A stretch of DNA of 64,000 nucleotides from an uncultured Actinomycetota bacterium (GCA_963718235.1 CAVQYR010000001.1:800001-864000), one strand, 5' to 3'. Shown: positions 1 to 64,000, numbered from the stretch's first letter. Made by a program: numbers and translations. The notes: generated from the letters alone by a model not told the origin.

Positions 1-171
1 CGAGACGAGCACACGAGGTTCTTCCGCAAGGAGTGCGTCGGCTGCGGCAGCAACTACGCGTTGAACTTGGCGTGGCGACCCGGCACATATGTCGAGGACG
101 CCCTGTGGCGGATGCATCGACGGACCCTCGAGCGCTCGGAGACCGCCAGCGAAGAACGCGCGGTCGCCTGA
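1..171 (+). CDS. 3' end of an upstream CDS (partial); Cys motif suggests a possible radical SAM/SPASM C-terminus
   Basis: Frame 1 is open from base 1: RDEHTRFFRKECVGCGSNYALNLAWRPGTYVEDALWRMHRRTLERSETASEERAVA*. TGA at 169-171 overlaps the next ATG (TGATG). The product guess rests only on the CxxC and is weak. Confidence 0.5.
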   Translation, partial: RDEHTRFFRKECVGCGSNYALNLAWRPGTYVEDALWRMHRRTLERSETASEERAVA

Positions 172-958
172 TGCGGGGCAGCGAGGCCTTGTACGACTCC
201 CTCGCATCGACTTACGACGACCACTTCACCGTTCCTCATCGACGGCGCGTACGACGATCTGGCGTGGGAGATGTGCAGCTCGGCTCTCCCCTCCCCGCCT
301 GCAACGGTCGTCGACGTGGGGTGCGGTGTAGGTCGCTGGGCGCAACGCCTGCTGGCGGGCGGCTACCAGGTGGTCGGCATCGAACCGGCACCGAAGATGG
401 CCGCGCAGGCGCAGGCCCGGTTGACGCAGCGATATCACTCGGAGTTCACCTTGATTAGGGGGCGAGTGGAAGACGTGGTCATCCCCCCTGCGTCGGTCGA
501 CGCGATCCTGGCGATGGGGTCGTTGCAGTACGCCGAGGATCCTGCGGGCGCCATCCGGCGGGCTGCCGGATGGCTGTGTCCTGGGGGCGTGATGTGCGTC
601 CTCGTCGACTCGATGCAGGCCCTCGTCGTGGAGCTGCTCGCCGCGGGGCAGACGGACGAGGCGTTCGAGCGGATGCGTACGAGACGCGGTGTGTGGCGCG
701 TTCAGGGCCTGGAGGCCGACCTTCATCTGCTGGACGCAGCGGCGCTAGACTTCCGCGGTCGAGGCGTCAGACATGAACGTCGTTCGGATCGCTGGGCTGC
801 TCGTCGGCGCCAGTGTGTACGGGCGAGAGGGGCTCAACGGTCGGTTGACCTCCGACTACGACACGGCGCTGGCCCAGGAGCGCGCGCTCGCACTCCAGCC
901 GGAGCTGGCCGACCTGGGAAAGCAGCTGCTCGTCATCGGACGGTCTCCATCGCCGTGA
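171..958 (+). CDS. class I SAM-dependent methyltransferase (two apparent frameshifts, ~247 and ~752)
   Basis: MRGSEALYDSLASTYDDHF (ORF 33..458 frame) continues in ORF 271..1113 with VVDVGCGVGRW and the LCPGG motif. The C-terminus is in ORF 773..958 (...LGKQLLVIGRSPSP). Confidence 0.8.
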
Positions 959-3009
959 CAACGCGCCAGAACACGTTCTCGGCATCGCTGGCGCTCAGCT
1001 CTGAGGACATCGGCAGGGCCAGGGTCTCGCGGGCCAGCTGGTCGGTGACGGGCAGCGATGAGGCAGCTTCGGCCACCCCCTGCCAGGGATGCAGGTGGAG
1101 TGCCGGGCTGTAGTAGGGCTTGGTGAGCACCCCGAGGCCCTCGAGCTCCTTGACGAACAGGTCTCGGTCGACGTCGGCGAAGCGAGCCACCCAGTGCACC
1201 CAGCTGTGCCCGTCGCCGGGTGCCACGCGCTGCGGGACCACGCTGGGTGTCAGAGCCTCAAGCTCGTTGTACGCGCGGGCCACCTTCTCCCGGTCGTGCA
1301 CCAGCTGGGGCAGTCGCAGGACGAGCTCGAGTGCAGTGGCGGCATGGACCTCGCCCATCATGGCTGAGCGTGTCCAGTCGATCGGCTCCCGCAGCCGATC
1401 GACCGCGCTGAGGGGGACGACGGCAACGCCGCCGCCCCCGGCTGCCGACACGGTCTTGGCGAAGCTCATCGAGAAGGCGTGGGCGTCGGCCTGAGTCCCT
1501 ACCGGAGCTCCTTGGGTGGTGCTCCCGAGGGACGGGGCGGAGTCGCCCACGAGTGGCACTCCGAAGCGACGACAGACGGTGTTGAGCGCCTGGTAGTCCG
1601 CGGGTGCACCGAGGGCGTCAACCGCGACGGCCACGCGCACGTCGCCTGGCTCGAGGGCTCTCTCGAGCTGCTCCGGGTCGAGGGTCCAGGTGCCGGGGTC
1701 GACGTCGCAGAAGCGCAGGCGGTACCCCAGCTGGGCCAGCGCCTCGCCGGTGGCGATGAAAGTGAAGGACGGAAGCACCGCAACGTCGCCCGGCCTGGCG
1801 AGTCCGGCGATCGCGAGAACAGCCAGGCGCAGTGCCGCTGACCCAGAAGACGTCAGAAGCACCGAATGGCCGTCCCCGACCGCCAGCGCCCGTCGCAGGG
1901 CTCTCCTCCAGCTCGGTCGTACGTGGGCCGCCGTTCTTGAGCTCCCCGGCCCAGAGCGCGGCCTGGATGTGCTCTCCGACGACGTCCGGGCGGTGGGGCC
2001 GAGGCGGGATCACGACAGGAACGCTGGGCTGCAGCTGCAGCAGTGGCTCGTCCCTGATCCGGCGGACGAACGACCGCAGGCTCTCCTCGCAGCCGTCACC
2101 ACCGACCGCCTCCAGACGACACTGGAAGGCCGTCGTGTCGACCACTCCGGTGCTGTCCAGTGCCGGAGCCGGGCGCACGGCCACGGCTCGGTCGATCCCG
2201 AGCTCGTCCAGGATCAGAGTGGCGAGCTCGCGAAGCCCCAGGAACCCGCTGCCGGCATTGACCACACCAGGTGCTCCGCCGCGGGCGATGGCATCGGCGA
2301 GGTCCTCCACGGCCAGGAAGGTGCGGGGGTTGTCGGTGACGGTGAGCGGGAGACCCGCGATCGCCCGCCTGACGAGCCGCGCGACGACCCGGTCCTGACC
2401 GACACCGAAGAGATTGGCGACGCGGTAGATCGTGAGCCGCTCGGCGGGCACCACCGATGCGATCATCAGCTCCTGGGCCCGCTTCGACAGGGCGTACACC
2501 CATCTCCCCGTGGAATCGGCCTCGGAGAGCTCCCGGCACAGTGCCGCAGCGCGCCATGGCGTGGTAGGGGTGTTCGCGACGGCAATCGCTCGACGGCACC
2601 AGTGCCAGATGGCCTCGTCGTCCAGGGGAAGGATCGGCCGGCTCGCCTCGTCGATGGGGGCGGCAGCCGTGCCGTAGATCTCGATGGAGGACGTCACCGT
2701 CACGTCTCGCCCCTCGAGCTCGGGCAGGAGGCGGGCGGTGGCGAAGGCGTTGTCGAGAACGAGCTCCCAGGGACGGATGGCACGCGGGTTGCTGTTGCCC
2801 GCCAACAGAGCGATCTCCCCAGACGGCAGCGAGATCTCGTCGGTGAGCAGATCGAGGCGCAGCGGTGTCACTCCCGGACGTGGCATGGACACGTCGATCC
2901 TTCGATCGACCGCAATGACCGGTCGGTCCAGCGCCAGGCATCGATCGACGACCGCAGACCCGAGGAACCCCGATGATCCGACGACCAGCAACGCGGATGG
3001 ATCGACCAC
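933..3009 (-). CDS. fused NAD-dependent epimerase/dehydratase + DegT/DnrJ/EryC1/StrS PLP sugar aminotransferase (apparent frameshift ~1899)
   Basis: The N-terminal part has VVGSSGFLG and YALSK (extended SDR). The DegT N-terminus (ELKNGGPRTTELEE) is in the same frame and continues after a one-base shift into TSSGSAAL, PSFTFIAT, DSAPSLG, SMSFAKTVSAAGGGG (catalytic Lys) and LALPM. Confidence 0.8.
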
Positions 3010-3164
3010 TCTTGCCCCCCAGCTGTGCGATTCCCCTCTCTCTTAGCACCTCGTGACGTCCGATACGCCGCGAACGACGATTGAGCCGCCGAACGGCTGC
3101 CGGTTCGGTGTCGGGGTGCCGGTTTCCTCGTCGTCACCGCAGTGTCCGCTGTTAGCCTGCGGCC

Positions 3165-3629
3165 GTGCCGGCTGTGACGCGAAGGCTCCTCTTGGTCTCG
3201 AGCAGTGGCGGGGTGCTGCTCGACCTCCTGGCCCTGCGCCCCTGGTGGGAGCAGCACGAGGTCCGGTGGGTCTGTGTGCCTGCACCGGACACCCTCGAGG
3301 TGCTCAGCGACGCGCAGGTCGCGTGGGTCGACGAGCTGTTCCCCAGTCGGCCCCTCGAGGTGCTGCGGGGCGTGCGTCGAGCTCGAGATGAGCTCCGACG
3401 CTGGGACATCGACCTCGTGGTCTCCGCCGGAAGCGGCGTCGCCGTCCCTTACTTCCTCGCGGCTCGCCTTGGCCGGGTCCCGGCCTGGTGGCTGGAGACG
3501 CTGAACATCACCGGCCGGCCCGGGCTCGCTGCTCGACTGTGCGCCAGGCTGGCGCAACGCGTCCTGGTGCAGCGCAGCGAGCTGCTCGCCGACCACAGAC
3601 GGGCTGTCAACGTCGGTGAGCTGTATTGA
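3165..3629 (+). CDS. Alg14/PssD/Cps14F-like glycosyltransferase acceptor-binding subunit
   Basis: LLVSSSGG, DLVVSAGSGVAVPYF, WLET and VLVQ motifs are typical of Alg14-like proteins. It is coupled to a downstream Alg13-like gene. TAGCCT lies 6 nt before the GTG. Confidence 0.8.
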   Translation: MPAVTRRLLLVSSSGGVLLDLLALRPWWEQHEVRWVCVPAPDTLEVLSDAQVAWVDELFPSRPLEVLRGVRRARDELRRWDIDLVVSAGSGVAVPYFLAARLGRVPAWWLETLNITGRPGLAARLCARLAQRVLVQRSELLADHRRAVNVGELY

Positions 3630-4891
3630 GCGGGGTGACCCAGCGGCTGACCGTCTTCGTCACTGTGGGGATGGGGCCCTGGCCGTTCGACCGGCTGGTT
3701 GCGGCTCTCGCGCCGCTGTGCAGGAGGCACGACGTCTTCGCGCAGACCGGCACCTCCGCTGTCACGCCGCCGTGCCCGCATCAGGCGTTCATCGGGTTCG
3801 ACGAGTGCCAGCGCCGGATCGCCGAGGCGGACGTGATCATCACGCACGGGGGGAACACGGTCCGGCTCGTCCAGCGGGTCGGGAAGATCCCGATCGCCGT
3901 CGCGCGCGAGGCAGCCCGGGGCGAGATGCGCAACGACCATCAGGTCGACTACCTGCGAGCAGAGTCGGCCGACGGGCGCGCGGTGGTACTGAGCGGTGAC
4001 CTTTCCGACCTCGTTGCTGCAGTCGACCGTCACGTCGCTGCCGAGGAGCAGCTGGTGGCGGTCACGGAGCCCTTGCGGCCCGTGGACACCCACCTCGTGC
4101 GGCAGATCTTGGATCAGGTCGCGGACCGGGAGGACGCTCCGCCGCACCCTCTGACGACACATCCCACCCGTCGATACGGCTGGGCGTTCGACCAGCTTCG
4201 GCAGCGCGAAGGGCGCCACCTCGACCTGGGTGTCGGAGACGCCACGTTCCTTCGTGCGCTGCACGGACGGACGTCGCTGCAGGTCGTCGGAGCCGACCCG
4301 CACGCGGGCTACCTTCGAGACGCTCTGGGGCAGGCTGCCGACCTGTCCCTGGTGCAGGTCAGCAACCGACTGCCGTTCGGATCGGGCAGCTTCGACTCAC
4401 TGACGATGCTGGATGTCCTGGAGCACACCGAGGACGAGGACGTGACCCTCGCGGAGGTGCACCGAGTGCTGCGCCCGGGGGGCCTGCTCGTCCTCACGGT
4501 GCCGGCCCGCCACATCTTCTCCTTCCTGGACCCCGACAACGCCAAGTTCCGGTTCCCCACGCTGCACCGGCTCGTCTACACGTCTCGGTTCGGGTCGTCG
4601 CGGTACGCGGAGCGGTTCGCCGACGGATCGGACGGACTGCGTGGCGACATGGCGTGGAGCCGCCGGGAGCACACGAACTACGCGACCGCGGCACTCCTGG
4701 AGAGACTGCAGCGTCACGGCTTCGTCCCGAGGGAGCGTGACGGCGCCAACCTGTTCTGGCGTTTCCTGCAGGTGCCGGCGCTGCTCGCCCCCGACCGGCT
4801 ACGGCACGCGCTCGACGTGCCGCTGCGTGCCGACGGCACGGCGTTTCACAGCGCCAACCTGTTCGTGACCGCCGTCCGTGACACCTCCTGA
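3626..4891 (+). CDS. Alg13/PssE-like (GT28 C-terminal) glycosyltransferase subunit fused to a class I SAM methyltransferase
   Basis: N-terminal VFVTVG-PFDRL, QTG, ADVIITHGG and NDHQ motifs. C-terminal HLDLGVGD, LPFGSGSFD, DVLEH and RVLRPGG motifs. Confidence 0.85.
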   Translation: MSGVTQRLTVFVTVGMGPWPFDRLVAALAPLCRRHDVFAQTGTSAVTPPCPHQAFIGFDECQRRIAEADVIITHGGNTVRLVQRVGKIPIAVAREAARGEMRNDHQVDYLRAESADGRAVVLSGDLSDLVAAVDRHVAAEEQLVAVTEPLRPVDTHLVRQILDQVADREDAPPHPLTTHPTRRYGWAFDQLRQREGRHLDLGVGDATFLRALHGRTSLQVVGADPHAGYLRDALGQAADLSLVQVSNRLPFGSGSFDSLTMLDVLEHTEDEDVTLAEVHRVLRPGGLLVLTVPARHIFSFLDPDNAKFRFPTLHRLVYTSRFGSSRYAERFADGSDGLRGDMAWSRREHTNYATAALLERLQRHGFVPRERDGANLFWRFLQVPALLAPDRLRHALDVPLRADGTAFHSANLFVTAVRDTS

Positions 4892-4941
4892 GGACCAACC
4901 GACGGACCCCATCACCGCCAGCGAAGGTCGGCGTCGCGAGA

Positions 4942-6993
4942 CTATCGGCGGATGACGGCATCCAGGGCCGTGGCCGTGTCGCTCGTCACCACCACGGGGT
5001 TGAGCTCGACCAGCGACAGGTCCTCTGCCAGCAGGATCTCGCCCACGCGGCTCGCCAGCGCGGCCGCCGCGTCCAGGGCCACGGAAGCGCTGCCCCGTCC
5101 CCCGGTCAGCAGCGCGGCACCCTTGAGCGACAGCAGGGCGGCGCGCACCCGCGCCGGGTCGGCGGGCAGCGGGACGACGGCTGCGTCCTGCATCACCTCG
5201 GTCCAGATCCCGCCGAGGGCGACGACGAGGGTGGGCACGACCCCGTCTCGTCGCGCCGCGACGAGCAGCTCGACACCCGGCGACGACATCTGCTCCACCA
5301 GCAGCGCCGCATCGGGCACGAGAGACAGCATGCGCTCGGCCTGGCGGCGCACCTCGTCGGGGGACTCCAGGCCCAGCGCGAGCCCCCCGATGTCGCTCTT
5401 GTGCTGGACGTCGGGATGGCTGAGCTTGGCGACCACGGTCGTTCCTGGGGCGGCGACCAGCCGCTCGGCGATCGCCACGGCCTCGTCCGGTGTGTGGGCC
5501 ACCGCCCCCTCCGGGACCGCCACGCCGTGCCGGGCGAGCAGCTCCTTGCCCGCATGCTCCGACAGCCAGGGGCCGGGTTCTCGACGTGGTCCGGTGGCCG
5601 CCGAGATCGTGCGGAGCCGGCGGGGGTCCCCGGGGGCGCGGTTGGCGGCGGCCAGAGCAGCCAGGGCGGACGGCAGCCCGAGGAGGGGGAGCACGCCCGA
5701 GCCGTCGAGGTCCTCGGCGACCGCCTCGGGCATGAGCTCGGGGAGTCCGGACGCCACTGCGACCGGGACGTCCTGGGCGGCGCCCCGTGCGGCGCCGTCC
5801 CGGGTCTCCTTCCACTCCCGCTCCGCCTCGGCGGGCAGGTCGGGCGGGGTGTCCTGCACGTACAGCAGCTGCGCGACGTCGGGGTCGTCGGTCATCGCCT
5901 GGGCCACCGCGGCCAAGGCGTCGGGGTCGGCCCACAGCGCGTTGGTGTGGTCGAGCGGGTTCGTCACCACGACGCCGTCCGGGAGCAGCCGCTGCAGCCG
6001 ACCCACGGTGGTGGGGGAGAGCTCTGCGAGGCGGACCCCGAGCCGGTCCGCCTCGTCGGCCACGATGACGCTGTCCCCACCCGAGCACGTCATGACGGCG
6101 AGCCCCCCAGGGCGAGACGTCCTGGGCAGGGCCAGGGCCTTGGCCGTTTCGAGCAGCAGGTGCGGGTCGTCGACCACGACGCCACCGGCCTCCTCGACCA
6201 GCGCGGCGAACACCGAGTGGTCGCCGGCGACCGCACCGGTGTGGGCGCCACCGGCCGCCGCCCCGGCCGAGCTGCGACCGGCCTTCAGGACGGCCACCCG
6301 GATGCCTTGGTCGCAACAGGAGGCGAGGGCCTCGGCGAGGACCCGGCCGTCGCCATCGTCCTCGAGGTACAGGGCGACACTGCGCACGCCCTCGAGCCGG
6401 GGCAGTGCCAGCAGGACGTCGGCCGCCGAGACCACGGCCTGGTTGCCGACGGACACGACCGTGTGCCAACGCAGACCTCGCCGCGACGCAAGGGCCGAGA
6501 CCCCGAGGTTGCCGCTCTGGCTGACCAGCGCGACACCACCGGGGCGGCCCACGGAGACCGTGTCGCCCCACAGCGGCGCTCGGTTCGCCACCGACACCAA
6601 CCCGTTCGCGTTGGGCCCGATCACCGGCAGGTCGTGCTGATGGGCTGCGTCGACGAGGGCCTGCTGCCGGTCGTGACGGCCGGTCTCGGCGAACTCCGCG
6701 GCGTAGACGACCGCGCCACCACAGCCGAGGGCGCCGACCTGGTCGAGCACCTGCGGCACGGTGTCCGCGGGGGTGGCCACGACGACGGCGTCGACCGGGC
6801 CGCCCGCGTCGGCGAGCGAGGCCACGCACGGGATCCCGAACACGGAGTCCCTGGTCGGGTTGACCGCGACCAGGCGGCCGTTGAAGCCGGCATCGATCAG
6901 GTTGCGCACCGTGGTGGCGCCGTAGGAGCCGGGTCGCTCGGTTGCACCGACGACGGCGACCGAGCGCGGCGCGAGCAGGCGGGAGAGGTCCAT
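4942..6993 (-). CDS. acetate--CoA ligase family (ADP-forming acyl-CoA synthetase; CoA-binding + ATP-grasp)
   Basis: PRSVAVVGA, IGPN, SQSG, AHTG (phospho-His), NPLD, HKSDIGG and ELNP motifs. Confidence 0.92.
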   Translation of the reverse strand: MDLSRLLAPRSVAVVGATERPGSYGATTVRNLIDAGFNGRLVAVNPTRDSVFGIPCVASLADAGGPVDAVVVATPADTVPQVLDQVGALGCGGAVVYAAEFAETGRHDRQQALVDAAHQHDLPVIGPNANGLVSVANRAPLWGDTVSVGRPGGVALVSQSGNLGVSALASRRGLRWHTVVSVGNQAVVSAADVLLALPRLEGVRSVALYLEDDGDGRVLAEALASCCDQGIRVAVLKAGRSSAGAAAGGAHTGAVAGDHSVFAALVEEAGGVVVDDPHLLLETAKALALPRTSRPGGLAVMTCSGGDSVIVADEADRLGVRLAELSPTTVGRLQRLLPDGVVVTNPLDHTNALWADPDALAAVAQAMTDDPDVAQLLYVQDTPPDLPAEAEREWKETRDGAARGAAQDVPVAVASGLPELMPEAVAEDLDGSGVLPLLGLPSALAALAAANRAPGDPRRLRTISAATGPRREPGPWLSEHAGKELLARHGVAVPEGAVAHTPDEAVAIAERLVAAPGTTVVAKLSHPDVQHKSDIGGLALGLESPDEVRRQAERMLSLVPDAALLVEQMSSPGVELLVAARRDGVVPTLVVALGGIWTEVMQDAAVVPLPADPARVRAALLSLKGAALLTGGRGSASVALDAAAALASRVGEILLAEDLSLVELNPVVVTSDTATALDAVIRR

Positions 6994-7008
6994 GGGCTGA
7001 CGGTCAGG

Positions 7009-8187
7009 TCACAGCAGCATCGCGTCGACGCCGCGGCGCTCGAGGCTGCGGGCCACGATCAGCCGCTGGATCTCGCTGGTGCCCTCCCAGATCCGGTCGA
7101 CCCGTAGCTCACGCCAGAACCGCTCCGCGGCGTTGGTGCGCAGGTAGCCCCGGCCGCCGAAGACCTGGACGGCCCGGTCGGCACAGCGGTTGGCCGCCTC
7201 CGAGCAGAAGAGCTTGGCCATCGAGGCACGACCGTGCACGAGCTTGGGGTCGGCTCCCGCGTCCTTCATCGCCGCGACGTCGAGGGCCAGCAGCCGACCC
7301 GCCGCCGCGTCGGCTGCGGAGTCGGCGAGCGGGAACGACACGCCTTGGTGGTCGATCAGCCGGGAGCCACCCTGCTCGCGGTGCACCGCCCAGTCGACGG
7401 ACTCCTCGAGGAGCCGGTGCATGGCGCCGATGCAGCGGGCCGCGATACCGAGCCTCTCCTCGGTGAACCAGATGCGCTGCAGGTCGTCACCCTGGCCGAC
7501 CTCGCCGATGACGTCGTCGGCAGAGACCACGACGTCGGTGAACAGCATCGTCGGGTGCCCGTGCGGGTAGTGGTGGGTGAACGGCGGGTCGTCGACGATG
7601 CTGATGCCCTCGGAGTCGGCCGGGACGGCGAACAAGGTGGGCCGCCGCTCCTCGCCCTCGACGACGTAGGCCATGACGATGAGCACCGCTGCGACCGAGC
7701 CGTACGTCACGAACCACTTCTCGCCGTTGATCACGTAGTGGCCGTCGGCACGGCGCACCGCAGTCGTCCGCATCGCTGACGGGTCGGAGCCGGCATCGGC
7801 CTCCGTGACGGCGTAGGCGTCGTGCAGCTCGCCGCGCAGCGCGGGGCGCAGCCACCGGTCCTGCAGGGCAGGAGAAGCCACCTTCCACACGTTGTAGGCG
7901 GTGGGCATGTACCAGCTGACGCCGTTGGTCGAGCGCCCGAACTGCTCCTCGGCCAGGTACCACTCCGACGTGGTCCAGCCCTGGCCCCCGAACTCCGGGT
8001 CGTACATGCCGCCGGCGACCCCGAGCTCGAGCGACCTCGCCCGGATGTGAGCGACGTCGTCGTCGGGCAGCGGGCCTCCGGCCAGCTCGGCCTTCACCTC
8101 CAGCGGGATCAGCACCTCGTCGACGAACTGCCGCACGCGGGCCTGGACGTCGGCCTCGGCGGGGGTCAGGCTGCGGTCGAGTGTCAT
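7009..8187 (-). CDS. acyl-CoA dehydrogenase
   Basis: AVTEADAGSD, INGEKWFVT, ASMAKLF, QVFGGRGY and RIWEGTSEIQR motifs. Confidence 0.95.
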   Translation of the reverse strand: MTLDRSLTPAEADVQARVRQFVDEVLIPLEVKAELAGGPLPDDDVAHIRARSLELGVAGGMYDPEFGGQGWTTSEWYLAEEQFGRSTNGVSWYMPTAYNVWKVASPALQDRWLRPALRGELHDAYAVTEADAGSDPSAMRTTAVRRADGHYVINGEKWFVTYGSVAAVLIVMAYVVEGEERRPTLFAVPADSEGISIVDDPPFTHHYPHGHPTMLFTDVVVSADDVIGEVGQGDDLQRIWFTEERLGIAARCIGAMHRLLEESVDWAVHREQGGSRLIDHQGVSFPLADSAADAAAGRLLALDVAAMKDAGADPKLVHGRASMAKLFCSEAANRCADRAVQVFGGRGYLRTNAAERFWRELRVDRIWEGTSEIQRLIVARSLERRGVDAMLL

Positions 8188-8215
8188 GGCTTCCCTCCTC
8201 GGGGGGCAGGGCGTA

Positions 8216-8235
8216 TCCTGACCGACGGTTCAGGA
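8216..8235. promoter_or_regulatory. imperfect palindrome (candidate operator) between divergent acyl-CoA dehydrogenase and aminotransferase
   Basis: TCCTGA-CCGACGGT-TCAGGA, overlapping a TATCCT -10-like hexamer at 8214-8219. Confidence 0.35.
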
Positions 8236-8275
8236 CCGGGTCAACCGCGGCCCCGTCGACTGCGAAAGGACCACC

Positions 8276-9694
8276 ATGTCCGCCACGACGTCCTCGACGC
8301 CGGACCCGCACCGCCTCCAGCAGCAGGTGCGTGACCACCTGATGCTCAACTTCACCGACATGAACGTCTACAGGGACGCCGAGATCCCGATCTTCGTCCG
8401 TGGTGAGGGCTGCGAGGTCATCGACAGCTACGGCAAGCGCTACATCGACGGGCTGTCCGGCCTGTACTGCAGCAACCTCGGCCACAGCTACGGGGCCGAG
8501 ATCGGCGAGGCGGCCAAGCAGCAGATGACCGAGCTGGGTTTCACGCCCACCTGGTACGTCGCGCACCCCAAGGCGGCGGAGTTCGCCGAGCGGATCGCCG
8601 AGCACGCACCGGCGGGCATGAACCGGGTGTTCTTCACGACAGGCGGCGGCGAGGGCAACGAGGCGATCTGGAAGTTCGCGCGTCAGTGGCACGAGGCGAA
8701 CGGTCAGCCGCAGCGACGCAAGGCGATCGCGCGCAACCTCTCCTACCACGGCACCAGCCTCGGCGCGTTGTCGTTCACCGGCCTGCCCTACGCCAAGGAC
8801 CCGTTCCTGCCGATGGCGATCCCGGTTTCCCACGTCAGCGCGACCAACCCGTACCGCCACCCCGCAGCACCGGACGGCCCCGAGGCGTTCACCGCGAGCC
8901 TGTTGGCCGAGGTCGAGCAGGCGGTCCAGGACGCCGGACCCGACGAGGTGGCGCTGTTCATCGCCGAGCCGGTGCAGAACTCCGGCGGCTGCTTCGTGCC
9001 ACCGCCGGGCTACTGGCAGGGACTGCGCGAGATCTGCGACCGGCACGGCATCCTGCTCGTGGCCGACGAGGTCATCACCGGCTTCGGGCGGGTCGGCGAC
9101 TGGTTCGCCAGCAACCGCCTGGGCATCGAGCCCGACCTGATCACCTTTGCCAAGGGCGCCACCTCCGCGCTGACCCCGCTGGGTGGTGTCGTGATCAGTG
9201 ACAAGGTGGCCGAGCCATTCGTGACCGGTGAGGCCGTGTACACCCACGGCCTGACCTTCAGCGGACACCCGGTGTCCTCGGCGGTCGGACTGGCGGTGCT
9301 CGACATCTACGAGCGTGACCAGGTGTTCGAGAACGTGCGGTCCAACGAGCCGATGATCGACCGCAAGCTCAACGAGCTTCGCCGGATCCCCCTGGTCGGC
9401 GACGTCCGCGGCATGGGCCACTTCTGGGCCCTGGAGCTGGTCAAGGACCGCGACACCAAGGAGACCTTCTCCGGCGACGAGGCCGACTGGCTGCTGCGTC
9501 AGGTGCTGTCGGAGAAGATGTTCGAGGCCGGGCTGCTGTGCCGCCTGGACGACCGCGGTGACCCGGTGGTCCAGCTGTCACCGCCGCTGGTCGCCGACGA
9601 GGCCGTCATAGACCGGATCGTCGGCATCGTCGGCGACGTCCTGGAGGACGCGCAGACGGTCATCGACCGAGGGATCCACGCGGCGGCCAGCTAG
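8276..9694 (+). CDS. class III PLP aminotransferase (omega-amino acid/polyamine transaminase-like)
   Basis: YIDGLSGL, SYHG, EPVQNSGG, DEVITGFGR, PDLITFAKG and TFSGHP motifs. AAAGGA RBS. Confidence 0.93.
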   Translation: MSATTSSTPDPHRLQQQVRDHLMLNFTDMNVYRDAEIPIFVRGEGCEVIDSYGKRYIDGLSGLYCSNLGHSYGAEIGEAAKQQMTELGFTPTWYVAHPKAAEFAERIAEHAPAGMNRVFFTTGGGEGNEAIWKFARQWHEANGQPQRRKAIARNLSYHGTSLGALSFTGLPYAKDPFLPMAIPVSHVSATNPYRHPAAPDGPEAFTASLLAEVEQAVQDAGPDEVALFIAEPVQNSGGCFVPPPGYWQGLREICDRHGILLVADEVITGFGRVGDWFASNRLGIEPDLITFAKGATSALTPLGGVVISDKVAEPFVTGEAVYTHGLTFSGHPVSSAVGLAVLDIYERDQVFENVRSNEPMIDRKLNELRRIPLVGDVRGMGHFWALELVKDRDTKETFSGDEADWLLRQVLSEKMFEAGLLCRLDDRGDPVVQLSPPLVADEAVIDRIVGIVGDVLEDAQTVIDRGIHAAAS

Positions 9695-9715
9695 CGTCGT
9701 TCGTACGGCGAGCCG

Positions 9716-10546
9716 ATGGACGACTCCACCGCCACCCAGATCAGGGAGCACTTCGACGCGCTGGCCGACGACGAGTGGCACCGCCTCGAGCGGGACCCCG
9801 CCTCACGGGTGAGCCTGGAGCTCCACCGGCGGTTCCTGGCCCGGTTCGTGCGACCGGGGGACCGGGTGCTCGAGATCGGCGCCGGACCAGGACGGTTCAC
9901 CTGCGAGCTGGCAGTGCTCGGGGCCCGCGTCGTGGTCACCGACGTGTCCCCGGTGCAGCTGGCGCTCAACGAGCGGTACGTCGAGGCAGCAGGAGCGTCC
10001 GAGGCAGTCGAGGACCGACTCGTGCTCGACGTCCGCGACACCGGCGAGCTCGAGGATGGGTCGTTCGACCTCGTCACCGCGTACGGGGGGCCGTTGTCCT
10101 ACGTCTTCGACGAGGCGGAGGCGGCCCTGGCCGGGCTTTTCCGGCTGGTCGTCCCGGGCCGGGAGGTCGTCGGGTCGGTGATGTCGACCCTCGGGGCCTG
10201 GCGGGCCCTGCTCGACGCCGTCGAGACCGAGGGGGAGCGGCTGGGCCACGACGCCATGGACGCCGTGCTGCGCACCGGTGACCTGCGGCCGACCCAGCCG
10301 GAGGGGCATGTCTGCCAGATGTACCGGTGGTCCGAGCTCACCGCGCTGGTCGGGCGCGCCGGTGGCGCTGTCGTCGCGGCCAGCGCGAGCAACTGGGCCT
10401 CACTCGGACATCCCGAGGTCGTGGAGCGGATCGCTGCCGATCCCTCGCGTTGGCAGCTGTTCGTGGACCAGGAGCAGCTCGCCTGTGCCGAGCCGGGAGC
10501 CCTGGACGGCGGCACGCACCTGCTGTTCGCCGCGGTCCAGGGCTGA
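9716..10546 (+). CDS. class I SAM-dependent methyltransferase
   Basis: VLEIGAGPGRF and FDLVTAYGGPLSY motifs. Confidence 0.88.
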   Translation: MDDSTATQIREHFDALADDEWHRLERDPASRVSLELHRRFLARFVRPGDRVLEIGAGPGRFTCELAVLGARVVVTDVSPVQLALNERYVEAAGASEAVEDRLVLDVRDTGELEDGSFDLVTAYGGPLSYVFDEAEAALAGLFRLVVPGREVVGSVMSTLGAWRALLDAVETEGERLGHDAMDAVLRTGDLRPTQPEGHVCQMYRWSELTALVGRAGGAVVAASASNWASLGHPEVVERIAADPSRWQLFVDQEQLACAEPGALDGGTHLLFAAVQG

Positions 10547-10551
10547 CCCGG

Positions 10552-11709
10552 TCAGGCGTTGGCGTCGGAGTCGAGGGTGAGGGTCGTCGTCGCCGTCTGG
10601 CCGTCGCGGACGTAGGTCAGCTCGACCTGGTCACCGGGCTGCCCCGAGCGGACCGCGGCGATCAGCGACTCGGCCGAGTCGACGGACTGGCGGCCGTAGC
10701 CGGTGATCACGTCGCCGCCACGCAGTCCGGCCTGCGCGGCCGCCGACCCGGAGGTGACCTCACCGAGCTCGGCGCCGACGACGTCGCCGGTCGCGTCACC
10801 CACGGTGACCCCGAGTCGTCCGTGCTCGGCGGTCCCGTCGGCCACGAGCTGCGCAGCGATGTCCTTGGCCTGGTCGATCGGGATCGCGAAGCCGAGCCCG
10901 ATCGACCCGGACTGGCCACCGGCCGACGCCCCGAGGCTGGCGATGGCCGAGTTGATCCCGACGACCTCGCCCTTGAGGTTCACCAGTGCACCGCCGGAGT
11001 TCCCGGGGTTGATCGCGGCGTCGGTCTGGATGGCGTTGAGAACGGCTCCGTCGCCCCCTGCTGCAGACTCCGCACCGGTCACGACGGGGCGGTCCTTGGC
11101 GCTGACGATGCCGGTGGTCACGGTGCCGGAGAGGCCGAGCGGCGAGCCGATCGCGACGACGGTCTCGCCGACCTGGAGGTCGTCGGACGAGCCGAGGGCG
11201 GCGGCGGTCAGGCCACTGACCCCGTCGGCCTGGATCACCGCAAGGTCCGTGGCCGGGTCGCGGCCGACGATCGTCGCGGAGGCCTGCGTGCCGTCGCGGA
11301 AAGTGACGGTCAGCGTGCCGCCGTCGGCCGCGCCCTCGACCACGTGGTTGTTCGTGAGGATGCGACCGTCGGAGGTCACGATGACCCCGGAGCCTTCACC
11401 GCTGCCTGCGGCGCCGCTGAACTGGATCGACACGACGCTGGGCAGCACGGTGCGGGCCACCGCAGCGACCGACCCGGTCGGCAGTACCACGTTGGTGGTC
11501 GAGGACCTCGTCGTCCCTGTGGTCGACGTGGGCGAGGTGCCGTCAGCGACGGCCACCGCCGCGGCGCCGGCCACTCCGCCGAGCAGGCCGGCGAGCACTG
11601 CGGTGGTCGCCACGAGGGCCACCGGCCGTCGGCTGCGCGCGGGCGGGGCCGGCTCAGGCGCTTCGGGAAGGGGGGTGGTGGGGTACGTGAGGGGGGTGTA
11701 TTCGCTCAT
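10552..11709 (-). CDS. HtrA/DegP-like trypsin serine protease with N-terminal TM helix and PDZ domain
   Basis: GSGVI, TNNHVV, DLAV, IQTDAAINPGNSGG and a C-terminal PDZ. Confidence 0.95.
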   Translation of the reverse strand: MSEYTPLTYPTTPLPEAPEPAPPARSRRPVALVATTAVLAGLLGGVAGAAAVAVADGTSPTSTTGTTRSSTTNVVLPTGSVAAVARTVLPSVVSIQFSGAAGSGEGSGVIVTSDGRILTNNHVVEGAADGGTLTVTFRDGTQASATIVGRDPATDLAVIQADGVSGLTAAALGSSDDLQVGETVVAIGSPLGLSGTVTTGIVSAKDRPVVTGAESAAGGDGAVLNAIQTDAAINPGNSGGALVNLKGEVVGINSAIASLGASAGGQSGSIGLGFAIPIDQAKDIAAQLVADGTAEHGRLGVTVGDATGDVVGAELGEVTSGSAAAQAGLRGGDVITGYGRQSVDSAESLIAAVRSGQPGDQVELTYVRDGQTATTTLTLDSDANA

Positions 11710-11795
11710 GGCCCCGACTGTGCCGTGCCGTGCTCTGCGGACCCTGGGTCCAGCCTGTGAACCGTCTGTGAGAGGGGGCTCACTACCCTGAAGCC

Positions 11796-13382
<1,587 letters not shown>

Positions 13383-13401
13383 TCCAGATACCCTCGCCTC
13401 C

Positions 13402-14613
13402 GTGACCCCGCCGCCTCCGCAGTCCGTACTCGACGGGGTGGCCCACGACCTCGACCGCTGGCTGGCCGAGCTGGCCGAGGAGCTCGTGCTGTTCCGGAGG
13501 GACGTGCACGCCCACCCCGAGACGGGGCGGGCGGAGATCCGGACCACCGCCAAGGTCGCGCACCGGCTGACCCGGGCCGGGCTCACGCCGCGGGTGCTGC
13601 CCGGTGGAACGGGACTGGTCTGCGACATCGGGACCGACGGCCCGATCGTCGCTCTGCGGGCCGACCTGGACGCCCTTCCCGTCGACGACGAGAAGACCGA
13701 CGCCGAGTACCGGTCGACCGTCGCCGGGGTGTGCCACGCCTGCGGCCACGACGTCCACACGGCCATCGTGCTCGGGGTCGGGCTCGTCCTGGCCCGGCTG
13801 GCCGAGCAGGGGCGCGTCCCCGGCCGGGTCAGGCTGATCTTCCAGCCGGCGGAGGAGGCGACCCCGGGCGGAGCGCTGGACGTCATCGCGGCCGGCGGCC
13901 TCGACGGCGTCAGCGCGATCTACTGCCTGCACTGCGACCCGCGGCAGGACGTCGGCCACGTCGGTCTGCGAACGGGCCCGATCACCGGCTCGAGCGACCA
14001 TGTCCGGGTGCAGCTGTCCAGCGTGGGCGGTCACACGGCACGACCCCACCTCACCGGCGACCTGGTCTACGCGCTGGCCAAGGTGGTCACCGACGTGCCT
14101 TCGGTGCTGAGTCGACGGGTGGACCCCCGGGCCGGCCTGTCGGTGGTCTGGGGCCGGATCGCCTCCGGAGGGGCGGCCAACGTGATTCCCCAGCAGGGTG
14201 AGGCCGAGGGCACGGTGCGCTCCCTCGATTCCGCAGTGTGGGAGCACGCGCCTGAGGCCGTCGCCGAGGCCGTCACCGGGGTGGCGGCTCCGTACGGGGT
14301 GCGCGTCCATGTCGACTACACCCGTGGCGTGCCCCCGGTCATCAACGATGCGCACGCCGTGGAGACGATGACCGAGGCGGCACGAAGCCTGCTCGGACCC
14401 GGTCGGGTCGCCGAGGTCGAGCAGAGTCTCGGCGGCGAGGACTTCGCGTGGTACCTGGAGAAGGTGCCTGGCGCACTGGCCCGGCTGGGTGTGCGGACGC
14501 CCGGCGACGAGACCGTGCGCGACCTGCACCAGGGCACGTTCGACGCCGACGAGCGGTCGATCCCGGTGGGCATCCGGTTGCTCGTCGGCACCGCCCTGCT
14601 GGCCCTGTCGTAG
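13402..14613 (+). CDS. M20 family amidohydrolase
   Basis: HAHPE, LRADLDAL, HACGHD, FQPAEE and GGEDF motifs. Start set at the GTG 7 nt after TACCCT. Confidence 0.92.
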   Translation: MTPPPPQSVLDGVAHDLDRWLAELAEELVLFRRDVHAHPETGRAEIRTTAKVAHRLTRAGLTPRVLPGGTGLVCDIGTDGPIVALRADLDALPVDDEKTDAEYRSTVAGVCHACGHDVHTAIVLGVGLVLARLAEQGRVPGRVRLIFQPAEEATPGGALDVIAAGGLDGVSAIYCLHCDPRQDVGHVGLRTGPITGSSDHVRVQLSSVGGHTARPHLTGDLVYALAKVVTDVPSVLSRRVDPRAGLSVVWGRIASGGAANVIPQQGEAEGTVRSLDSAVWEHAPEAVAEAVTGVAAPYGVRVHVDYTRGVPPVINDAHAVETMTEAARSLLGPGRVAEVEQSLGGEDFAWYLEKVPGALARLGVRTPGDETVRDLHQGTFDADERSIPVGIRLLVGTALLALS

Positions 14614-14628
14614 CCGGTCGCGGCCGCC

Positions 14629-15927
14629 ATGCGGTACCCGGTGAACGAGCCCTTCGCCGCCGTCGACGTGATCGTCGCCAAGCGCGACCACCGGGCCCTC
14701 AGCGATGCCCAGATCGACTGGGTGGTCGACGCGTACACGCGCGGACACGTCACCGACGAGCAGATGAGTGCTCTGGCCATGGCGATCCTGCTGAACGGCA
14801 TGAACCGTGGCGAGACGGCCCGGTGGACCCGCGCGATGGTCGCGACCGGTGAACGGCTGTCGTGGTCGACGCTGGACCGCCCGACGACGGACAAGCACTC
14901 GACCGGCGGGGTCGGTGACAAGATCACGCTGCCGCTGGCACCTCTGGTGGCCGCCTGCGGCGCTGCCGTTCCCCAGCTGGCCGGGCGGGGGCTCGGCCAC
15001 ACCGGGGGGACGATCGACAAGCTGGAGTCGATCCCGGGTTGGCGGGCCTCACTCGACAGTGCCGAGATGCTCGAGGTGCTGCGTTCGACCGGCGCTGTGA
15101 TCTGCGCCGCCGGCCCCGGTCAGGCTCCAGCCGACCGCAAGCTGTACGCGCTCCGCGATGTGACCGGGACGGTCGAGTCGATCCCGCTGATCGCCAGCTC
15201 GATCATGAGCAAGAAGATCGCGGAGGGAACGAGAGCGCTGGTCCTCGACGTGAAGGTCGGTTCCGGTGCCTTCATGAAGGACGCGGAGGACGCTCGCGAG
15301 CTCGCCCGCACCATGGTCGAGCTCGGTACCGACGCCGGCGTGCGCACGGTGGCCCTGCTCACCGCGATGGACACCCCGCTCGGGCTCACGGTGGGGAACG
15401 CGCTCGAGGTCCGAGAGTCGGTCGAAGTGCTCGCCGGTGGCGGGCCGGCCGACGTCGTCGAGCTCACCGTCACGTTGGCACGGGAGATGCTCGAGGCGGC
15501 CGGGCTCGCACACGGCCCCGATCCCGCCGACGTGTTGCGGAACGGGCAGGCGATGGACACGTGGAACACGATGATCTCGGCCCAGGGCGGTGACCCTGCC
15601 GCACCCCTCCCTCGGGCCCGGCACCAGCACGAGGTCATGGCCCAGTCGACGGGGAGGCTCACCCGGCTGGATTCCCTGGACGTCGGGGTCGCAGCCTGGC
15701 GGCTGGGTGCCGGTCGTACGCACAAGGAGGACGCGGTGTCGTTCGGTGCCGGGATCGAGCTGCACGCCAAACCTGGTGACGCCGTCGTGGTCGGGCAGCG
15801 CCTGATGACCCTGCACAGCGACGAGGTCGACCGCTTCGACCGGGCGCTCGAGTCGTTGGCGACCGCGGTCTTCGTCGATGGGCCTTCGTCCGCGCTCCCG
15901 CTGCTCATCGAGCGGGTGGTCGCGTGA
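14629..15927 (+). CDS. deoA: thymidine phosphorylase
   Basis: DKHSTGGVGDK, GRGLGHTGGT, LYALRDVT and SIMSKK motifs. Start may be GTG 14641. Confidence 0.95.
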   Translation: MRYPVNEPFAAVDVIVAKRDHRALSDAQIDWVVDAYTRGHVTDEQMSALAMAILLNGMNRGETARWTRAMVATGERLSWSTLDRPTTDKHSTGGVGDKITLPLAPLVAACGAAVPQLAGRGLGHTGGTIDKLESIPGWRASLDSAEMLEVLRSTGAVICAAGPGQAPADRKLYALRDVTGTVESIPLIASSIMSKKIAEGTRALVLDVKVGSGAFMKDAEDARELARTMVELGTDAGVRTVALLTAMDTPLGLTVGNALEVRESVEVLAGGGPADVVELTVTLAREMLEAAGLAHGPDPADVLRNGQAMDTWNTMISAQGGDPAAPLPRARHQHEVMAQSTGRLTRLDSLDVGVAAWRLGAGRTHKEDAVSFGAGIELHAKPGDAVVVGQRLMTLHSDEVDRFDRALESLATAVFVDGPSSALPLLIERVVA

Positions 15928-16970
15928 CCGACGCCGACCTGCGCGCCGCCCCGAAGGTGCTGCTGCACGACCACCTCGACGGCGGACTGCGGCCACAGAC
16001 CCTGCTCGAGCTGGCCGACGCCGCCGGATACACCGGCCTGCCGGCTGACGAGCCGCAGGCGCTGGCCCAGTGGTTCCACGACGCTGCCGCCGCAGGCTCG
16101 CTGCCGCGCTACATCGCCACCTTCGAGCACACCCTCGCGGTGATGCAGACCCAGGAGGCGATCGCGCGAATCGCCGCCGAGGCGGTCGTCGACCTGGCTG
16201 CGGACCAGGTCGTCTATGCCGAGCTGCGCTTCGCTCCCTCACTGGCCACCCGCCGTGGGCTCGGTCTCGACGAGGTCGTCGACGCGATGGTGGCCGGCCA
16301 GCGGGCCGGTGAGGCGCTGGCGGCCGTCGACGGACGGTCGATCACCACGGGCGTGATCCTCTGCGGCATGCGTCAGGCCGACAGCGTCGTCGACGTCGCC
16401 AACGCAGCCATCAGGCACCACGGTGACGGCGTCGTCGGGTTCGACCTCGCTGGACCCGAGGAGGGGTTCCCGGCCTCGGCGCACGCCGATGCGTTGGGGC
16501 TGCTGCGCGCCGCCGGCGTGCCGCTGACCCTGCATGCAGGTGAGGCGGCGGGTCCGGCCTCGGTGGCCGATGCCCTCCAGCAGGGAGCGGTGCGCCTCGG
16601 TCACGGCGTGCGGGTCATCGAGGACCCGACCCTGACCGAGCGACTGGCCCAGCAGGGAGTCGTGCTCGAGGTGGCGCCGACCTCGAACCTGCAGACCGGG
16701 GTGGCGACCTCCTACGCGGACCACCCGTTCCCACGCCTGGTCGACGCGGGGGTACGGGTCACGGTCAACACCGACAACCGCCTGATGAGCGGCACCTCGG
16801 TCAGCCAGGAGATGCAGCACCTGCGGGACGCGTTCGGCTACACCACCGACGACTTCCACCGGTTCACTGTCGACGCGGTGCGCGGCGTGTTCACGAGCGA
16901 TGAGGAAAGGCGTCGCCTGTTGGCAGTGGTTTCCGAGGGGTATACAGCGATCGGGAGCGCGTTGCCGTAG
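15924..16970 (+). CDS. add: adenosine deaminase
   Basis: PKVLLHDHLDG, HAGE, RLGHG and NTDN motifs. GTGA overlap with deoA. Confidence 0.95.
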   Translation: MTDADLRAAPKVLLHDHLDGGLRPQTLLELADAAGYTGLPADEPQALAQWFHDAAAAGSLPRYIATFEHTLAVMQTQEAIARIAAEAVVDLAADQVVYAELRFAPSLATRRGLGLDEVVDAMVAGQRAGEALAAVDGRSITTGVILCGMRQADSVVDVANAAIRHHGDGVVGFDLAGPEEGFPASAHADALGLLRAAGVPLTLHAGEAAGPASVADALQQGAVRLGHGVRVIEDPTLTERLAQQGVVLEVAPTSNLQTGVATSYADHPFPRLVDAGVRVTVNTDNRLMSGTSVSQEMQHLRDAFGYTTDDFHRFTVDAVRGVFTSDEERRRLLAVVSEGYTAIGSALP

Positions 16971-17067
16971 GGGACACCCTCCGGATTCAGGGAACGGCAG
17001 ACGGCCGGGTTCCTCGGCCGTACCGTGGTCGGCAGCGCTGCCGAGTCGAGACGGACGGGGGACGGTC

Positions 17068-18711
17068 ATGCCCGATCTGGGATCGCCACTGGTCAAGGAG
17101 GTACGCCGACTCGCCTCGGCGTACGAGTCGTGGCCGGGGCCGTCGTCGGCCGCCCCGAGCGAGGTGCTCGCCTGGCAGGCGGCCCGGGTCGGGACGACCC
17201 AGGAGGAGCGCGTCCTCGACGAGCCGCGCGGGGTCGACCGACGCCGGTTCCTCCAGGGCGGGGTCGCGGTCGGCGCCGGACTGCTCGGTGCCGTTGCCGG
17301 AGTCGGCCAGGGATCGGCGCTCGCGGCGCCGAGCACTGACGCTCGGGTCGTGGTCGTGGGAGCGGGCCTGGCCGGGCTGACCTGCACCTACCGCCTGCGC
17401 CAGTCAGGCGTCGCTGCGGTGGCCTACGAGGCGCAGCGGCGGCTGGGTGGTCGGTGCTACTCGATCCGCGACTTCTTCGCCGCCCGGCAGACCGCCGAGC
17501 ACGGCGGGCAGTACATCGACTCCCGCCATCGGCAGTTCCGGTCGTTGGCGCGCGAGCTCGACGTCGACCTGGTCGACACCTTCGCCCAGTCCTTCCCCAG
17601 CGGCGACCTCGACCACCGCTGGATCGACGGCGCACTCAGGAGCAGCGACGAGGTCTACGCCCAGTTCGGCGCCTTCTACGCCCGCCTGAGGCGGGACTAC
17701 CGCAAGGCGGGGGACTACCACTGGGACCAGGCCGGTCCGTACGCCGTCCAGATCGACCGGATGACGATCACCGAGTACCTCGATGCCGCGGTCGACGGTG
17801 GCTCCGACTCGTTGCTGGGTCGCGCCATCGGTGCGGGCATGCAGAGCTTCTTCGGCCTCGAACCAGCCGCGATGTCGGCGATCAACCTTTTCGAGGGGTA
17901 CGTCGCCCCGTACCCGGGCGCCAACGAGCGCTACCGGGTCGCTGGTGGCAACGACCGAATGGTCCGAGCACTGGAGCGCGCCCTGCCGCGAGAGGCGATC
18001 AAGCGCGAGCGGATGCTCGAGGCCATCTGGCACACCTACGACGGGCGCATCCGGATGCACTTCGGCGGTGACTCGGGGGACGTGGTCGCCGACCGGGTGG
18101 TGCTGGCGCTTCCGTTCACCACGCTGCGCAATGTGGACACCTCGGGGCTCACGTTGTCACCGAGGCGTCGACGGGCGATCCGTCAGCTGGCGATGGGCAG
18201 CAACGCCAAGCTGAACATCCAGCTGAACCGCTCGCTGGCCGCGCTCGACTGGACGGGTGGGTTCTTCAGCGACGAGCCGCACTACGTGACCTGGGACAGC
18301 ACGTACGGCCAGTCGCACCCCGCGCCCCACCATCCGGTGATGACCGTCTACAACGGCGGCGACGAGGGTGCTGGCTACCCGACCGATGTAGCTCATGGGC
18401 CTGCTCCCGAGGCGGTGGTGGCCACGGCGCTCGGCAACCTGGCTCGTGGCGTGAAAGGGATCCGCCGGGCCTACGGGGGCAAGGCCTACCTCGACTCCTG
18501 GGTCGACGACCCGTACGTCGGTGGTTCGTACGCCGGCTTCGGTCCGGGCCAGTACACCGACTACTGGGGGTTCCTGCGGCGGCCCGAGGGCAATGTCGTG
18601 TTCGGTGGCGAGCACACCTCGACCCACAGCCAGGGGTACCTCAACGGCGGTGTGGAGAGCGGGGAGCACGCGGCCGCCGTGACGAAGCGGGGCCTGGGGC
18701 TGCGCGGCTGA
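17068..18711 (+). CDS. flavin monoamine/amino-acid oxidase family protein with twin-arginine (Tat) motif
   Basis: VDRRRFLQGG followed by a hydrophobic stretch. VVVGAGLAGL, GGR, EHGGQYI, FGGEHT and GYLNGGVESG motifs. Confidence 0.88.
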   Translation: MPDLGSPLVKEVRRLASAYESWPGPSSAAPSEVLAWQAARVGTTQEERVLDEPRGVDRRRFLQGGVAVGAGLLGAVAGVGQGSALAAPSTDARVVVVGAGLAGLTCTYRLRQSGVAAVAYEAQRRLGGRCYSIRDFFAARQTAEHGGQYIDSRHRQFRSLARELDVDLVDTFAQSFPSGDLDHRWIDGALRSSDEVYAQFGAFYARLRRDYRKAGDYHWDQAGPYAVQIDRMTITEYLDAAVDGGSDSLLGRAIGAGMQSFFGLEPAAMSAINLFEGYVAPYPGANERYRVAGGNDRMVRALERALPREAIKRERMLEAIWHTYDGRIRMHFGGDSGDVVADRVVLALPFTTLRNVDTSGLTLSPRRRRAIRQLAMGSNAKLNIQLNRSLAALDWTGGFFSDEPHYVTWDSTYGQSHPAPHHPVMTVYNGGDEGAGYPTDVAHGPAPEAVVATALGNLARGVKGIRRAYGGKAYLDSWVDDPYVGGSYAGFGPGQYTDYWGFLRRPEGNVVFGGEHTSTHSQGYLNGGVESGEHAAAVTKRGLGLRG

Positions 18712-18777
18712 CCAGCGGCCGGACGACGGCAGGCACCGGTTCGGGACACAATCGCGGGGTGACCAGCCCTGAGGAAC

Positions 18778-19242
18778 GTGGGACCGCAGGTCTTCCTGCG
18801 CGAGCCGGGCGACGGCGAGCGCGGCCCGGACACTCCCTCGGAGTGGGACGACTGGGGGCCGCTGCCCGACCCGATCCTGGCGCCAGACGTCGGGCGCCTG
18901 CTCGTCGTCCACGACGACGAGGTGGTCGGCGACCTGTCGTGGCACGAGGTGCACTACGGCCCCAACCTCGGCTCCCGGGCGTGGAACATCGGGATCGCCC
19001 TGGCGCCGGAACACCGCGGACGCGGGATCGGGGCAGCGGCGCAGCGCGCACTGGCCGACCGGCTCTTCGCCACCACGGACGTCGACCGGGTCGAGGCCTC
19101 CACCGACGTCGCCAACGTGGCCGAGCAACGGTCGCTGACCAAGGCCGGGTTCGTGCGCGAGGGCGTGCTGCGCTCGGCACAGCTGCGGGCCGACGGGCGC
19201 CACGACCTGGTCGTGTTCAGCCGGCTGAGGGACGACCCGTGA
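18778..19242 (+). CDS. GNAT (RimJ/RimL-like) N-acetyltransferase
   Basis: HRGRGIG, NVAEQRSLTKAGF and REGVLR motifs. The true start may be GTG 18759 (6 nt after CACAAT) with an indel. Confidence 0.85.
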   Translation: MGPQVFLREPGDGERGPDTPSEWDDWGPLPDPILAPDVGRLLVVHDDEVVGDLSWHEVHYGPNLGSRAWNIGIALAPEHRGRGIGAAAQRALADRLFATTDVDRVEASTDVANVAEQRSLTKAGFVREGVLRSAQLRADGRHDLVVFSRLRDDP

Positions 19243-19299
19243 GGGCGCGCTGGACGATGCTCGGGTCGATGGTCGTCACTGCACTCGTCCCGCTCGCGC

Positions 19300-20949
19300 T
19301 CAGCCCCTGACCAGGACCTCGACCTCCGCGCGCAGCCGAGCCATGGCTGCGCCGGCCGTGCCGCGGGCGGCGTCGAGGGACTCCGCGGCCATTGGCACCA
19401 CGACCTCGAGGTAGGCCTTCAGCTTGGGCTCGGTGCCCGACGGGCGGACGACGACCCGCGCGCTGCCGCCGACCGTGGGTCCGGCGAGTCGCAGGCGAAC
19501 GCCCTGTGTCGGGGGGAGGCCGCCGGGACCGAGGGACAGGTCGTCCACCGCCGTGACCGCCAGGCCCCCGAGGGACCGAGGCGGGGAGCCGATGATCGCC
19601 GCGACCCGGGCACTCAGTCCGGCCGCGTCGTCGCTGCGGACCGAGACCTGCGCGGTCAGGTGCACTCCGTAACGGCGGTCGAGGTCGTCGAGGGCGTCCA
19701 GCAGGGTGCGTCCCTCGGACTTCAGCCGGGCGGCCAGCTCGGCCACCCGCAGTCCGGCGGTGATGCCGTCCTTGTCGGCCACTGCGGTCGGGTCGACGCA
19801 GTAGCCGATCGCCTCCTCGTAGCCGAAGGCGAGGCCGGGGACCCGGCCGATCCACTTGAACCCGGTCAGGGTCTCGGCGTAGGTGAGCCCGTGCGCGGCA
19901 GCGATCCGGGCCAGCCTGGTCGACGAGACGATCGTCGTCGCGTAGGTGCCGGTCGCCCCTCGGGCCGCCAGGAACTCCCCGAGCAGCCCCCCGACCTCGT
20001 CGCCGGTGAGTGGTCGCCAGCCGTCGCCGTCGGGAACGGCGACGGCGCAACGGTCGGCGTCGGGGTCGTTGGCGAGCACCAGGTCCGCACCCACCGCCCG
20101 GGCCCGCCTCAGCGCAAGGTCGAGCGCCCCCGGCTCCTCGGGGTTGGGGAACGGCACGGTGGGGAACGTCGGGTCCGGTGCCTGCTGCTCGCGCACCGGC
20201 ATCGGCGCGGAGAACCCGCTGGCGGTCAGCGCCTGCGCCATGAGTGCTCCGCCGACGCCGTGCAGGGCGGTGGTGACCAGCACGAGGTCGCGCGGGGCGT
20301 CGGTCGGGACGAGTGACGCCGCCCGGGCGAGGTATGTCGCGGCGATGTCGTCCAGGGTCGTCCACAGCTGGCCACGGGGGACGGCGTCGAGGCGGCCTAC
20401 GGCGTCGATCCTGGCCGCGATCTCGTCGTCGACGGGAGGCACGATCTGGCTGCCGTCGCCGAGGTACACCTTGTAGCCGTTGTCGGCCGCCGGGTTGTGC
20501 GACGCGGTCACCATCACCCCGGCGGCGGCCCCCGTCTCGCGGATCGCGAACGCCAGCACCGGCGTCGGCAGGGGGTGGGGCAGGACCATCGCCGCCAGGC
20601 CGGCCCCGCTCATGATCGACGCGGTGTCGCGAGCGAAGACGTCGGAGTTCGTGCGGGCGTCGTAGCCGATGACGACCGACCGTCCGCCGTGGCCGACCAG
20701 CCAGGCCGCCAGGCCGGCTGCTGCCCGCCCGACGGTGACCCGGTTCATCCGCATCGGGCCGGCACCCATGGCGCCGCGCAGCCCGGCCGTGCCGAACTGC
20801 AGCCGCCCCGAGAACCGCGCGCCGAGCTCGTCGTCGGCCCCGTGGTCCCCTTCCTCGGCAGCCCGGACCAGCGCCGCGAGCTCGCCGCGGGTCGCCGGGT
20901 CGGGGTCGTCGGTGAGCCACCGCCTCGCCCGCTGCACCGCGTCGGTCAC
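19300..20949 (-). CDS. phospho-sugar mutase (phosphomannomutase/phosphoglucomutase)
   Basis: FGTAGLRG, TASHNP, DPDADR, GYEEAIG and RPSGTEPKLK motifs. Confidence 0.95.
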   Translation of the reverse strand: MTDAVQRARRWLTDDPDPATRGELAALVRAAEEGDHGADDELGARFSGRLQFGTAGLRGAMGAGPMRMNRVTVGRAAAGLAAWLVGHGGRSVVIGYDARTNSDVFARDTASIMSGAGLAAMVLPHPLPTPVLAFAIRETGAAAGVMVTASHNPAADNGYKVYLGDGSQIVPPVDDEIAARIDAVGRLDAVPRGQLWTTLDDIAATYLARAASLVPTDAPRDLVLVTTALHGVGGALMAQALTASGFSAPMPVREQQAPDPTFPTVPFPNPEEPGALDLALRRARAVGADLVLANDPDADRCAVAVPDGDGWRPLTGDEVGGLLGEFLAARGATGTYATTIVSSTRLARIAAAHGLTYAETLTGFKWIGRVPGLAFGYEEAIGYCVDPTAVADKDGITAGLRVAELAARLKSEGRTLLDALDDLDRRYGVHLTAQVSVRSDDAAGLSARVAAIIGSPPRSLGGLAVTAVDDLSLGPGGLPPTQGVRLRLAGPTVGGSARVVVRPSGTEPKLKAYLEVVVPMAAESLDAARGTAGAAMARLRAEVEVLVRG

Positions 20950-20976
20950 GGGCCAAACGCTAGCCGCCGGGCAGGT

Positions 20977-21408
20977 TCAGGCCGGAGGGGTGCCGACCAT
21001 GCCGGACTTGAACGGGTCGCGCAGTGGCGGGTCGCTCAGCTCGGCGCGGGGGCAGGTGGCCAGGGTGAGCCCGGCCCAGGTCAGGGCATCGTCGGTCAGG
21101 GTCTCCACGATCCAGCCGGAGTCCAGCCCGTACGGCGTGACCGTGACCTTGTAGATGGTGATCTGGTGGCGGTTCGGGGCGTCGTACATGACGGCGATCG
21201 ACCCGAGCAGGCGGGCGTTGCCCCGCGTCCCACCGGTCCCGTCCCAGGGAACGTCGTAGCGCTGCCACAGCGAGGACGTGGCGTTCCACACCCCCGACTC
21301 GGACACGTCGAGCCGTTTGAGCTCGCTCAGCACGCGTCCGGCCGCCCGCTCGTCGAGGACCGCAGCGGGACGGATGATTCGGACGTCGTCGCGCATCGCC
21401 GTTGCCAT
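20977..21408 (-). CDS. hypothetical protein (143 aa)
   Basis: Globular-looking ORF with a GAGGAGG RBS that fills the gap between pmm and ggct. No recognised motif. Confidence 0.75.
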   Translation of the reverse strand: MATAMRDDVRIIRPAAVLDERAAGRVLSELKRLDVSESGVWNATSSLWQRYDVPWDGTGGTRGNARLLGSIAVMYDAPNRHQITIYKVTVTPYGLDSGWIVETLTDDALTWAGLTLATCPRAELSDPPLRDPFKSGMVGTPPA

Positions 21409-21414
21409 GCCTCC

Positions 21415-21442
21415 TCATCGGGGGTTGAGCGCGCCGGGTTGA
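21415..21442 (-). promoter_or_regulatory. possible sigma-28-like promoter (TCAA-N16-CCCGATGA)
   Basis: Minus strand reads CTCAACCCGGCGCGCTCAACCCCCGATGA, with mismatches to GCCGATAA. It overlaps the RBS. Confidence 0.35.
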
Positions 21443-21481
21443 GCCGAAAGGGCTACTCGTTCCCCCGTTCAGGCCAAACAC

Positions 21482-21930
21482 TTAGTCCAGGGTCGACCGA
21501 CAGGGGCGGGCCCGTAGCGCCGAGACGTAGTCGTCGGGGGCTCCGGCGGCCTCAGCAGCGTCGGCGGTGATGCCCAGGTAGCGAGCCGAGGGGAGTCCCC
21601 TTCGTACGCGTCGAGCACGTACAGCCAGGCCAGCGGGTCGCCGTCCAGGGTGTCGATGCGCACTCGGATCTTGCGGTACACGCCGAGGGCTCCCTCCCAG
21701 GAGTCCAGGGCGCTCTCGTCGGCGTCGGTGAGGTCGTAGAGGACGACGAAGACGCTGGACCCGGGGTCCTCCACGACGGTGGCCAGCGACCCCTCCCAGC
21801 CAAGGTCCTCACCGCCGAAGGTGAGCCGCCAGCCGGTCAGCCAGCCGGTGCCGGTCATGGGGGAGTGCGGAGCGCGCTGCTGCATCTGCCGCGGGTCCAT
21901 GTTGCTGCCGTACGCGGCATAGCGGGCCAT
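21482..21930 (-). CDS. gamma-glutamylcyclotransferase family protein (apparent frameshift in a G-run ~21598)
   Basis: YAAYGSNM motif. After YEG the conserved tail LPSARYLGITADAAEAAGAPDDYV continues in another frame to TAA 21482-21484. Usual position divergent from lpdA. Confidence 0.88.
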
Positions 21931-21964
21931 GACCGCTCAGCCTAGGGGCTCAGCCTGGCAGGTC

Positions 21965-22198
21965 TCACAGCCACCAGATGACCGCGCAGCCGATCGTGAT
22001 CAGCACAGCCACGACCGCGGCGACGACCATCACGACGCGCCCGGCCGGGTTGCCCGACCTCAGCACGCGGTAGCCGAGCAGGCCGGCCACCACCGACGGC
22101 GCCACCCACAACAGGTAGCTCGGGACGGTCACCAGGACCATCAGGCTCCCGGTGGACGACCGCGGCTGCTGGGTCGTGGTCTGCAGGGTGTCAGTCAT
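21965..22198 (-). CDS. small membrane protein (77 aa, two hydrophobic segments)
   Basis: MTDTLQTTTQQPRSSTGSLMVLVTVPSYLLWVAPSVVAGLLGY...VVMVVAAVVAVLITIGCAVIWWL, with a GAGGGAG RBS. Confidence 0.6.
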   Translation of the reverse strand: MTDTLQTTTQQPRSSTGSLMVLVTVPSYLLWVAPSVVAGLLGYRVLRSGNPAGRVVMVVAAVVAVLITIGCAVIWWL

Positions 22199-22300
22199 CT
22201 CCCTCACCCACTTCCTCTGACCGCTCCGTTCTCCGCTCGGGTTCCGGCTGCCCCCAGAGGCTTTGTGCTCCGGCCGGGAGGGCTGCGGAAGAATGGTCGG

Positions 22301-23950
22301 GTGACACGCATCGGGATCATCGGCGGCGGCCCTGGCGGATACGAGGCCGCGTTGGCCGCGGCGCAGCTCGGCGCAGAGGTGGTCCTCATCGACCGCGACG
22401 GTCTGGGCGGGTCGGCGGTGCTCACCGACTGTGTTCCGAGCAAGGCGCTGATCGCCGTCTCCGACGTGATGGACGAGGTCGAGGACTCCCGCTCGCTCGG
22501 TGTGGTGTTCGACTCGAGGGTCAGTGTCGACCTGGCCCGGCTCAACGCCCGGGTGCAGGCGCTCGCCGTCGCCCAGTCCGAGGACGTCGAGCGCCACCTG
22601 GCCGCCGACGGGGTGACCGTCGTGCACGGCACCGGACGCCTCGACGGGCCGCACCGGGTCCTGGCCGTCACCGACGGCGGCGAGCAGGGTTTCGACGTGG
22701 ACGCCGTGCTGGTCGCCACCGGTGCGCACCCGAGGGTGCTCGACGACGCCCCCCCGGACGGCGAGCGGATCCTGACCTGGACCCAGCTGTACCACCTGGC
22801 GGCCCTGCCGAAGCGACTGGTCGTGGTCGGGTCCGGCGTCACCGGCGCCGAGTTCGCCAACGCCTACGAGTCCCTCGGCAGTGACGTCGTCCTGGTGTCC
22901 TCGCGTGACCGGGTGCTGCCGGGCGAGGATGCCGATGCCGCGGAGGTGATCGAGGGCGTCTTCCGCCGCAGAGGCATGACGGTGCTCGCCCGCTCCCGGG
23001 CCGCGGCGGCCCGGCGCACCGACGACGGCGTCGTCGTCACCCTCACCGACGGACGCACGGTCGAGGGGTCGCACGCGCTGATGGCGGTCGGCTCGGTGCC
23101 CAACGTCGAGGGGCTGGGGCTGGACACCGCTGGGGTGCAGCTCGACGACCACGGGTGCATCCGGGTCGACCGGGTCTCCCGGACGACGGCACCGGGTGTG
23201 TACGCCGCCGGCGACGTGACCGGTGTGCTGATGCTCGCCTCGGTGGCGGCGATGCAGGGCCGGATCGCGATGCGCCACGCCCTCGGAGACGCGGTCTCCC
23301 CGCTGGACCTCGGGGTGGTCTCCAGCACGGTGTTCACCGACCCGGAGATCGCGACCGTCGGCTGGACCCAGCGGATGGTCGACGAGGGCTCGGTCCAGGC
23401 GGTGAGCGTGAAGCTGCCGCTGGCTCGCAACCCTCGGGCCAAGATGCAGGCGATCACCGACGGCTTCGTCAAGGTCTTCTGCCGGCCGGGCACCGGGACG
23501 GTCATGGGCGGGGTGGTCGTCGCCCCTCGGGCGAGCGAGCTGATCCATCCGCTGTCGCTGGCGGTGCGCCAGGGGCTGACCGCCGACCAGGTGGCCGACG
23601 CGTTCACCGTCTACCCGTCACTGTCCGGCTCGGTGGCCGAGGCGGCCCGCGAGCTTCGACCGCCCGCGACGGTTGACGCTCCAGCTGACCGCCGAGCTGA
23701 CCGCTACAGCGCCGGCAGGAACGCACCGTCCTGGGCGAGTCCGAGGGCGAGCTCGATGCCGCGGGCCAGGCGCAGCAGGCCCGCCTCGCTGCCGGCCGAC
23801 CCGACCAGGGCCAGGCCGACGGGCAGCCCGTGCACCAGGCCGATCGGCACGCTGAGCACCGGGTACCCGGCGACGGCCGGCGCCGCGGTGACTCGTCCGC
23901 CCGTCATGTGGTCGCCGTTCACGAGGTCGCTGAACCAGGCCGGGCCGTAG
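22301..23950 (+). CDS. lpdA: NAD(P)H-quinone dehydrogenase (LpdA-type flavoprotein disulfide reductase)
   Basis: IIGGGPGG, AVLTDCVPSK (single Cys, LpdA-type), VGSGVTGAE and FTVYPSLSGS motifs. Homology ends near 23660. The extension into the amidase is suspect. Confidence 0.9.
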   Translation: MTRIGIIGGGPGGYEAALAAAQLGAEVVLIDRDGLGGSAVLTDCVPSKALIAVSDVMDEVEDSRSLGVVFDSRVSVDLARLNARVQALAVAQSEDVERHLAADGVTVVHGTGRLDGPHRVLAVTDGGEQGFDVDAVLVATGAHPRVLDDAPPDGERILTWTQLYHLAALPKRLVVVGSGVTGAEFANAYESLGSDVVLVSSRDRVLPGEDADAAEVIEGVFRRRGMTVLARSRAAAARRTDDGVVVTLTDGRTVEGSHALMAVGSVPNVEGLGLDTAGVQLDDHGCIRVDRVSRTTAPGVYAAGDVTGVLMLASVAAMQGRIAMRHALGDAVSPLDLGVVSSTVFTDPEIATVGWTQRMVDEGSVQAVSVKLPLARNPRAKMQAITDGFVKVFCRPGTGTVMGGVVVAPRASELIHPLSLAVRQGLTADQVADAFTVYPSLSGSVAEAARELRPPATVDAPADRRADRYSAGRNAPSWASPRASSMPRARRSRPASLPADPTRARPTGSPCTRPIGTLSTGYPATAGAAVTRPPVMWSPFTRSLNQAGP

Positions 23951-25128
23951 GCGGGCGCCACGATCGCGTCGAGACCGTGCTCACCGATCACCGCGTCGAG
24001 GCCGTCGTCGCGGGTTGCGCGCAGCCCCCGTGCCCTGGCGGTCAGGTAGACCTCGTCGTCGAGGCCGCCGGTGGCCAGGGCCTGCTCGAAGAACTCCTGG
24101 CCGAACCAGGCCAGCTCGGTGCCCGCATGCGCGCGGTTGAACGCGACGAGGTCGTCGAGGGTGCGTGGGGCGCCGTCGGGTCGGGTCGACAGGTACGCGG
24201 CCAGGTCGTGCTTGAGCTCGTGCAGCAGCACGGTGAGCTCGTCGGCACCGGCGTCGTAGCTCGGCAGCGCGGGGACGTCGGCCGGGTCGACGAGCGTGGC
24301 GCCGTGACCGGCGATCACCTCCAGGGCGTGCTCTGCGAGGCCGTCGGTCGCCGGGTGGTCGCCGAACATGGCGCGGGAGACCCCGACCCGCAGCCCGCCC
24401 AGTGCGTCACCGGCCGACTCGGCGTGGGCTGCGTCGGCATACCTGGGGCCGCTGCCGGCGAGGACGTCGAGCAGGACCGCGACCTCGCGGACGGTGCGGG
24501 CCATCGGGCCGGGGGTGTCCTGGCTGTGCGAGATGGGCACGATGCCCTGCGCAGGAAGCAGCCCGACCGTCGGCTTCAGGCCGACGACCCCGTTGAGCGA
24601 GGCCGGGCACACGATGGAGCCATCGGTCTCGGTGCCCAGCGCCAGCGGCGCGAGACCGGCCGCGACGGCGGCGCCGGAGCCGGACGACGAGCCGCCGGCG
24701 CTGCGGGCGAGGTCCCACGGGTTGCGGGTGAGGCCACCGACCGCGCTCCAGCCGCTCGTCGAGTGCGGGCTGCGCAGGTTGGCCCACTCGCTCAGGTTGG
24801 CCTTGCCCAGGACGACCGCCCCTGCTTCGCGCAGCCGGTTCACGACCGGCGCGTCGGCGGTGGGCCGGTGCCCGACCAGGGCTAAGGACCCGGCAGTGGT
24901 GTCCTGGTCGACGGTGTCGATGTTGTCCTTCACGAGCACCGGGACGCCGTGCAGCGGGCCACGTACGTTGCCGTCTCGTTGCTCGGCGTCGCGCCGGATC
25001 GCCGTGGCCATCGCTTCGGGGTTGACCGCCAGCACCGCGTTGAGCTGCGGCCCGGCGGCATCGATCTCGCCGATCCGGTTGAGCAGGTGGTCGACCAGCT
25101 CGGCGCTGGACAGGTGGGGCGTGGTCAT
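23704..25128 (-). CDS. amidase (amidase signature family)
   Basis: [18 protein letters not shown] and [13 protein letters not shown] motifs. Confidence 0.93.
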
Positions 25129-25158
25129 GGCCCCACCCTGGCACGAGAGGATGAGGTC

Positions 25159-26388
25159 ATGCGCGTCGTGGTGGTGGGAGCCGGCTTCGCCGGGTTGATG
25201 GCAGCGACCGACCTGCACGTGGCCGGGCACGACGTAGTGGTGCTCGAGGCTCGTGACCGGGTCGGCGGGCGGGTCTGGTCGCAGGAGCTCGTGCCCGGTG
25301 ATCCGCGCACGGTCGTCGAGCGCGGCGCAGAGTTCGTGCTCGACGGGTACGACGTCATGCGCGAGGTCCTGGGCGACCTCGGCCTTGGGCTCGCCGACAT
25401 GGGCATGTCGTACTACGAGCGGGAGCCCGTCGGCGGCTCACCGACGTCGCATGCGGCCATGGCCGACGTCGCGCGCCGCTTCTCGGCGGCGTCGGCTCTC
25501 GCCGCGCCTGGTACGTCGATCGCTGACGTCGTCGCCACGCTCGGCGCCGACCCGGCAGCGGCCGAGGCGTTCCTCTCCCGGATCTCGGTCACCAGCGGCG
25601 TCGACGCGCGCAACCTGTCCGCGGTCGGCGGCGAGGATGCCACGAGTGCCTTCGAGCGCAAGCCGTCGTGGCGGGTGGCCGGTGGCAACCAGCAGCTTGC
25701 GGTTGGTCTGGCCCGCAGGCTCGGCGACGCCGTGCACTTTGGCCGGCCGGTCCGCGCGATCCGCCATGACGACGCGTCGGTGACCGTGCGCACCGACCGC
25801 GACGAGGTCACTGGCGACGCCGTCATCGTCTGCGTGCCGATGGCGGTGCTGCGCGCAATGGACATCGCCCCGGTGCCCACCCCGGTTCGCGCTGCATGGG
25901 AGCGCGCCGGACTCGGGCACAACGCCAAGCTGCACGTGCCCGTGACCTCTCCAGTCCCCCCGCCGGCCGGTGCAGTGCAGAGCGTGCCCGAGCGGTTCTG
26001 GACCTGGACGGCCACCGATGCGACAGGGGAGGTCCAGCCCGTGCTGCACTCCTTCGGTGGCACGCAGGCGGGGCTGGAGACACTGGGGGTCGACGGGGGA
26101 CCGCAGGTGTGGGTCGAGCGGATGGCCGCGCTGCGCCCCGACCTCACCCTCGACGTCGAGCACGCGCTGCTCACCACCTGGAACGACGACCCGTGGGCGG
26201 GGGAGTCCTACTCGGCGACGACCCTCGACGTGGCCCCGGGGGACGACACCCTGGTCGCTGCGCCCTTCGGGAGGGTGCACGTCGCCGGAGAGCACACCGC
26301 CGGGGACTGGGCCGGGCTGATGGAGGGCGCCCTACGTTCCGGTCGCCGGGCCGCCGCCGCCGTCCACTCGGCCGTCGGCCCACGTTGA
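25159..26388 (+). CDS. flavin monoamine oxidase family protein
   Basis: [31 protein letters not shown] and [10 protein letters not shown] motifs. Confidence 0.9.
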
Positions 26389-26440
26389 CCTGGCAGAAGA
26401 TGAGGGCTGAACAGGTCGAGGGTGCACATGATGTGCAGGG

Positions 26441-28198
26441 TCAACTTGTGATCTCGCAGATGACCGCGCCGCTGGCCAGCGTCTGACCCACCTCGGCCGC
26501 CAGGGCGGTGATGGTGCCGGCCTTGTGCGCGTTGAGCGGCTGCTCCATCTTCATCGCCTCGAGCACCACGATCATCTGTCCCGACTCGACCTGGTCACCC
26601 TCGGCCACGGCGAGCTTGACGATGGTTCCCTGCATGGGGCTGGTCAGTGCGTCGCCGGACGCCGCCGCGGAGGACTTGCGCTTGCCCGACCGCTTGGGTG
26701 CGGCTCGACCCGCCGGTGCCGACCCGGTCATCGACCCGATCCCGGCCGGGAGCACGACCTCCAGCCGCTTGCCACCCACCTCGACGGTGACCCGCTCGCG
26801 CGGCGCGGCCTCCGGTGTTTCGGCAGGGGCGCCCTGGTACGGCGCGATGGTGTTCTCGAACTGGGTCTCGATCCACCGGGTGTGGATCGAGAACGGCGTC
26901 GCGTCGTCGGTGGCGAAAGCGGGGTCGGCGACCACGGCGCGGTGGAACGGGATCACCGTGGGCATGCCGTCGATCTCGTACTCGGCCAGCGCGCGGCGTG
27001 AGCGTTCCAGCGCCTCCTTGCGGTCGCGGCCGGTCACGATGAGCTTGGCGATCAGCGAGTCGAACGCCTGCGGCACGGTGGCGCCGCTCTCGTAGCCGCC
27101 GTCGACGCGCACGCCGGGACCACCTGGTGTGCGCAGGTGCGTGATGGTCCCCGGTGCGGGCATGAAGCTGCGTCCGGCGTCCTCGGCGTTGATCCGGAAC
27201 TCGAAGGAGTGCCCGCGCAGGGGCGGGTCGTCGTAGCCGAGCATCTCGCCGTCGGCGATCCGGAACATCTCACGCACGAGGTCGACGCCGGAGACCTCCT
27301 CGGTGACCGGGTGCTCGACCTGCAGGCGGGTGTTGACCTCGAGGAACGAGATCGTGCCGTCCTGCCCGACCAGGAACTCACAGGTGCCGGCACCGGTGTA
27401 CCCGGCCTCGCGCAGGATCGCCTTGCTGGCCCGACGCAGCTCGGCCTCCTGGGCGTCGGACAGGTACGGCGCGGGGGCCTCCTCGACGAGCTTCTGGTTG
27501 CGCCGCTGCAGCGAGCAGTCGCGGGTCGAGACGACCACGACGTTGCCGTGCTGGTCGGCCAGGCACTGGGTCTCGACGTGGCGGGGCTGGTCGAGGAACC
27601 GTTCGACGAAGCACTCCCCGCGTCCGAAGGCGGTGACCGCCTCACGCACCGCGGAGTCGAACAGCTCGGGGATCTCGTCGAGGGATCGGGCCACCTTCAG
27701 GCCGCGACCGCCCCCGCCGTAGGCGGCCTTGATCGCGACCGGCAGGCCGTGCTCCTGGGCGAAGGTGACGACCTCGTCGGCGCCGGCCACCGGGTCGGAC
27801 GTACCCGGGACCAACGGGGCCCCGACCCGCTGGGCGATGTGCCGGGCCTGCACCTTGTCGCCGAGGGCGTCGATGGCGGCGGGTGGAGGCCCGATCCAGG
27901 TGATCCCGGCGTCGATGACCGCCTGGGCGAAGCCGGCGTTCTCGGCGAGGAACCCGTACCCGGGGTGGATCGCGTCGGCCCCGGAGCGTCGGGCGACGTC
28001 GAGGATCTTCGCGACGTCCAGGTAGGTCTGGGCAGGGGTGTCGCCGTCGAGGGCGTAGGCCTCGTCGGCCTCCCGCACGTGCAGCGCGTCCCGGTCGGCG
28101 TCGGCGTAGACGGCGACCGAGCCCAGCCCGGCGTCGCGCGCGGCGCGAGCGATCCGGACGGCGATCTCGCTCCGGTTGGCGATCAGGACCTTGCGCAC
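26441..28198 (-). CDS. accA: acetyl/propionyl-CoA carboxylase alpha subunit (biotin carboxylase + BCCP)
   Basis: [33 protein letters not shown] and the biotinylation motif EAMKM. Confidence 0.96.
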
Positions 28199-28287
28199 GA
28201 GCGGCTCCAGGAGATGGGCGGGCGCAGGTGAGTCTAGGGACGACCCGGTCCGGCAGGGGACACCCGGGCGGACCTGCTCCCGGTGAC

Positions 28288-28315
28288 TTGACGTCCGGGG
28301 GGACGTAAGTAAGGT
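28288..28315 (+). promoter_or_regulatory. housekeeping-type promoter (-35 TTGACG, -10 TAAGGT)
   Basis: TTGACG at 28288-28293, 16-nt spacer, TAAGGT at 28310-28315, upstream of an AAGGAG RBS. Confidence 0.6.
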
Positions 28316-28328
28316 ACGGCTTACCTAA
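28310..28328. promoter_or_regulatory. DtxR/IdeR iron box
   Basis: TAAGGTACGGCTTACCTAA matches the consensus TWAGGTWAGSCTWACCTWA at 18/19 positions and overlaps the -10. Confidence 0.85.
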
Positions 28329-28345
28329 CTTATCAAGGAGACTCC

Positions 28346-28717
28346 GTGATGCCCCGTTCCACGCCGGCTGCCTGCCTGGTTGCCTTGGCCGCTGCCGTGT
28401 CCTTGTCCGCCTGCTCCGGGGGTGACTCGCCCGTCGCCGCGGAACAGCTCTCCGTGACCTCGTCGGACGACGTGTGCACCGTCAACGACGACCGTGTGGC
28501 CGCCGGCCCGGTGACCCTGACCGTGGTCAACGAGGGGGACCAGGTCACCGAGGTCTACGTCTACGGGGAGGGTGACGCGATCATCGGCGAGAAGGAGGAC
28601 ATCACTCCCGGCTCGTCGGCGGACTTCACCGTCGAGCTGGAGGCCGGCCGCTACGAGATCGCCTGCAAGCCGGGGCAGACCGGCGACGGCATCCGGACCG
28701 AGCTCACCGTCGAGTAG
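28346..28717 (+). CDS. cupredoxin-domain lipoprotein (EfeO N-terminal-like), iron-regulated
   Basis: Signal peptide with lipobox [17 protein letters not shown] and YEIACKPG resemble the EfeO cupredoxin domain. No imelysin/M75 domain. Confidence 0.82.
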
Positions 28718-29351
28718 CCGCGCCCCACAGGTCGGTCACGGGGACGTCGAGCTCGGCGAGTAGAAGACGCAGCAGCGGCAGCGACAGCCCGAGCACCGTC
28801 CCGGGGTCGCCGTCGATGCCGTCGACGAACCAGCCGCCGAGCCGGTCGAGGGTGAACCCCCCGGCCACCCGCAGCGGCTCCCCGGTCGCGACGTAGGCGT
28901 GGATCTCCGCATCGGTCGGGCTGCCGAACCGCACCACCGCCGAGGCCAGCGCGGAGACCCGGCGGTGCTTCGCGGGGGTGTCGGTCAGCTGCACCAGGCA
29001 GTGCCCGGTGTGCAGCAGCCCCGACCGGCCGCGCATCGCCTGCCAACGGGCGACCGCGTCCGCCTCGTCGACCGGCTTCCCGAACGCCCGGCCGTCGAGC
29101 TCGAGCACCGAGTCGCAGCCGAGCACCAGGGTGGTCCGGCGGTGCGTCGGTTCGTCGTCGGACAGCGCCAGCTGGTCGGCCACGGCCTGGGCCTTGTGCT
29201 CGGCGAGGACCAGCGCGAGCTCGTCCGCAGGACCGGACACGGCGTCCTCGTCGACGCCGCTGACGACCACCTCGGGGTGGGCGCCGGCCGCCCGCAGCAG
29301 CGCCAGCCGGGCGGGCGACGCCGACGCGAGAACGAGCCGCACCGAGGACAC
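28704..29351 (-). CDS. maf: Maf-like nucleoside triphosphate pyrophosphatase
   Basis: [28 protein letters not shown] and VLGLSLP motifs. Usual position after the carboxylase epsilon gene. Confidence 0.9.
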
Positions 29352-29365
29352 GACGTCCGAGCCGC

Positions 29366-29575
29366 TCAGCGCGGCCAGGCGCTGGCGCGCCAGGCACCGG
29401 TGGCCGGTCGCAGGGGCGGTCGCACCAGCCGCCCACGAGACGCCCACACCGACTGTGGGCGCGGCGGGGTGCTGCGTTCGAACTCGGGGCCGCTGGCCGC
29501 GACGACGGCCACCAGGGCCGCCACCTCGGCGGCGGTCGGCTCGCCCTTGACGATGCGCAGCGCCGGGTCGCTCAC
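29366..29575 (-). CDS. acyl-CoA carboxylase epsilon subunit
   Basis: [20 protein letters not shown]...W...GAWRAS. GTGA overlap with the beta subunit stop. Confidence 0.85.
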
Positions 29576-31179
29576 AGCGGGATGTTCCCGTGCTTCTTGG
29601 GCGGGCGGCTGGCCCGTTTCGTGCGCAGCATCCGCAGCGCGCGCATGACCTGCTGCCGGGTGTGGGCCGGCTCGATGACGGCGTCGATGTAGCCGCGCTC
29701 GGCGGCGAGGTAGGGGTTGAGCAGGGCGTCCTCGTAGTCCTCGATCAGCCGGGCCCGCTCGGCGTCGACCGCGTCCCGCTCGGCCGCCTCGGCGAGCTCC
29801 TTGCGGTGCAGGATGTTCACCGCGCCCTGGGCCCCCATGACGGCGATCTGGGCCGTCGGCCAGGCCAGGTTGACGTCGGCCCCCAGGTGCTTGGAGCCCA
29901 TGACGTCGTAGGCCCCGCCGTAGGCCTTGCGGGTGATCACGGTGACCAGGGGGACGGTCGCCTCGGCGTAGGCGTAGATCAGCTTGGCGCCGCGCCGGAT
30001 GATGCCGTCCCACTCCTGGTCGGTCCCGGGCAGGAAGCCGGGGACATCGACGAAGGTGAGCACCGGCACGTTGAAGGCATCGCAGGTGCGCACGAAGCGC
30101 GCTGCCTTCTCCGACGCGGCGATGTCGAGGGTGCCGGCGAACTGCATCGGCTGGTTGGCCACCACCCCGACCGACCGCCCCTCGACCCGGCCGAAGCCGG
30201 TCAGGATGTTCGGCGCGTACAGCGGCTGGACCTCGAAGAAGTCACCGTCGTCGACCACCGCCTCGATCACGGTGTGCATGTCGTACGGGTGGTTGGCCGA
30301 GTCGGGGATCAGCGTGTCCAGCGCCTGGTCCTCGTCGGTGACGGCGTCGCTGACGTCGCTGGCGAACACCGGTGGGTCCTCGAGGTTGTTGCTCGGCAGG
30401 TACGACAGCAGCTGACGGGTCAGCTCGAGCGCATCGTTCTCGTCGGCGGCGGCGAAGTGGGCGACCCCGCTCTTGGCCTGGTGGCTCTGGGCGCCGCCCA
30501 GCTCCTCGAACTCGACGTCCTCACCGGTGACCGTCTTGATGACGTCGGGTCCGGTGATGAACATGTGCGAGGTCTTGTCGACCATGACGATGAAGTCGGT
30601 GATCGCGGGCGAGTAGACCGCACCGCCCGCGCACGGCCCCATGATCAGCGAGATCTGCGGGATCACCCCGGACGCCTGGACGTTGCGGTAGAAGATCTCG
30701 CCGTACTCGGCGAGCGAGGCCACGCCCTCCTGGATCCGGGCGCCGCCGGAGTCGTTGATCCCGACCAGGGGGGCGCCGGTCTTCAGGGCGAGGTCCATGA
30801 CCTTGACGATCTTCTCGCCGAACACCTCGCCCAGCGAGCCGCCGAAGACGGTGAAGTCCTGGGCGAAGACGAACACGAGTCGACCGTCGACGGTGCCGTG
30901 TCCGGTGATGACGCCGTCGCCGTACGGGCGCTTGTTCTGCAGCCCGAAGTTGTGGGTGCGGTGCCGGGCGAGGGCGTCCAGCTCGACGAAGGACCCGTCG
31001 TCGAGGAAGGCGTCGACCCGCTCGCGTGCGGTCATCTTGCCGCGCTTGTGCTGGGCCTCCACCGCACGGTCGGACCCGGCGTGGACGGCCTCGTCGACCT
31101 TGTGCTGCAGCTGGGCGAGCTTGCCCGCCGTCGTGTGCAGGTCGACTTCCTGCGGGGCGGGTACGGGCTCGGCGGCCAT
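29572..31179 (-). CDS. pccB: propionyl/acyl-CoA carboxylase beta subunit (AccD5/PccB-like)
   Basis: [35 protein letters not shown] and the C-terminal KKHGNIPL. Confidence 0.93.
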
Positions 31180-31289
31180 CAGGTCCCTTTCGGCAGATCC
31201 CGGTCGGCTTCATCGGAGCGGGGCGTTCGTAGCCTAACGAGGGCGCCCGCGGGGCGCTGCGCCGAACGGTGCACACGCGGCCCTTGAGG

Positions 31290-31317
31290 TCAATGAGCTG
31301 GACCAGCCCGCCGATGG
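31290..31317 (+). promoter_or_regulatory. sigma-28 (FliA/WhiG)-like promoter TCAA-N16-GCCGATGG
   Basis: TCAA at 31290-31293 and GCCGAT at 31310-31315, upstream of the first GGDEF gene. Confidence 0.55.
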
Positions 31318-31348
31318 TCAGACGAAGGGTCGCATTCGGGGGGAGTCC

Positions 31349-32992
31349 ATGGAGCAGGCTCGGCGGGAAGGGCTGCCGGTCGCGGCTGACGACCGCGGCC
31401 TGGCCGGCTCCCGCCTGCGCGCACTCAGCGAGATCGGTCGGGTCGCCATGACGGCACCGGCGGACGACGTGCTCGAGCAGGTCCTGCGCCGAGCCCGGCT
31501 GGCCCTCGGCGGCGACTCGTCGTCGCTGGGGGTGTGGCGACCCGAGCGCCAGCTGCTGCACACACTGGTGAACGAGGGCGACCTGGCCGACTGGGAGCAG
31601 CCCCGGCCGACCGAGGAGACGTACCCGGCCGACCAGAGCACCTGGCTGGCGGGGATGCCGGACGGGCATCTCGGGCTGGTGATGAACCTGGACGACCCTG
31701 ACCTGGCGGCCGACGACCGTGAGTACCTCACCGCGCTGGGCAAGCAGTCGTCGATCAGCCTGCCGATCCTGCTCGCGGGTGAGTGGTGGGGCGAGCTGTT
31801 CTTCGCCCGCCGGGCTGACCAGGCGCCGTTCACCGATGCCGACCTCGACTGGGGCGCCGCGGTCGCCGCTCAGGTCGGCGCGGCACTCGAGGCCGTGGAG
31901 CACCTCGGACGGGTGGCCGACCTGGCCCGGACCGACCCGCTCACCGGCCTGGCCAACCGCCGGGCGGTGGACGAGTGGATGGACGAAGCCCTGGCCGCCT
32001 GGCGCGAGCGGGGGGTGGTCACCGGCCTCGTGGTCAGCGACCTGAACGGGCTGAAGAAGGTCAACGACGCCGACGGGCACGACGCCGGTGACCGCCTGCT
32101 CGTCGCCTTCGCCCGCCAGCTGGAGGGCGTGGCCGAGCAGTTCGGCGCCTCGCTCGTGGCCCGCCTGGGTGGCGACGAGTTCGCCCTGGGCTTCACGGGA
32201 GTCGACGCGGACAGCATCGTGGTCGCCGCTGAGCTGCTCTGCGAGCGCGGCTGGGACACCCTGCCCGAGGGCGTGGCGTGCGGTGTCGCGGTGACCGGGG
32301 GTGGCTCCGGACCGGTGGAGACCGCCTCGCGGCTCTTCCGGCTGGCCGACGCGAGCCAGTACCGGGCCAAGCGCACGAGCTCTCGCCGTCCGGTTGTGGC
32401 CGGACGCGCCCTGCCGCCGGACGCGGTGGTCCCCCTGCACGTCGGCGACGAGCTCGGGCGGGACCGCCGGCTGGTGCGGACCGGGGGCCGTCGGGACGCC
32501 GCGCACCTCATCGAGTCGGCGCTGCGGGCGCTGGACCAGGTCCGTGACGAGCCGGTCTGCTCGCGACTGACCCTGGTCGGGGACGTGGTCGCGCAGTCCG
32601 TCGACGCCGTGGGGTGGTGGCTGTCGATCCAGGCGAGGAAGCGGTCCTCGATCCAGACCGTGGAGTTCGCCCTGTACCGACAGCTTCCCGGGCTCACCGA
32701 GGAGGAGCTGCGGGCCGAGATCGGGGCCGTCTTCCCCGTGGAGAGCTACCCCCTGTCCGCGGTGGCCCTGGGCGGGCAGTCCTTCCTGGTCCGGGCGACC
32801 GACCCCACCGCCGACGCCGGTGAGCTGGCCGTGCTCGACGGGCTGTGTGCCTCGGCCGTGGTGGGTGCGGGCGGTCCGGACGACGACGGCGACCGGTGGC
32901 TCCTCGAGGTCTACACCGACGAGCTCAGCGGTTCGGTCCGCGACCTGCCGTCCCTGATGCGAGTGCTCGTGCTCGCGGCGCTGCACCCGTGA
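31349..32992 (+). CDS. GAF-GGDEF diguanylate cyclase with extra C-terminal domain (paralog 1)
   Basis: GAF region (LVNEG, WWGELFFAR), TDPLTGLANRR, DLNGLKKVND..GH..GD and ARLGGDEF. Confidence 0.92.
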   Translation: MEQARREGLPVAADDRGLAGSRLRALSEIGRVAMTAPADDVLEQVLRRARLALGGDSSSLGVWRPERQLLHTLVNEGDLADWEQPRPTEETYPADQSTWLAGMPDGHLGLVMNLDDPDLAADDREYLTALGKQSSISLPILLAGEWWGELFFARRADQAPFTDADLDWGAAVAAQVGAALEAVEHLGRVADLARTDPLTGLANRRAVDEWMDEALAAWRERGVVTGLVVSDLNGLKKVNDADGHDAGDRLLVAFARQLEGVAEQFGASLVARLGGDEFALGFTGVDADSIVVAAELLCERGWDTLPEGVACGVAVTGGGSGPVETASRLFRLADASQYRAKRTSSRRPVVAGRALPPDAVVPLHVGDELGRDRRLVRTGGRRDAAHLIESALRALDQVRDEPVCSRLTLVGDVVAQSVDAVGWWLSIQARKRSSIQTVEFALYRQLPGLTEEELRAEIGAVFPVESYPLSAVALGGQSFLVRATDPTADAGELAVLDGLCASAVVGAGGPDDDGDRWLLEVYTDELSGSVRDLPSLMRVLVLAALHP

Positions 32993-33025
32993 GCCCGGCC
33001 GCCGCGGCTCGGGCCGCCCTACACC

Positions 33026-33054
33026 TCAAGCCGTCGGCCCGAACGCGCCGATAA
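33026..33054 (+). promoter_or_regulatory. sigma-28 (FliA/WhiG)-like promoter TCAA-N17-GCCGATAA
   Basis: Perfect GCCGATAA at 33047-33054, 6 nt before ATG 33061. TCAA at 33026-33029. Confidence 0.65.
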
Positions 33055-33060
33055 GCGACC

Positions 33061-34725
33061 ATGGGGACCGGAGGGCGCACGTCGACGTCGAGCGACCAGC
33101 GCCCCGACGCGGCGCGTCGGGACGTGATGGCTGCCCGCTTCCGTGCCCTCGCCGCCGTCGCCCGGGTGTCCACGACCGCGACCGGCTCCACGCTGCTTCG
33201 GGAGGTGGCCCAGGCGGCGCGTGAGGCGTTGGACGGCGCCTCGGTGTCGCTGTCGCGCTGGGAGCCGGAGAGCGGGCTGTTGCGCTGCCTGATCAACGAG
33301 GGAGACCTCGGGCCGACCGAGGTCCCCGAACCCGTCGACGAGACCTACTCGATGCTCGACTACCGGAACATGGCGGTCCTGATCGAGGACCAGGCCGCGC
33401 TCGTCGCCTCGGTCGACCAGGACGACGGCGACGGTGGGTACGTCCGCATGCTCACCGAGCTGCACAAGGGCAGCTGCGCCGCCGCCCCGATCCCGCTCGA
33501 CGGTCGGGTCTGGGGTGAGCTGTTCGTGACCCGCACGCTGGACCAGGCGCCGTTCACCGACTCCGACGGGGACCTCGCGGTCGCTGTGGCCGCCCAGGTC
33601 GGCGCCGCCATCGCCACGGCCGAGCACCTCGTGCGGGTGGAGCGGCTGGCCAGGACCGACCCGCTGACCGGGCTGGCCAACCGGCGGGCCGTCGACGACC
33701 GGCTCGACGAGGCCTTCGTGGCCTGGGCGGTGGACCAGGCGCCGGTCAGCCTGATCGTGTGCGACCTCAACGGGCTGAAGCGGCTCAACGACGACCAGGG
33801 CCACGAGGCCGGGGACCGGGCGCTGGTCCGCTTCGCCGGGCTGCTCAGCGAGACCGCCGCGTCACTGCCCGGTGCTCTTGCGGCGCGGCTGGGCGGTGAC
33901 GAGTTCTGCATCGTCGTGGGCGGGCTGTCGGCCGACGAGGTCGTCGCGGCCGCGGACCACTTGTGCCGAGCCGTCCAGCGCTCGCCGTTGGAGGGCGTCT
34001 CGTGCGGTGTCGCGTCCACCGGTGACGACGTCGGCGAGGTGACCGAGCGAGGTCGGCTGTTCCGCCTGGCCGACGCTGCGCAGTACCGCGCCAAGCGCAG
34101 CCGCTCGTCGCGGCCGGTCGTCGCCGGGCGCACCCTTCCCCCCGAGGCGGCGGTCGGTCTGGCCGAGCACCCGCTGCACGAGCGGCGCAGCTACCGCGGC
34201 CGCTCGTCACTCGACGGCAGCCGGCTGCTCGACCTGGGCCTGTCGTCCATGGACGACATGAAGGACCAGTTGGTCCGCACCCGTCTGGCCGCGCTCGGGG
34301 ACCTCGTCGGCCACCAGGTCGACGCGCTCGGCTGGTGGCTCTCGGTCAGCCCCGAGGGAGCCGACTACGTCGAGACGGTGCAGTTCGCGCTGTACCGGGT
34401 GCAGACGCCGGTAGCGGTCGGTTCCGGCGACCTCGGGGCGGTGGGGGCCCGGTTCCCGCTGACCGACTACCCGTTGACCCGCGAGCTGCTGCGAGGGGGC
34501 GGCGCGTGCGTCCACATCAGTGACCCGGGGGCCGACCCCTGCGAGGTCACCGTGCTGGACGGGATGGGGGCGGTGGCGATGGCCATCGTGGGAGCGACCG
34601 ACAGCGGGGGGACCTCATGGTTGCTGGAGGTGTTCGCCGACGAGATGAGCAGCTCGCTGTCCGACGTCCTGGCGGCGGTGCGGGCCTTGGCGGTCGTGGC
34701 GGTCACCGAGGCGAGTGGCGACTGA
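33061..34725 (+). CDS. GAF-GGDEF diguanylate cyclase with extra C-terminal domain (paralog 2)
   Basis: LINEG, VWGELFVTR, TDPLTGLANRR, DLNGLKRLND and ARLGGDEF. Confidence 0.92.
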   Translation: MGTGGRTSTSSDQRPDAARRDVMAARFRALAAVARVSTTATGSTLLREVAQAAREALDGASVSLSRWEPESGLLRCLINEGDLGPTEVPEPVDETYSMLDYRNMAVLIEDQAALVASVDQDDGDGGYVRMLTELHKGSCAAAPIPLDGRVWGELFVTRTLDQAPFTDSDGDLAVAVAAQVGAAIATAEHLVRVERLARTDPLTGLANRRAVDDRLDEAFVAWAVDQAPVSLIVCDLNGLKRLNDDQGHEAGDRALVRFAGLLSETAASLPGALAARLGGDEFCIVVGGLSADEVVAAADHLCRAVQRSPLEGVSCGVASTGDDVGEVTERGRLFRLADAAQYRAKRSRSSRPVVAGRTLPPEAAVGLAEHPLHERRSYRGRSSLDGSRLLDLGLSSMDDMKDQLVRTRLAALGDLVGHQVDALGWWLSVSPEGADYVETVQFALYRVQTPVAVGSGDLGAVGARFPLTDYPLTRELLRGGGACVHISDPGADPCEVTVLDGMGAVAMAIVGATDSGGTSWLLEVFADEMSSSLSDVLAAVRALAVVAVTEASGD

Positions 34726-34759
34726 GCCACCACGCGGTCGGTCCGACTAGCGTGCCCCC

Positions 34760-36226
34760 ATGGGCGGTGACGAGACCGTGATGCACCCACGGCTGACGGT
34801 GCGCGAGCGGCTGGCCCTGCTCGTCGATGCCGACACCTTCGTCGAGGACGGTGAGCTGGCCCACGCCCTCGAGCCGGGCTACCCGGCCGACGGTGTGGTC
34901 ACCGGGCGCGGGCTCGTCGACGGGCGTCCCGCCGTGGTCATCGCCAACGACCCGGCAGTGAAGGCGGGATCCTGGGGGGCCCGCACGGTGGAGAAGATGG
35001 TCCGGGCGACCGAGGGTGCGCTGCGTGACGAGCTCCCGGTGTTCTGGCTGATCGACTCCGCGGGGGCCCGGATCACCGACCAGGTCGCTATGTTCCCGGG
35101 ACGTCGGGGTGCCGGACGCATCTTCCACAACCAGGTGGCCCTGTCGGGCAAGGTGCCCCAGCTGTGCTGCCTCTTCGGTCCCAGCGCTGCGGGTGGTGCC
35201 TACATCCCCAGCTTCTGCGACTTCGTCGTCATGGTCGAGGACCGTGCCTCGATGTACCTGGGGAGTCCGCGGATGGCCGAGATGGTGATCGGAGAGACGG
35301 TCACCCTCCAGGAGATGGGCGGAGCCCGGATGCACGCCACGGTCAGCGGCTGCGGGGACAACCTCGCGGTCGACGACGAGGACGCGATCGAGCAGGCCCG
35401 ACTGGTGTTCTCCTACCTGCCGACGTGCTGGCGGGAGGACCCGCCGGACGCGCGGCCCGACCCGGCCGCGCGGGCGTTCGACGCGTCGATCGTCCCCCAC
35501 CGCGAGTCCCAGCCGTTCGACGTCCACGACGCCGTCGACGCGCTGGTCGACGCCGACAGCTTCTTCGAGGTCAAGCCGTTGTTCGCCGCCGAGCTCGTGA
35601 CCGGGTTCGCCCGGATCGAGGGCCAGGTGGTCGGGCTCGTGGCCAACAACAGCGCACAGAAGGGGGGCGTGCTGTTCGTCGACAGTGCCGACAAGGCCAC
35701 GCGGTTCATCACCTGGTGCGACGCCCTCAACGTGCCGTTGGTCTACCTGGCCGACGTTCCGGGATTCATGATCGGTCAGGAGGTCGAGCGGCAGGGCATC
35801 ATCCGGCACGGCGCCAAGATGGTCAGCGCCGTGGCCGAGGCGACGGTGCCGCAGGTCTGTGTGGTGCTCCGTAAGGCCTACGGCGCCGGTCTGTACGCGA
35901 TGGGTGGGCCCGGCTTCGGGCCGGACGCGACCCTCGCCCTGCCGACGGCTGTGATCGCCGTGATGGGGCCTGACGCCGCCGTCAACGCCGTCTACGCGAA
36001 GCGGATCGCGGCGATCGACGACGACGCGGAGCGGCAGGAGTTCATCGCGCAGCGGCGCACCGAGTACGTCGCTGACGTCGACCTGCTCCGGCTGGCCTCC
36101 GACCTGGTCGTCGACGCCGTCGTGCAGCCGGAGGCGCTGCGCCGTGAGGTGTCCCTGCGACTGGCCTACGCAGCCGGTCGATCCAGGCACTTCGCCGACA
36201 AGCGGCACGGGGTGCCGCCGGTATGA
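34760..36226 (+). CDS. second acyl-CoA carboxylase beta (carboxyltransferase) subunit
   Basis: DSAGARI, GPSAAGGAY, DVPGFMIG, RKAYGAG and the C-terminal KRHGVPPV. Confidence 0.92.
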   Translation: MGGDETVMHPRLTVRERLALLVDADTFVEDGELAHALEPGYPADGVVTGRGLVDGRPAVVIANDPAVKAGSWGARTVEKMVRATEGALRDELPVFWLIDSAGARITDQVAMFPGRRGAGRIFHNQVALSGKVPQLCCLFGPSAAGGAYIPSFCDFVVMVEDRASMYLGSPRMAEMVIGETVTLQEMGGARMHATVSGCGDNLAVDDEDAIEQARLVFSYLPTCWREDPPDARPDPAARAFDASIVPHRESQPFDVHDAVDALVDADSFFEVKPLFAAELVTGFARIEGQVVGLVANNSAQKGGVLFVDSADKATRFITWCDALNVPLVYLADVPGFMIGQEVERQGIIRHGAKMVSAVAEATVPQVCVVLRKAYGAGLYAMGGPGFGPDATLALPTAVIAVMGPDAAVNAVYAKRIAAIDDDAERQEFIAQRRTEYVADVDLLRLASDLVVDAVVQPEALRREVSLRLAYAAGRSRHFADKRHGVPPV

Positions 36227-36405
36227 CCGGGCCACGAGCGCTCGAGGTGGTGCGCGGCCAGGCCTCGGCCGACGACGTCAGCGCCTTGCACTCGGTGCTG
36301 CTCGCGACAGCGCCCTCGACCGACCCGTTGACCGCGTGGCGGGCTCGGCGTCGCGCCGCGCTGCGGGCCCACCCCGAGGCGCCGCCGGACCCGGGTCGCC
36401 GGTGA
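36223..36405 (+). CDS. small acyl-CoA carboxylase epsilon-like protein
   Basis: LEVVRGQASADDVSALHSVL...W resembles the epsilon motif. ATGA and GTGA overlaps couple it to both neighbours. Confidence 0.65.
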   Translation: MTGPRALEVVRGQASADDVSALHSVLLATAPSTDPLTAWRARRRAALRAHPEAPPDPGRR

Positions 36406-37163
36406 CCGACCAGGGGCTCGTAGGCGCCTCGTCGATGTGGACCTGTGTCGAGGAGGTGCCGACGACCGGCTCGACCAACGCCGACGTGAGGGCCCGGGCG
36501 GTGGACGGGGCCGACGAGGGCCTGGTCGTGTCCGCGGAGGAGCAGACCGCGGGTCGTGGACGCCTGGGGCGCCGCTGGACGGCGCCGGCCCGCAGCGGGC
36601 TGGCCGTCTCGGTGCTGCTGCGCCCCACCACCCGGCCGGCCGCGGAGTGGGGCTGGGTCCCCCTGCTGGTCGGGCTGGCGGCGGCCGACGCCGTGGCGTC
36701 GGTCTCGGGTCTCACGGTCGGGCTGAAGTGGCCCAACGACGTGTTGGTCGGCGAGCGCAAGGCCGGCGGAGTCCTGGTCGAGCGGGTCGAGACGGGCCGC
36801 GGCCCGGCCGCGGTCGCCGGCTTCGGGCTCAACGTCACGCTGCCGGAGTCGCAGCTGCCTGTGCCGACGGCCACCTCCTTGCTCGCCGAGGGGGCGACGG
36901 TCGACCGGCGCTCGCTGCTGCGCTCCTACCTCGCCGCGCTGGAGCTGCGCTACCGGGACTGGAGTGCTGGTGGCTCGGCTCGGGAGGAGTACCGACGTCA
37001 CTGCGTCACGCTCGGACGCAAGGTCCTGGTGCTGCTCCCGGGCGCCGCGGCGGACGTGGCCGGTGTGGCCGAGGACGTAGACGCGTCGGGTCGGCTGGTG
37101 GTCGCAGCGGCCACCGGAGCGCGGGTGGCGCTGTCGTCCGGCGAGGTGCAGCACGTCCGCTGA
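36402..37163 (+). CDS. birA: biotin--[acetyl-CoA-carboxylase] ligase
   Basis: GSTN, QTAGRGRLGRRW, LKWPND and KAGGVL motifs. No HTH domain (class I). Confidence 0.93.
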   Translation: MTDQGLVGASSMWTCVEEVPTTGSTNADVRARAVDGADEGLVVSAEEQTAGRGRLGRRWTAPARSGLAVSVLLRPTTRPAAEWGWVPLLVGLAAADAVASVSGLTVGLKWPNDVLVGERKAGGVLVERVETGRGPAAVAGFGLNVTLPESQLPVPTATSLLAEGATVDRRSLLRSYLAALELRYRDWSAGGSAREEYRRHCVTLGRKVLVLLPGAAADVAGVAEDVDASGRLVVAAATGARVALSSGEVQHVR

Positions 37164-37185
37164 CACCGCATGGAACGATGCAGCC

Positions 37186-37701
37186 GTGCCCTACCCGCAG
37201 AAGCTGCTCACCGAAGGTGAGCGGATCGAACGCGAGATGAGACCGCACTGGCGGATCCTGGTGATCCCGGTGACCGTGCTGTTCGTGGTGGTCTTCGTCA
37301 GCATGTACTCGATCTCCCGCTGGGCCGATGGAAAGCCGTGGCTGGGCTGGGCGATCGTCGCGGTCTCGCTCACCGTCCTCGTGGCCTGGGTCGTCGCCCC
37401 GGTCCTTCGCTGGGCGACCGCGCAGTACGTCCTGACCAACCGACGGATCATCGTGCGCAACGGGATCGTCGCGCGCCAGGGACGGGACATGCCCCTGGCG
37501 CGCGTCAATGACGTGCACTTCCGCTACACGGTGCTGGAGCGGATGCTCGGGTGCGGCACGCTGGTCGTGGAGTCGGCGGGTGAGAGCGGCCAGCTGGTGA
37601 TCGCTGCCGTCCCGCACGTCGAGCTGGTGCAGCGGGAGGTCTTCCGGCTGCACGAGCGCGACGACGAGCGGCGTCGCCGTGACGGGCGGACGTGGGAGTG
37701 A
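37186..37701 (+). CDS. membrane protein with bacterial PH domain
   Basis: RPHW, two TM segments, YVLTNRR, ERMLGCGTLVVESAG. Usual position after birA. Confidence 0.88.
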   Translation: MPYPQKLLTEGERIEREMRPHWRILVIPVTVLFVVVFVSMYSISRWADGKPWLGWAIVAVSLTVLVAWVVAPVLRWATAQYVLTNRRIIVRNGIVARQGRDMPLARVNDVHFRYTVLERMLGCGTLVVESAGESGQLVIAAVPHVELVQREVFRLHERDDERRRRDGRTWE

Positions 37702-39386
37702 CGGGCTCCCGGCAACAAGAGAGGCAACAAGGGGGGCAACAAGGGGGGCAACCCGGGGGGCAACAAGGGGGGCAACCCGGGGGGCACGACGAAGCAGTCG
37801 CGCGACTGGCCGCCCTGACCGACACGATCCGCGCGGTGGCCGACGCCCGTGGCAGCGACGACGTCCTGCTGGCGGCGGCGAGGGCGGCCCGGCTCGCCCT
37901 CGGCGGCGCCTCCGTGTCGGTCTCGCGGTGGGAGCGCGACCATGGACACGTCCGGACCGTCGTGAACGAGGGCGAGCGGGCGGAGTGGGAGCAGGAGCGC
38001 CCCGCCGATGAGGTGTACTCGGTGCGCAACGACCCCTCGATCGAGCGCCTGGTCACCGAGGGCGTCGGGTACCTGGCCCACGTGGGCACCGGCCGGGCCC
38101 CGCAGGTCGAGGCGCTGCTTGCCGGGTCCGGCAAGGCGAGCGCCGTGGACGTCCCCCTCTGGGTCGACGGCTCGGTGTGGGGGGACCTGTGGATCACCCG
38201 GACTGAGGAGCAGCCGCCGTTCACCCACTCAGACCTGGACTTCGCCCAGCTCCTGGCTGGGCAGATGGCCGCGGCCATCGCGGCGAGCCGCCGCTTCGCG
38301 CAGGTCGCCCAGCTCGCCTACACCGACGCGCTGACGGGCCTGGCGAACCGGCGCGCCGTGGACGAGCGGCTCGACGAGGTCGTCGCCGGACATCTGGACG
38401 ACGACCGGGTGGCGAGCCTCGTCGTGTGCGACGTCAACGGGCTCAAGCGGACCAACGACGAGCACGGGCACGACGCGGGGGATCGACTCCTCGTCCGGTT
38501 CGCCGGGCTGGTGAGCGCCGCTGCGGCGCTCGTCCCCGGAAGCCTTGCCGGTCGCCTCGGCGGCGACGAGTTCTGCATCGTGCTCGGCGGTGGCGACGCC
38601 GACGACGCGGTGGCCGTGGCGACCGACCTGTGTCGCAAGGCCGACCATGTCGTCCCCGACGGGATCGCCTGCGGCGTGGCGTCGACCCGCGACGACGTGG
38701 GGCCGGTCGACTCGGTCGGGAGGCTCTTCCGGCTGGCCGACGCCGCCCAGTACCGCGCCAAGCGCAGCGGGTCCCGCCGTCCGGTCGTCGCCGGGCGGAC
38801 GCTGCCGGTCGAGGCGACCCTGCGGGCCAGGTCCAGGTCCGGCCCGACCGACCGCCGCCGGGTCCGGGGCCGCGGGGCCACGGACCCGGCCCGGCTGCTC
38901 GGCGCGGGCGTCTCGGCCCTGGACGAGGCGACCGGGCGCCCGGCCCGGCAGCGGGTGGAGGTCGTGGCCGAGGCCGTGGCGCTGCAGGTCGAGGCGGCCG
39001 GCTGGTGGGTGTCCCGCAGCGACCCGGCGACCCGGGTGGTGCGAACCGTCAGCTACGCCCAGTACCGGTCGACGCTCCCCGAGGCGTCGCCGTTCGGCGC
39101 GGCCGGTGAGCTCGATGTCGAGTTCTCCCGCGACGACTATCCGCTGACCGACGCCGCCCTCTCCGGTGGCGCGTTCCTGGTCGAGGTCGACGACCCGTAC
39201 GCCGACCCGGCCGAGGTCGCCCTGGTCGACGGGTTCGGCTGCACCGCCCTGCTGTTCGCCGGAGGGGTCGACCCGGAGGGGACCGGCTGGCTCGTGGAGA
39301 TCTACGGCGACGAGCTGAGCCAGCCGATGCGCGACCAGTCACTCGTCCTGCGCGCGCTCGTCGCGCTCGCGCTCGCACCCCGGTGA
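37698..39386 (+). CDS. GAF-GGDEF diguanylate cyclase with extra C-terminal domain (paralog 3)
   Basis: VVNEG, VWGDLWITR, TDALTGLANRR, DVNGLKRTND and GRLGGDEF. GTGA overlap with the PH gene (alternative start 37692). Confidence 0.92.
   Translation: MTGSRQQERQQGGQQGGQPGGQQGGQPGGHDEAVARLAALTDTIRAVADARGSDDVLLAAARAARLALGGASVSVSRWERDHGHVRTVVNEGERAEWEQERPADEVYSVRNDPSIERLVTEGVGYLAHVGTGRAPQVEALLAGSGKASAVDVPLWVDGSVWGDLWITRTEEQPPFTHSDLDFAQLLAGQMAAAIAASRRFAQVAQLAYTDALTGLANRRAVDERLDEVVAGHLDDDRVASLVVCDVNGLKRTNDEHGHDAGDRLLVRFAGLVSAAAALVPGSLAGRLGGDEFCIVLGGGDADDAVAVATDLCRKADHVVPDGIACGVASTRDDVGPVDSVGRLFRLADAAQYRAKRSGSRRPVVAGRTLPVEATLRARSRSGPTDRRRVRGRGATDPARLLGAGVSALDEATGRPARQRVEVVAEAVALQVEAAGWWVSRSDPATRVVRTVSYAQYRSTLPEASPFGAAGELDVEFSRDDYPLTDAALSGGAFLVEVDDPYADPAEVALVDGFGCTALLFAGGVDPEGTGWLVEIYGDELSQPMRDQSLVLRALVALALAPR
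37711..37782 (+). repeat. 12-bp tandem repeat x6 (GGCAAC[AA/CC]GGGG) encoding Q(Q/P)GG
   Basis: Units start at 37711 (degenerate), 37723, 37735, 37747, 37759 and 37771, giving five G6 tracts spaced by 6 nt. Confidence 0.9.
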
Positions 39387-39409
39387 GCGCCGCGTCCTAC
39401 CATCGAGCC

Positions 39410-40084
39410 GTGCCCCAGGTACTGCTCGTCGAGGACGACGCCGCGATCGCCGAACCGCTGGCTCGGGCGCTGCGCCGCGAGGGCTACGACGTCGAAGTCG
39501 CCGGTACCGGACCGGTGGCCCTCGAGTGCGCGTCGACCGGGCAGACGGACCTGATGGTGCTCGACCTCGGGCTCCCCGAGATGGACGGGCTCGAGGTCTG
39601 TCGGCGGCTGCGGGCGCTGGGGAGCGACCTGCCGGTCCTGGTCCTGACGGCACGCACCGAGGAGCTGGACGCAGTGGTGGGGCTGGACGCGGGTGCCGAC
39701 GACTACGTCACCAAGCCGTTTCGGCTCAGCGAGCTGCTCGCCCGGGTCCGGGCCCTGCTGCGCCGCGGACTCGCCCCGGCCGACCACCTCGCGGTCCAGG
39801 ACGTCAGGATCGAGCGGTCGGCGCGACGCGCGTGGGTCGGGCAGGACGAGCTTGCGCTCACGAACAAGGAGTTCGACGTGCTCGCCGCCCTCGCCAGTCG
39901 GGCCGGTTCGGTCCTGACGCGTGAGGCACTGATGTGCGAGGTGTGGCAGACCGGCTGGGTGGGATCGACGAAGACGCTGGACATGCACGTCTCCTCGCTG
40001 CGCCGCAAGCTCGGGGACGACGTCACGGCTCCGCACTACATCAGCACGGTCCGCGGCGTCGGCTACCGGTTCGAGCAGGACTGA
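39410..40084 (+). CDS. OmpR-family response regulator
   Basis: LLVEDD, LDLGLP, DDYVTKPF and TVRGVGYRF motifs. TACCAT lies 6 nt before the GTG. Confidence 0.95.
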   Translation: MPQVLLVEDDAAIAEPLARALRREGYDVEVAGTGPVALECASTGQTDLMVLDLGLPEMDGLEVCRRLRALGSDLPVLVLTARTEELDAVVGLDAGADDYVTKPFRLSELLARVRALLRRGLAPADHLAVQDVRIERSARRAWVGQDELALTNKEFDVLAALASRAGSVLTREALMCEVWQTGWVGSTKTLDMHVSSLRRKLGDDVTAPHYISTVRGVGYRFEQD

Positions 40085-40085
40085 C

Positions 40086-41333
40086 GTGCGGCGGCGCTAC
40101 CTGCGCTCCACCCTGCTGATCGTGCTGGTGGGCATGTCGTTGCTCGCCGTGGTGATGGCGGTGGCGAGCAGCCGGGGGATCCGCGGTGAGGCCGAGGACC
40201 GGCTCGCCGCCGAGGCCGACCGGATCGCGACGACGGTCGGCACCCGGGTGGCCGCCGGGCTGCCGGTCGACCCCGACTTCGTCGACGAGCTGGTTCCTGC
40301 CGACCGATGGGTGCGTGTCACACTGACCGCCGGCCAGATGGTCGAAGCCGGTGAGCCGGTCGGTGCCGACGCGTTGTCGGCACGGGCGGCGGTGTCTCCG
40401 GCCGGTACCGGCTGGGTGTCCGTGCTGGAGAGCCCGGACCGGGTGCGCCAGAGCCAGCTGGTCTCGGCCCTGTCGATCCTGGCGATCGTGCTGGGCGTCG
40501 GTCTGCTGGCCACCGTCCTGGCGGTTCGCGAGTCGCGCCGACTGACCCGTCCGCTGGCCGACCTGGCCGACCGGGCCGCGCGGCTGGGGTCGGGGGACCT
40601 GCGGCCCAGCGGCCAGCGGTTCGGGGTGCCCGAGCTCGACCGGGTGGCCGAGGCGCTGGACGACAGTGCCGTCGAGCTGGGCGTCGCCGCCGAGGAGTCG
40701 CGCGCCCGGGTCGTCGACGCCTCCCACCAGCTGCGCACCCCGTTGACCGCGCTGTCGATCCGGCTGGAGGAGATCGGCCAGGCGCGTGACCTCGCTGCGA
40801 TCCAGGTCGAGGCGGGCGCGGCCCTCGAGCAGGTCGAGCGCCTGACCGGGGTCGTCGACGCGATGCTCGTCGCGTCCGGAGGCTCCGGCCGGGCCCGGCC
40901 GGAGACCGCCCTGGCGACCGTCCTGCGTCAGCAGGTGGGCGAGTGGTCGCCGTCCTACGCCGCGGTCGGTCGGGTACTGACCGCCGAGGGCCGCAGCGGT
41001 CTGGTCGTCCAGGGGTCACCCGGGGCGGTGAGCCAGATCCTGGCGACCCTGGTGGAGAACTCGCTGCTGCACGGGGCCGGGACCACGCGTCTCGTCGTGC
41101 GGCAGGCCGAGGGCGCGGTGGTGGTCGAGGTCGGTGACCAGGGGGACGGTGTGTCCGCCGCGTTGGCGCCGCACGTCTTCGAGCGATCGATCAGTGGTGG
41201 CGGCGGTAGCGGGGTGGGGCTGGCCGTCGCGCGGGCCATGGCGGAGTCGGTCGGAGGCCGGTTGGAGCTGACGACGCGCTCACCCGCCACGTTCTCGTTG
41301 TTCCTCCGACCGGTCAGCGGTTCCGTCCGCTGA
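40086..41333 (+). CDS. sensor histidine kinase (HAMP-HisKA-HATPase)
   Basis: Two TM segments, DASHQLRTPLT, LVENSLLHG, DQGDG and GSGVGLA. Confidence 0.93.
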   Translation: MRRRYLRSTLLIVLVGMSLLAVVMAVASSRGIRGEAEDRLAAEADRIATTVGTRVAAGLPVDPDFVDELVPADRWVRVTLTAGQMVEAGEPVGADALSARAAVSPAGTGWVSVLESPDRVRQSQLVSALSILAIVLGVGLLATVLAVRESRRLTRPLADLADRAARLGSGDLRPSGQRFGVPELDRVAEALDDSAVELGVAAEESRARVVDASHQLRTPLTALSIRLEEIGQARDLAAIQVEAGAALEQVERLTGVVDAMLVASGGSGRARPETALATVLRQQVGEWSPSYAAVGRVLTAEGRSGLVVQGSPGAVSQILATLVENSLLHGAGTTRLVVRQAEGAVVVEVGDQGDGVSAALAPHVFERSISGGGGSGVGLAVARAMAESVGGRLELTTRSPATFSLFLRPVSGSVR

Positions 41334-41786
41334 CCGCTCGGGGTGGGGAAACACCCAGGTGCGGTACGCGACGAACCGGAACAGGGTGCCCAGGGCCACC
41401 CCCACGAGGTTCGCTGAGATGTTGTCCGCCAGCGGCCCCCGCAGGTCCAGGACGTAGCGGGACACCGCCAGCGGGAGCAAGGTGATGCCGAGCGCCACCG
41501 CGTTGACCCCGAGGAACATCGCGTACTCCCTGAACACACCGCGACGGTCCCGGTCCCGGAAGGTCCACTGCCGGTTGCCGCCGTAGGCCACGACGGTGGC
41601 CAGCACCCCCGCGATCGTCTTCGCGGTCAGCGGCTTGTCGTGCAGCGGCCCCTCGCCGCCGCCGAAGACCAGCAGGTTGTAGGTGCCGACGTCGACGACG
41701 TAGGCGATGATGCCGACGGTGCCGAACTTCGCCAGCTCTGCGGTCAACCGACGCAGCGGGGTCGTCGAACCGGGGGGCAGGCTCAC
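41280..41786 (-). CDS. GtrA family membrane protein
   Basis: KFGTVG, NRQWTF and YRTWVF motifs with four TM segments. Usual position next to purK. Confidence 0.88.
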   Translation of the reverse strand: MSLPPGSTTPLRRLTAELAKFGTVGIIAYVVDVGTYNLLVFGGGEGPLHDKPLTAKTIAGVLATVVAYGGNRQWTFRDRDRRGVFREYAMFLGVNAVALGITLLPLAVSRYVLDLRGPLADNISANLVGVALGTLFRFVAYRTWVFPHPERSADGTADRSEEQRERGG

Positions 41787-41880
41787 GAACGGTGAGCGGA
41801 CGGCGACGACATGGGCTCAGGCTATCGGGCGCCAAGGCTCGGTCGACCGCCGCTTTGGACGGCCCGGGTAGTCTGCGCCG

Positions 41881-43021
41881 GTGACGTTCCCCACGGTCGG
41901 TGTGGTCGGTGGCGGTCAGCTGGCGCGGATGATGCAGCCGGCGGCCGTGGCGTTGGGGGTCCGGCTCGTCGTGCTGGCCGACGTGGCCGACGACAGTGCG
42001 GCGCAGGTGGTCCCCGACGTCGTCGTCGGTGACTACCGCGACCGCTCGACCCTGGAGTCGTTCGCCTCGGGCTGTGACGTCGTGACCTTCGACCACGAGC
42101 ACGTCCCGGCCGAGCACCTGCGCGCGCTCGTGGCTGCGGGGTTCACCGTGCGCCCCGGGCCGGCGGCGCTGGCCCACGCCCAGGACAAGTCGGTGATGCG
42201 CGAGCGGCTCGGCGCGATGGGCGCCCCGGTCCCACGGTGGCGGACCGTCAAGGACGTGGCCGACGTCGTCGCGTTCGCCGAGGGCTCGAGCTGGCCGCTG
42301 GTGCTCAAGGCCACCCGGGGCGGCTACGACGGCAAGGGGGTGTGGGTCGTGGCCGACGCCGACGAGGCCGACTGGGTGCTCTCCCACGACCAGGTCCCCG
42401 GCTTCCTCGTCGAGGAGCGGGTGCCCTTCACCCGTGAGCTGGCCGCTTTGGTGGCCCGTAGTCCCAGCGGGCAGGCGGTGGCCTACCCCGTGGTCGAGAC
42501 CGTGCAGGTCGACGGCATCTGTCGGGAGGTCTACGCGCCCGCCCCCGGCCTCGACCCCGACCATGCCGTGGCGGCGCAGGAGGTCGCGCTGAGGATCGCT
42601 GGTGAGCTCGACGTGGTCGGTGTCCTCGCCGTCGAGCTGTTCGACACCCCGGCGGGGGTGCTCGTCAACGAGCTGGCGATGCGGCCGCACAACTCCGGGC
42701 ACTGGACGATCGACGGTTCGGTCACCAGCCAGTTCGAGAACCACCTGCGAGCCGTCCTCGACCTCCCGCTCGGTGACCCGTCGGTCACTCGCCCCGGTGA
42801 CGGTGATGGTGAACGTCCTCGGTGGCGACCTCCCGGACCTCTACCCCGCCTACCTGCACTGCATGGCCCGCGACCCCGGACTCAAGGTGCACATGTACGG
42901 CAAGGCGGTTCGCCCCGGTCGCAAGGTGGGGCACGTCACGGTGACCGGAGAACACGTCGACGCGTGCAAGGAGCGGGCCAGACATGCGGCGTCCTACCTG
43001 AGAGGCGACATCGATGAGTAG
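41881..43021 (+). CDS. purK: N5-carboxyaminoimidazole ribonucleotide synthase (apparent frameshift ~42785)
   Basis: [27 protein letters not shown] and SQFENHLRA motifs. The C-terminus [20 protein letters not shown] is in the 42602..43021 frame. Confidence 0.93.
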
Positions 43022-43547
43022 CTCACCCGACCCGGCGTCGGTCGGCATCGTGATGGGCAGTGACTCCGACTGGCCGGTCATGGAGGCGGCGGCGCAGGTG
43101 CTCGACGAGTTCGACGTGGGCTACGACGTGGGGGTCGTGTCGGCGCACCGGATGCCGGTGGAGATGCTCGCGTACGGCGCCGAGGCGGTCGACCGGGGCC
43201 TGCGCGTGATCATCGCCGGGGCGGGCGGCGCGGCGCACCTCCCCGGGATGCTGGCCGCAGTCACGCCGCTGCCGGTCATCGGCGTCCCGGTGCCGCTCAA
43301 GAACCTCGACGGACTCGACTCGCTGCTGTCCATCGTGCAGATGCCGGCCGGTGTCCCGGTGGCCACCGTGGCGATCGGCAACGCGCGCAACGCTGGGCTG
43401 TTGGCGGTGCGGATGCTCGGCCTGGTCGACCAGACCCTTCAGGTGCGGATGCGGGAGTTCCAGGCCGCACTCAAGAACACCGCGGTCGAGAAGGGCGAGG
43501 CGCTGCAGCGTCGCCGCACCTCATCGACCGGTTTCACCGCTGGCTGA
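43014..43547 (+). CDS. purE: N5-CAIR mutase
   Basis: [22 protein letters not shown] and IVQMP motifs. Confidence 0.97.
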
Positions 43548-43560
43548 CGCCGACCGCGTC

Positions 43561-44880
43561 TCAGGGGCGTCCCGGCGCGACGAACGTCCAGCCGGCCGCC
43601 CGCCACCGGTCGCGGTCCAGGCACAGCCGACCGTCGACCACGACCTGGCGCCGGACCACCTGGGCCACGAGTCGCGGGTCGAGGTCGCGGAACTCCCGCC
43701 ACTCGGTCAGGACGAGGACCGCGTCGACCTGCTCGAGGGCGGCCTGCGCTGAGTCCACGTAGACCAGGCTCGGGAACAGCGCCGAGGCGTTGGCGTTGGC
43801 CTGCGGGTCGTACACGCGGACGTCGGCTCCCTGCAGCTGCAGCCCCGCGGCGACGTTGAGGGCAGGGGAGTCGCGCACGTCGTCGCTCTCGGGTTTGAAG
43901 GCCGCACCGAGAACGGCGATCCGCTTGCCGAGCAGCGAGCCGTCGAGCGCCGCCTTGGTGAGCTCGACCATCCGCCCGCGGCGGCGCATGTTGATCTCGT
44001 CGACCTCCCGCAGGAAGGTGAGCGCCTGGTCGACGCCGAGCTCTCCGGCCCGCGCCATGAACGCCCGGATGTCCTTGGGCAGGCAGCCTCCCCCGAAGCC
44101 GAGGCCGGCGCGCAGGAACTGGCCACCGATCCGTGGGTCCAGGGCGAGCGCGTCGGACAGCTGGACGACGTCGGCCCCGGTCGCCTCGCACAGCTCGGCC
44201 ATGGCGTTGATGAACGAGATCTTGGTCGCCAGGAACGCGTTGGCCGAGACCTTGACCAGCTGGGCGGTCGCGAGGTCGGTGACGACGAGCGGAACGCCTT
44301 TCTCCAGCAGCGGTGCGTAGACGTCACGCAGCACCTGCTCGGCCTGCGCGCTGCCCACCCCGACGACGAGCCGGTCCGGGCGCAGCGTGTCGTCGACGGC
44401 GTGGCTCTCGCGCAGGAACTCCGGGTTCCAGGCGACCTCGGCGGTCGGTCCCGCGGGGGCGTGTGCGCTGACGTAGTCGGACAGCCGCTCGGCGGTCCCG
44501 ACCGGCACGGTCGACTTGCCGACCACGAGGCAGGGCCTGGTCAGTCGGGGTGCGAGGTGCTCGACCACGGAGTCGACGTACCGCATGTCCGCCGCGTACG
44601 ACCCGGGCTGCTGCGGGGTGCCGACGCACAGGAAGTGCACGTCGCCGAAATCGGCCACGTCGTCGTAGGACGTCGTGAACCGCAATCGCCCGGTGTCGAG
44701 GTTGCGCCGCAGGACGTCGGCCAGGCCCGGCTCGAAGAACGGCACCTCGCCGCGCTGCAGCGTCTCGATCTTGACCGGGTCGACGTCCATCCCCAGGACG
44801 TCGAACCCCAGCTCGGCCATGCATGCAGCGTGGGTCGCCCCCAGGTACCCGGTGCCGAGCACGGTCAGGCGCGGTGCCAC
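43561..44880 (-). CDS. UDP-glucose/GDP-mannose dehydrogenase
   Basis: GTGYLG, KSTVPVG, NPEFLRE, GFGGGCLPKD and FKPESDDVRDS motifs. Confidence 0.95.
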   Translation of the reverse strand: MAPRLTVLGTGYLGATHAACMAELGFDVLGMDVDPVKIETLQRGEVPFFEPGLADVLRRNLDTGRLRFTTSYDDVADFGDVHFLCVGTPQQPGSYAADMRYVDSVVEHLAPRLTRPCLVVGKSTVPVGTAERLSDYVSAHAPAGPTAEVAWNPEFLRESHAVDDTLRPDRLVVGVGSAQAEQVLRDVYAPLLEKGVPLVVTDLATAQLVKVSANAFLATKISFINAMAELCEATGADVVQLSDALALDPRIGGQFLRAGLGFGGGCLPKDIRAFMARAGELGVDQALTFLREVDEINMRRRGRMVELTKAALDGSLLGKRIAVLGAAFKPESDDVRDSPALNVAAGLQLQGADVRVYDPQANANASALFPSLVYVDSAQAALEQVDAVLVLTEWREFRDLDPRLVAQVVRRQVVVDGRLCLDRDRWRAAGWTFVAPGRP

Positions 44881-44993
44881 GGGTCCTCCGGAGGTCGATG
44901 TCGTCGGCGCGATCAGGTTAGCCGAGCGGGCGTGCGCCTAGGCTGGCGCCGACATGTGCTGTCCCGGCGAGTCCGCGAGGAGTTCGACCTGTC

Positions 44994-45494
44994 GTGAGCC
45001 CAGAACCGGTTGCGTCATCGGCCGCACGCACGACGCTGAGTCGCATCATGACGTCGTTGGACGTCAACCTGCTCGGTACCGTGCACGGCGGTGTCGTGAT
45101 GAAGCTGGTCGACGACGTGGCAGGAGCCGCGGCCGCCCGGCACTCGCACGGAAGCGCAGTGACCGTGGCCATGGACGAGATGGTGTTCTTGCGCCCGGTC
45201 CGGATCGGTGACCTGATCCACGCGCACGCGCAGGTCAACTGGGCCGGTCGCACGTCGATGGAGGTCGGCGTCCGGGTCACCGCTGAACGATGGAACGAGA
45301 CCCAGCCGGCTGAGCACGTGGCGTCGGCCTACCTGGTGTTCGTCGCGGTCGACGAGGAGAACACTCCGCGCGAGGTGCCGCCGGTGGCACCGGAGACCGA
45401 CGTCGACCGCAACCGTTTCACCGAGGCCGAGATCCGCCGGGCGAACCGGCTCGCGCGGCGCGAGGAGATCAAGGCGCTGCGCAGCTCCCGCTGA
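44994..45494 (+). CDS. acyl-CoA thioesterase (hotdog fold)
   Basis: NLLGTVHGG, VTVAMD and GRTSMEVGV motifs. Confidence 0.9.
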   Translation: MSPEPVASSAARTTLSRIMTSLDVNLLGTVHGGVVMKLVDDVAGAAAARHSHGSAVTVAMDEMVFLRPVRIGDLIHAHAQVNWAGRTSMEVGVRVTAERWNETQPAEHVASAYLVFVAVDEENTPREVPPVAPETDVDRNRFTEAEIRRANRLARREEIKALRSSR

Positions 45495-45506
45495 GCCAAC
45501 GCACGG

Positions 45507-46929
45507 TCAGCCGCACACCTTGTCGGCCGCCGTCGTGGTGTCCACCTGGCTTTCCTGGGGGGCTGAGGTCTTGACCTGCTGGGGGGCGGCGTACTCGGTC
45601 CCGACGACGATCACGAAGGTGCCGCCCATTCCCGGAACCTCCTCGACCTCTGCGTCGGGGAACGCCGCCTGCACGGTCTTGAGGGACTCGCTCCACTCCG
45701 GGTCGTACCGGATGACCGTCGAGGTCACGTCGGTGGTCGTCCGCGTTGTCAGGGGAGGCCCCGATGGTGAACCCCACCGCCGCGAGGTCGCTGCTGGCCT
45801 GGCCGGCGAGCCCGGACACGGTGCTGCCGTTGAGCGCCTGGACGCTGATGTCGGACGGGGAGACGGTCGGTCGCCCGGCCCGCTTCTCCTTGACGACGGG
45901 AGCATCGGACTCCAGGGCGTCGAACACCGCGCTCGCCTTCGCCTTGTCCCAGCGGACCGCCGAGCCGGACGACGTGGAGTAGTCGACGTCGGAGAGCGGC
46001 ACCGTGAGGAAGCGGATGTCCTTGGGCTTGAGGCTCTGCAGGTCCGAGGCCAGGCCCATCAGCAGGTCGCGGTTCATGCCCTCGTCAGTGGTGACCGACG
46101 AGAGCATCGCCTTGAGGAACCGGTCGAGCTTCAGCGGGTTGAGCAGCACCCCGGCGCTGGTGGCCTGGTTGAACATCGCCCCGAGGAACTGCTGCTGACG
46201 CTGCATCCGGCCCAGGTCGGCGGTGGGGTCGATGTAGCGGGCGCGGACGAACGACAGCCCCATCTGCCCGTCGACGTGCGACCGACCGGCCGGGAGGACC
46301 AGGCCGCTTCGGCGGTCGTCGACGGCGTCGGGCAGGCACACGTCGACTCCGCCGAGGGCGTCGACCATGCGGATGACCCCGGCGAACCCGACCTCGACGT
46401 AGTGGTCGACGTCGACGCCCGTGGCGCCCTGCACGGTGCGGATCAGCAGCTCGGCGCCCCCGTAGGAGTACGCGGCGTTCAGCTTGTTCATCTGGGCCGG
46501 GTGCTTCTTGCCGGCGTCGTCGGTCCAGGCCGGGATGCGCACCCAGGAGTCACGGGGCAGGCTCACGACCGTCACGTCGCTGCGGTCGGCCGACAGGTGG
46601 ACCAGCATCATCGTGTCGGAACGCCGGCCGCCGAGGTGGCCGGTGTGCAGCATGCGCTGCTCTTCCTTGGTCAGCCCGTCACGGGAGTCAGAACCGGCCA
46701 CGAGCACCGTCAGCGGACCATCGGCGTCGCCGCCGCCGGCCAGGATGCCGCCGAGCCCGGGGATCCGGCCGATCTGTCCGTCGTAGTAGGTGGCGACGGC
46801 CCAGCCACCGATCGAGGTGAGGAAGATCACGCTCGCGGCGATGGTCGCCAGGGCGCGCAGGACCCGAGGACGAGCAGAAGTCTCACCGGTGGCTCGGGGG
46901 GAGAGCTCCGGGGGAAGGACGGTGCTCAT
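45507..46929 (-). CDS. LCP (LytR-CpsA-Psr) glycopolymer ligase with LytR_C domain (apparent frameshift ~45741)
   Basis: GSDSR, RSDTMML, SLPRD, LNAAY, FVRAR and DLGRMQRQQ motifs. LytR_C (ALNGS..GLA) finishes in the 45507..45905 frame (VIVVGTEY...TTAADKVCG). Confidence 0.9.
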
Positions 46930-47137
46930 GCGGGGTGGTTCTCCTGACGTGGGCGTACGGCCGGCGGACCGGGGCGTGGACGTTCAATCAGACGCAGCAG
47001 CCACGGCTTCGGTGCCGCTCCCGAGGGTAGATCGAGCCGGCGCCGATCACAGAATCGGCGCGCCGGGCGGCTCGTCGCCCGGGAGCGTGGCGGACCGGCG
47101 CGGTCGCCGGCCCGGTGGTGCTGCCCGCGGGAGCGGG

Positions 47138-48193
47138 CTAGCCGGAGCGCTTCTGGCTGCGGGCCAGCGCGATGATCGCGTCGACCGCGGCGGCGGACAC
47201 GTCGGCCTCGTCGGGAAGTGCCGGCTGTCTCGAGGGCGGGTCTGGTGTGCGAGCAGAAGTGGCCGTCTCCGATCTCAGGTCGTCGAGGTCTCCGACCACG
47301 GTCATGCCGAGCGAGACCAGCGAGGCCAGCGAGGCCACGATCTCCTCCGAGCGGTGGTGGGCCCACGGGAGCGCGGCGTCCGGGAGCACGACCCGGGCCT
47401 CGGACTCCCGACGGCTGGCCAGGATCGACTTGCTCAGCCCGGCGCGCAGGACCCGTCCGTACTCCCGTCGGGGCATCGACTCGTCACCGAGCCGCAGGTT
47501 GACCCGGCGCAGCAGCTCCGCGGAGGCGGCGCCCAACGACTCGTTCGCGGTCTGCACCGGCTCGTAGCGCCCGGCGTCGATGTCGAGGGCGCTCGCGAAG
47601 CGGCGCCACAGCGCCAGCGGGTCAGCCGACCTTCGGGGGAGGGTCACCACCGTGACGTGGTCCACGCCGACGACGTCGGACCACACCTTCAGGATCCGGG
47701 ACGTGTCGTGCTGCTCCCAGAAGCTGCGCCCCAGCGTGCTCTTTCGGGGGTGCTTGCTGGTGACCGAGTCGACGTAGTCGGCAAACGTCCAGGTGTGGCC
47801 GAACTGCAGCGACTCCTGCCACTGCGCCGGCACCACCCGAACCAGGTCGCGCACGGTGAGCACGACCCGGACGGTCCGAGCGCCCAGTGCGGCGACCGCC
47901 CGCGCGGCCTGCTCCGGGCGGGCCCGGACCAGGCTCTCCATCGAGATGACGGCGGCTGGCCCCTCGTAGGCGGCGATCTCGTCGACGAGCGCCTGCCATC
48001 TCCCGGCGAGCCGGCCGCTACCCTCGTCGCGGCGCCCGAGCATCTCCTGCGCCCCTCGCACCTGGTCGATCCGGCGCCCCGGGTGGAGCAACCCGTCGTC
48101 GGCGAGCTGCTTCTGGTGCTGCACCAACATGGCCTGCAGGTAGGTCGTACCCGTCTTGGGCTCCCCGACGTGCAGGTGGACCACTCCGGTCAT
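47138..48193 (-). CDS. sulfotransferase-fold (P-loop) protein, copy 4
   Basis: HLHVGEPKTGTTYLQ (5'-PSB-like), ISMESL, RDL..VPAQWQE, NESLG and VVGDLDDL. Confidence 0.75.
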   Translation of the reverse strand: MTGVVHLHVGEPKTGTTYLQAMLVQHQKQLADDGLLHPGRRIDQVRGAQEMLGRRDEGSGRLAGRWQALVDEIAAYEGPAAVISMESLVRARPEQAARAVAALGARTVRVVLTVRDLVRVVPAQWQESLQFGHTWTFADYVDSVTSKHPRKSTLGRSFWEQHDTSRILKVWSDVVGVDHVTVVTLPRRSADPLALWRRFASALDIDAGRYEPVQTANESLGAASAELLRRVNLRLGDESMPRREYGRVLRAGLSKSILASRRESEARVVLPDAALPWAHHRSEEIVASLASLVSLGMTVVGDLDDLRSETATSARTPDPPSRQPALPDEADVSAAAVDAIIALARSQKRSG

Positions 48194-49245
48194 GAGGTTC
48201 CCCGCGTCGAGCGCACGCGGGACAGATAGGCGCTCAGCGCCATGACCGCAGCATCACGAGCGGCAGCGGTCTCGACCCGGGAGTGCCCCGCCGGTCCGGT
48301 GTCGTCGGTGGACGGCACCAGCTCGTCGAGGTCGCCCACGACCCGGTAGCCACGGTCCCGCACCACCGATGCGACCTCGCGCCCGAGCTCGCCCGCCCAG
48401 TGCAGGGACTTCGAGTCGATCGACAGCGGCTGGGCGCTCTGGCCGGCCAAGACCGTCTCGGCGACGAAGCGCTTGACCTCGCTGCGGTACACCGGCCACT
48501 CGATCCCCAGCGTGGACTCGTGGGTGAGCGCCGCGTTCAGCCGGCGGACGACCTCTGCGGACGTGGCTCCCAACGAGACGTTGGTCTGAAGGACCTCCAG
48601 GTCCGCTCCGACGGGTGGGAGACCGACTGCGGCGGCGAACCGCTCCCACAGGAGCGACGGCGAGGAGCCTTTGCGCGGCACAGTGACCACCGTGATCTGC
48701 GCGGCGGGGACGTGCCGCTGCCAGTCGGCCAGAATGGCCGGGAGGTTCTGCCACCGCCAGAATCCCCGTCGCGTGCCGGGCGCCTCCGCCCAGGCCCGCC
48801 GAGCCCGGCGGAGGTACTGCCGTAGCTCCAGGGTGGATCCGTTCTTGAGGTTCTCCTGCCACACGGCCGGCAGCTGGCGGGCGAGGTCTCGAGCCGTCAC
48901 GACGATCCGCAGGTCGTCCGTCGGCAGGTCGGAGGCGATCGTGGCGATCTGCTCGGGTGTGGCAGCGGTGAAGAGCTCGTGGGAGATGAGGACGTCCGGC
49001 CCGCGCCAGGACTCGACGGCGTGGGCCAGCCGGTTCCAGGAGCCGTCGACCCGTGGGTCGCGGTACTCCTTGAACGCGCCGCAGACGTCTTGTGCCTCCA
49101 GGAAGTGGTCTCCGCGGAAGCCGGGGTACAGGAGACCCTGCTTCCGGAGCCACCGCCGGTTCTTGGCGGCGACCGCCTGCACGTACGTAGTGCCCGTCTT
49201 CGGTGCTCCGATGTGGAGGTGCACTGTGGGTCGGCGGGTGCTCAT
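48190..49245 (-). CDS. sulfotransferase-fold protein, copy 3
   Basis: HLHIGAPKTGTTYVQ, ISHELF, RDLARQLPAVWQE, NVSLG and VVGDLDEL. ATGA overlaps on both sides. Confidence 0.75.
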   Translation of the reverse strand: MSTRRPTVHLHIGAPKTGTTYVQAVAAKNRRWLRKQGLLYPGFRGDHFLEAQDVCGAFKEYRDPRVDGSWNRLAHAVESWRGPDVLISHELFTAATPEQIATIASDLPTDDLRIVVTARDLARQLPAVWQENLKNGSTLELRQYLRRARRAWAEAPGTRRGFWRWQNLPAILADWQRHVPAAQITVVTVPRKGSSPSLLWERFAAAVGLPPVGADLEVLQTNVSLGATSAEVVRRLNAALTHESTLGIEWPVYRSEVKRFVAETVLAGQSAQPLSIDSKSLHWAGELGREVASVVRDRGYRVVGDLDELVPSTDDTGPAGHSRVETAAARDAAVMALSAYLSRVRSTRGTS

Positions 49246-50198
49246 CGGCGCGCCTGCCACTGCTGGGGCAGCCAGTGCTGACGGACCGAGTCGATGGTGG
49301 TCTTCAGCCGGGTGGTCATGGCTGAGTCCGCGCGGTGAGGCGACAAAGTGGCGGTGAGCTGCACCAGGGAGCGCAGGGCACCGACCGCGGCGTCCAGCTC
49401 GGCCTCGTCGGTGGCCGGGCCGGGGGCGGTGGGAGCGCCGGGGGTCAGCTCGTCGAGGCTGCCGTGGACGACGTAGCCGCACGCCTCGAGCCGCTCGCGG
49501 CCCTCGGCGCTCCAGTCGGCGACTGCCGGATGGGTCCACAGCGCTGTGTCGTCTGACGTCAGCCCCAGTCCCTCGACGAGTGCCTGGCGCACGGAGGGCT
49601 CGTCGGGGACGAAGCGTCCGTCGGTACCGGCGGCGGTCAAGACGTTCAGCGCCCGCAGCACCTCGGCCGCCGCGGGGCTCATCATCCGGTCGGCCAGCTC
49701 GATCGCAGGGCGTTGACGGGGGGACGCATCAGTGCGCACCTCGTCTTCGCGGTTCCCGGCCGCCTCGGTGAACCTCCGCCACAGCTCGTCCAGCCGTCCG
49801 GGCAGAGGGGCCGTGACGACGTGGACGTGGTCCCCGCCGATCCGCCGGTCCCAGGGTTGCAGGGTCACGACCGGGTCGATCGACCGCCACGGTCCGCTGA
49901 GGCTCTCGTGGTCGGCAGCCAGCCGGTCGACGAACTCCTCGAACGACGCGGTGCCGCCCCGAAGGAGCTCACCCTGCCAGAGCACCGGCAGCTGTCGGTG
50001 CAGGTCCCGGATGACGAGGACCGCGCGCCCCGGTGGCCCGGGGAGGCTGGTCAGGAGCCGCTCGACCTTGGTCTCGTCGCCCGCGAGGTCGGGCGCGGAG
50101 ACGATGCGTCCCGCCGACCCGCCGCTGGCCACCGGGCTCCCGGCGAGGAACGAGGTCTGGGTGTGCGAAGCGCCGACGTGAACGACGACCTCGGGCAC
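49242..50198 (-). CDS. degenerate sulfotransferase-fold protein, copy 2
   Basis: VHVGASHTQTSFL replaces PKTGTT. It retains RDLHRQLPVLWQ, LWRRF, AEVLRALN and VHGSLDEL. AAGGAGG RBS. Confidence 0.65.
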   Translation of the reverse strand: MPEVVVHVGASHTQTSFLAGSPVASGGSAGRIVSAPDLAGDETKVERLLTSLPGPPGRAVLVIRDLHRQLPVLWQGELLRGGTASFEEFVDRLAADHESLSGPWRSIDPVVTLQPWDRRIGGDHVHVVTAPLPGRLDELWRRFTEAAGNREDEVRTDASPRQRPAIELADRMMSPAAAEVLRALNVLTAAGTDGRFVPDEPSVRQALVEGLGLTSDDTALWTHPAVADWSAEGRERLEACGYVVHGSLDELTPGAPTAPGPATDEAELDAAVGALRSLVQLTATLSPHRADSAMTTRLKTTIDSVRQHWLPQQWQARR

Positions 50199-50253
50199 GA
50201 GTCCTCCTTGGGGCGAGCCCCGATCCTAGCCAGCGCGCGCCCGTGGCGTCGGG

Positions 50254-51450
50254 TCAGCCACGGCGTCGGTCTCGGACCGCGCGCAGCCGAGCCCCGACGG
50301 CGGCCGCGTACCGGTTGCGGCTCTCGAGGGCGACCAGGTGCGAACGCAGCCGAAGCGACGGCGCCAGAGAGTCCAGCTGGCGTCGCAGGCGCCCTTCCCA
50401 CCGGTGCCGGTCGTCGCGCATCCGGGCCATCTGGACCAGCAGCCCGCTCACTGCCGCAACGGCGGCGTCGAGCACCGCGGCGTCGTCGGGTGCCGGGTCT
50501 CCCGGCAGGGCTTCGTCCGGGACGACCAGGTCGTCGAGGTCACCGACGACGTCGCAGCCGCTGGCCCGGAGTCCGGAGATGGCGCTGCTGGCCCGGGCCA
50601 CGAGCCTGGCGTGCAGCTCGGGCGGCAGTTGAGGGCGCCCGGCGGGTGACCGGGCGCCGAGCACCTTGACGGCCAGGAGGTCGCGGGTCAGACCGGTCTG
50701 GTGCCACCGCGGGAAGTCGTCGGGCAGGGCCAGGTTGACCCGGCGCAGCAGCTCGGTCTCGGGCAGGCCCAGGGAGGTGTTCGCCTCGACCTCGAAGTCG
50801 GTGGCCGACGCGGGGTCGACCCCGATGATCGAGGCGAACCGGTTCCAGAGGTCGTTCTTGTCCGCTGCGGTCGGCGGCATCACCATGACGTGGATGTTCG
50901 CGCGCTCGACGTGGGTCGCCCAACGGTCGACGACGTCGACCGGGTCGTGCACGCTCCAGAACCAACGGCCAGGCCCCTTGGTCGCCGATCCCAGCACCTT
51001 GCGGGCCCACGCCTCGAAGGTCAGCGTCGAACGGTGCTTGACGAACTCCTGCCACTCCGAGGGCATCAGCCCGCCCAGGTTGCGGGTGGCGTAGAGGACG
51101 TGCACCTCGCGGGGAGCCAGCGAGTCGACCGCGCGCCGGACCTGGGCTGGGGTCAGTGAGGCGAGGTGCTCGTCGGAGATCACGACGTTCTCGGCGTCGC
51201 TGGAGGCGGCGATCTTGGCGAGGGTGTCCCAGGCTCCCGTCCAGTCCAGGCCGGGGTCGGCCGGGTCGAAGGGCAGGTCCCGGAGGTCGTGACCGGCCAG
51301 GTAGTGGTCGCGACGTCGGGTGCCGACGACGTGCAGGCCCACCGCCTCCAGGGCCTCCTGGTTGCGCCAGAGGACCCCCTGCAGGTACGTCGTGCCGGTC
51401 TTCGGCGCGCCCACGTGCAGGAAGGCCCGCCTGGTCGGGTCGTCGGCCAC
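50254..51450 (-). CDS. sulfotransferase-fold protein, copy 1
   Basis: FLHVGAPKTGTTYLQ, ISDEHL, PSEWQE, NTSLG and VVGDLDDL. Confidence 0.75.
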   Translation of the reverse strand: MADDPTRRAFLHVGAPKTGTTYLQGVLWRNQEALEAVGLHVVGTRRRDHYLAGHDLRDLPFDPADPGLDWTGAWDTLAKIAASSDAENVVISDEHLASLTPAQVRRAVDSLAPREVHVLYATRNLGGLMPSEWQEFVKHRSTLTFEAWARKVLGSATKGPGRWFWSVHDPVDVVDRWATHVERANIHVMVMPPTAADKNDLWNRFASIIGVDPASATDFEVEANTSLGLPETELLRRVNLALPDDFPRWHQTGLTRDLLAVKVLGARSPAGRPQLPPELHARLVARASSAISGLRASGCDVVGDLDDLVVPDEALPGDPAPDDAAVLDAAVAAVSGLLVQMARMRDDRHRWEGRLRRQLDSLAPSLRLRSHLVALESRNRYAAAVGARLRAVRDRRRG

Positions 51451-51455
51451 CGGAC

Positions 51456-52193
51456 TCACTCCTCTGGCTTCATGGGTCGCTGCTTGGTGCGTCGGTACTC
51501 CGCGATCCCCTCGTCGAGCGGCCCGTCGAACACGAGCTGGCCCTCGCGAAGCACCAGAGCTCGTTGGCACAGCCGGCGCAGGCACTTGGTGTTGTTCGTG
51601 GCGACGACGAGCGCATGCGAGTGGTCGGGGTAGCGGGCCATCCGGTCCAGGGCTGCGTCGCGCCTGGCCTGGCTGCCCAGGAGCAGGTCCTCGTCGGCGA
51701 GGAACACCGTCGGGGTGGTGAACAGGGCGATGGCGTAGCCCAGGCGGCGCCGGTCCAGCACCGCAAGGTCGCGCAGCTTGGTGTCGGCCCGGTCGGTCAG
51801 ATCCGCGTACTCGATCACCTCGTCGGCAGCCGCCACGGCGTCGTCCTGCCGCTCTCCGAGCAGGGCCAGGCCGTACACGACGTTGGAGCGCACGCTGAAG
51901 TCGTTGGACAGCCCGGCGCCGGCCGAGACCAAGCCGGTGGCTCGACCGCGCACCCGCACACGACCGTCGTCGGCGCGCAGCACGCCGCTCATCAGATGGA
52001 GCACCGTCGTACGTCCGGATTCCGGCTCGCCGAGGATGCCGACTCCCTCACCGGCTGCGACGGTGAAGGTGAGCCCGCGCACGGCGACGTGCAGCCGTCT
52101 CTGCTTGGCCGGCTTCCGACGCAGGCTGGTGAACCGTGCGGTCTCGAGGTCGGGGTACACCTTGCGGACCCGCTCGAAGGTCACGACTTCCAT
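51456..52193 (-). CDS. Wzt/TagH-like ABC ATP-binding subunit with degenerate motifs
   Basis: The overall fold matches Wzt (LTFTVAAGEGVGILG, GRVRVRG, GQLVFDG). Walker A is GEPESGRTT, the signature is LAVLDRRRL and the H-loop is ATNN. Confidence 0.8.
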   Translation of the reverse strand: MEVVTFERVRKVYPDLETARFTSLRRKPAKQRRLHVAVRGLTFTVAAGEGVGILGEPESGRTTVLHLMSGVLRADDGRVRVRGRATGLVSAGAGLSNDFSVRSNVVYGLALLGERQDDAVAAADEVIEYADLTDRADTKLRDLAVLDRRRLGYAIALFTTPTVFLADEDLLLGSQARRDAALDRMARYPDHSHALVVATNNTKCLRRLCQRALVLREGQLVFDGPLDEGIAEYRRTKQRPMKPEE

Positions 52194-53066
52194 GTGCCCC
52201 TCAGTACGAGCCGGTGGGAGTAGCGGTGGACCACGGCCAGGCCGATGAGCAGCGTCACCAGCGAGATCACGATGGACAGTCCGAGTGCGGCGCCGGGGAT
52301 CTCGATGTCGGCCGCCTGGCTGGCTGACACCGTGGGTGCCCAGAAGGTCTCGCGCAGGCCCATCATGGCGATGGTCAGCGGGTTGGCCAGGAAGAGGGTG
52401 TACAGCGGACCGTCGCCCAGGGTCTCGGTGACGAGGTCGAGCGGGTAGAGCACCGGGCTGATCCAGTGGGTCATCGTGGCGACCAGCTCGACCCCGAAGG
52501 CCACGTCGCGGACGTAGGTGTTCCCGACGCTGAGGATCAGACCGAGCCCGACCAGGAAGATGGTGACCAGGAGGATGCCGCCGACGGCGTAGGGGACACC
52601 GACCAGGTGGTTGGGTCGCCAGCCGCTGAAGGCGGCCACCACGAGGAGGACGATGGTGGCCGGGCCGAGCCGCAGGATCTGGGCCAGGACCGCGGTCATC
52701 GGAACGAGCTCGCGGGGGAGGTTGACCCGCCGCAGGAGCGAGGTCGACCGGGCCATCGACTTGGTCCCGCTCTTCATTGCGGCGTTGAAGTACTGCACCA
52801 TGATCACGCCGCAGAAGACATAGATCGCGAAGTTGTCGACGCGTTCGCCTAGCCCGAGGACGACGCCCACGATGACCAGGTACATCAAGAACCTCGTGAC
52901 CGGCCTGGCGAACTCCCAGAAGACCCCGCCGAGCAAGGTCCCCTGGTAGCGCTCCCCGCGCTCGACCCGTACGAGGTGCCACAGCAGTCGGGGTCGACGC
53001 AGGGCGGCGATCAAGCCGCCGGTGCGCCAGGGCTCCCGCCAGGCGGGGGTGTCGACGGAGGCCTGA

Positions 53067-53077
<11 letters not shown>
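52181..53077 (-). CDS. Wzm/TagG-like ABC-2 permease for polysaccharide export
   Basis: RYQGTLLG..W, RDV, SPVLYP and NPL motifs with six TM segments. Confidence 0.88.
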
Positions 53078-56227
<3,150 letters not shown>

Positions 56228-57187
56228 TCAGCGGTCGTGCAGTGCAGAGGTGCCGGTGGGAACCCAGCGCGAACGGCGGATCCGGCGTGACTCCTGCCAG
56301 CCCTTGAGCAGGGCGCCGCTCCCCTTGAGCGTGTGCTCGACGTAGACCAGCCTGACCTCCTCCTTGGCGAAGGTGAGGGCAGTTCCCAGCGCGAAGCCGA
56401 CCGGCCGGTAGTGGCCCAGGTGCTTCAGGTAGTGGGCCATGTAGCCACGGTTGCGCATGACGTGGAACCGGAAGAGGTCCGAGGCATCGTTGAGGTGGCG
56501 CACGGCCAGCGACATCTGCCGTTGCTCGCGCTGCCGCTTCAGCGCGAAGTGGTCGACGTACACGACCTTGGTCACGCGAGAGGCCATCAACGCGTAGACG
56601 GCGTCGTCCCAGGTGATGAAGAAGCGTGGGTCGGGCGGACCGATCTGGCTGACCACGTCACGACTCACGAGCATTCCCTCGAAAACCCCCGAGTTGGTCT
56701 CGAAGACCTCCTCGCCGTCGGCGAACGGGTCCTTCAGGTAGGGCAGTGGGATACCGAGGGTCTCGTTGATCCGGGGCTGCCAGAAGAAGGGGCCTCCGTG
56801 GAAGTCGACCCTTCGACCGTGGATGCACCCCGACTCCCCTGCGTGGCGTAGCAGCCCTTCCAGGCCGTCCGGCAGGGCCGTGACGTCATCATCCATCAGC
56901 CAGAACCAGTCGTGGCCGTCGTTGTACGCCGCCACCACGCCGGCGTTGAACCCGCCGCTGCCACCGGTGTTCTCGGTCAGGTACAGCCGATGGACCCGAT
57001 CGACGTCGCCGTACTCGGCGTCGAGGAACTCCCGGGTGCCGTCGGTGCTGGCGTTGTCGACCACGTAGACCGCATCGAGCGGACGGGTCTGCTCGAGCAG
57101 GGTGGGAAGCAGCTCCTCGAGGTAGTCCTTGCGGTTGTACGTGACGACGACGGCCGCCACGGACCAACGGGAGGTCTCCTCAGCCAC
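56228..57187 (-). CDS. GT2 glycosyltransferase (GlfT1-like)
   Basis: VVVTYNR, VDNASTD, NTGGSGGF, WLMDDD and FFITWDD motifs. Confidence 0.88.
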   Translation of the reverse strand: MAEETSRWSVAAVVVTYNRKDYLEELLPTLLEQTRPLDAVYVVDNASTDGTREFLDAEYGDVDRVHRLYLTENTGGSGGFNAGVVAAYNDGHDWFWLMDDDVTALPDGLEGLLRHAGESGCIHGRRVDFHGGPFFWQPRINETLGIPLPYLKDPFADGEEVFETNSGVFEGMLVSRDVVSQIGPPDPRFFITWDDAVYALMASRVTKVVYVDHFALKRQREQRQMSLAVRHLNDASDLFRFHVMRNRGYMAHYLKHLGHYRPVGFALGTALTFAKEEVRLVYVEHTLKGSGALLKGWQESRRIRRSRWVPTGTSALHDR

Positions 57188-57193
57188 GGCGGG

Positions 57194-58636
57194 TCATCCG
57201 CAGATGTTCTCGTCGGCCGTGCGCACGCCGTCGCCGAGGTCGCGCGGGGTGCGCACGACGACCTCGTCGGCTCCTGGCCAGTCGTCGCCGACGACGACCT
57301 CGACGACCGAACCGAGGCCGGAGGCAGTGACCCGGGTGGCGTAGTCGAGGGCCGCGGAGACGGTGCGGGCGGAGTCCTCGGCGTACGCGGGGTCGTAGCG
57401 CACCACCGTGGTCGTGAACTTCTTGCTCTCGGCGTTGTCGACGCCGACCACGTCGTAGCCCAGGGCGACCAGCTCCTCGGCTGCGGCGCTGGCGGCGCCG
57501 TTCTTGCCTGACCCGTTCAGGACCCGGACCGAGATGGTCGACGGGTCGACCCTCAGCGGCTTGCCGTCGATGACCGTCGGCTTTGCGGTGGGTGGTGGGT
57601 AGGGGTCGTCGTTGCGGATGGCCGACCACAGGGCGTCGGTGCGCTCGGTGTCCCAGACGACGGTGTTCGGGTCGTCGGGGTTCGGGACCCACGGCGTGGT
57701 GACGAAGGTGATGTCCTTGGGGGGGATGCTGCGTACCTGCTCAGCGAGCTTGCGCAGGGCGTTCAGGCTGGCCAGCTGCGGGTCGGTCGTCACCGACTTC
57801 GTCGCGGCGTCCAGGAAGCGAACGAGCTTCACCGGGTTGAGCAGGGTGCCCGAGCTTCGGGCCTTCTCGACGACCGAGCTCATGAAGGCCTGCTGTCGGT
57901 CGATCCGGCTGATGTCACTGCCGTTGCCGATGTAGCGCGCCCGGACGAACGCCAGTGCCTGGTCGCCCCTCACGGTCGAGATGCCGGCCGGCAGGTCGAG
58001 CCTGCTCTTCTTCTCGTAGACGGCCTCGTTGAGGCAGACGTCGATCCCGCCCAGTGCATCGACCATGCCCTGGAACCCGCGGAAGTCGACCACCGCGAAG
58101 TGGTCGATGAAGACGTCGGTGAGGCTCTCGACGGTCTTGATGGTGCACCCCGGCCCACCGATCGAGAACGCAGCGTTGAACCGGGTCGTCTGCGCCGGGG
58201 AGCTCCCGCTCTCCGTCTTGCACTCGGGGATGTCCACCACGGTGTCGCGCGGGATGCTGACCACGGTCGCCGTCTTGCGGTCGGCCGGCAGGTGGACCAG
58301 GAGCGTGGTGTCCGACCGCGCGCCGGTGACCACCGAGCCGAAGTCGTCACCCTGGCCCTCGCGGGTGTCCGAGCCCATCACCAGGATGTTGAGCGGCTCC
58401 TCGGCCCCCTCCGACCGGGCGGCCTGGGTGGGGCGGTCGCTGCCGACGATCTCGGGGGTGAACACGTCGATCTCGCCGATGTTGCCGTCGAGCTTCTTGT
58501 AGATGACGAACGCGGCGATGCCGCCGCCGACGAACAGGAGCACGACGACCACGCCGAGGATCAGCGCGGTCCGGCGCAGGAGCGGGTGCCGCGAGGTGCG
58601 GGCGGCCGGCTCCGGTGCACCTGGTTCGGGCGTCAT
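57194..58636 (-). CDS. LCP family protein with LytR_C domain
   Basis: NILVMGSDTR, RSDTTLL, SIPRD, FVRAR, DISRIDRQQ and VLNGSG motifs. Confidence 0.93.
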   Translation of the reverse strand: MTPEPGAPEPAARTSRHPLLRRTALILGVVVVLLFVGGGIAAFVIYKKLDGNIGEIDVFTPEIVGSDRPTQAARSEGAEEPLNILVMGSDTREGQGDDFGSVVTGARSDTTLLVHLPADRKTATVVSIPRDTVVDIPECKTESGSSPAQTTRFNAAFSIGGPGCTIKTVESLTDVFIDHFAVVDFRGFQGMVDALGGIDVCLNEAVYEKKSRLDLPAGISTVRGDQALAFVRARYIGNGSDISRIDRQQAFMSSVVEKARSSGTLLNPVKLVRFLDAATKSVTTDPQLASLNALRKLAEQVRSIPPKDITFVTTPWVPNPDDPNTVVWDTERTDALWSAIRNDDPYPPPTAKPTVIDGKPLRVDPSTISVRVLNGSGKNGAASAAAEELVALGYDVVGVDNAESKKFTTTVVRYDPAYAEDSARTVSAALDYATRVTASGLGSVVEVVVGDDWPGADEVVVRTPRDLGDGVRTADENICG

Positions 58637-58643
58637 GGGGCTC

Positions 58644-59489
58644 CTACGAGGGCCGGTCGGGACGGCTGAAGGATACGGACCCCGGCGTGAGGACCCGAAT
58701 CCCCGGGGCCGGCGGCCGGCCGGGACGGGTGTCGAGGACGGCCGACACCTGTTCGGACGCCAAGCGTTGGACGAAGACGCTGGGTGAGGGGTTCCGGACC
58801 CAGACCACCGAGGCGTCGGCGGCCAGCGGGGCCCACAGCTCCGGTGCGGGGGGACCGGCCGGGCCCACGCTCTCGAGGTCGCCCACCCATGCGCCCTGGG
58901 CCAGCACCCGGTCGGCGCTGGACAGCGACCATCCGGCGGCGAGGGCGAGGCCCCGCTCGGCGGCCCCTACGCCTCCGGCCTCTTCGGCTCCCTCGGCACT
59001 GATGGTGGCGCCGACCGCGCCGAAGGGGTAGTGGTCGGGCTGTCCCCGGGCGGCGGCGAAGAAGTCGTGGACGAGGGGAGGCAGCGGGTCGGCGAACGGG
59101 GCGCCCATCGGCCGCATCGACACCGCCACGACCTCCTCCGCCGGCGGGAGGTGGTCCAGCCGCTCGGGACCGATCACCGCGACCGTTGCCTCCTGCCCGG
59201 GCTGGGCCAGTCGGGCGCCCACCGCGTCGACGGCGAGCCACCAGACGGCGGCGGTCCAGTGCCTGGGCAGGTCGACCAGGACGAGGGAGCCCGGTCCTGC
59301 GCCGAGGTCGTCGGCCAGGAGGTGGGAGCACTTGGCGACCCAGGTGCTCAGCGTCGAGCCGGACAGCTCGACCCGCTCACCGGTCGCGTCGTCGTACCAC
59401 GTGACCCGCGGCCGGGCGCCGTCGCGCCTCGTCGCCTCGACGAACAGACCCACCGGCGTCGTCGGTCGTGGGCTCCCGGGAGTGGGCAT
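58644..59489 (-). CDS. TIGR03089 family actinobacterial protein (acyl-CoA synthetase N-terminal-like)
   Basis: PRVTWYDDATGERVELSG..L..WVAK, LPRHW and APLAADASVV. Usual position beside LCP genes. Confidence 0.85.
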   Translation of the reverse strand: MPTPGSPRPTTPVGLFVEATRRDGARPRVTWYDDATGERVELSGSTLSTWVAKCSHLLADDLGAGPGSLVLVDLPRHWTAAVWWLAVDAVGARLAQPGQEATVAVIGPERLDHLPPAEEVVAVSMRPMGAPFADPLPPLVHDFFAAARGQPDHYPFGAVGATISAEGAEEAGGVGAAERGLALAAGWSLSSADRVLAQGAWVGDLESVGPAGPPAPELWAPLAADASVVWVRNPSPSVFVQRLASEQVSAVLDTRPGRPPAPGIRVLTPGSVSFSRPDRPS

Positions 59490-59515
59490 GGCGCAAGGGT
59501 AGGTTGGCCAGGGTT

Positions 59516-59550
59516 GGTCCACGGGGGTGGTCTACGGGTCGGTCCACGGG
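59516..59550. repeat. three direct repeats GGTC(C/T)ACGGG in a divergent promoter region
   Basis: Copies at 59516-59525, 59529-59538 and 59541-59550. Confidence 0.7.
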
Positions 59551-59551
59551 T

Positions 59552-59578
59552 TCAGGACCCGGGCGGCCCGGCCGATGC
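59552..59578 (+). promoter_or_regulatory. sigma-28-like promoter TCAG-N15-GCCGATGC
   Basis: TCAG at 59552-59555 and GCCGAT at 59571-59576, upstream of the amidase. Confidence 0.45.
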
Positions 59579-59671
59579 TCCAAGGGTCGTTCGTCGGGCT
59601 AGGCGTTCGACACGGTCCGGCTCCTCGCTCCTTTCCTCGCTGCTCCTGCTCGGTCCTCCCCTCGCAGAAAG

Positions 59672-62305
59672 GTGCACCCGGTGCGTCTGCGCCTTCCCCT
59701 CGGCGCCCTGTTCGCCTCCATGCTCGTCGTGCCCACGGTCGTCGTGGTCGCGCCGACGGTCACCGCGGTGCGCTCCGAGCCACGCCCGGTTGCTCCGTCG
59801 CTGACGACGCTGCCGCTGGCCGGGGTCGACGCCTCGGCGCTGCGCACGGCGACCGTGCCGACGCAGGTGACGCGCACCGCCGCCGCCCGTCGGGCCCCTG
59901 CGGTGCTGACCGCACCGCTGCCCACCGACGACTACCAGATGGCCGCGGTCACCTGGGACCCCGTGCGGCGACCGGCCGACGTGCTGGTCTCGCTGCGCTA
60001 CCGCACCGACGCCGGGTGGAGTGACTGGGTCGACCTGGGCGGTTCCGACCCCGACGCCCAGGCCTCCGGACCGGAGGCGAAGGGTGTGCTGCGCCAGGGC
60101 AGCGTCCCGTACTTCACCGGACCGGCCGACGGCGTCCAGGTCCGGGTCGACCAGGCTGACCCGAGCTCCCCGCTGCCGGACGGCCTGCGGATCGACCTGA
60201 TCGACCCGGGCACCTCGGCCGCGGACGCCCAGGTGGCCGCCGCCGACCCGGCGTCCTCCGCCGTGGCCGGGTCGCGCAACCCCGACATCATCACCCGGGC
60301 CGAGTGGGGGGCCGACGAGTCGCTGCGCGCGAAGAACCTCGACATGAGCAGGACGGTGAAGGTGGCCTTCGTCCACCACACCGTCGGCACCAGCAACTAC
60401 TCGCCGTCGCAAGGCCCGGCCCAGGTCCGCTCCCTGTACGCGTACTACGTGAACAGCCTCGGCTACTCCGACATGGGCTACAACTTCCTCGTCGACAAGT
60501 ACGGGCGGATCTACGAGGGTCGCGCGGGAAGCATCACCACCTCGGTGCGCCAGGCGGCGACCGGAGGCTTCAACCCCGACACCATGGCCGTGGCCGCCAT
60601 GGGCAACTTCATGGAGATCCCGGCGTCGGACGCGATGGTGACCTCGATCGGTCGGCTGCTCGGGTTCCGGCTGGCGAGCTACCACCGCAACCCGGTCGGC
60701 AAGCGAACCCTGGTCGCCGAGGACGGGTCGTCGCGCTACTCGGCGGGGGACAAGGCCGTCTTCAACGTCATCTCCGGGCACCGAGACGCCGGGTTCACCG
60801 CCTGCCCGGGCAACCATCTGTACCTGCGGATCCCGCGGATCCGGAAGGTCGCCAAGCACTGGATGGGCGCCAACCTGGTCGAGCCCCGGGTCAGCGGCGC
60901 GGTCGTGTCCTACGGGCGGAACGCATCCGTACGGGTCCGTTCCGCCGTGCTGGAGCAGCAACGCTGGGAGCTGACCATCACCCAGGGCTGCACCCAGCGG
61001 GTCGTCCGCCGGTACTCGGGCACGGCCGCCCCGGGTGACCCGATCGCCGTCCGCTGGCGCGGTACCGATGCCGACGGCCGAGCCGTGCCCGCCGGTCAGT
61101 ACGTGCTGCGGCTCACCAGCGAGAACGACAACTCCCGCTCGGTCCCGTGGGTGAGTCGTGCCTACCTCCAGGTGGGTGCGCCCGCGGCCCGGGCCACGGG
61201 TCGGGGAACCGGCCGGGCAGCCGCGCCGGCCGGACAGTTCGTCCCCCTGGCCCCGACCCGACTGGCGAACAGCGCCACGGGCGCTGGACTCGCGGCCCCG
61301 CTGATGCTGGGGCGTGGTGACCGGGTCGACATCCCGGTCCTCGGCCGGGGCGGTGTGCCCGACACGGGGGTCACCGCCGTGGCTTTGTCCGTCCAGGCGT
61401 CGTGCGTGAGCCGGTCGACGGCCCTGTCGGTCCTCCCGGCCGGGTCCGGTGGGTCCGGCGGCGCTGTCGTGCAGGTCGCGCCGGGGCAGGTACGCAGGGG
61501 CACCGCCGTCGTCGGCGTCGGCGCCGGTGGTGCCGTCTCGGTGACCAACCGGCTCGGCGCCGCCTCGTTCTCGGTCGACGTGACCGGCTACTGGACGACG
61601 ACCGGCGGCACCCAGTACGCCCCCGTCCCTCCCCGCTCGGTGCTAGGGGCGGGTGGCGGAGTGGTCCTCGACCCGGGCGGAACCACGTTCACCGTCACTG
61701 GGCGGGCGGGCGTTCCCGCGGACGCCCGGGCCGTGGTGCTGAACGTCCGGCAACGGGCGGACACCCAGGCCACAGCGCTGTCGCTGCGTGGCGCCGGTGC
61801 CAGCGCCCGACGCTCGGTCCCGGTCACCGCGGTGCCTGGGCGCGCGAACGCGTCGCGGGTCGTGGTGCCGGTCGGTGCTGGGGGAGCGGTCCGGATCGGC
61901 GGGAACGGGTCGGCCCGGGTCTCGGTCGACGTCGCCGGCTACTTCGGCCCGGCCGCCGGTGCGGAGTACCACGCGGTGGCGCCCCGTCGGCTCACGCCCG
62001 ACCGACAGCGGCTGGGCCGTGACGACGTCGTCTCGGTCACCATCGGTGGTCGGGCCGGTGTCCCGTCCACGGGGGTCGACGCGGTCGTGCTGCAGGTGAC
62101 GGGCAGCCGGGCCAGCGCGGGCACCGCGGTCACCGTCACTCCGTCAGGGGTGCCGCGGTACGCGGTCGCCGACCTCCTCGTGCCCCGGAGGACCTCGCGC
62201 ACGAACCTCGTGGTGGTGCCGGTCGGCCGAAAGGACGCCGTGCGGGTCTACAACGCCAAAGGGCGGCTGGGGGTCCAGGTGGACGTCGTCGGCTGGTTCG
62301 GCTGA
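59672..62305 (+). CDS. secreted N-acetylmuramoyl-L-alanine amidase (PGRP/Amidase_2) with FlgD-like Ig domain and three C-terminal cell-surface repeats
   Basis: Signal peptide, IITRAEWGADE, FVHHT, DMGYNFLVD, ISGHRD and TACPG. WRGTDADGRAVPAGQY marks the FlgD-like domain. The three repeats each end in VDV.G(Y/W). Confidence 0.88.
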   Translation: MHPVRLRLPLGALFASMLVVPTVVVVAPTVTAVRSEPRPVAPSLTTLPLAGVDASALRTATVPTQVTRTAAARRAPAVLTAPLPTDDYQMAAVTWDPVRRPADVLVSLRYRTDAGWSDWVDLGGSDPDAQASGPEAKGVLRQGSVPYFTGPADGVQVRVDQADPSSPLPDGLRIDLIDPGTSAADAQVAAADPASSAVAGSRNPDIITRAEWGADESLRAKNLDMSRTVKVAFVHHTVGTSNYSPSQGPAQVRSLYAYYVNSLGYSDMGYNFLVDKYGRIYEGRAGSITTSVRQAATGGFNPDTMAVAAMGNFMEIPASDAMVTSIGRLLGFRLASYHRNPVGKRTLVAEDGSSRYSAGDKAVFNVISGHRDAGFTACPGNHLYLRIPRIRKVAKHWMGANLVEPRVSGAVVSYGRNASVRVRSAVLEQQRWELTITQGCTQRVVRRYSGTAAPGDPIAVRWRGTDADGRAVPAGQYVLRLTSENDNSRSVPWVSRAYLQVGAPAARATGRGTGRAAAPAGQFVPLAPTRLANSATGAGLAAPLMLGRGDRVDIPVLGRGGVPDTGVTAVALSVQASCVSRSTALSVLPAGSGGSGGAVVQVAPGQVRRGTAVVGVGAGGAVSVTNRLGAASFSVDVTGYWTTTGGTQYAPVPPRSVLGAGGGVVLDPGGTTFTVTGRAGVPADARAVVLNVRQRADTQATALSLRGAGASARRSVPVTAVPGRANASRVVVPVGAGGAVRIGGNGSARVSVDVAGYFGPAAGAEYHAVAPRRLTPDRQRLGRDDVVSVTIGGRAGVPSTGVDAVVLQVTGSRASAGTAVTVTPSGVPRYAVADLLVPRRTSRTNLVVVPVGRKDAVRVYNAKGRLGVQVDVVGWFG

Positions 62306-62360
62306 GCCGGCTGCGGCCCCCGGGGGGCGGAACGTCTGGGACTGGTGGCACGCCTGTGAC

Positions 62361-62388
62361 TCAGGTGACGGGAGGAACCTGCCGACGG
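62361..62388 (+). promoter_or_regulatory. sigma-28-like promoter TCAG-N16-GCCGACGG
   Basis: CTCAG at 62360-62364 and GCCGAC at 62381-62386, with the ATG at 62396. Confidence 0.5.
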
Positions 62389-62395
62389 GGTAGGA

Positions 62396-63709
62396 ATGAC
62401 CCCTCGTCCCCGGCCGCTGCGCGCCCAGCTGTCGGCCCAGTCGTCGGCCCAGCTGTCGGCTGGACGATGCCTCACCGTCATGGCTGCGGTGACGCTCATG
62501 GCCGCCACCGTTCTGGTCGGCGGCGCGAGCGCCCAGGCAAGTGCACCCGCGAAGGAGCACTACCCGGTGCCCAAGAGCGGGGTCTTCACCCTCGCCGGCC
62601 GCGGCTTCGGCCACGGCATCGGCATGTCGCAGTTCGGGGCCGAGGGCATGGGCCGCCTCGGCAAGGGCTACCGGCAGATCCTGCGCTTCTACTACCCCGG
62701 GACGACGCTGCGGACCGGGCCGACCGATCGCACGATCGTGGTCGAGCTGTCCGCCGCCGACCGGGTGGCCGGGGGCCGGCCGACGGTGGTCCTGCGCGCG
62801 GTGGACGGTCTCCGGCTGGCTACGACGAGCGGAACGCTGACCCCTCCGGCACAGGTCGGCGGGGCCGTGGTCAGGACCGTTCAGGTCACTTCGGTCGGGC
62901 ATCGCCTCACGGTGCGGGCGAGCTCGGCGGCCGGGAAGACCACGCTCGCCGCCCACCTGCGCGGCACGGTACGTGCGCACACCGGCGCAGTCCGCACGCG
63001 TAGCGCGGTTGGCGTCGTCGCCGGGCGCGGGGACACGACCCGCTACCGAGGCTTCGTCACCGTGCGCCGGGCCGGCGGAGGGTTGCAGGTCCTCAACGAC
63101 GTGCTGCTGGAGGACTACCTTCGAGCCGTCGTCAGCGCGGAGGTTCCTGGGGGCTGGACCATGGCGGCCTACCGCGCCCAGGCAGTCGCCGCCCGTTCCT
63201 ACGCGCTGCTCAGCCAGCGGACCGCACGGTCGAGCGGTCGCGCGTACGACATCTGTGACACCACGTGGTGCCAGGCCTACGGCGGGACCCGTTGGGAGAC
63301 GAGCGAGGAGGCCCAGGCGGTGCGTGACACCGCGGGCCAGTACCTGGAGAGCGGTGGTGCGCCCGCGTTCACCCAGTTCTCGTCGTCCAACGGCGGGTAC
63401 AGCGTGGCCGGCACCCAGGACTACCTGGTCGCCCGGCCCGACCCCTACGACGGCGTCGTCAAGGGTGCGGCCAACTGGGGGCACTCCTGGTCGACCACGG
63501 TCAGTGCGAGCCGGATCGAGAGTGCCTGGTCGCAGATCGGGAGCCTGCGCACGCTGCGCGTGGTCGAGCGAGACGGGCACGGCCGGTTCGGTGGACGGGT
63601 CCAGGTCGTCGCGCTCGTCGGGTCCGCGGGAAAGGTGCGGGTCTCCGGCGACACCTTCCGGTCGGTCCTGGGGCTCAAGAGCACGTGGTGGACGGTCACC
63701 AGGGCCTGA
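62396..63709 (+). CDS. SpoIID/LytB domain protein (secreted lytic transglycosylase-like)
   Basis: GRGFGHGIGMSQFGA, ILRFYYPG, EDYLRAVVSAE, AQAVAARSYA, CDTTWCQAY and GLKST. Confidence 0.92.
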   Translation: MTPRPRPLRAQLSAQSSAQLSAGRCLTVMAAVTLMAATVLVGGASAQASAPAKEHYPVPKSGVFTLAGRGFGHGIGMSQFGAEGMGRLGKGYRQILRFYYPGTTLRTGPTDRTIVVELSAADRVAGGRPTVVLRAVDGLRLATTSGTLTPPAQVGGAVVRTVQVTSVGHRLTVRASSAAGKTTLAAHLRGTVRAHTGAVRTRSAVGVVAGRGDTTRYRGFVTVRRAGGGLQVLNDVLLEDYLRAVVSAEVPGGWTMAAYRAQAVAARSYALLSQRTARSSGRAYDICDTTWCQAYGGTRWETSEEAQAVRDTAGQYLESGGAPAFTQFSSSNGGYSVAGTQDYLVARPDPYDGVVKGAANWGHSWSTTVSASRIESAWSQIGSLRTLRVVERDGHGRFGGRVQVVALVGSAGKVRVSGDTFRSVLGLKSTWWTVTRA

Positions 63710-63761
63710 CCCGCTCCCTGCGCGTCCGGCGCCGATCCTGCGACGTCGTAGGGTTCCCGGC

Positions 63762-64000
63762 ATGTCCGCCGAGGCCGTCCTGCTCGTGGGCGGCCAGGGC
63801 ACCCGCCTGAGGCCGCTCACGCTCACCACCCCAAAGCAGATGCTGCCCGTCGCCGGGCTCCCCCTGCTGACCCATCAGATCGTCAAGCTGCGCAACGCCG
63901 GAGTGGCTCACGTCGTGCTGGCGACGTCGTACCGGTCCGAGGTGTTCAGCGAGCACTTCGGGTCCGGAGAGGCGCTGGGTGTCCGGATCACCTACGTCGT
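63762..64000 (+). CDS. NDP-sugar pyrophosphorylase (mannose-1-phosphate guanylyltransferase-like), 5' partial
   Basis: MSAEAVLLVGGQGTRLRPLTLTTPKQMLPVAG..LATSY runs off the window end. TAGGGT lies 7 nt upstream. Not in the ORF track. Confidence 0.9.
   Translation, partial: MSAEAVLLVGGQGTRLRPLTLTTPKQMLPVAGLPLLTHQIVKLRNAGVAHVVLATSYRSEVFSEHFGSGEALGVRITYV

Follow-up and report, generated by a model that had tools for sequence, protein, structure and literature searches.

The window, that is, the whole 64,000-nucleotide stretch of DNA analyzed here, comes from an uncultured Actinomycetota bacterium and carries three diguanylate cyclase genes set among genes for acyl-CoA carboxylase subunits and biotin attachment. 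The features of the locus are as follows, with positions counted from the first nucleotide of the window and GAF' denoting the conserved tail that follows the GGDEF domain, read as a second, predicted GAF domain.

26441..28198, minus strand: biotin carboxylase plus biotin carrier (AccA-type alpha subunit), 585 aa; Pfam CPSase_L_D2, Biotin_carb_N/C and Biotin_lipoyl
29572..31179, minus strand: first carboxyltransferase, 535 aa; Pfam Carboxyl_trans, E 9.5e-205; divergent from the cyclase 1 gene
31349..32992, plus strand: cyclase 1, predicted GAF-GGDEF-GAF', 547 aa, ATG start; GAF ~39-180, GGDEF 194-344, tail 371-547 (window 32459-32989)
33061..34725, plus strand: cyclase 2, predicted GAF-GGDEF-GAF', 554 aa, ATG start; GAF 44-184, GGDEF 198-349, tail 374-550 (window 34180-34710)
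34760..36226, plus strand: second carboxyltransferase, 488 aa; Pfam Carboxyl_trans, E 3.5e-144; 34 nt after cyclase 2
36223..36405, plus strand: probable acyl-CoA carboxylase epsilon subunit, 60 aa; start overlaps the carboxyltransferase stop
36402..37163, plus strand: biotin-protein ligase BirA; Pfam BPL_LplA_LipB and BPL_C; NCBIfam birA_ligase, E 1.9e-38
37186..37701, plus strand: bacterial PH-domain protein bPH_2, 171 aa; Pfam E 1.1e-18; end overlaps the cyclase 3 start
37692..39386, plus strand: cyclase 3, predicted GAF-GGDEF-GAF', 564 aa, GTG start, Q/G-rich N terminus; tail 386-564 (window 38847-39383)
39383..40084, plus strand: OmpR-type response regulator; Pfam Response_reg and Trans_reg_C; 4-nt overlap with the cyclase 3 stop
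40086..41333, plus strand: histidine kinase with DraK-type N-terminal sensor domain; Pfam DraK_HK_N, HAMP, HisKA and HATPase_c

The ORFs and Pfam matches bear out the interleaving of the cyclases with carboxyltransferase, epsilon, birA and PH genes that a preliminary description of this DNA had proposed, with a weak match for the epsilon subunit (ACC_epsilon, E 0.0066, 17.5 bits, under the 25-bit Pfam cut-off), so that we assign the 60-aa ORF to this family only tentatively. The BirA start most likely lies at 36402, a GTG overlapping the epsilon stop, within a longest ORF that begins at 36144. A plus-strand ORF at 29590-31287 was rejected as a gene; it matches no family and is a shadow of the minus-strand carboxyltransferase. 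All three cyclase ORFs exist on the plus strand as described previously, except that the start given for the third, 37698, is a GTG two codons inside the 37692 start. In relatives, the alpha-subunit gene is kept at the edge of the locus, the first carboxyltransferase retains 74-94% identity, and the bPH gene is a conserved neighbor of the cyclase in other lineages.

Pfam and a three-way alignment corroborate the presence of three GAF-GGDEF cyclase paralogs in which the catalytic motifs are intact and the RxxD inhibitory site is lacking. More specifically, they share 43-46% pairwise identity and match GAF at E 2e-9 to 2e-11 and GGDEF at E 1e-21 to 1e-26 (PF00990 scores of 77.8, 93.8, and 86.5 bits versus a curated cut-off of 23.8); TIGR00254 of NCBIfam likewise matches above its cut-off. 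The motif D(L/V)NGLK..ND..GH.AGD and the GGDEF signature are invariant across the three cyclases, the former corresponding to the substrate and metal region of GGDEF enzymes. As these catalytic motifs are intact, the sequences predict that all three proteins act as dimers and convert two GTP into c-di-GMP. The stretch RLFRLADA.QYRAKR..S.RPVVAGR, present in all three, corresponds to where a canonical GGDEF domain ends (Pfam positions reach 158-160 of 161). An RxxD five residues before GGDEF is common in such cyclases and not defining; at this four-residue position cyclases 1-3 read FGAS, LPGA, and VPGS, and RxxD was found in none of the three and in none of 57 relatives. The whole genome holds 15 GGDEF matches.

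Downstream of GGDEF, each cyclase carries a conserved tail of ~175 aa, in which we found all the motifs listed previously, namely, GWW(L/V)S, TV.(F/Y)A.YR, YPL, DP.AD..E, W(L)(L/V)E(V/I)(Y/F).DE(L/M)S, and a final helix. Sequence models do not recognize it: Pfam reports nothing past residue ~350-365 of the three cyclases, the isolated tails give no Pfam match even at E 10 (none of the three to the GAF models PF01590, PF13185, and PF13492), NCBIfam yields GGDEF-type matches only, and no PDB chain matches the tail by sequence. Among 40 related tails, one matches a Pfam GAF model (E 5.3e-5) and the other 39 match none; the tail profile itself weakly matches the Pfam-recognized GAF of an EAL-GAF protein in the same genome. 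Among 1.84 billion cluster representatives, that profile retrieved 414 at E <= 0.001, 203 of them at E <= 1e-10. The conservation of the tail is far beyond chance. Its hallmarks are kept in 48-56 of the 57 relatives, with E523 and D527 retained in 56, L521 in 55, and W425 in 53 across classes, and an arginine-rich RRxxR(G)R lies just ahead of it (R375 in 48/57, R376 in 52/57, R379 in 41/57). The relatives' alignment shows no invariant Cys for a covalently bound bilin.

The GAF fold consists of helices flanking a six-stranded antiparallel sheet, and this is the fold to which structure prediction points. An AlphaFold2 model of the cyclase 2 tail (pLDDT 83.2, pTM 0.82) matched GAF chains of the PDB in Foldseek at E ~1e-6 to 2e-6 and TM 0.60-0.66, the best 50 matches listed being GAF or GAF-like (phytochrome, cyanobacteriochrome, and sensor-kinase GAFs and one IclR regulator). 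Consistently, the best 50 VIA-align matches among 48,161 chains (Z 14.0-10.2, 127-168 aligned residues) were nearly all GAF domains, including those of phytochromes, fRMsr, PtsP, DevS, PDE2A, and PDE6, and the ESM Atlas neighbors of the tail were GAF clusters with a score of 0.97. In the full-length model of cyclase 2 (pLDDT 89.7), helices and strands follow the same order in the N-terminal GAF and in the tail; its pTM of 0.60 leaves the inter-domain geometry uncertain. We then compared the tail with the N-terminal GAF of the same 57 proteins, which Pfam recognizes and which served as reference, and hhalign aligned the two over 117 columns with 98% probability (E 3.1e-13), versus 0.4% and 0.3% in controls against GGDEF columns; profiles built from just the three window sequences gave a probability of 3%, the homology being visible only with deeper profiles. 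The "possibly GAF-like" domain suspected previously thus appears, by predicted fold and by profile homology, to be a highly diverged GAF that shares its ancestry with the one at the proteins' own N terminus, and the predicted architecture is therefore GAF-GGDEF-GAF'. An ancient internal GAF duplication as the origin of the tail is consistent with these profiles; derivation from another GAF is possible.

We next examined where the tail occurs. GGDEF directly precedes it in 88 of 90 scanned relatives, and it is present in Nanopelagicales, Motilibacteraceae, Mycobacteriales, and Thermoleophilia. Positional CdgE orthologues of Yinghuangia, with carboxyltransferase, birA, bPH, and (cya) alongside, also have it, as do entries of the same family under the names Kitasatospora, Streptacidiphilus, and Embleya. 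The neighborhood is shared among the Yinghuangia, Nanopelagicales, Motilibacteraceae, and Mycobacteriales loci; carboxyltransferase, birA, and bPH recur at L017, L021, L022, L028, and L056 and also around the short forms L061-L063. This comparison supports the earlier assignment of the window genes as CdgE-like members of a carboxylase/birA/PH locus. In an even sample of the phylum, with 8 candidates scored per genome, the tail was found at E <= 1e-10 in 13 of 401 genomes, the window's own included. The proposal that this lineage had added the tail is contradicted by the single-copy positional orthologues that carry it in other actinobacterial orders and in Thermoleophilia. Apart from the short-form group, CdgE orthologues have the tail as a standard part, one that databases leave unannotated; that it be standard there was part of what the preliminary description had named as counting against its proposal.

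Of the 81 Streptomycetaceae genomes sampled, 41 give a match that runs through the tail, and in the other 40 the match stops at residues ~338-427; the short form of ~382 aa in these 40 genomes terminates precisely at the tail boundary. Short forms of 381-384 aa have the same gene context and end right after a conserved (D/E)RRR.RGR, and five short-form genomes contain no tail anywhere at E <= 0.01. The CdgE of S. ghanaensis (ssfg_02707) is 382 aa long and an active cyclase according to PMC7911125, and we equate the short forms with Streptomyces CdgE on the basis of length, synteny, and this one paper's figure. Activity of Streptomyces CdgE is also reported in bioRxiv 10.1101/2020.04.24.060822, and the assays in these two sources concern short Streptomyces orthologues only. 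Like Streptomyces CdgE (S. venezuelae vnz22740/sven4602; S. coelicolor sco4931), the window cyclases have a GAF-GGDEF core (45-48% identity to cyclase 3 over the shared part), an intact GGDEF, and a carboxyltransferase and birA neighborhood, and the three short forms examined likewise lack RxxD. Unlike the window cyclases, Streptomyces CdgE ends after (D/E)RRR.RGR without GAF' and is single copy rather than threefold, and the Streptomyces-type locus has an adenylate cyclase gene between bPH and the cyclase that is missing in the window. The published GAF-GGDEF architecture of ~380 aa therefore fits the truncated subgroup only, whereas the window cyclases are 547-564 aa long with a third domain. 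Long forms exist as "sensor domain-containing diguanylate cyclase" entries of Kitasatospora, Streptacidiphilus, Embleya, and Yinghuangia, which match the full GAF-GGDEF-GAF' over 95-100% of their length at ~42-46% identity to the window proteins, are single copy per sampled genome, and, as unstudied database entries, are annotated as GAF plus GGDEF only, the tail being unannotated; the Yinghuangia form has the same neighborhood as the window. Taken at the level of sequence comparison, GAF-GGDEF-GAF' appears to be an old, widespread form of CdgE, with "ancestral" status implying many losses and with some horizontal spread possible, and the short Streptomyces-type CdgE appears to be a derived, truncated form.

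The claim that the cyclase gene multiplied in this lineage is upheld by the family tree, a quick search with SH-aLRT support only, midpoint-rooted and composed of members of the tailed-cyclase family with no outgroup of other GGDEF proteins. The 26 copies that come from the window's family all fall into a single clade (SH-aLRT 96) divided into four orthologue groups, cyclase 1 belonging to the group DGC1, and all 26 keep the tail after duplication. Up to four tandem or nearby copies occur in the family, three of them in the window, and genomes of several other families and orders have a single tailed copy; only in this genome's family has the gene multiplied, to 2-4 copies. Cyclase 3 groups with the bPH-adjacent copies of G002 and G006 as sister to all other family copies, and the order bPH, cyclase, response regulator, histidine kinase also occurs at L028 and L030, so that cyclase 3 appears to occupy the ancestral position.

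Taken together, we consider it very probable that cyclases 1-3 are CdgE-lineage proteins of GAF-GGDEF-GAF' architecture whose tail is homologous to the N-terminal GAF, that the long form is old and the Streptomyces form truncated, and that the duplication is family-specific. The products of the three genes would then be cytosolic diguanylate cyclases that belong to the CdgE lineage of actinobacteria, and the neighborhood of the long form would comprise carboxyltransferase, birA, bPH, (adenylate cyclase), and cdgE. GAF' may be a second regulatory module that senses a ligand or controls how two GGDEF domains meet, a role we put forward tentatively; cyclase output would integrate two GAF inputs, which the paralogs would have diversified. 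This amounts to a useful correction of annotation and of evolutionary history.

Other roles for the tail have to be weighed against a second regulatory module. GAF domains are classic cyclic-nucleotide binders, and the lack of RxxD throughout the family together with the arginine-rich stretch just before the tail would suit a c-di-GMP receptor that replaces the I-site and mediates feedback inhibition through GAF'. However, S. venezuelae CdgE is reported to be product-inhibited (bioRxiv 10.1101/2020.04.24.060822), and the short forms examined lack both RxxD and the tail yet keep the arginine-rich stretch, so that feedback, if the S. venezuelae protein is a short form, need not depend on the tail. 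We consider a product receptor quite unlikely. Pairing of paralogs into heterodimeric cyclases, or a mainly dimerizing tail, would agree with the facts that GGDEF cyclases act as dimers, that GAF domains often dimerize, and that the paralogs are probably co-transcribed, given the short gaps and overlaps. S. venezuelae CdgE also self-interacts in two-hybrid assays, as reported in PMC13232838. We nevertheless regard either role as unlikely: in several other families and orders the tail is found in genomes with just one copy of the gene, and, most lineages being single-copy, paralog pairing cannot be its original role. As for dimerization, PMC13232838 and PMC7911125 indicate that short, tail-less CdgE still self-interacts and is active.

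Sensing of an acyl-CoA or biotin metabolite by one or both GAFs, coupling c-di-GMP to carboxylase activity, would explain the conserved neighborhood, in which two carboxyltransferases, the alpha subunit, birA, and bPH stay together across orders and the window's cyclase genes lie 34 nt from their neighbors or overlap them. We hold it to be very unlikely: the tail-less short forms sit in equal synteny, so that gene order says nothing about the tail in particular, and genes of the actinobacterial core chromosome can keep their order with no function in common. The cdgE phenotypes reported in PMC7911125 are developmental, upon overexpression. If the tail were left over from a GAF duplication, in decay and no longer functional, this could account for its divergence past Pfam recognition and for its loss without obvious harm in the short-form lineage, but such a reading is scarcely credible in view of the four residues retained in 53-56 of 57 relatives, the confidently predicted fold, and the retention of the tail in every family copy after duplication.

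PleD of Caulobacter is a Rec-Rec'-GGDEF protein with both receiver domains N-terminal and an RxxD I-site. The window cyclases resemble it in joining a duplicated, diverged sensor pair to a cyclase, one member canonical and one, in PleD, a degenerate adaptor, but their pair would be GAFs that flank the catalytic domain, and they lack RxxD. A literature search found no paper describing a GAF after GGDEF in a CdgE-type cyclase family. The phytochrome-linked cyclase IsPadC (PDB 5llw, 6saw), whose GAF chains are among the structural matches of the tail, has a GAF beside GGDEF, PelD combines a GAF with a degenerate GGDEF, and mycobacterial DcpA is GAF-GGDEF-EAL; in all three the GAF precedes GGDEF, whereas the predicted GAF' of the window cyclases follows it.

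The genome that carries the window (G000; 3.17 Mb in two contigs, ~72% G+C; window at C1:800001-864000) encodes three GAF-GGDEF proteins, termed cyclases 1 to 3, amid genes for carboxylase subunits and BirA.

Genes of the cyclase locus (window positions)
26441-28198, minus strand: biotin carboxylase/carrier subunit, upstream of the cyclases
28346-28717: cupredoxin-like small protein (Cupredoxin_1, E 4e-11), between two minus-strand carboxylase genes
29572-31179, minus strand: carboxyltransferase, 535 aa (Carboxyl_trans, E 9.5e-205)
31349-32992, plus strand: cyclase 1, 547 aa
33061-34725, plus strand: cyclase 2, 554 aa
34760-36226, plus strand: second carboxyltransferase, beginning 34 nt downstream of cyclase 2
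Overlapping the stop of the second carboxyltransferase: 60-aa ORF (ACC_epsilon, E 0.0066, sub-threshold)
36402 (predicted start): BirA, its start overlapping the 60-aa ORF's stop
37186-37701: bPH_2 protein, overlapping the start of cyclase 3
37692-39386, plus strand: cyclase 3, 564 aa, GTG start
39383-40084: OmpR-type regulator, its start overlapped by the cyclase 3 stop
Directly after the regulator: DraK-type histidine kinase

As a consensus scan of positions 28000-42500 returned neither promoter-like nor terminator-like sites, operon structure was read from gene spacing only, and this spacing suggests that the genes from cyclase 1 to the histidine kinase are co-transcribed. The minus-strand carboxyltransferase at 29572-31179 shows 74-94% identity in relatives, and a plus-strand ORF of 565 aa at 29590-31287 was rejected as a gene, being its shadow. 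The same-genus relative (loci L015/L046) likewise has the cupredoxin-like protein.

All three cyclases matched the Pfam domains GAF (E 2e-9 to 2e-11) and GGDEF (78-94 bits; cut-off, 23.8), and their last 175-180 residues, hereafter the tail, matched no Pfam or NCBIfam domain, even at E 10. Three-way alignment gave pairwise identities of 43-46% with invariant catalytic motifs, and revealed no RxxD at the position of the product-inhibition motif (I-site), where FGAS, LPGA, and VPGS occur instead. Thus, the ORFs, Pfam matches, and alignment confirmed the preliminary description of three paralogous GAF-GGDEF cyclases with intact catalytic motifs and no RxxD, and every tail motif listed there was found again. 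The stretch RLFRLADA.QYRAKR...RPVV was rejected as part of the new domain, as it is the ordinary GGDEF end (reaching position 158-160 of the 161 in the Pfam profile). The QQGGQ(P)GG run at the N terminus of cyclase 3 is encoded by a tandem repeat of 12/24 nt (window 37711-37786; 6.3 and 3.2 copies), which makes the start codon of cyclase 3 uncertain. Genome-wide, 15 GGDEF-domain and 7 EAL matches lie above cut-off, a rich c-di-GMP repertoire of which the three cyclases form only a minor part.

An AlphaFold2 model of the tail built from the three window sequences (pLDDT 83.2, pTM 0.82) was compared with the PDB by Foldseek, and GAF domains were found throughout the matches listed (E ~2e-6, TM 0.60-0.66). 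Likewise, among the best 50 of 48,161 representative chains compared by VIA-align (Z 14.0 down to 10.2), nearly all were GAF domains, e.g., those of phytochromes, free methionine sulfoxide reductase, PtsP, DevS, PDE2A, and PDE6, and the ESM Atlas neighbours of the tail are GAF clusters. In a full-length model of cyclase 2 derived from 57 relatives (pLDDT 89.7, pTM 0.60), the N-terminal GAF (residues 17-198) and the tail (386-549) have the same order of secondary structures. With three-sequence profiles, hhalign left the two domains unconnected (3% probability only); with columns of the 57-sequence alignment, it joined them at 98% probability (E 3.1e-13, 117 columns), the controls of each domain against the GGDEF columns giving 0.3-0.4%. 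Scanned singly, 1 of 40 related tails reached Pfam GAF (E 5.3e-5), and searches of PDB sequences with tail profiles yielded two chance-level TetR matches (E 0.3-0.4) in one case and none at E <= 1 in another. From the models and profile alignments, we conclude that the tail is most probably a cryptic, strongly diverged GAF domain (GAF'), so that the predicted architecture becomes GAF-GGDEF-GAF'. The earlier suggestion that the tail might be GAF-like was thus borne out both by the structural comparisons (AlphaFold2 with Foldseek and VIA-align) and by hhalign. As to the origin of the tail, the simplest reading is that the N-terminal GAF was duplicated internally, though this is not proven. Homodimer prediction for the tail (residues 383-554, 57-row alignment, two copies) gave a score of 0.32, with the mark at 0.42 and controls at 0.00. 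The only other weak tail-profile match in the genome is a 459-aa EAL-GAF protein (G000:C2:838093-839289, minus strand; locus L004, 1444-2823), matched at E 1e-4 through its C-terminal, Pfam-recognised GAF, and weak matches likewise occur in 440-457-aa frames of genomes G010, G013, and G015.

The tail was surveyed by profile, as the preliminary description had envisaged: an exhaustive search of 1.84 billion cluster representatives returned 414 at E <= 0.001, 203 at E <= 1e-10, and 28 at E <= 1e-30. Pfam scanning covered 90 of the 150 matches listed, leaving out 55 shorter than ~350 aa (mostly fragments) together with P0148 and P0153-P0156. GGDEF directly precedes the tail in 88 of these 90, the exceptions being P0129 and P0144, which match the tail profile without GGDEF; most are GAF-GGDEF-tail proteins, five carry an additional N-terminal HD-GYP-type HD_5, and two an additional EAL. 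In 57 relatives, the hallmark tail residues (W425, P471, G479, D492, E495, W520, L521, E523, and D527; cyclase 2 numbering) are conserved in 48-56, GGDEF is intact in 52, and RxxD occurs in none. Named tail-bearing records (22 loci) comprise Actinomycetes MAGs, Yinghuangia, Nanopelagicales, Motilibacteraceae, Pseudonocardiales, Mycobacteriales, and Thermoleophilia. When 40 relatives were sampled, 18 of 19 genomes of the window's own family carried one to four copies, and 6 of 21 other families gave a match, including the unpublished genome G033 and one weak partial match. An even sample of the phylum contained the tail in at least 13 of 401 genomes (own included; E <= 1e-10), a lower bound because eight candidates were scored per genome.

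A rapid maximum-likelihood tree, midpoint-rooted and with SH-aLRT support values, was computed from 43 full-length proteins; it omits the L055 protein (1010 aa), the genes of L026 and L036 (both fragmented), L027, L029, and the redundant copies from L059 and L060. All 26 own-family copies fall into one clade (support 96), in which the bPH-adjacent copies, including cyclase 3, are sister (support 99) to the remaining family copies, i.e., the groups of cyclase 2 and of cyclase 1 plus a fourth one from two other genera. In G001, the closest relative and a member of the same genus, cyclases 1 and 2 are present but cyclase 3 is missing between the bPH and regulator genes. The threefold expansion proposed earlier is therefore real and family-specific. 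That this lineage also added the extra domain was not borne out, since the tail occurs in other lineages and predates the expansion.

Streptomyces CdgE shares GAF-GGDEF with the window proteins but is without their C-terminal GAF'. The S. ghanaensis protein is described, in the accessible part of PMC7911125, as an active GAF-GGDEF enzyme of 382 aa orthologous to sco4931 and sven4602. As query against 81 genomes of the Yinghuangia family, we used a 555-aa Yinghuangia protein whose locus runs carboxyltransferase (minus strand), BirA, bPH, class III adenylate cyclase, GAF-GGDEF-tail protein; this order recurs in other lineages with or without the adenylate cyclase, often followed by a regulator and a kinase, and loci L028 and L030 show exactly the bPH-cyclase-response regulator-histidine kinase order of cyclase 3. 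The match extended through the tail end in 41 of 81 genomes (in one case as two separate stretches, in another truncated at the end of a contig) versus only to residues ~338-427 in 40 of 81, mostly in open frames of ~382-530 aa. Three short forms examined (381-384 aa, without RxxD) lie in a carboxyltransferase-BirA-cyclase context (BirA not registered in L061) and end immediately past a conserved (D/E)RRR.RGR, the point at which the tail starts in long forms; in five short-form genomes, tail-like sequence was found nowhere at E <= 0.01. Named long forms come from Yinghuangia, Streptodolium, Embleya, Streptacidiphilus, Kitasatospora, Peterkaempfera, and Allostreptomyces, with query coverage of 95-100% for most and 68% for the one from Allostreptomyces, and are annotated in databases as GAF/GGDEF only. 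The locus order, the division of 41 versus 40 genomes, and the end points of the short forms argue, at sequence level, that CdgE orthologues not belonging to the short-form group carry the tail as a rule, and that the model Streptomyces CdgE is a truncated derivative. The short-form group would correspond to Streptomyces proper.

Between GGDEF and tail lies an Arg-rich junction, (D/E)RRxxR(G)R (window 34183-34206, cyclase 2 residues 375-382, with equivalents in relatives), which is predicted to be disordered (pLDDT < 50) and is retained as the very C terminus of the short Streptomyces-type forms. Among 57 relatives, R375 is conserved in 48, R376 in 52, R379 in 41, and RRxxR in 39. Its RxxxR spacings are reminiscent of c-di-GMP-binding motifs.

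As the sequence features required of a GGDEF cyclase are present, each of the three proteins should make c-di-GMP as a dimer, with no RxxD site. According to the accessible parts of the sources, short CdgE orthologues are active cyclases (PMC7911125; bioRxiv 10.1101/2020.04.24.060822), added c-di-GMP inhibits CdgE (bioRxiv 10.1101/2020.04.24.060822), and in two-hybrid assays CdgE self-interacts and contacts RmdB and sigma-WhiG (PMC13232838). We tentatively suggest that GAF' could be a second regulatory module, which would either sense a ligand or constrain the pairing of catalytic domains. A product receptor standing in for the I-site has become less plausible, since the tail-less short forms appear to keep feedback, and a device for pairing the paralogs is similarly weakened by the tail being older than they are. 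A sensor of carboxylase-related metabolites is a rival for which synteny is the sole argument, but that synteny is common to tail-less forms; the notion of a decaying remnant is contradicted by tail conservation. Returning to GAF' as a second regulatory module, a combined scheme that we regard as improbable in its entirety would have the flanking GAF and GAF' together with the conserved Arg-rich junction provide I-site-independent GGDEF control, GAF' sensing a nucleotide or an acyl-CoA carboxylase/biotin metabolite and gating productive GGDEF dimerisation, this layer being lost in the Streptomyces model enzyme and the inputs being split among three to four paralogs.

In full-text literature searches, no description of a GAF-GGDEF-GAF architecture was found, the matches listed for "C-terminal GAF domain" with GGDEF were unrelated, and SCO4931 appeared in PMC7911125 only; CdgE is a two-domain GAF-GGDEF protein in the accessible text of its published descriptions (PMC7911125; bioRxiv 10.1101/2020.04.24.060822; PMC13232838). 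GAF as a domain kind and the cyclase family are already known; new are the third domain that had gone unrecognised, the age of this domain, and the truncation of the enzyme in the model organism, an annotation and evolutionary insight rather than a new type of system. CdgE belongs to the conserved c-di-GMP cyclases of Streptomyces. A GAF hidden from databases as third domain in the broader family, together with the truncation of the model enzyme, alters the view of the possible "native" regulation of this family. Long versus short forms, e.g., Kitasatospora versus Streptomyces, offer a ready natural comparison, and the tail profile can be used to annotate several hundred protein clusters.

In other lineages (L021, 5048-6247; also L017, L022, L056, L057, and L061-L063), a class III adenylate cyclase (Guanylate_cyc and Ad_Cy_reg) separates the cdgE-type gene from bPH/BirA, so that cAMP and c-di-GMP cyclases adjoin; it is missing from the window and the own-family loci examined. 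In several other lineages (L017, 8531-10015; L023, 8498-9982; also L022 and L026), the stop of the tail-bearing cyclase is overlapped by the start of a second GAF-GGDEF gene, whose 494-aa product has a ~150-aa C terminus without a tail-profile match. Finally, the cyclases of L028 (recorded as an Acidobacteria bacterium MAG) and L030 (a Nanopelagicales MAG) are nearly identical (branch lengths 0.03 and 0.11) and share the same actinobacterial gene order, indicating that the "Acidobacteria" contig is probably mis-binned.
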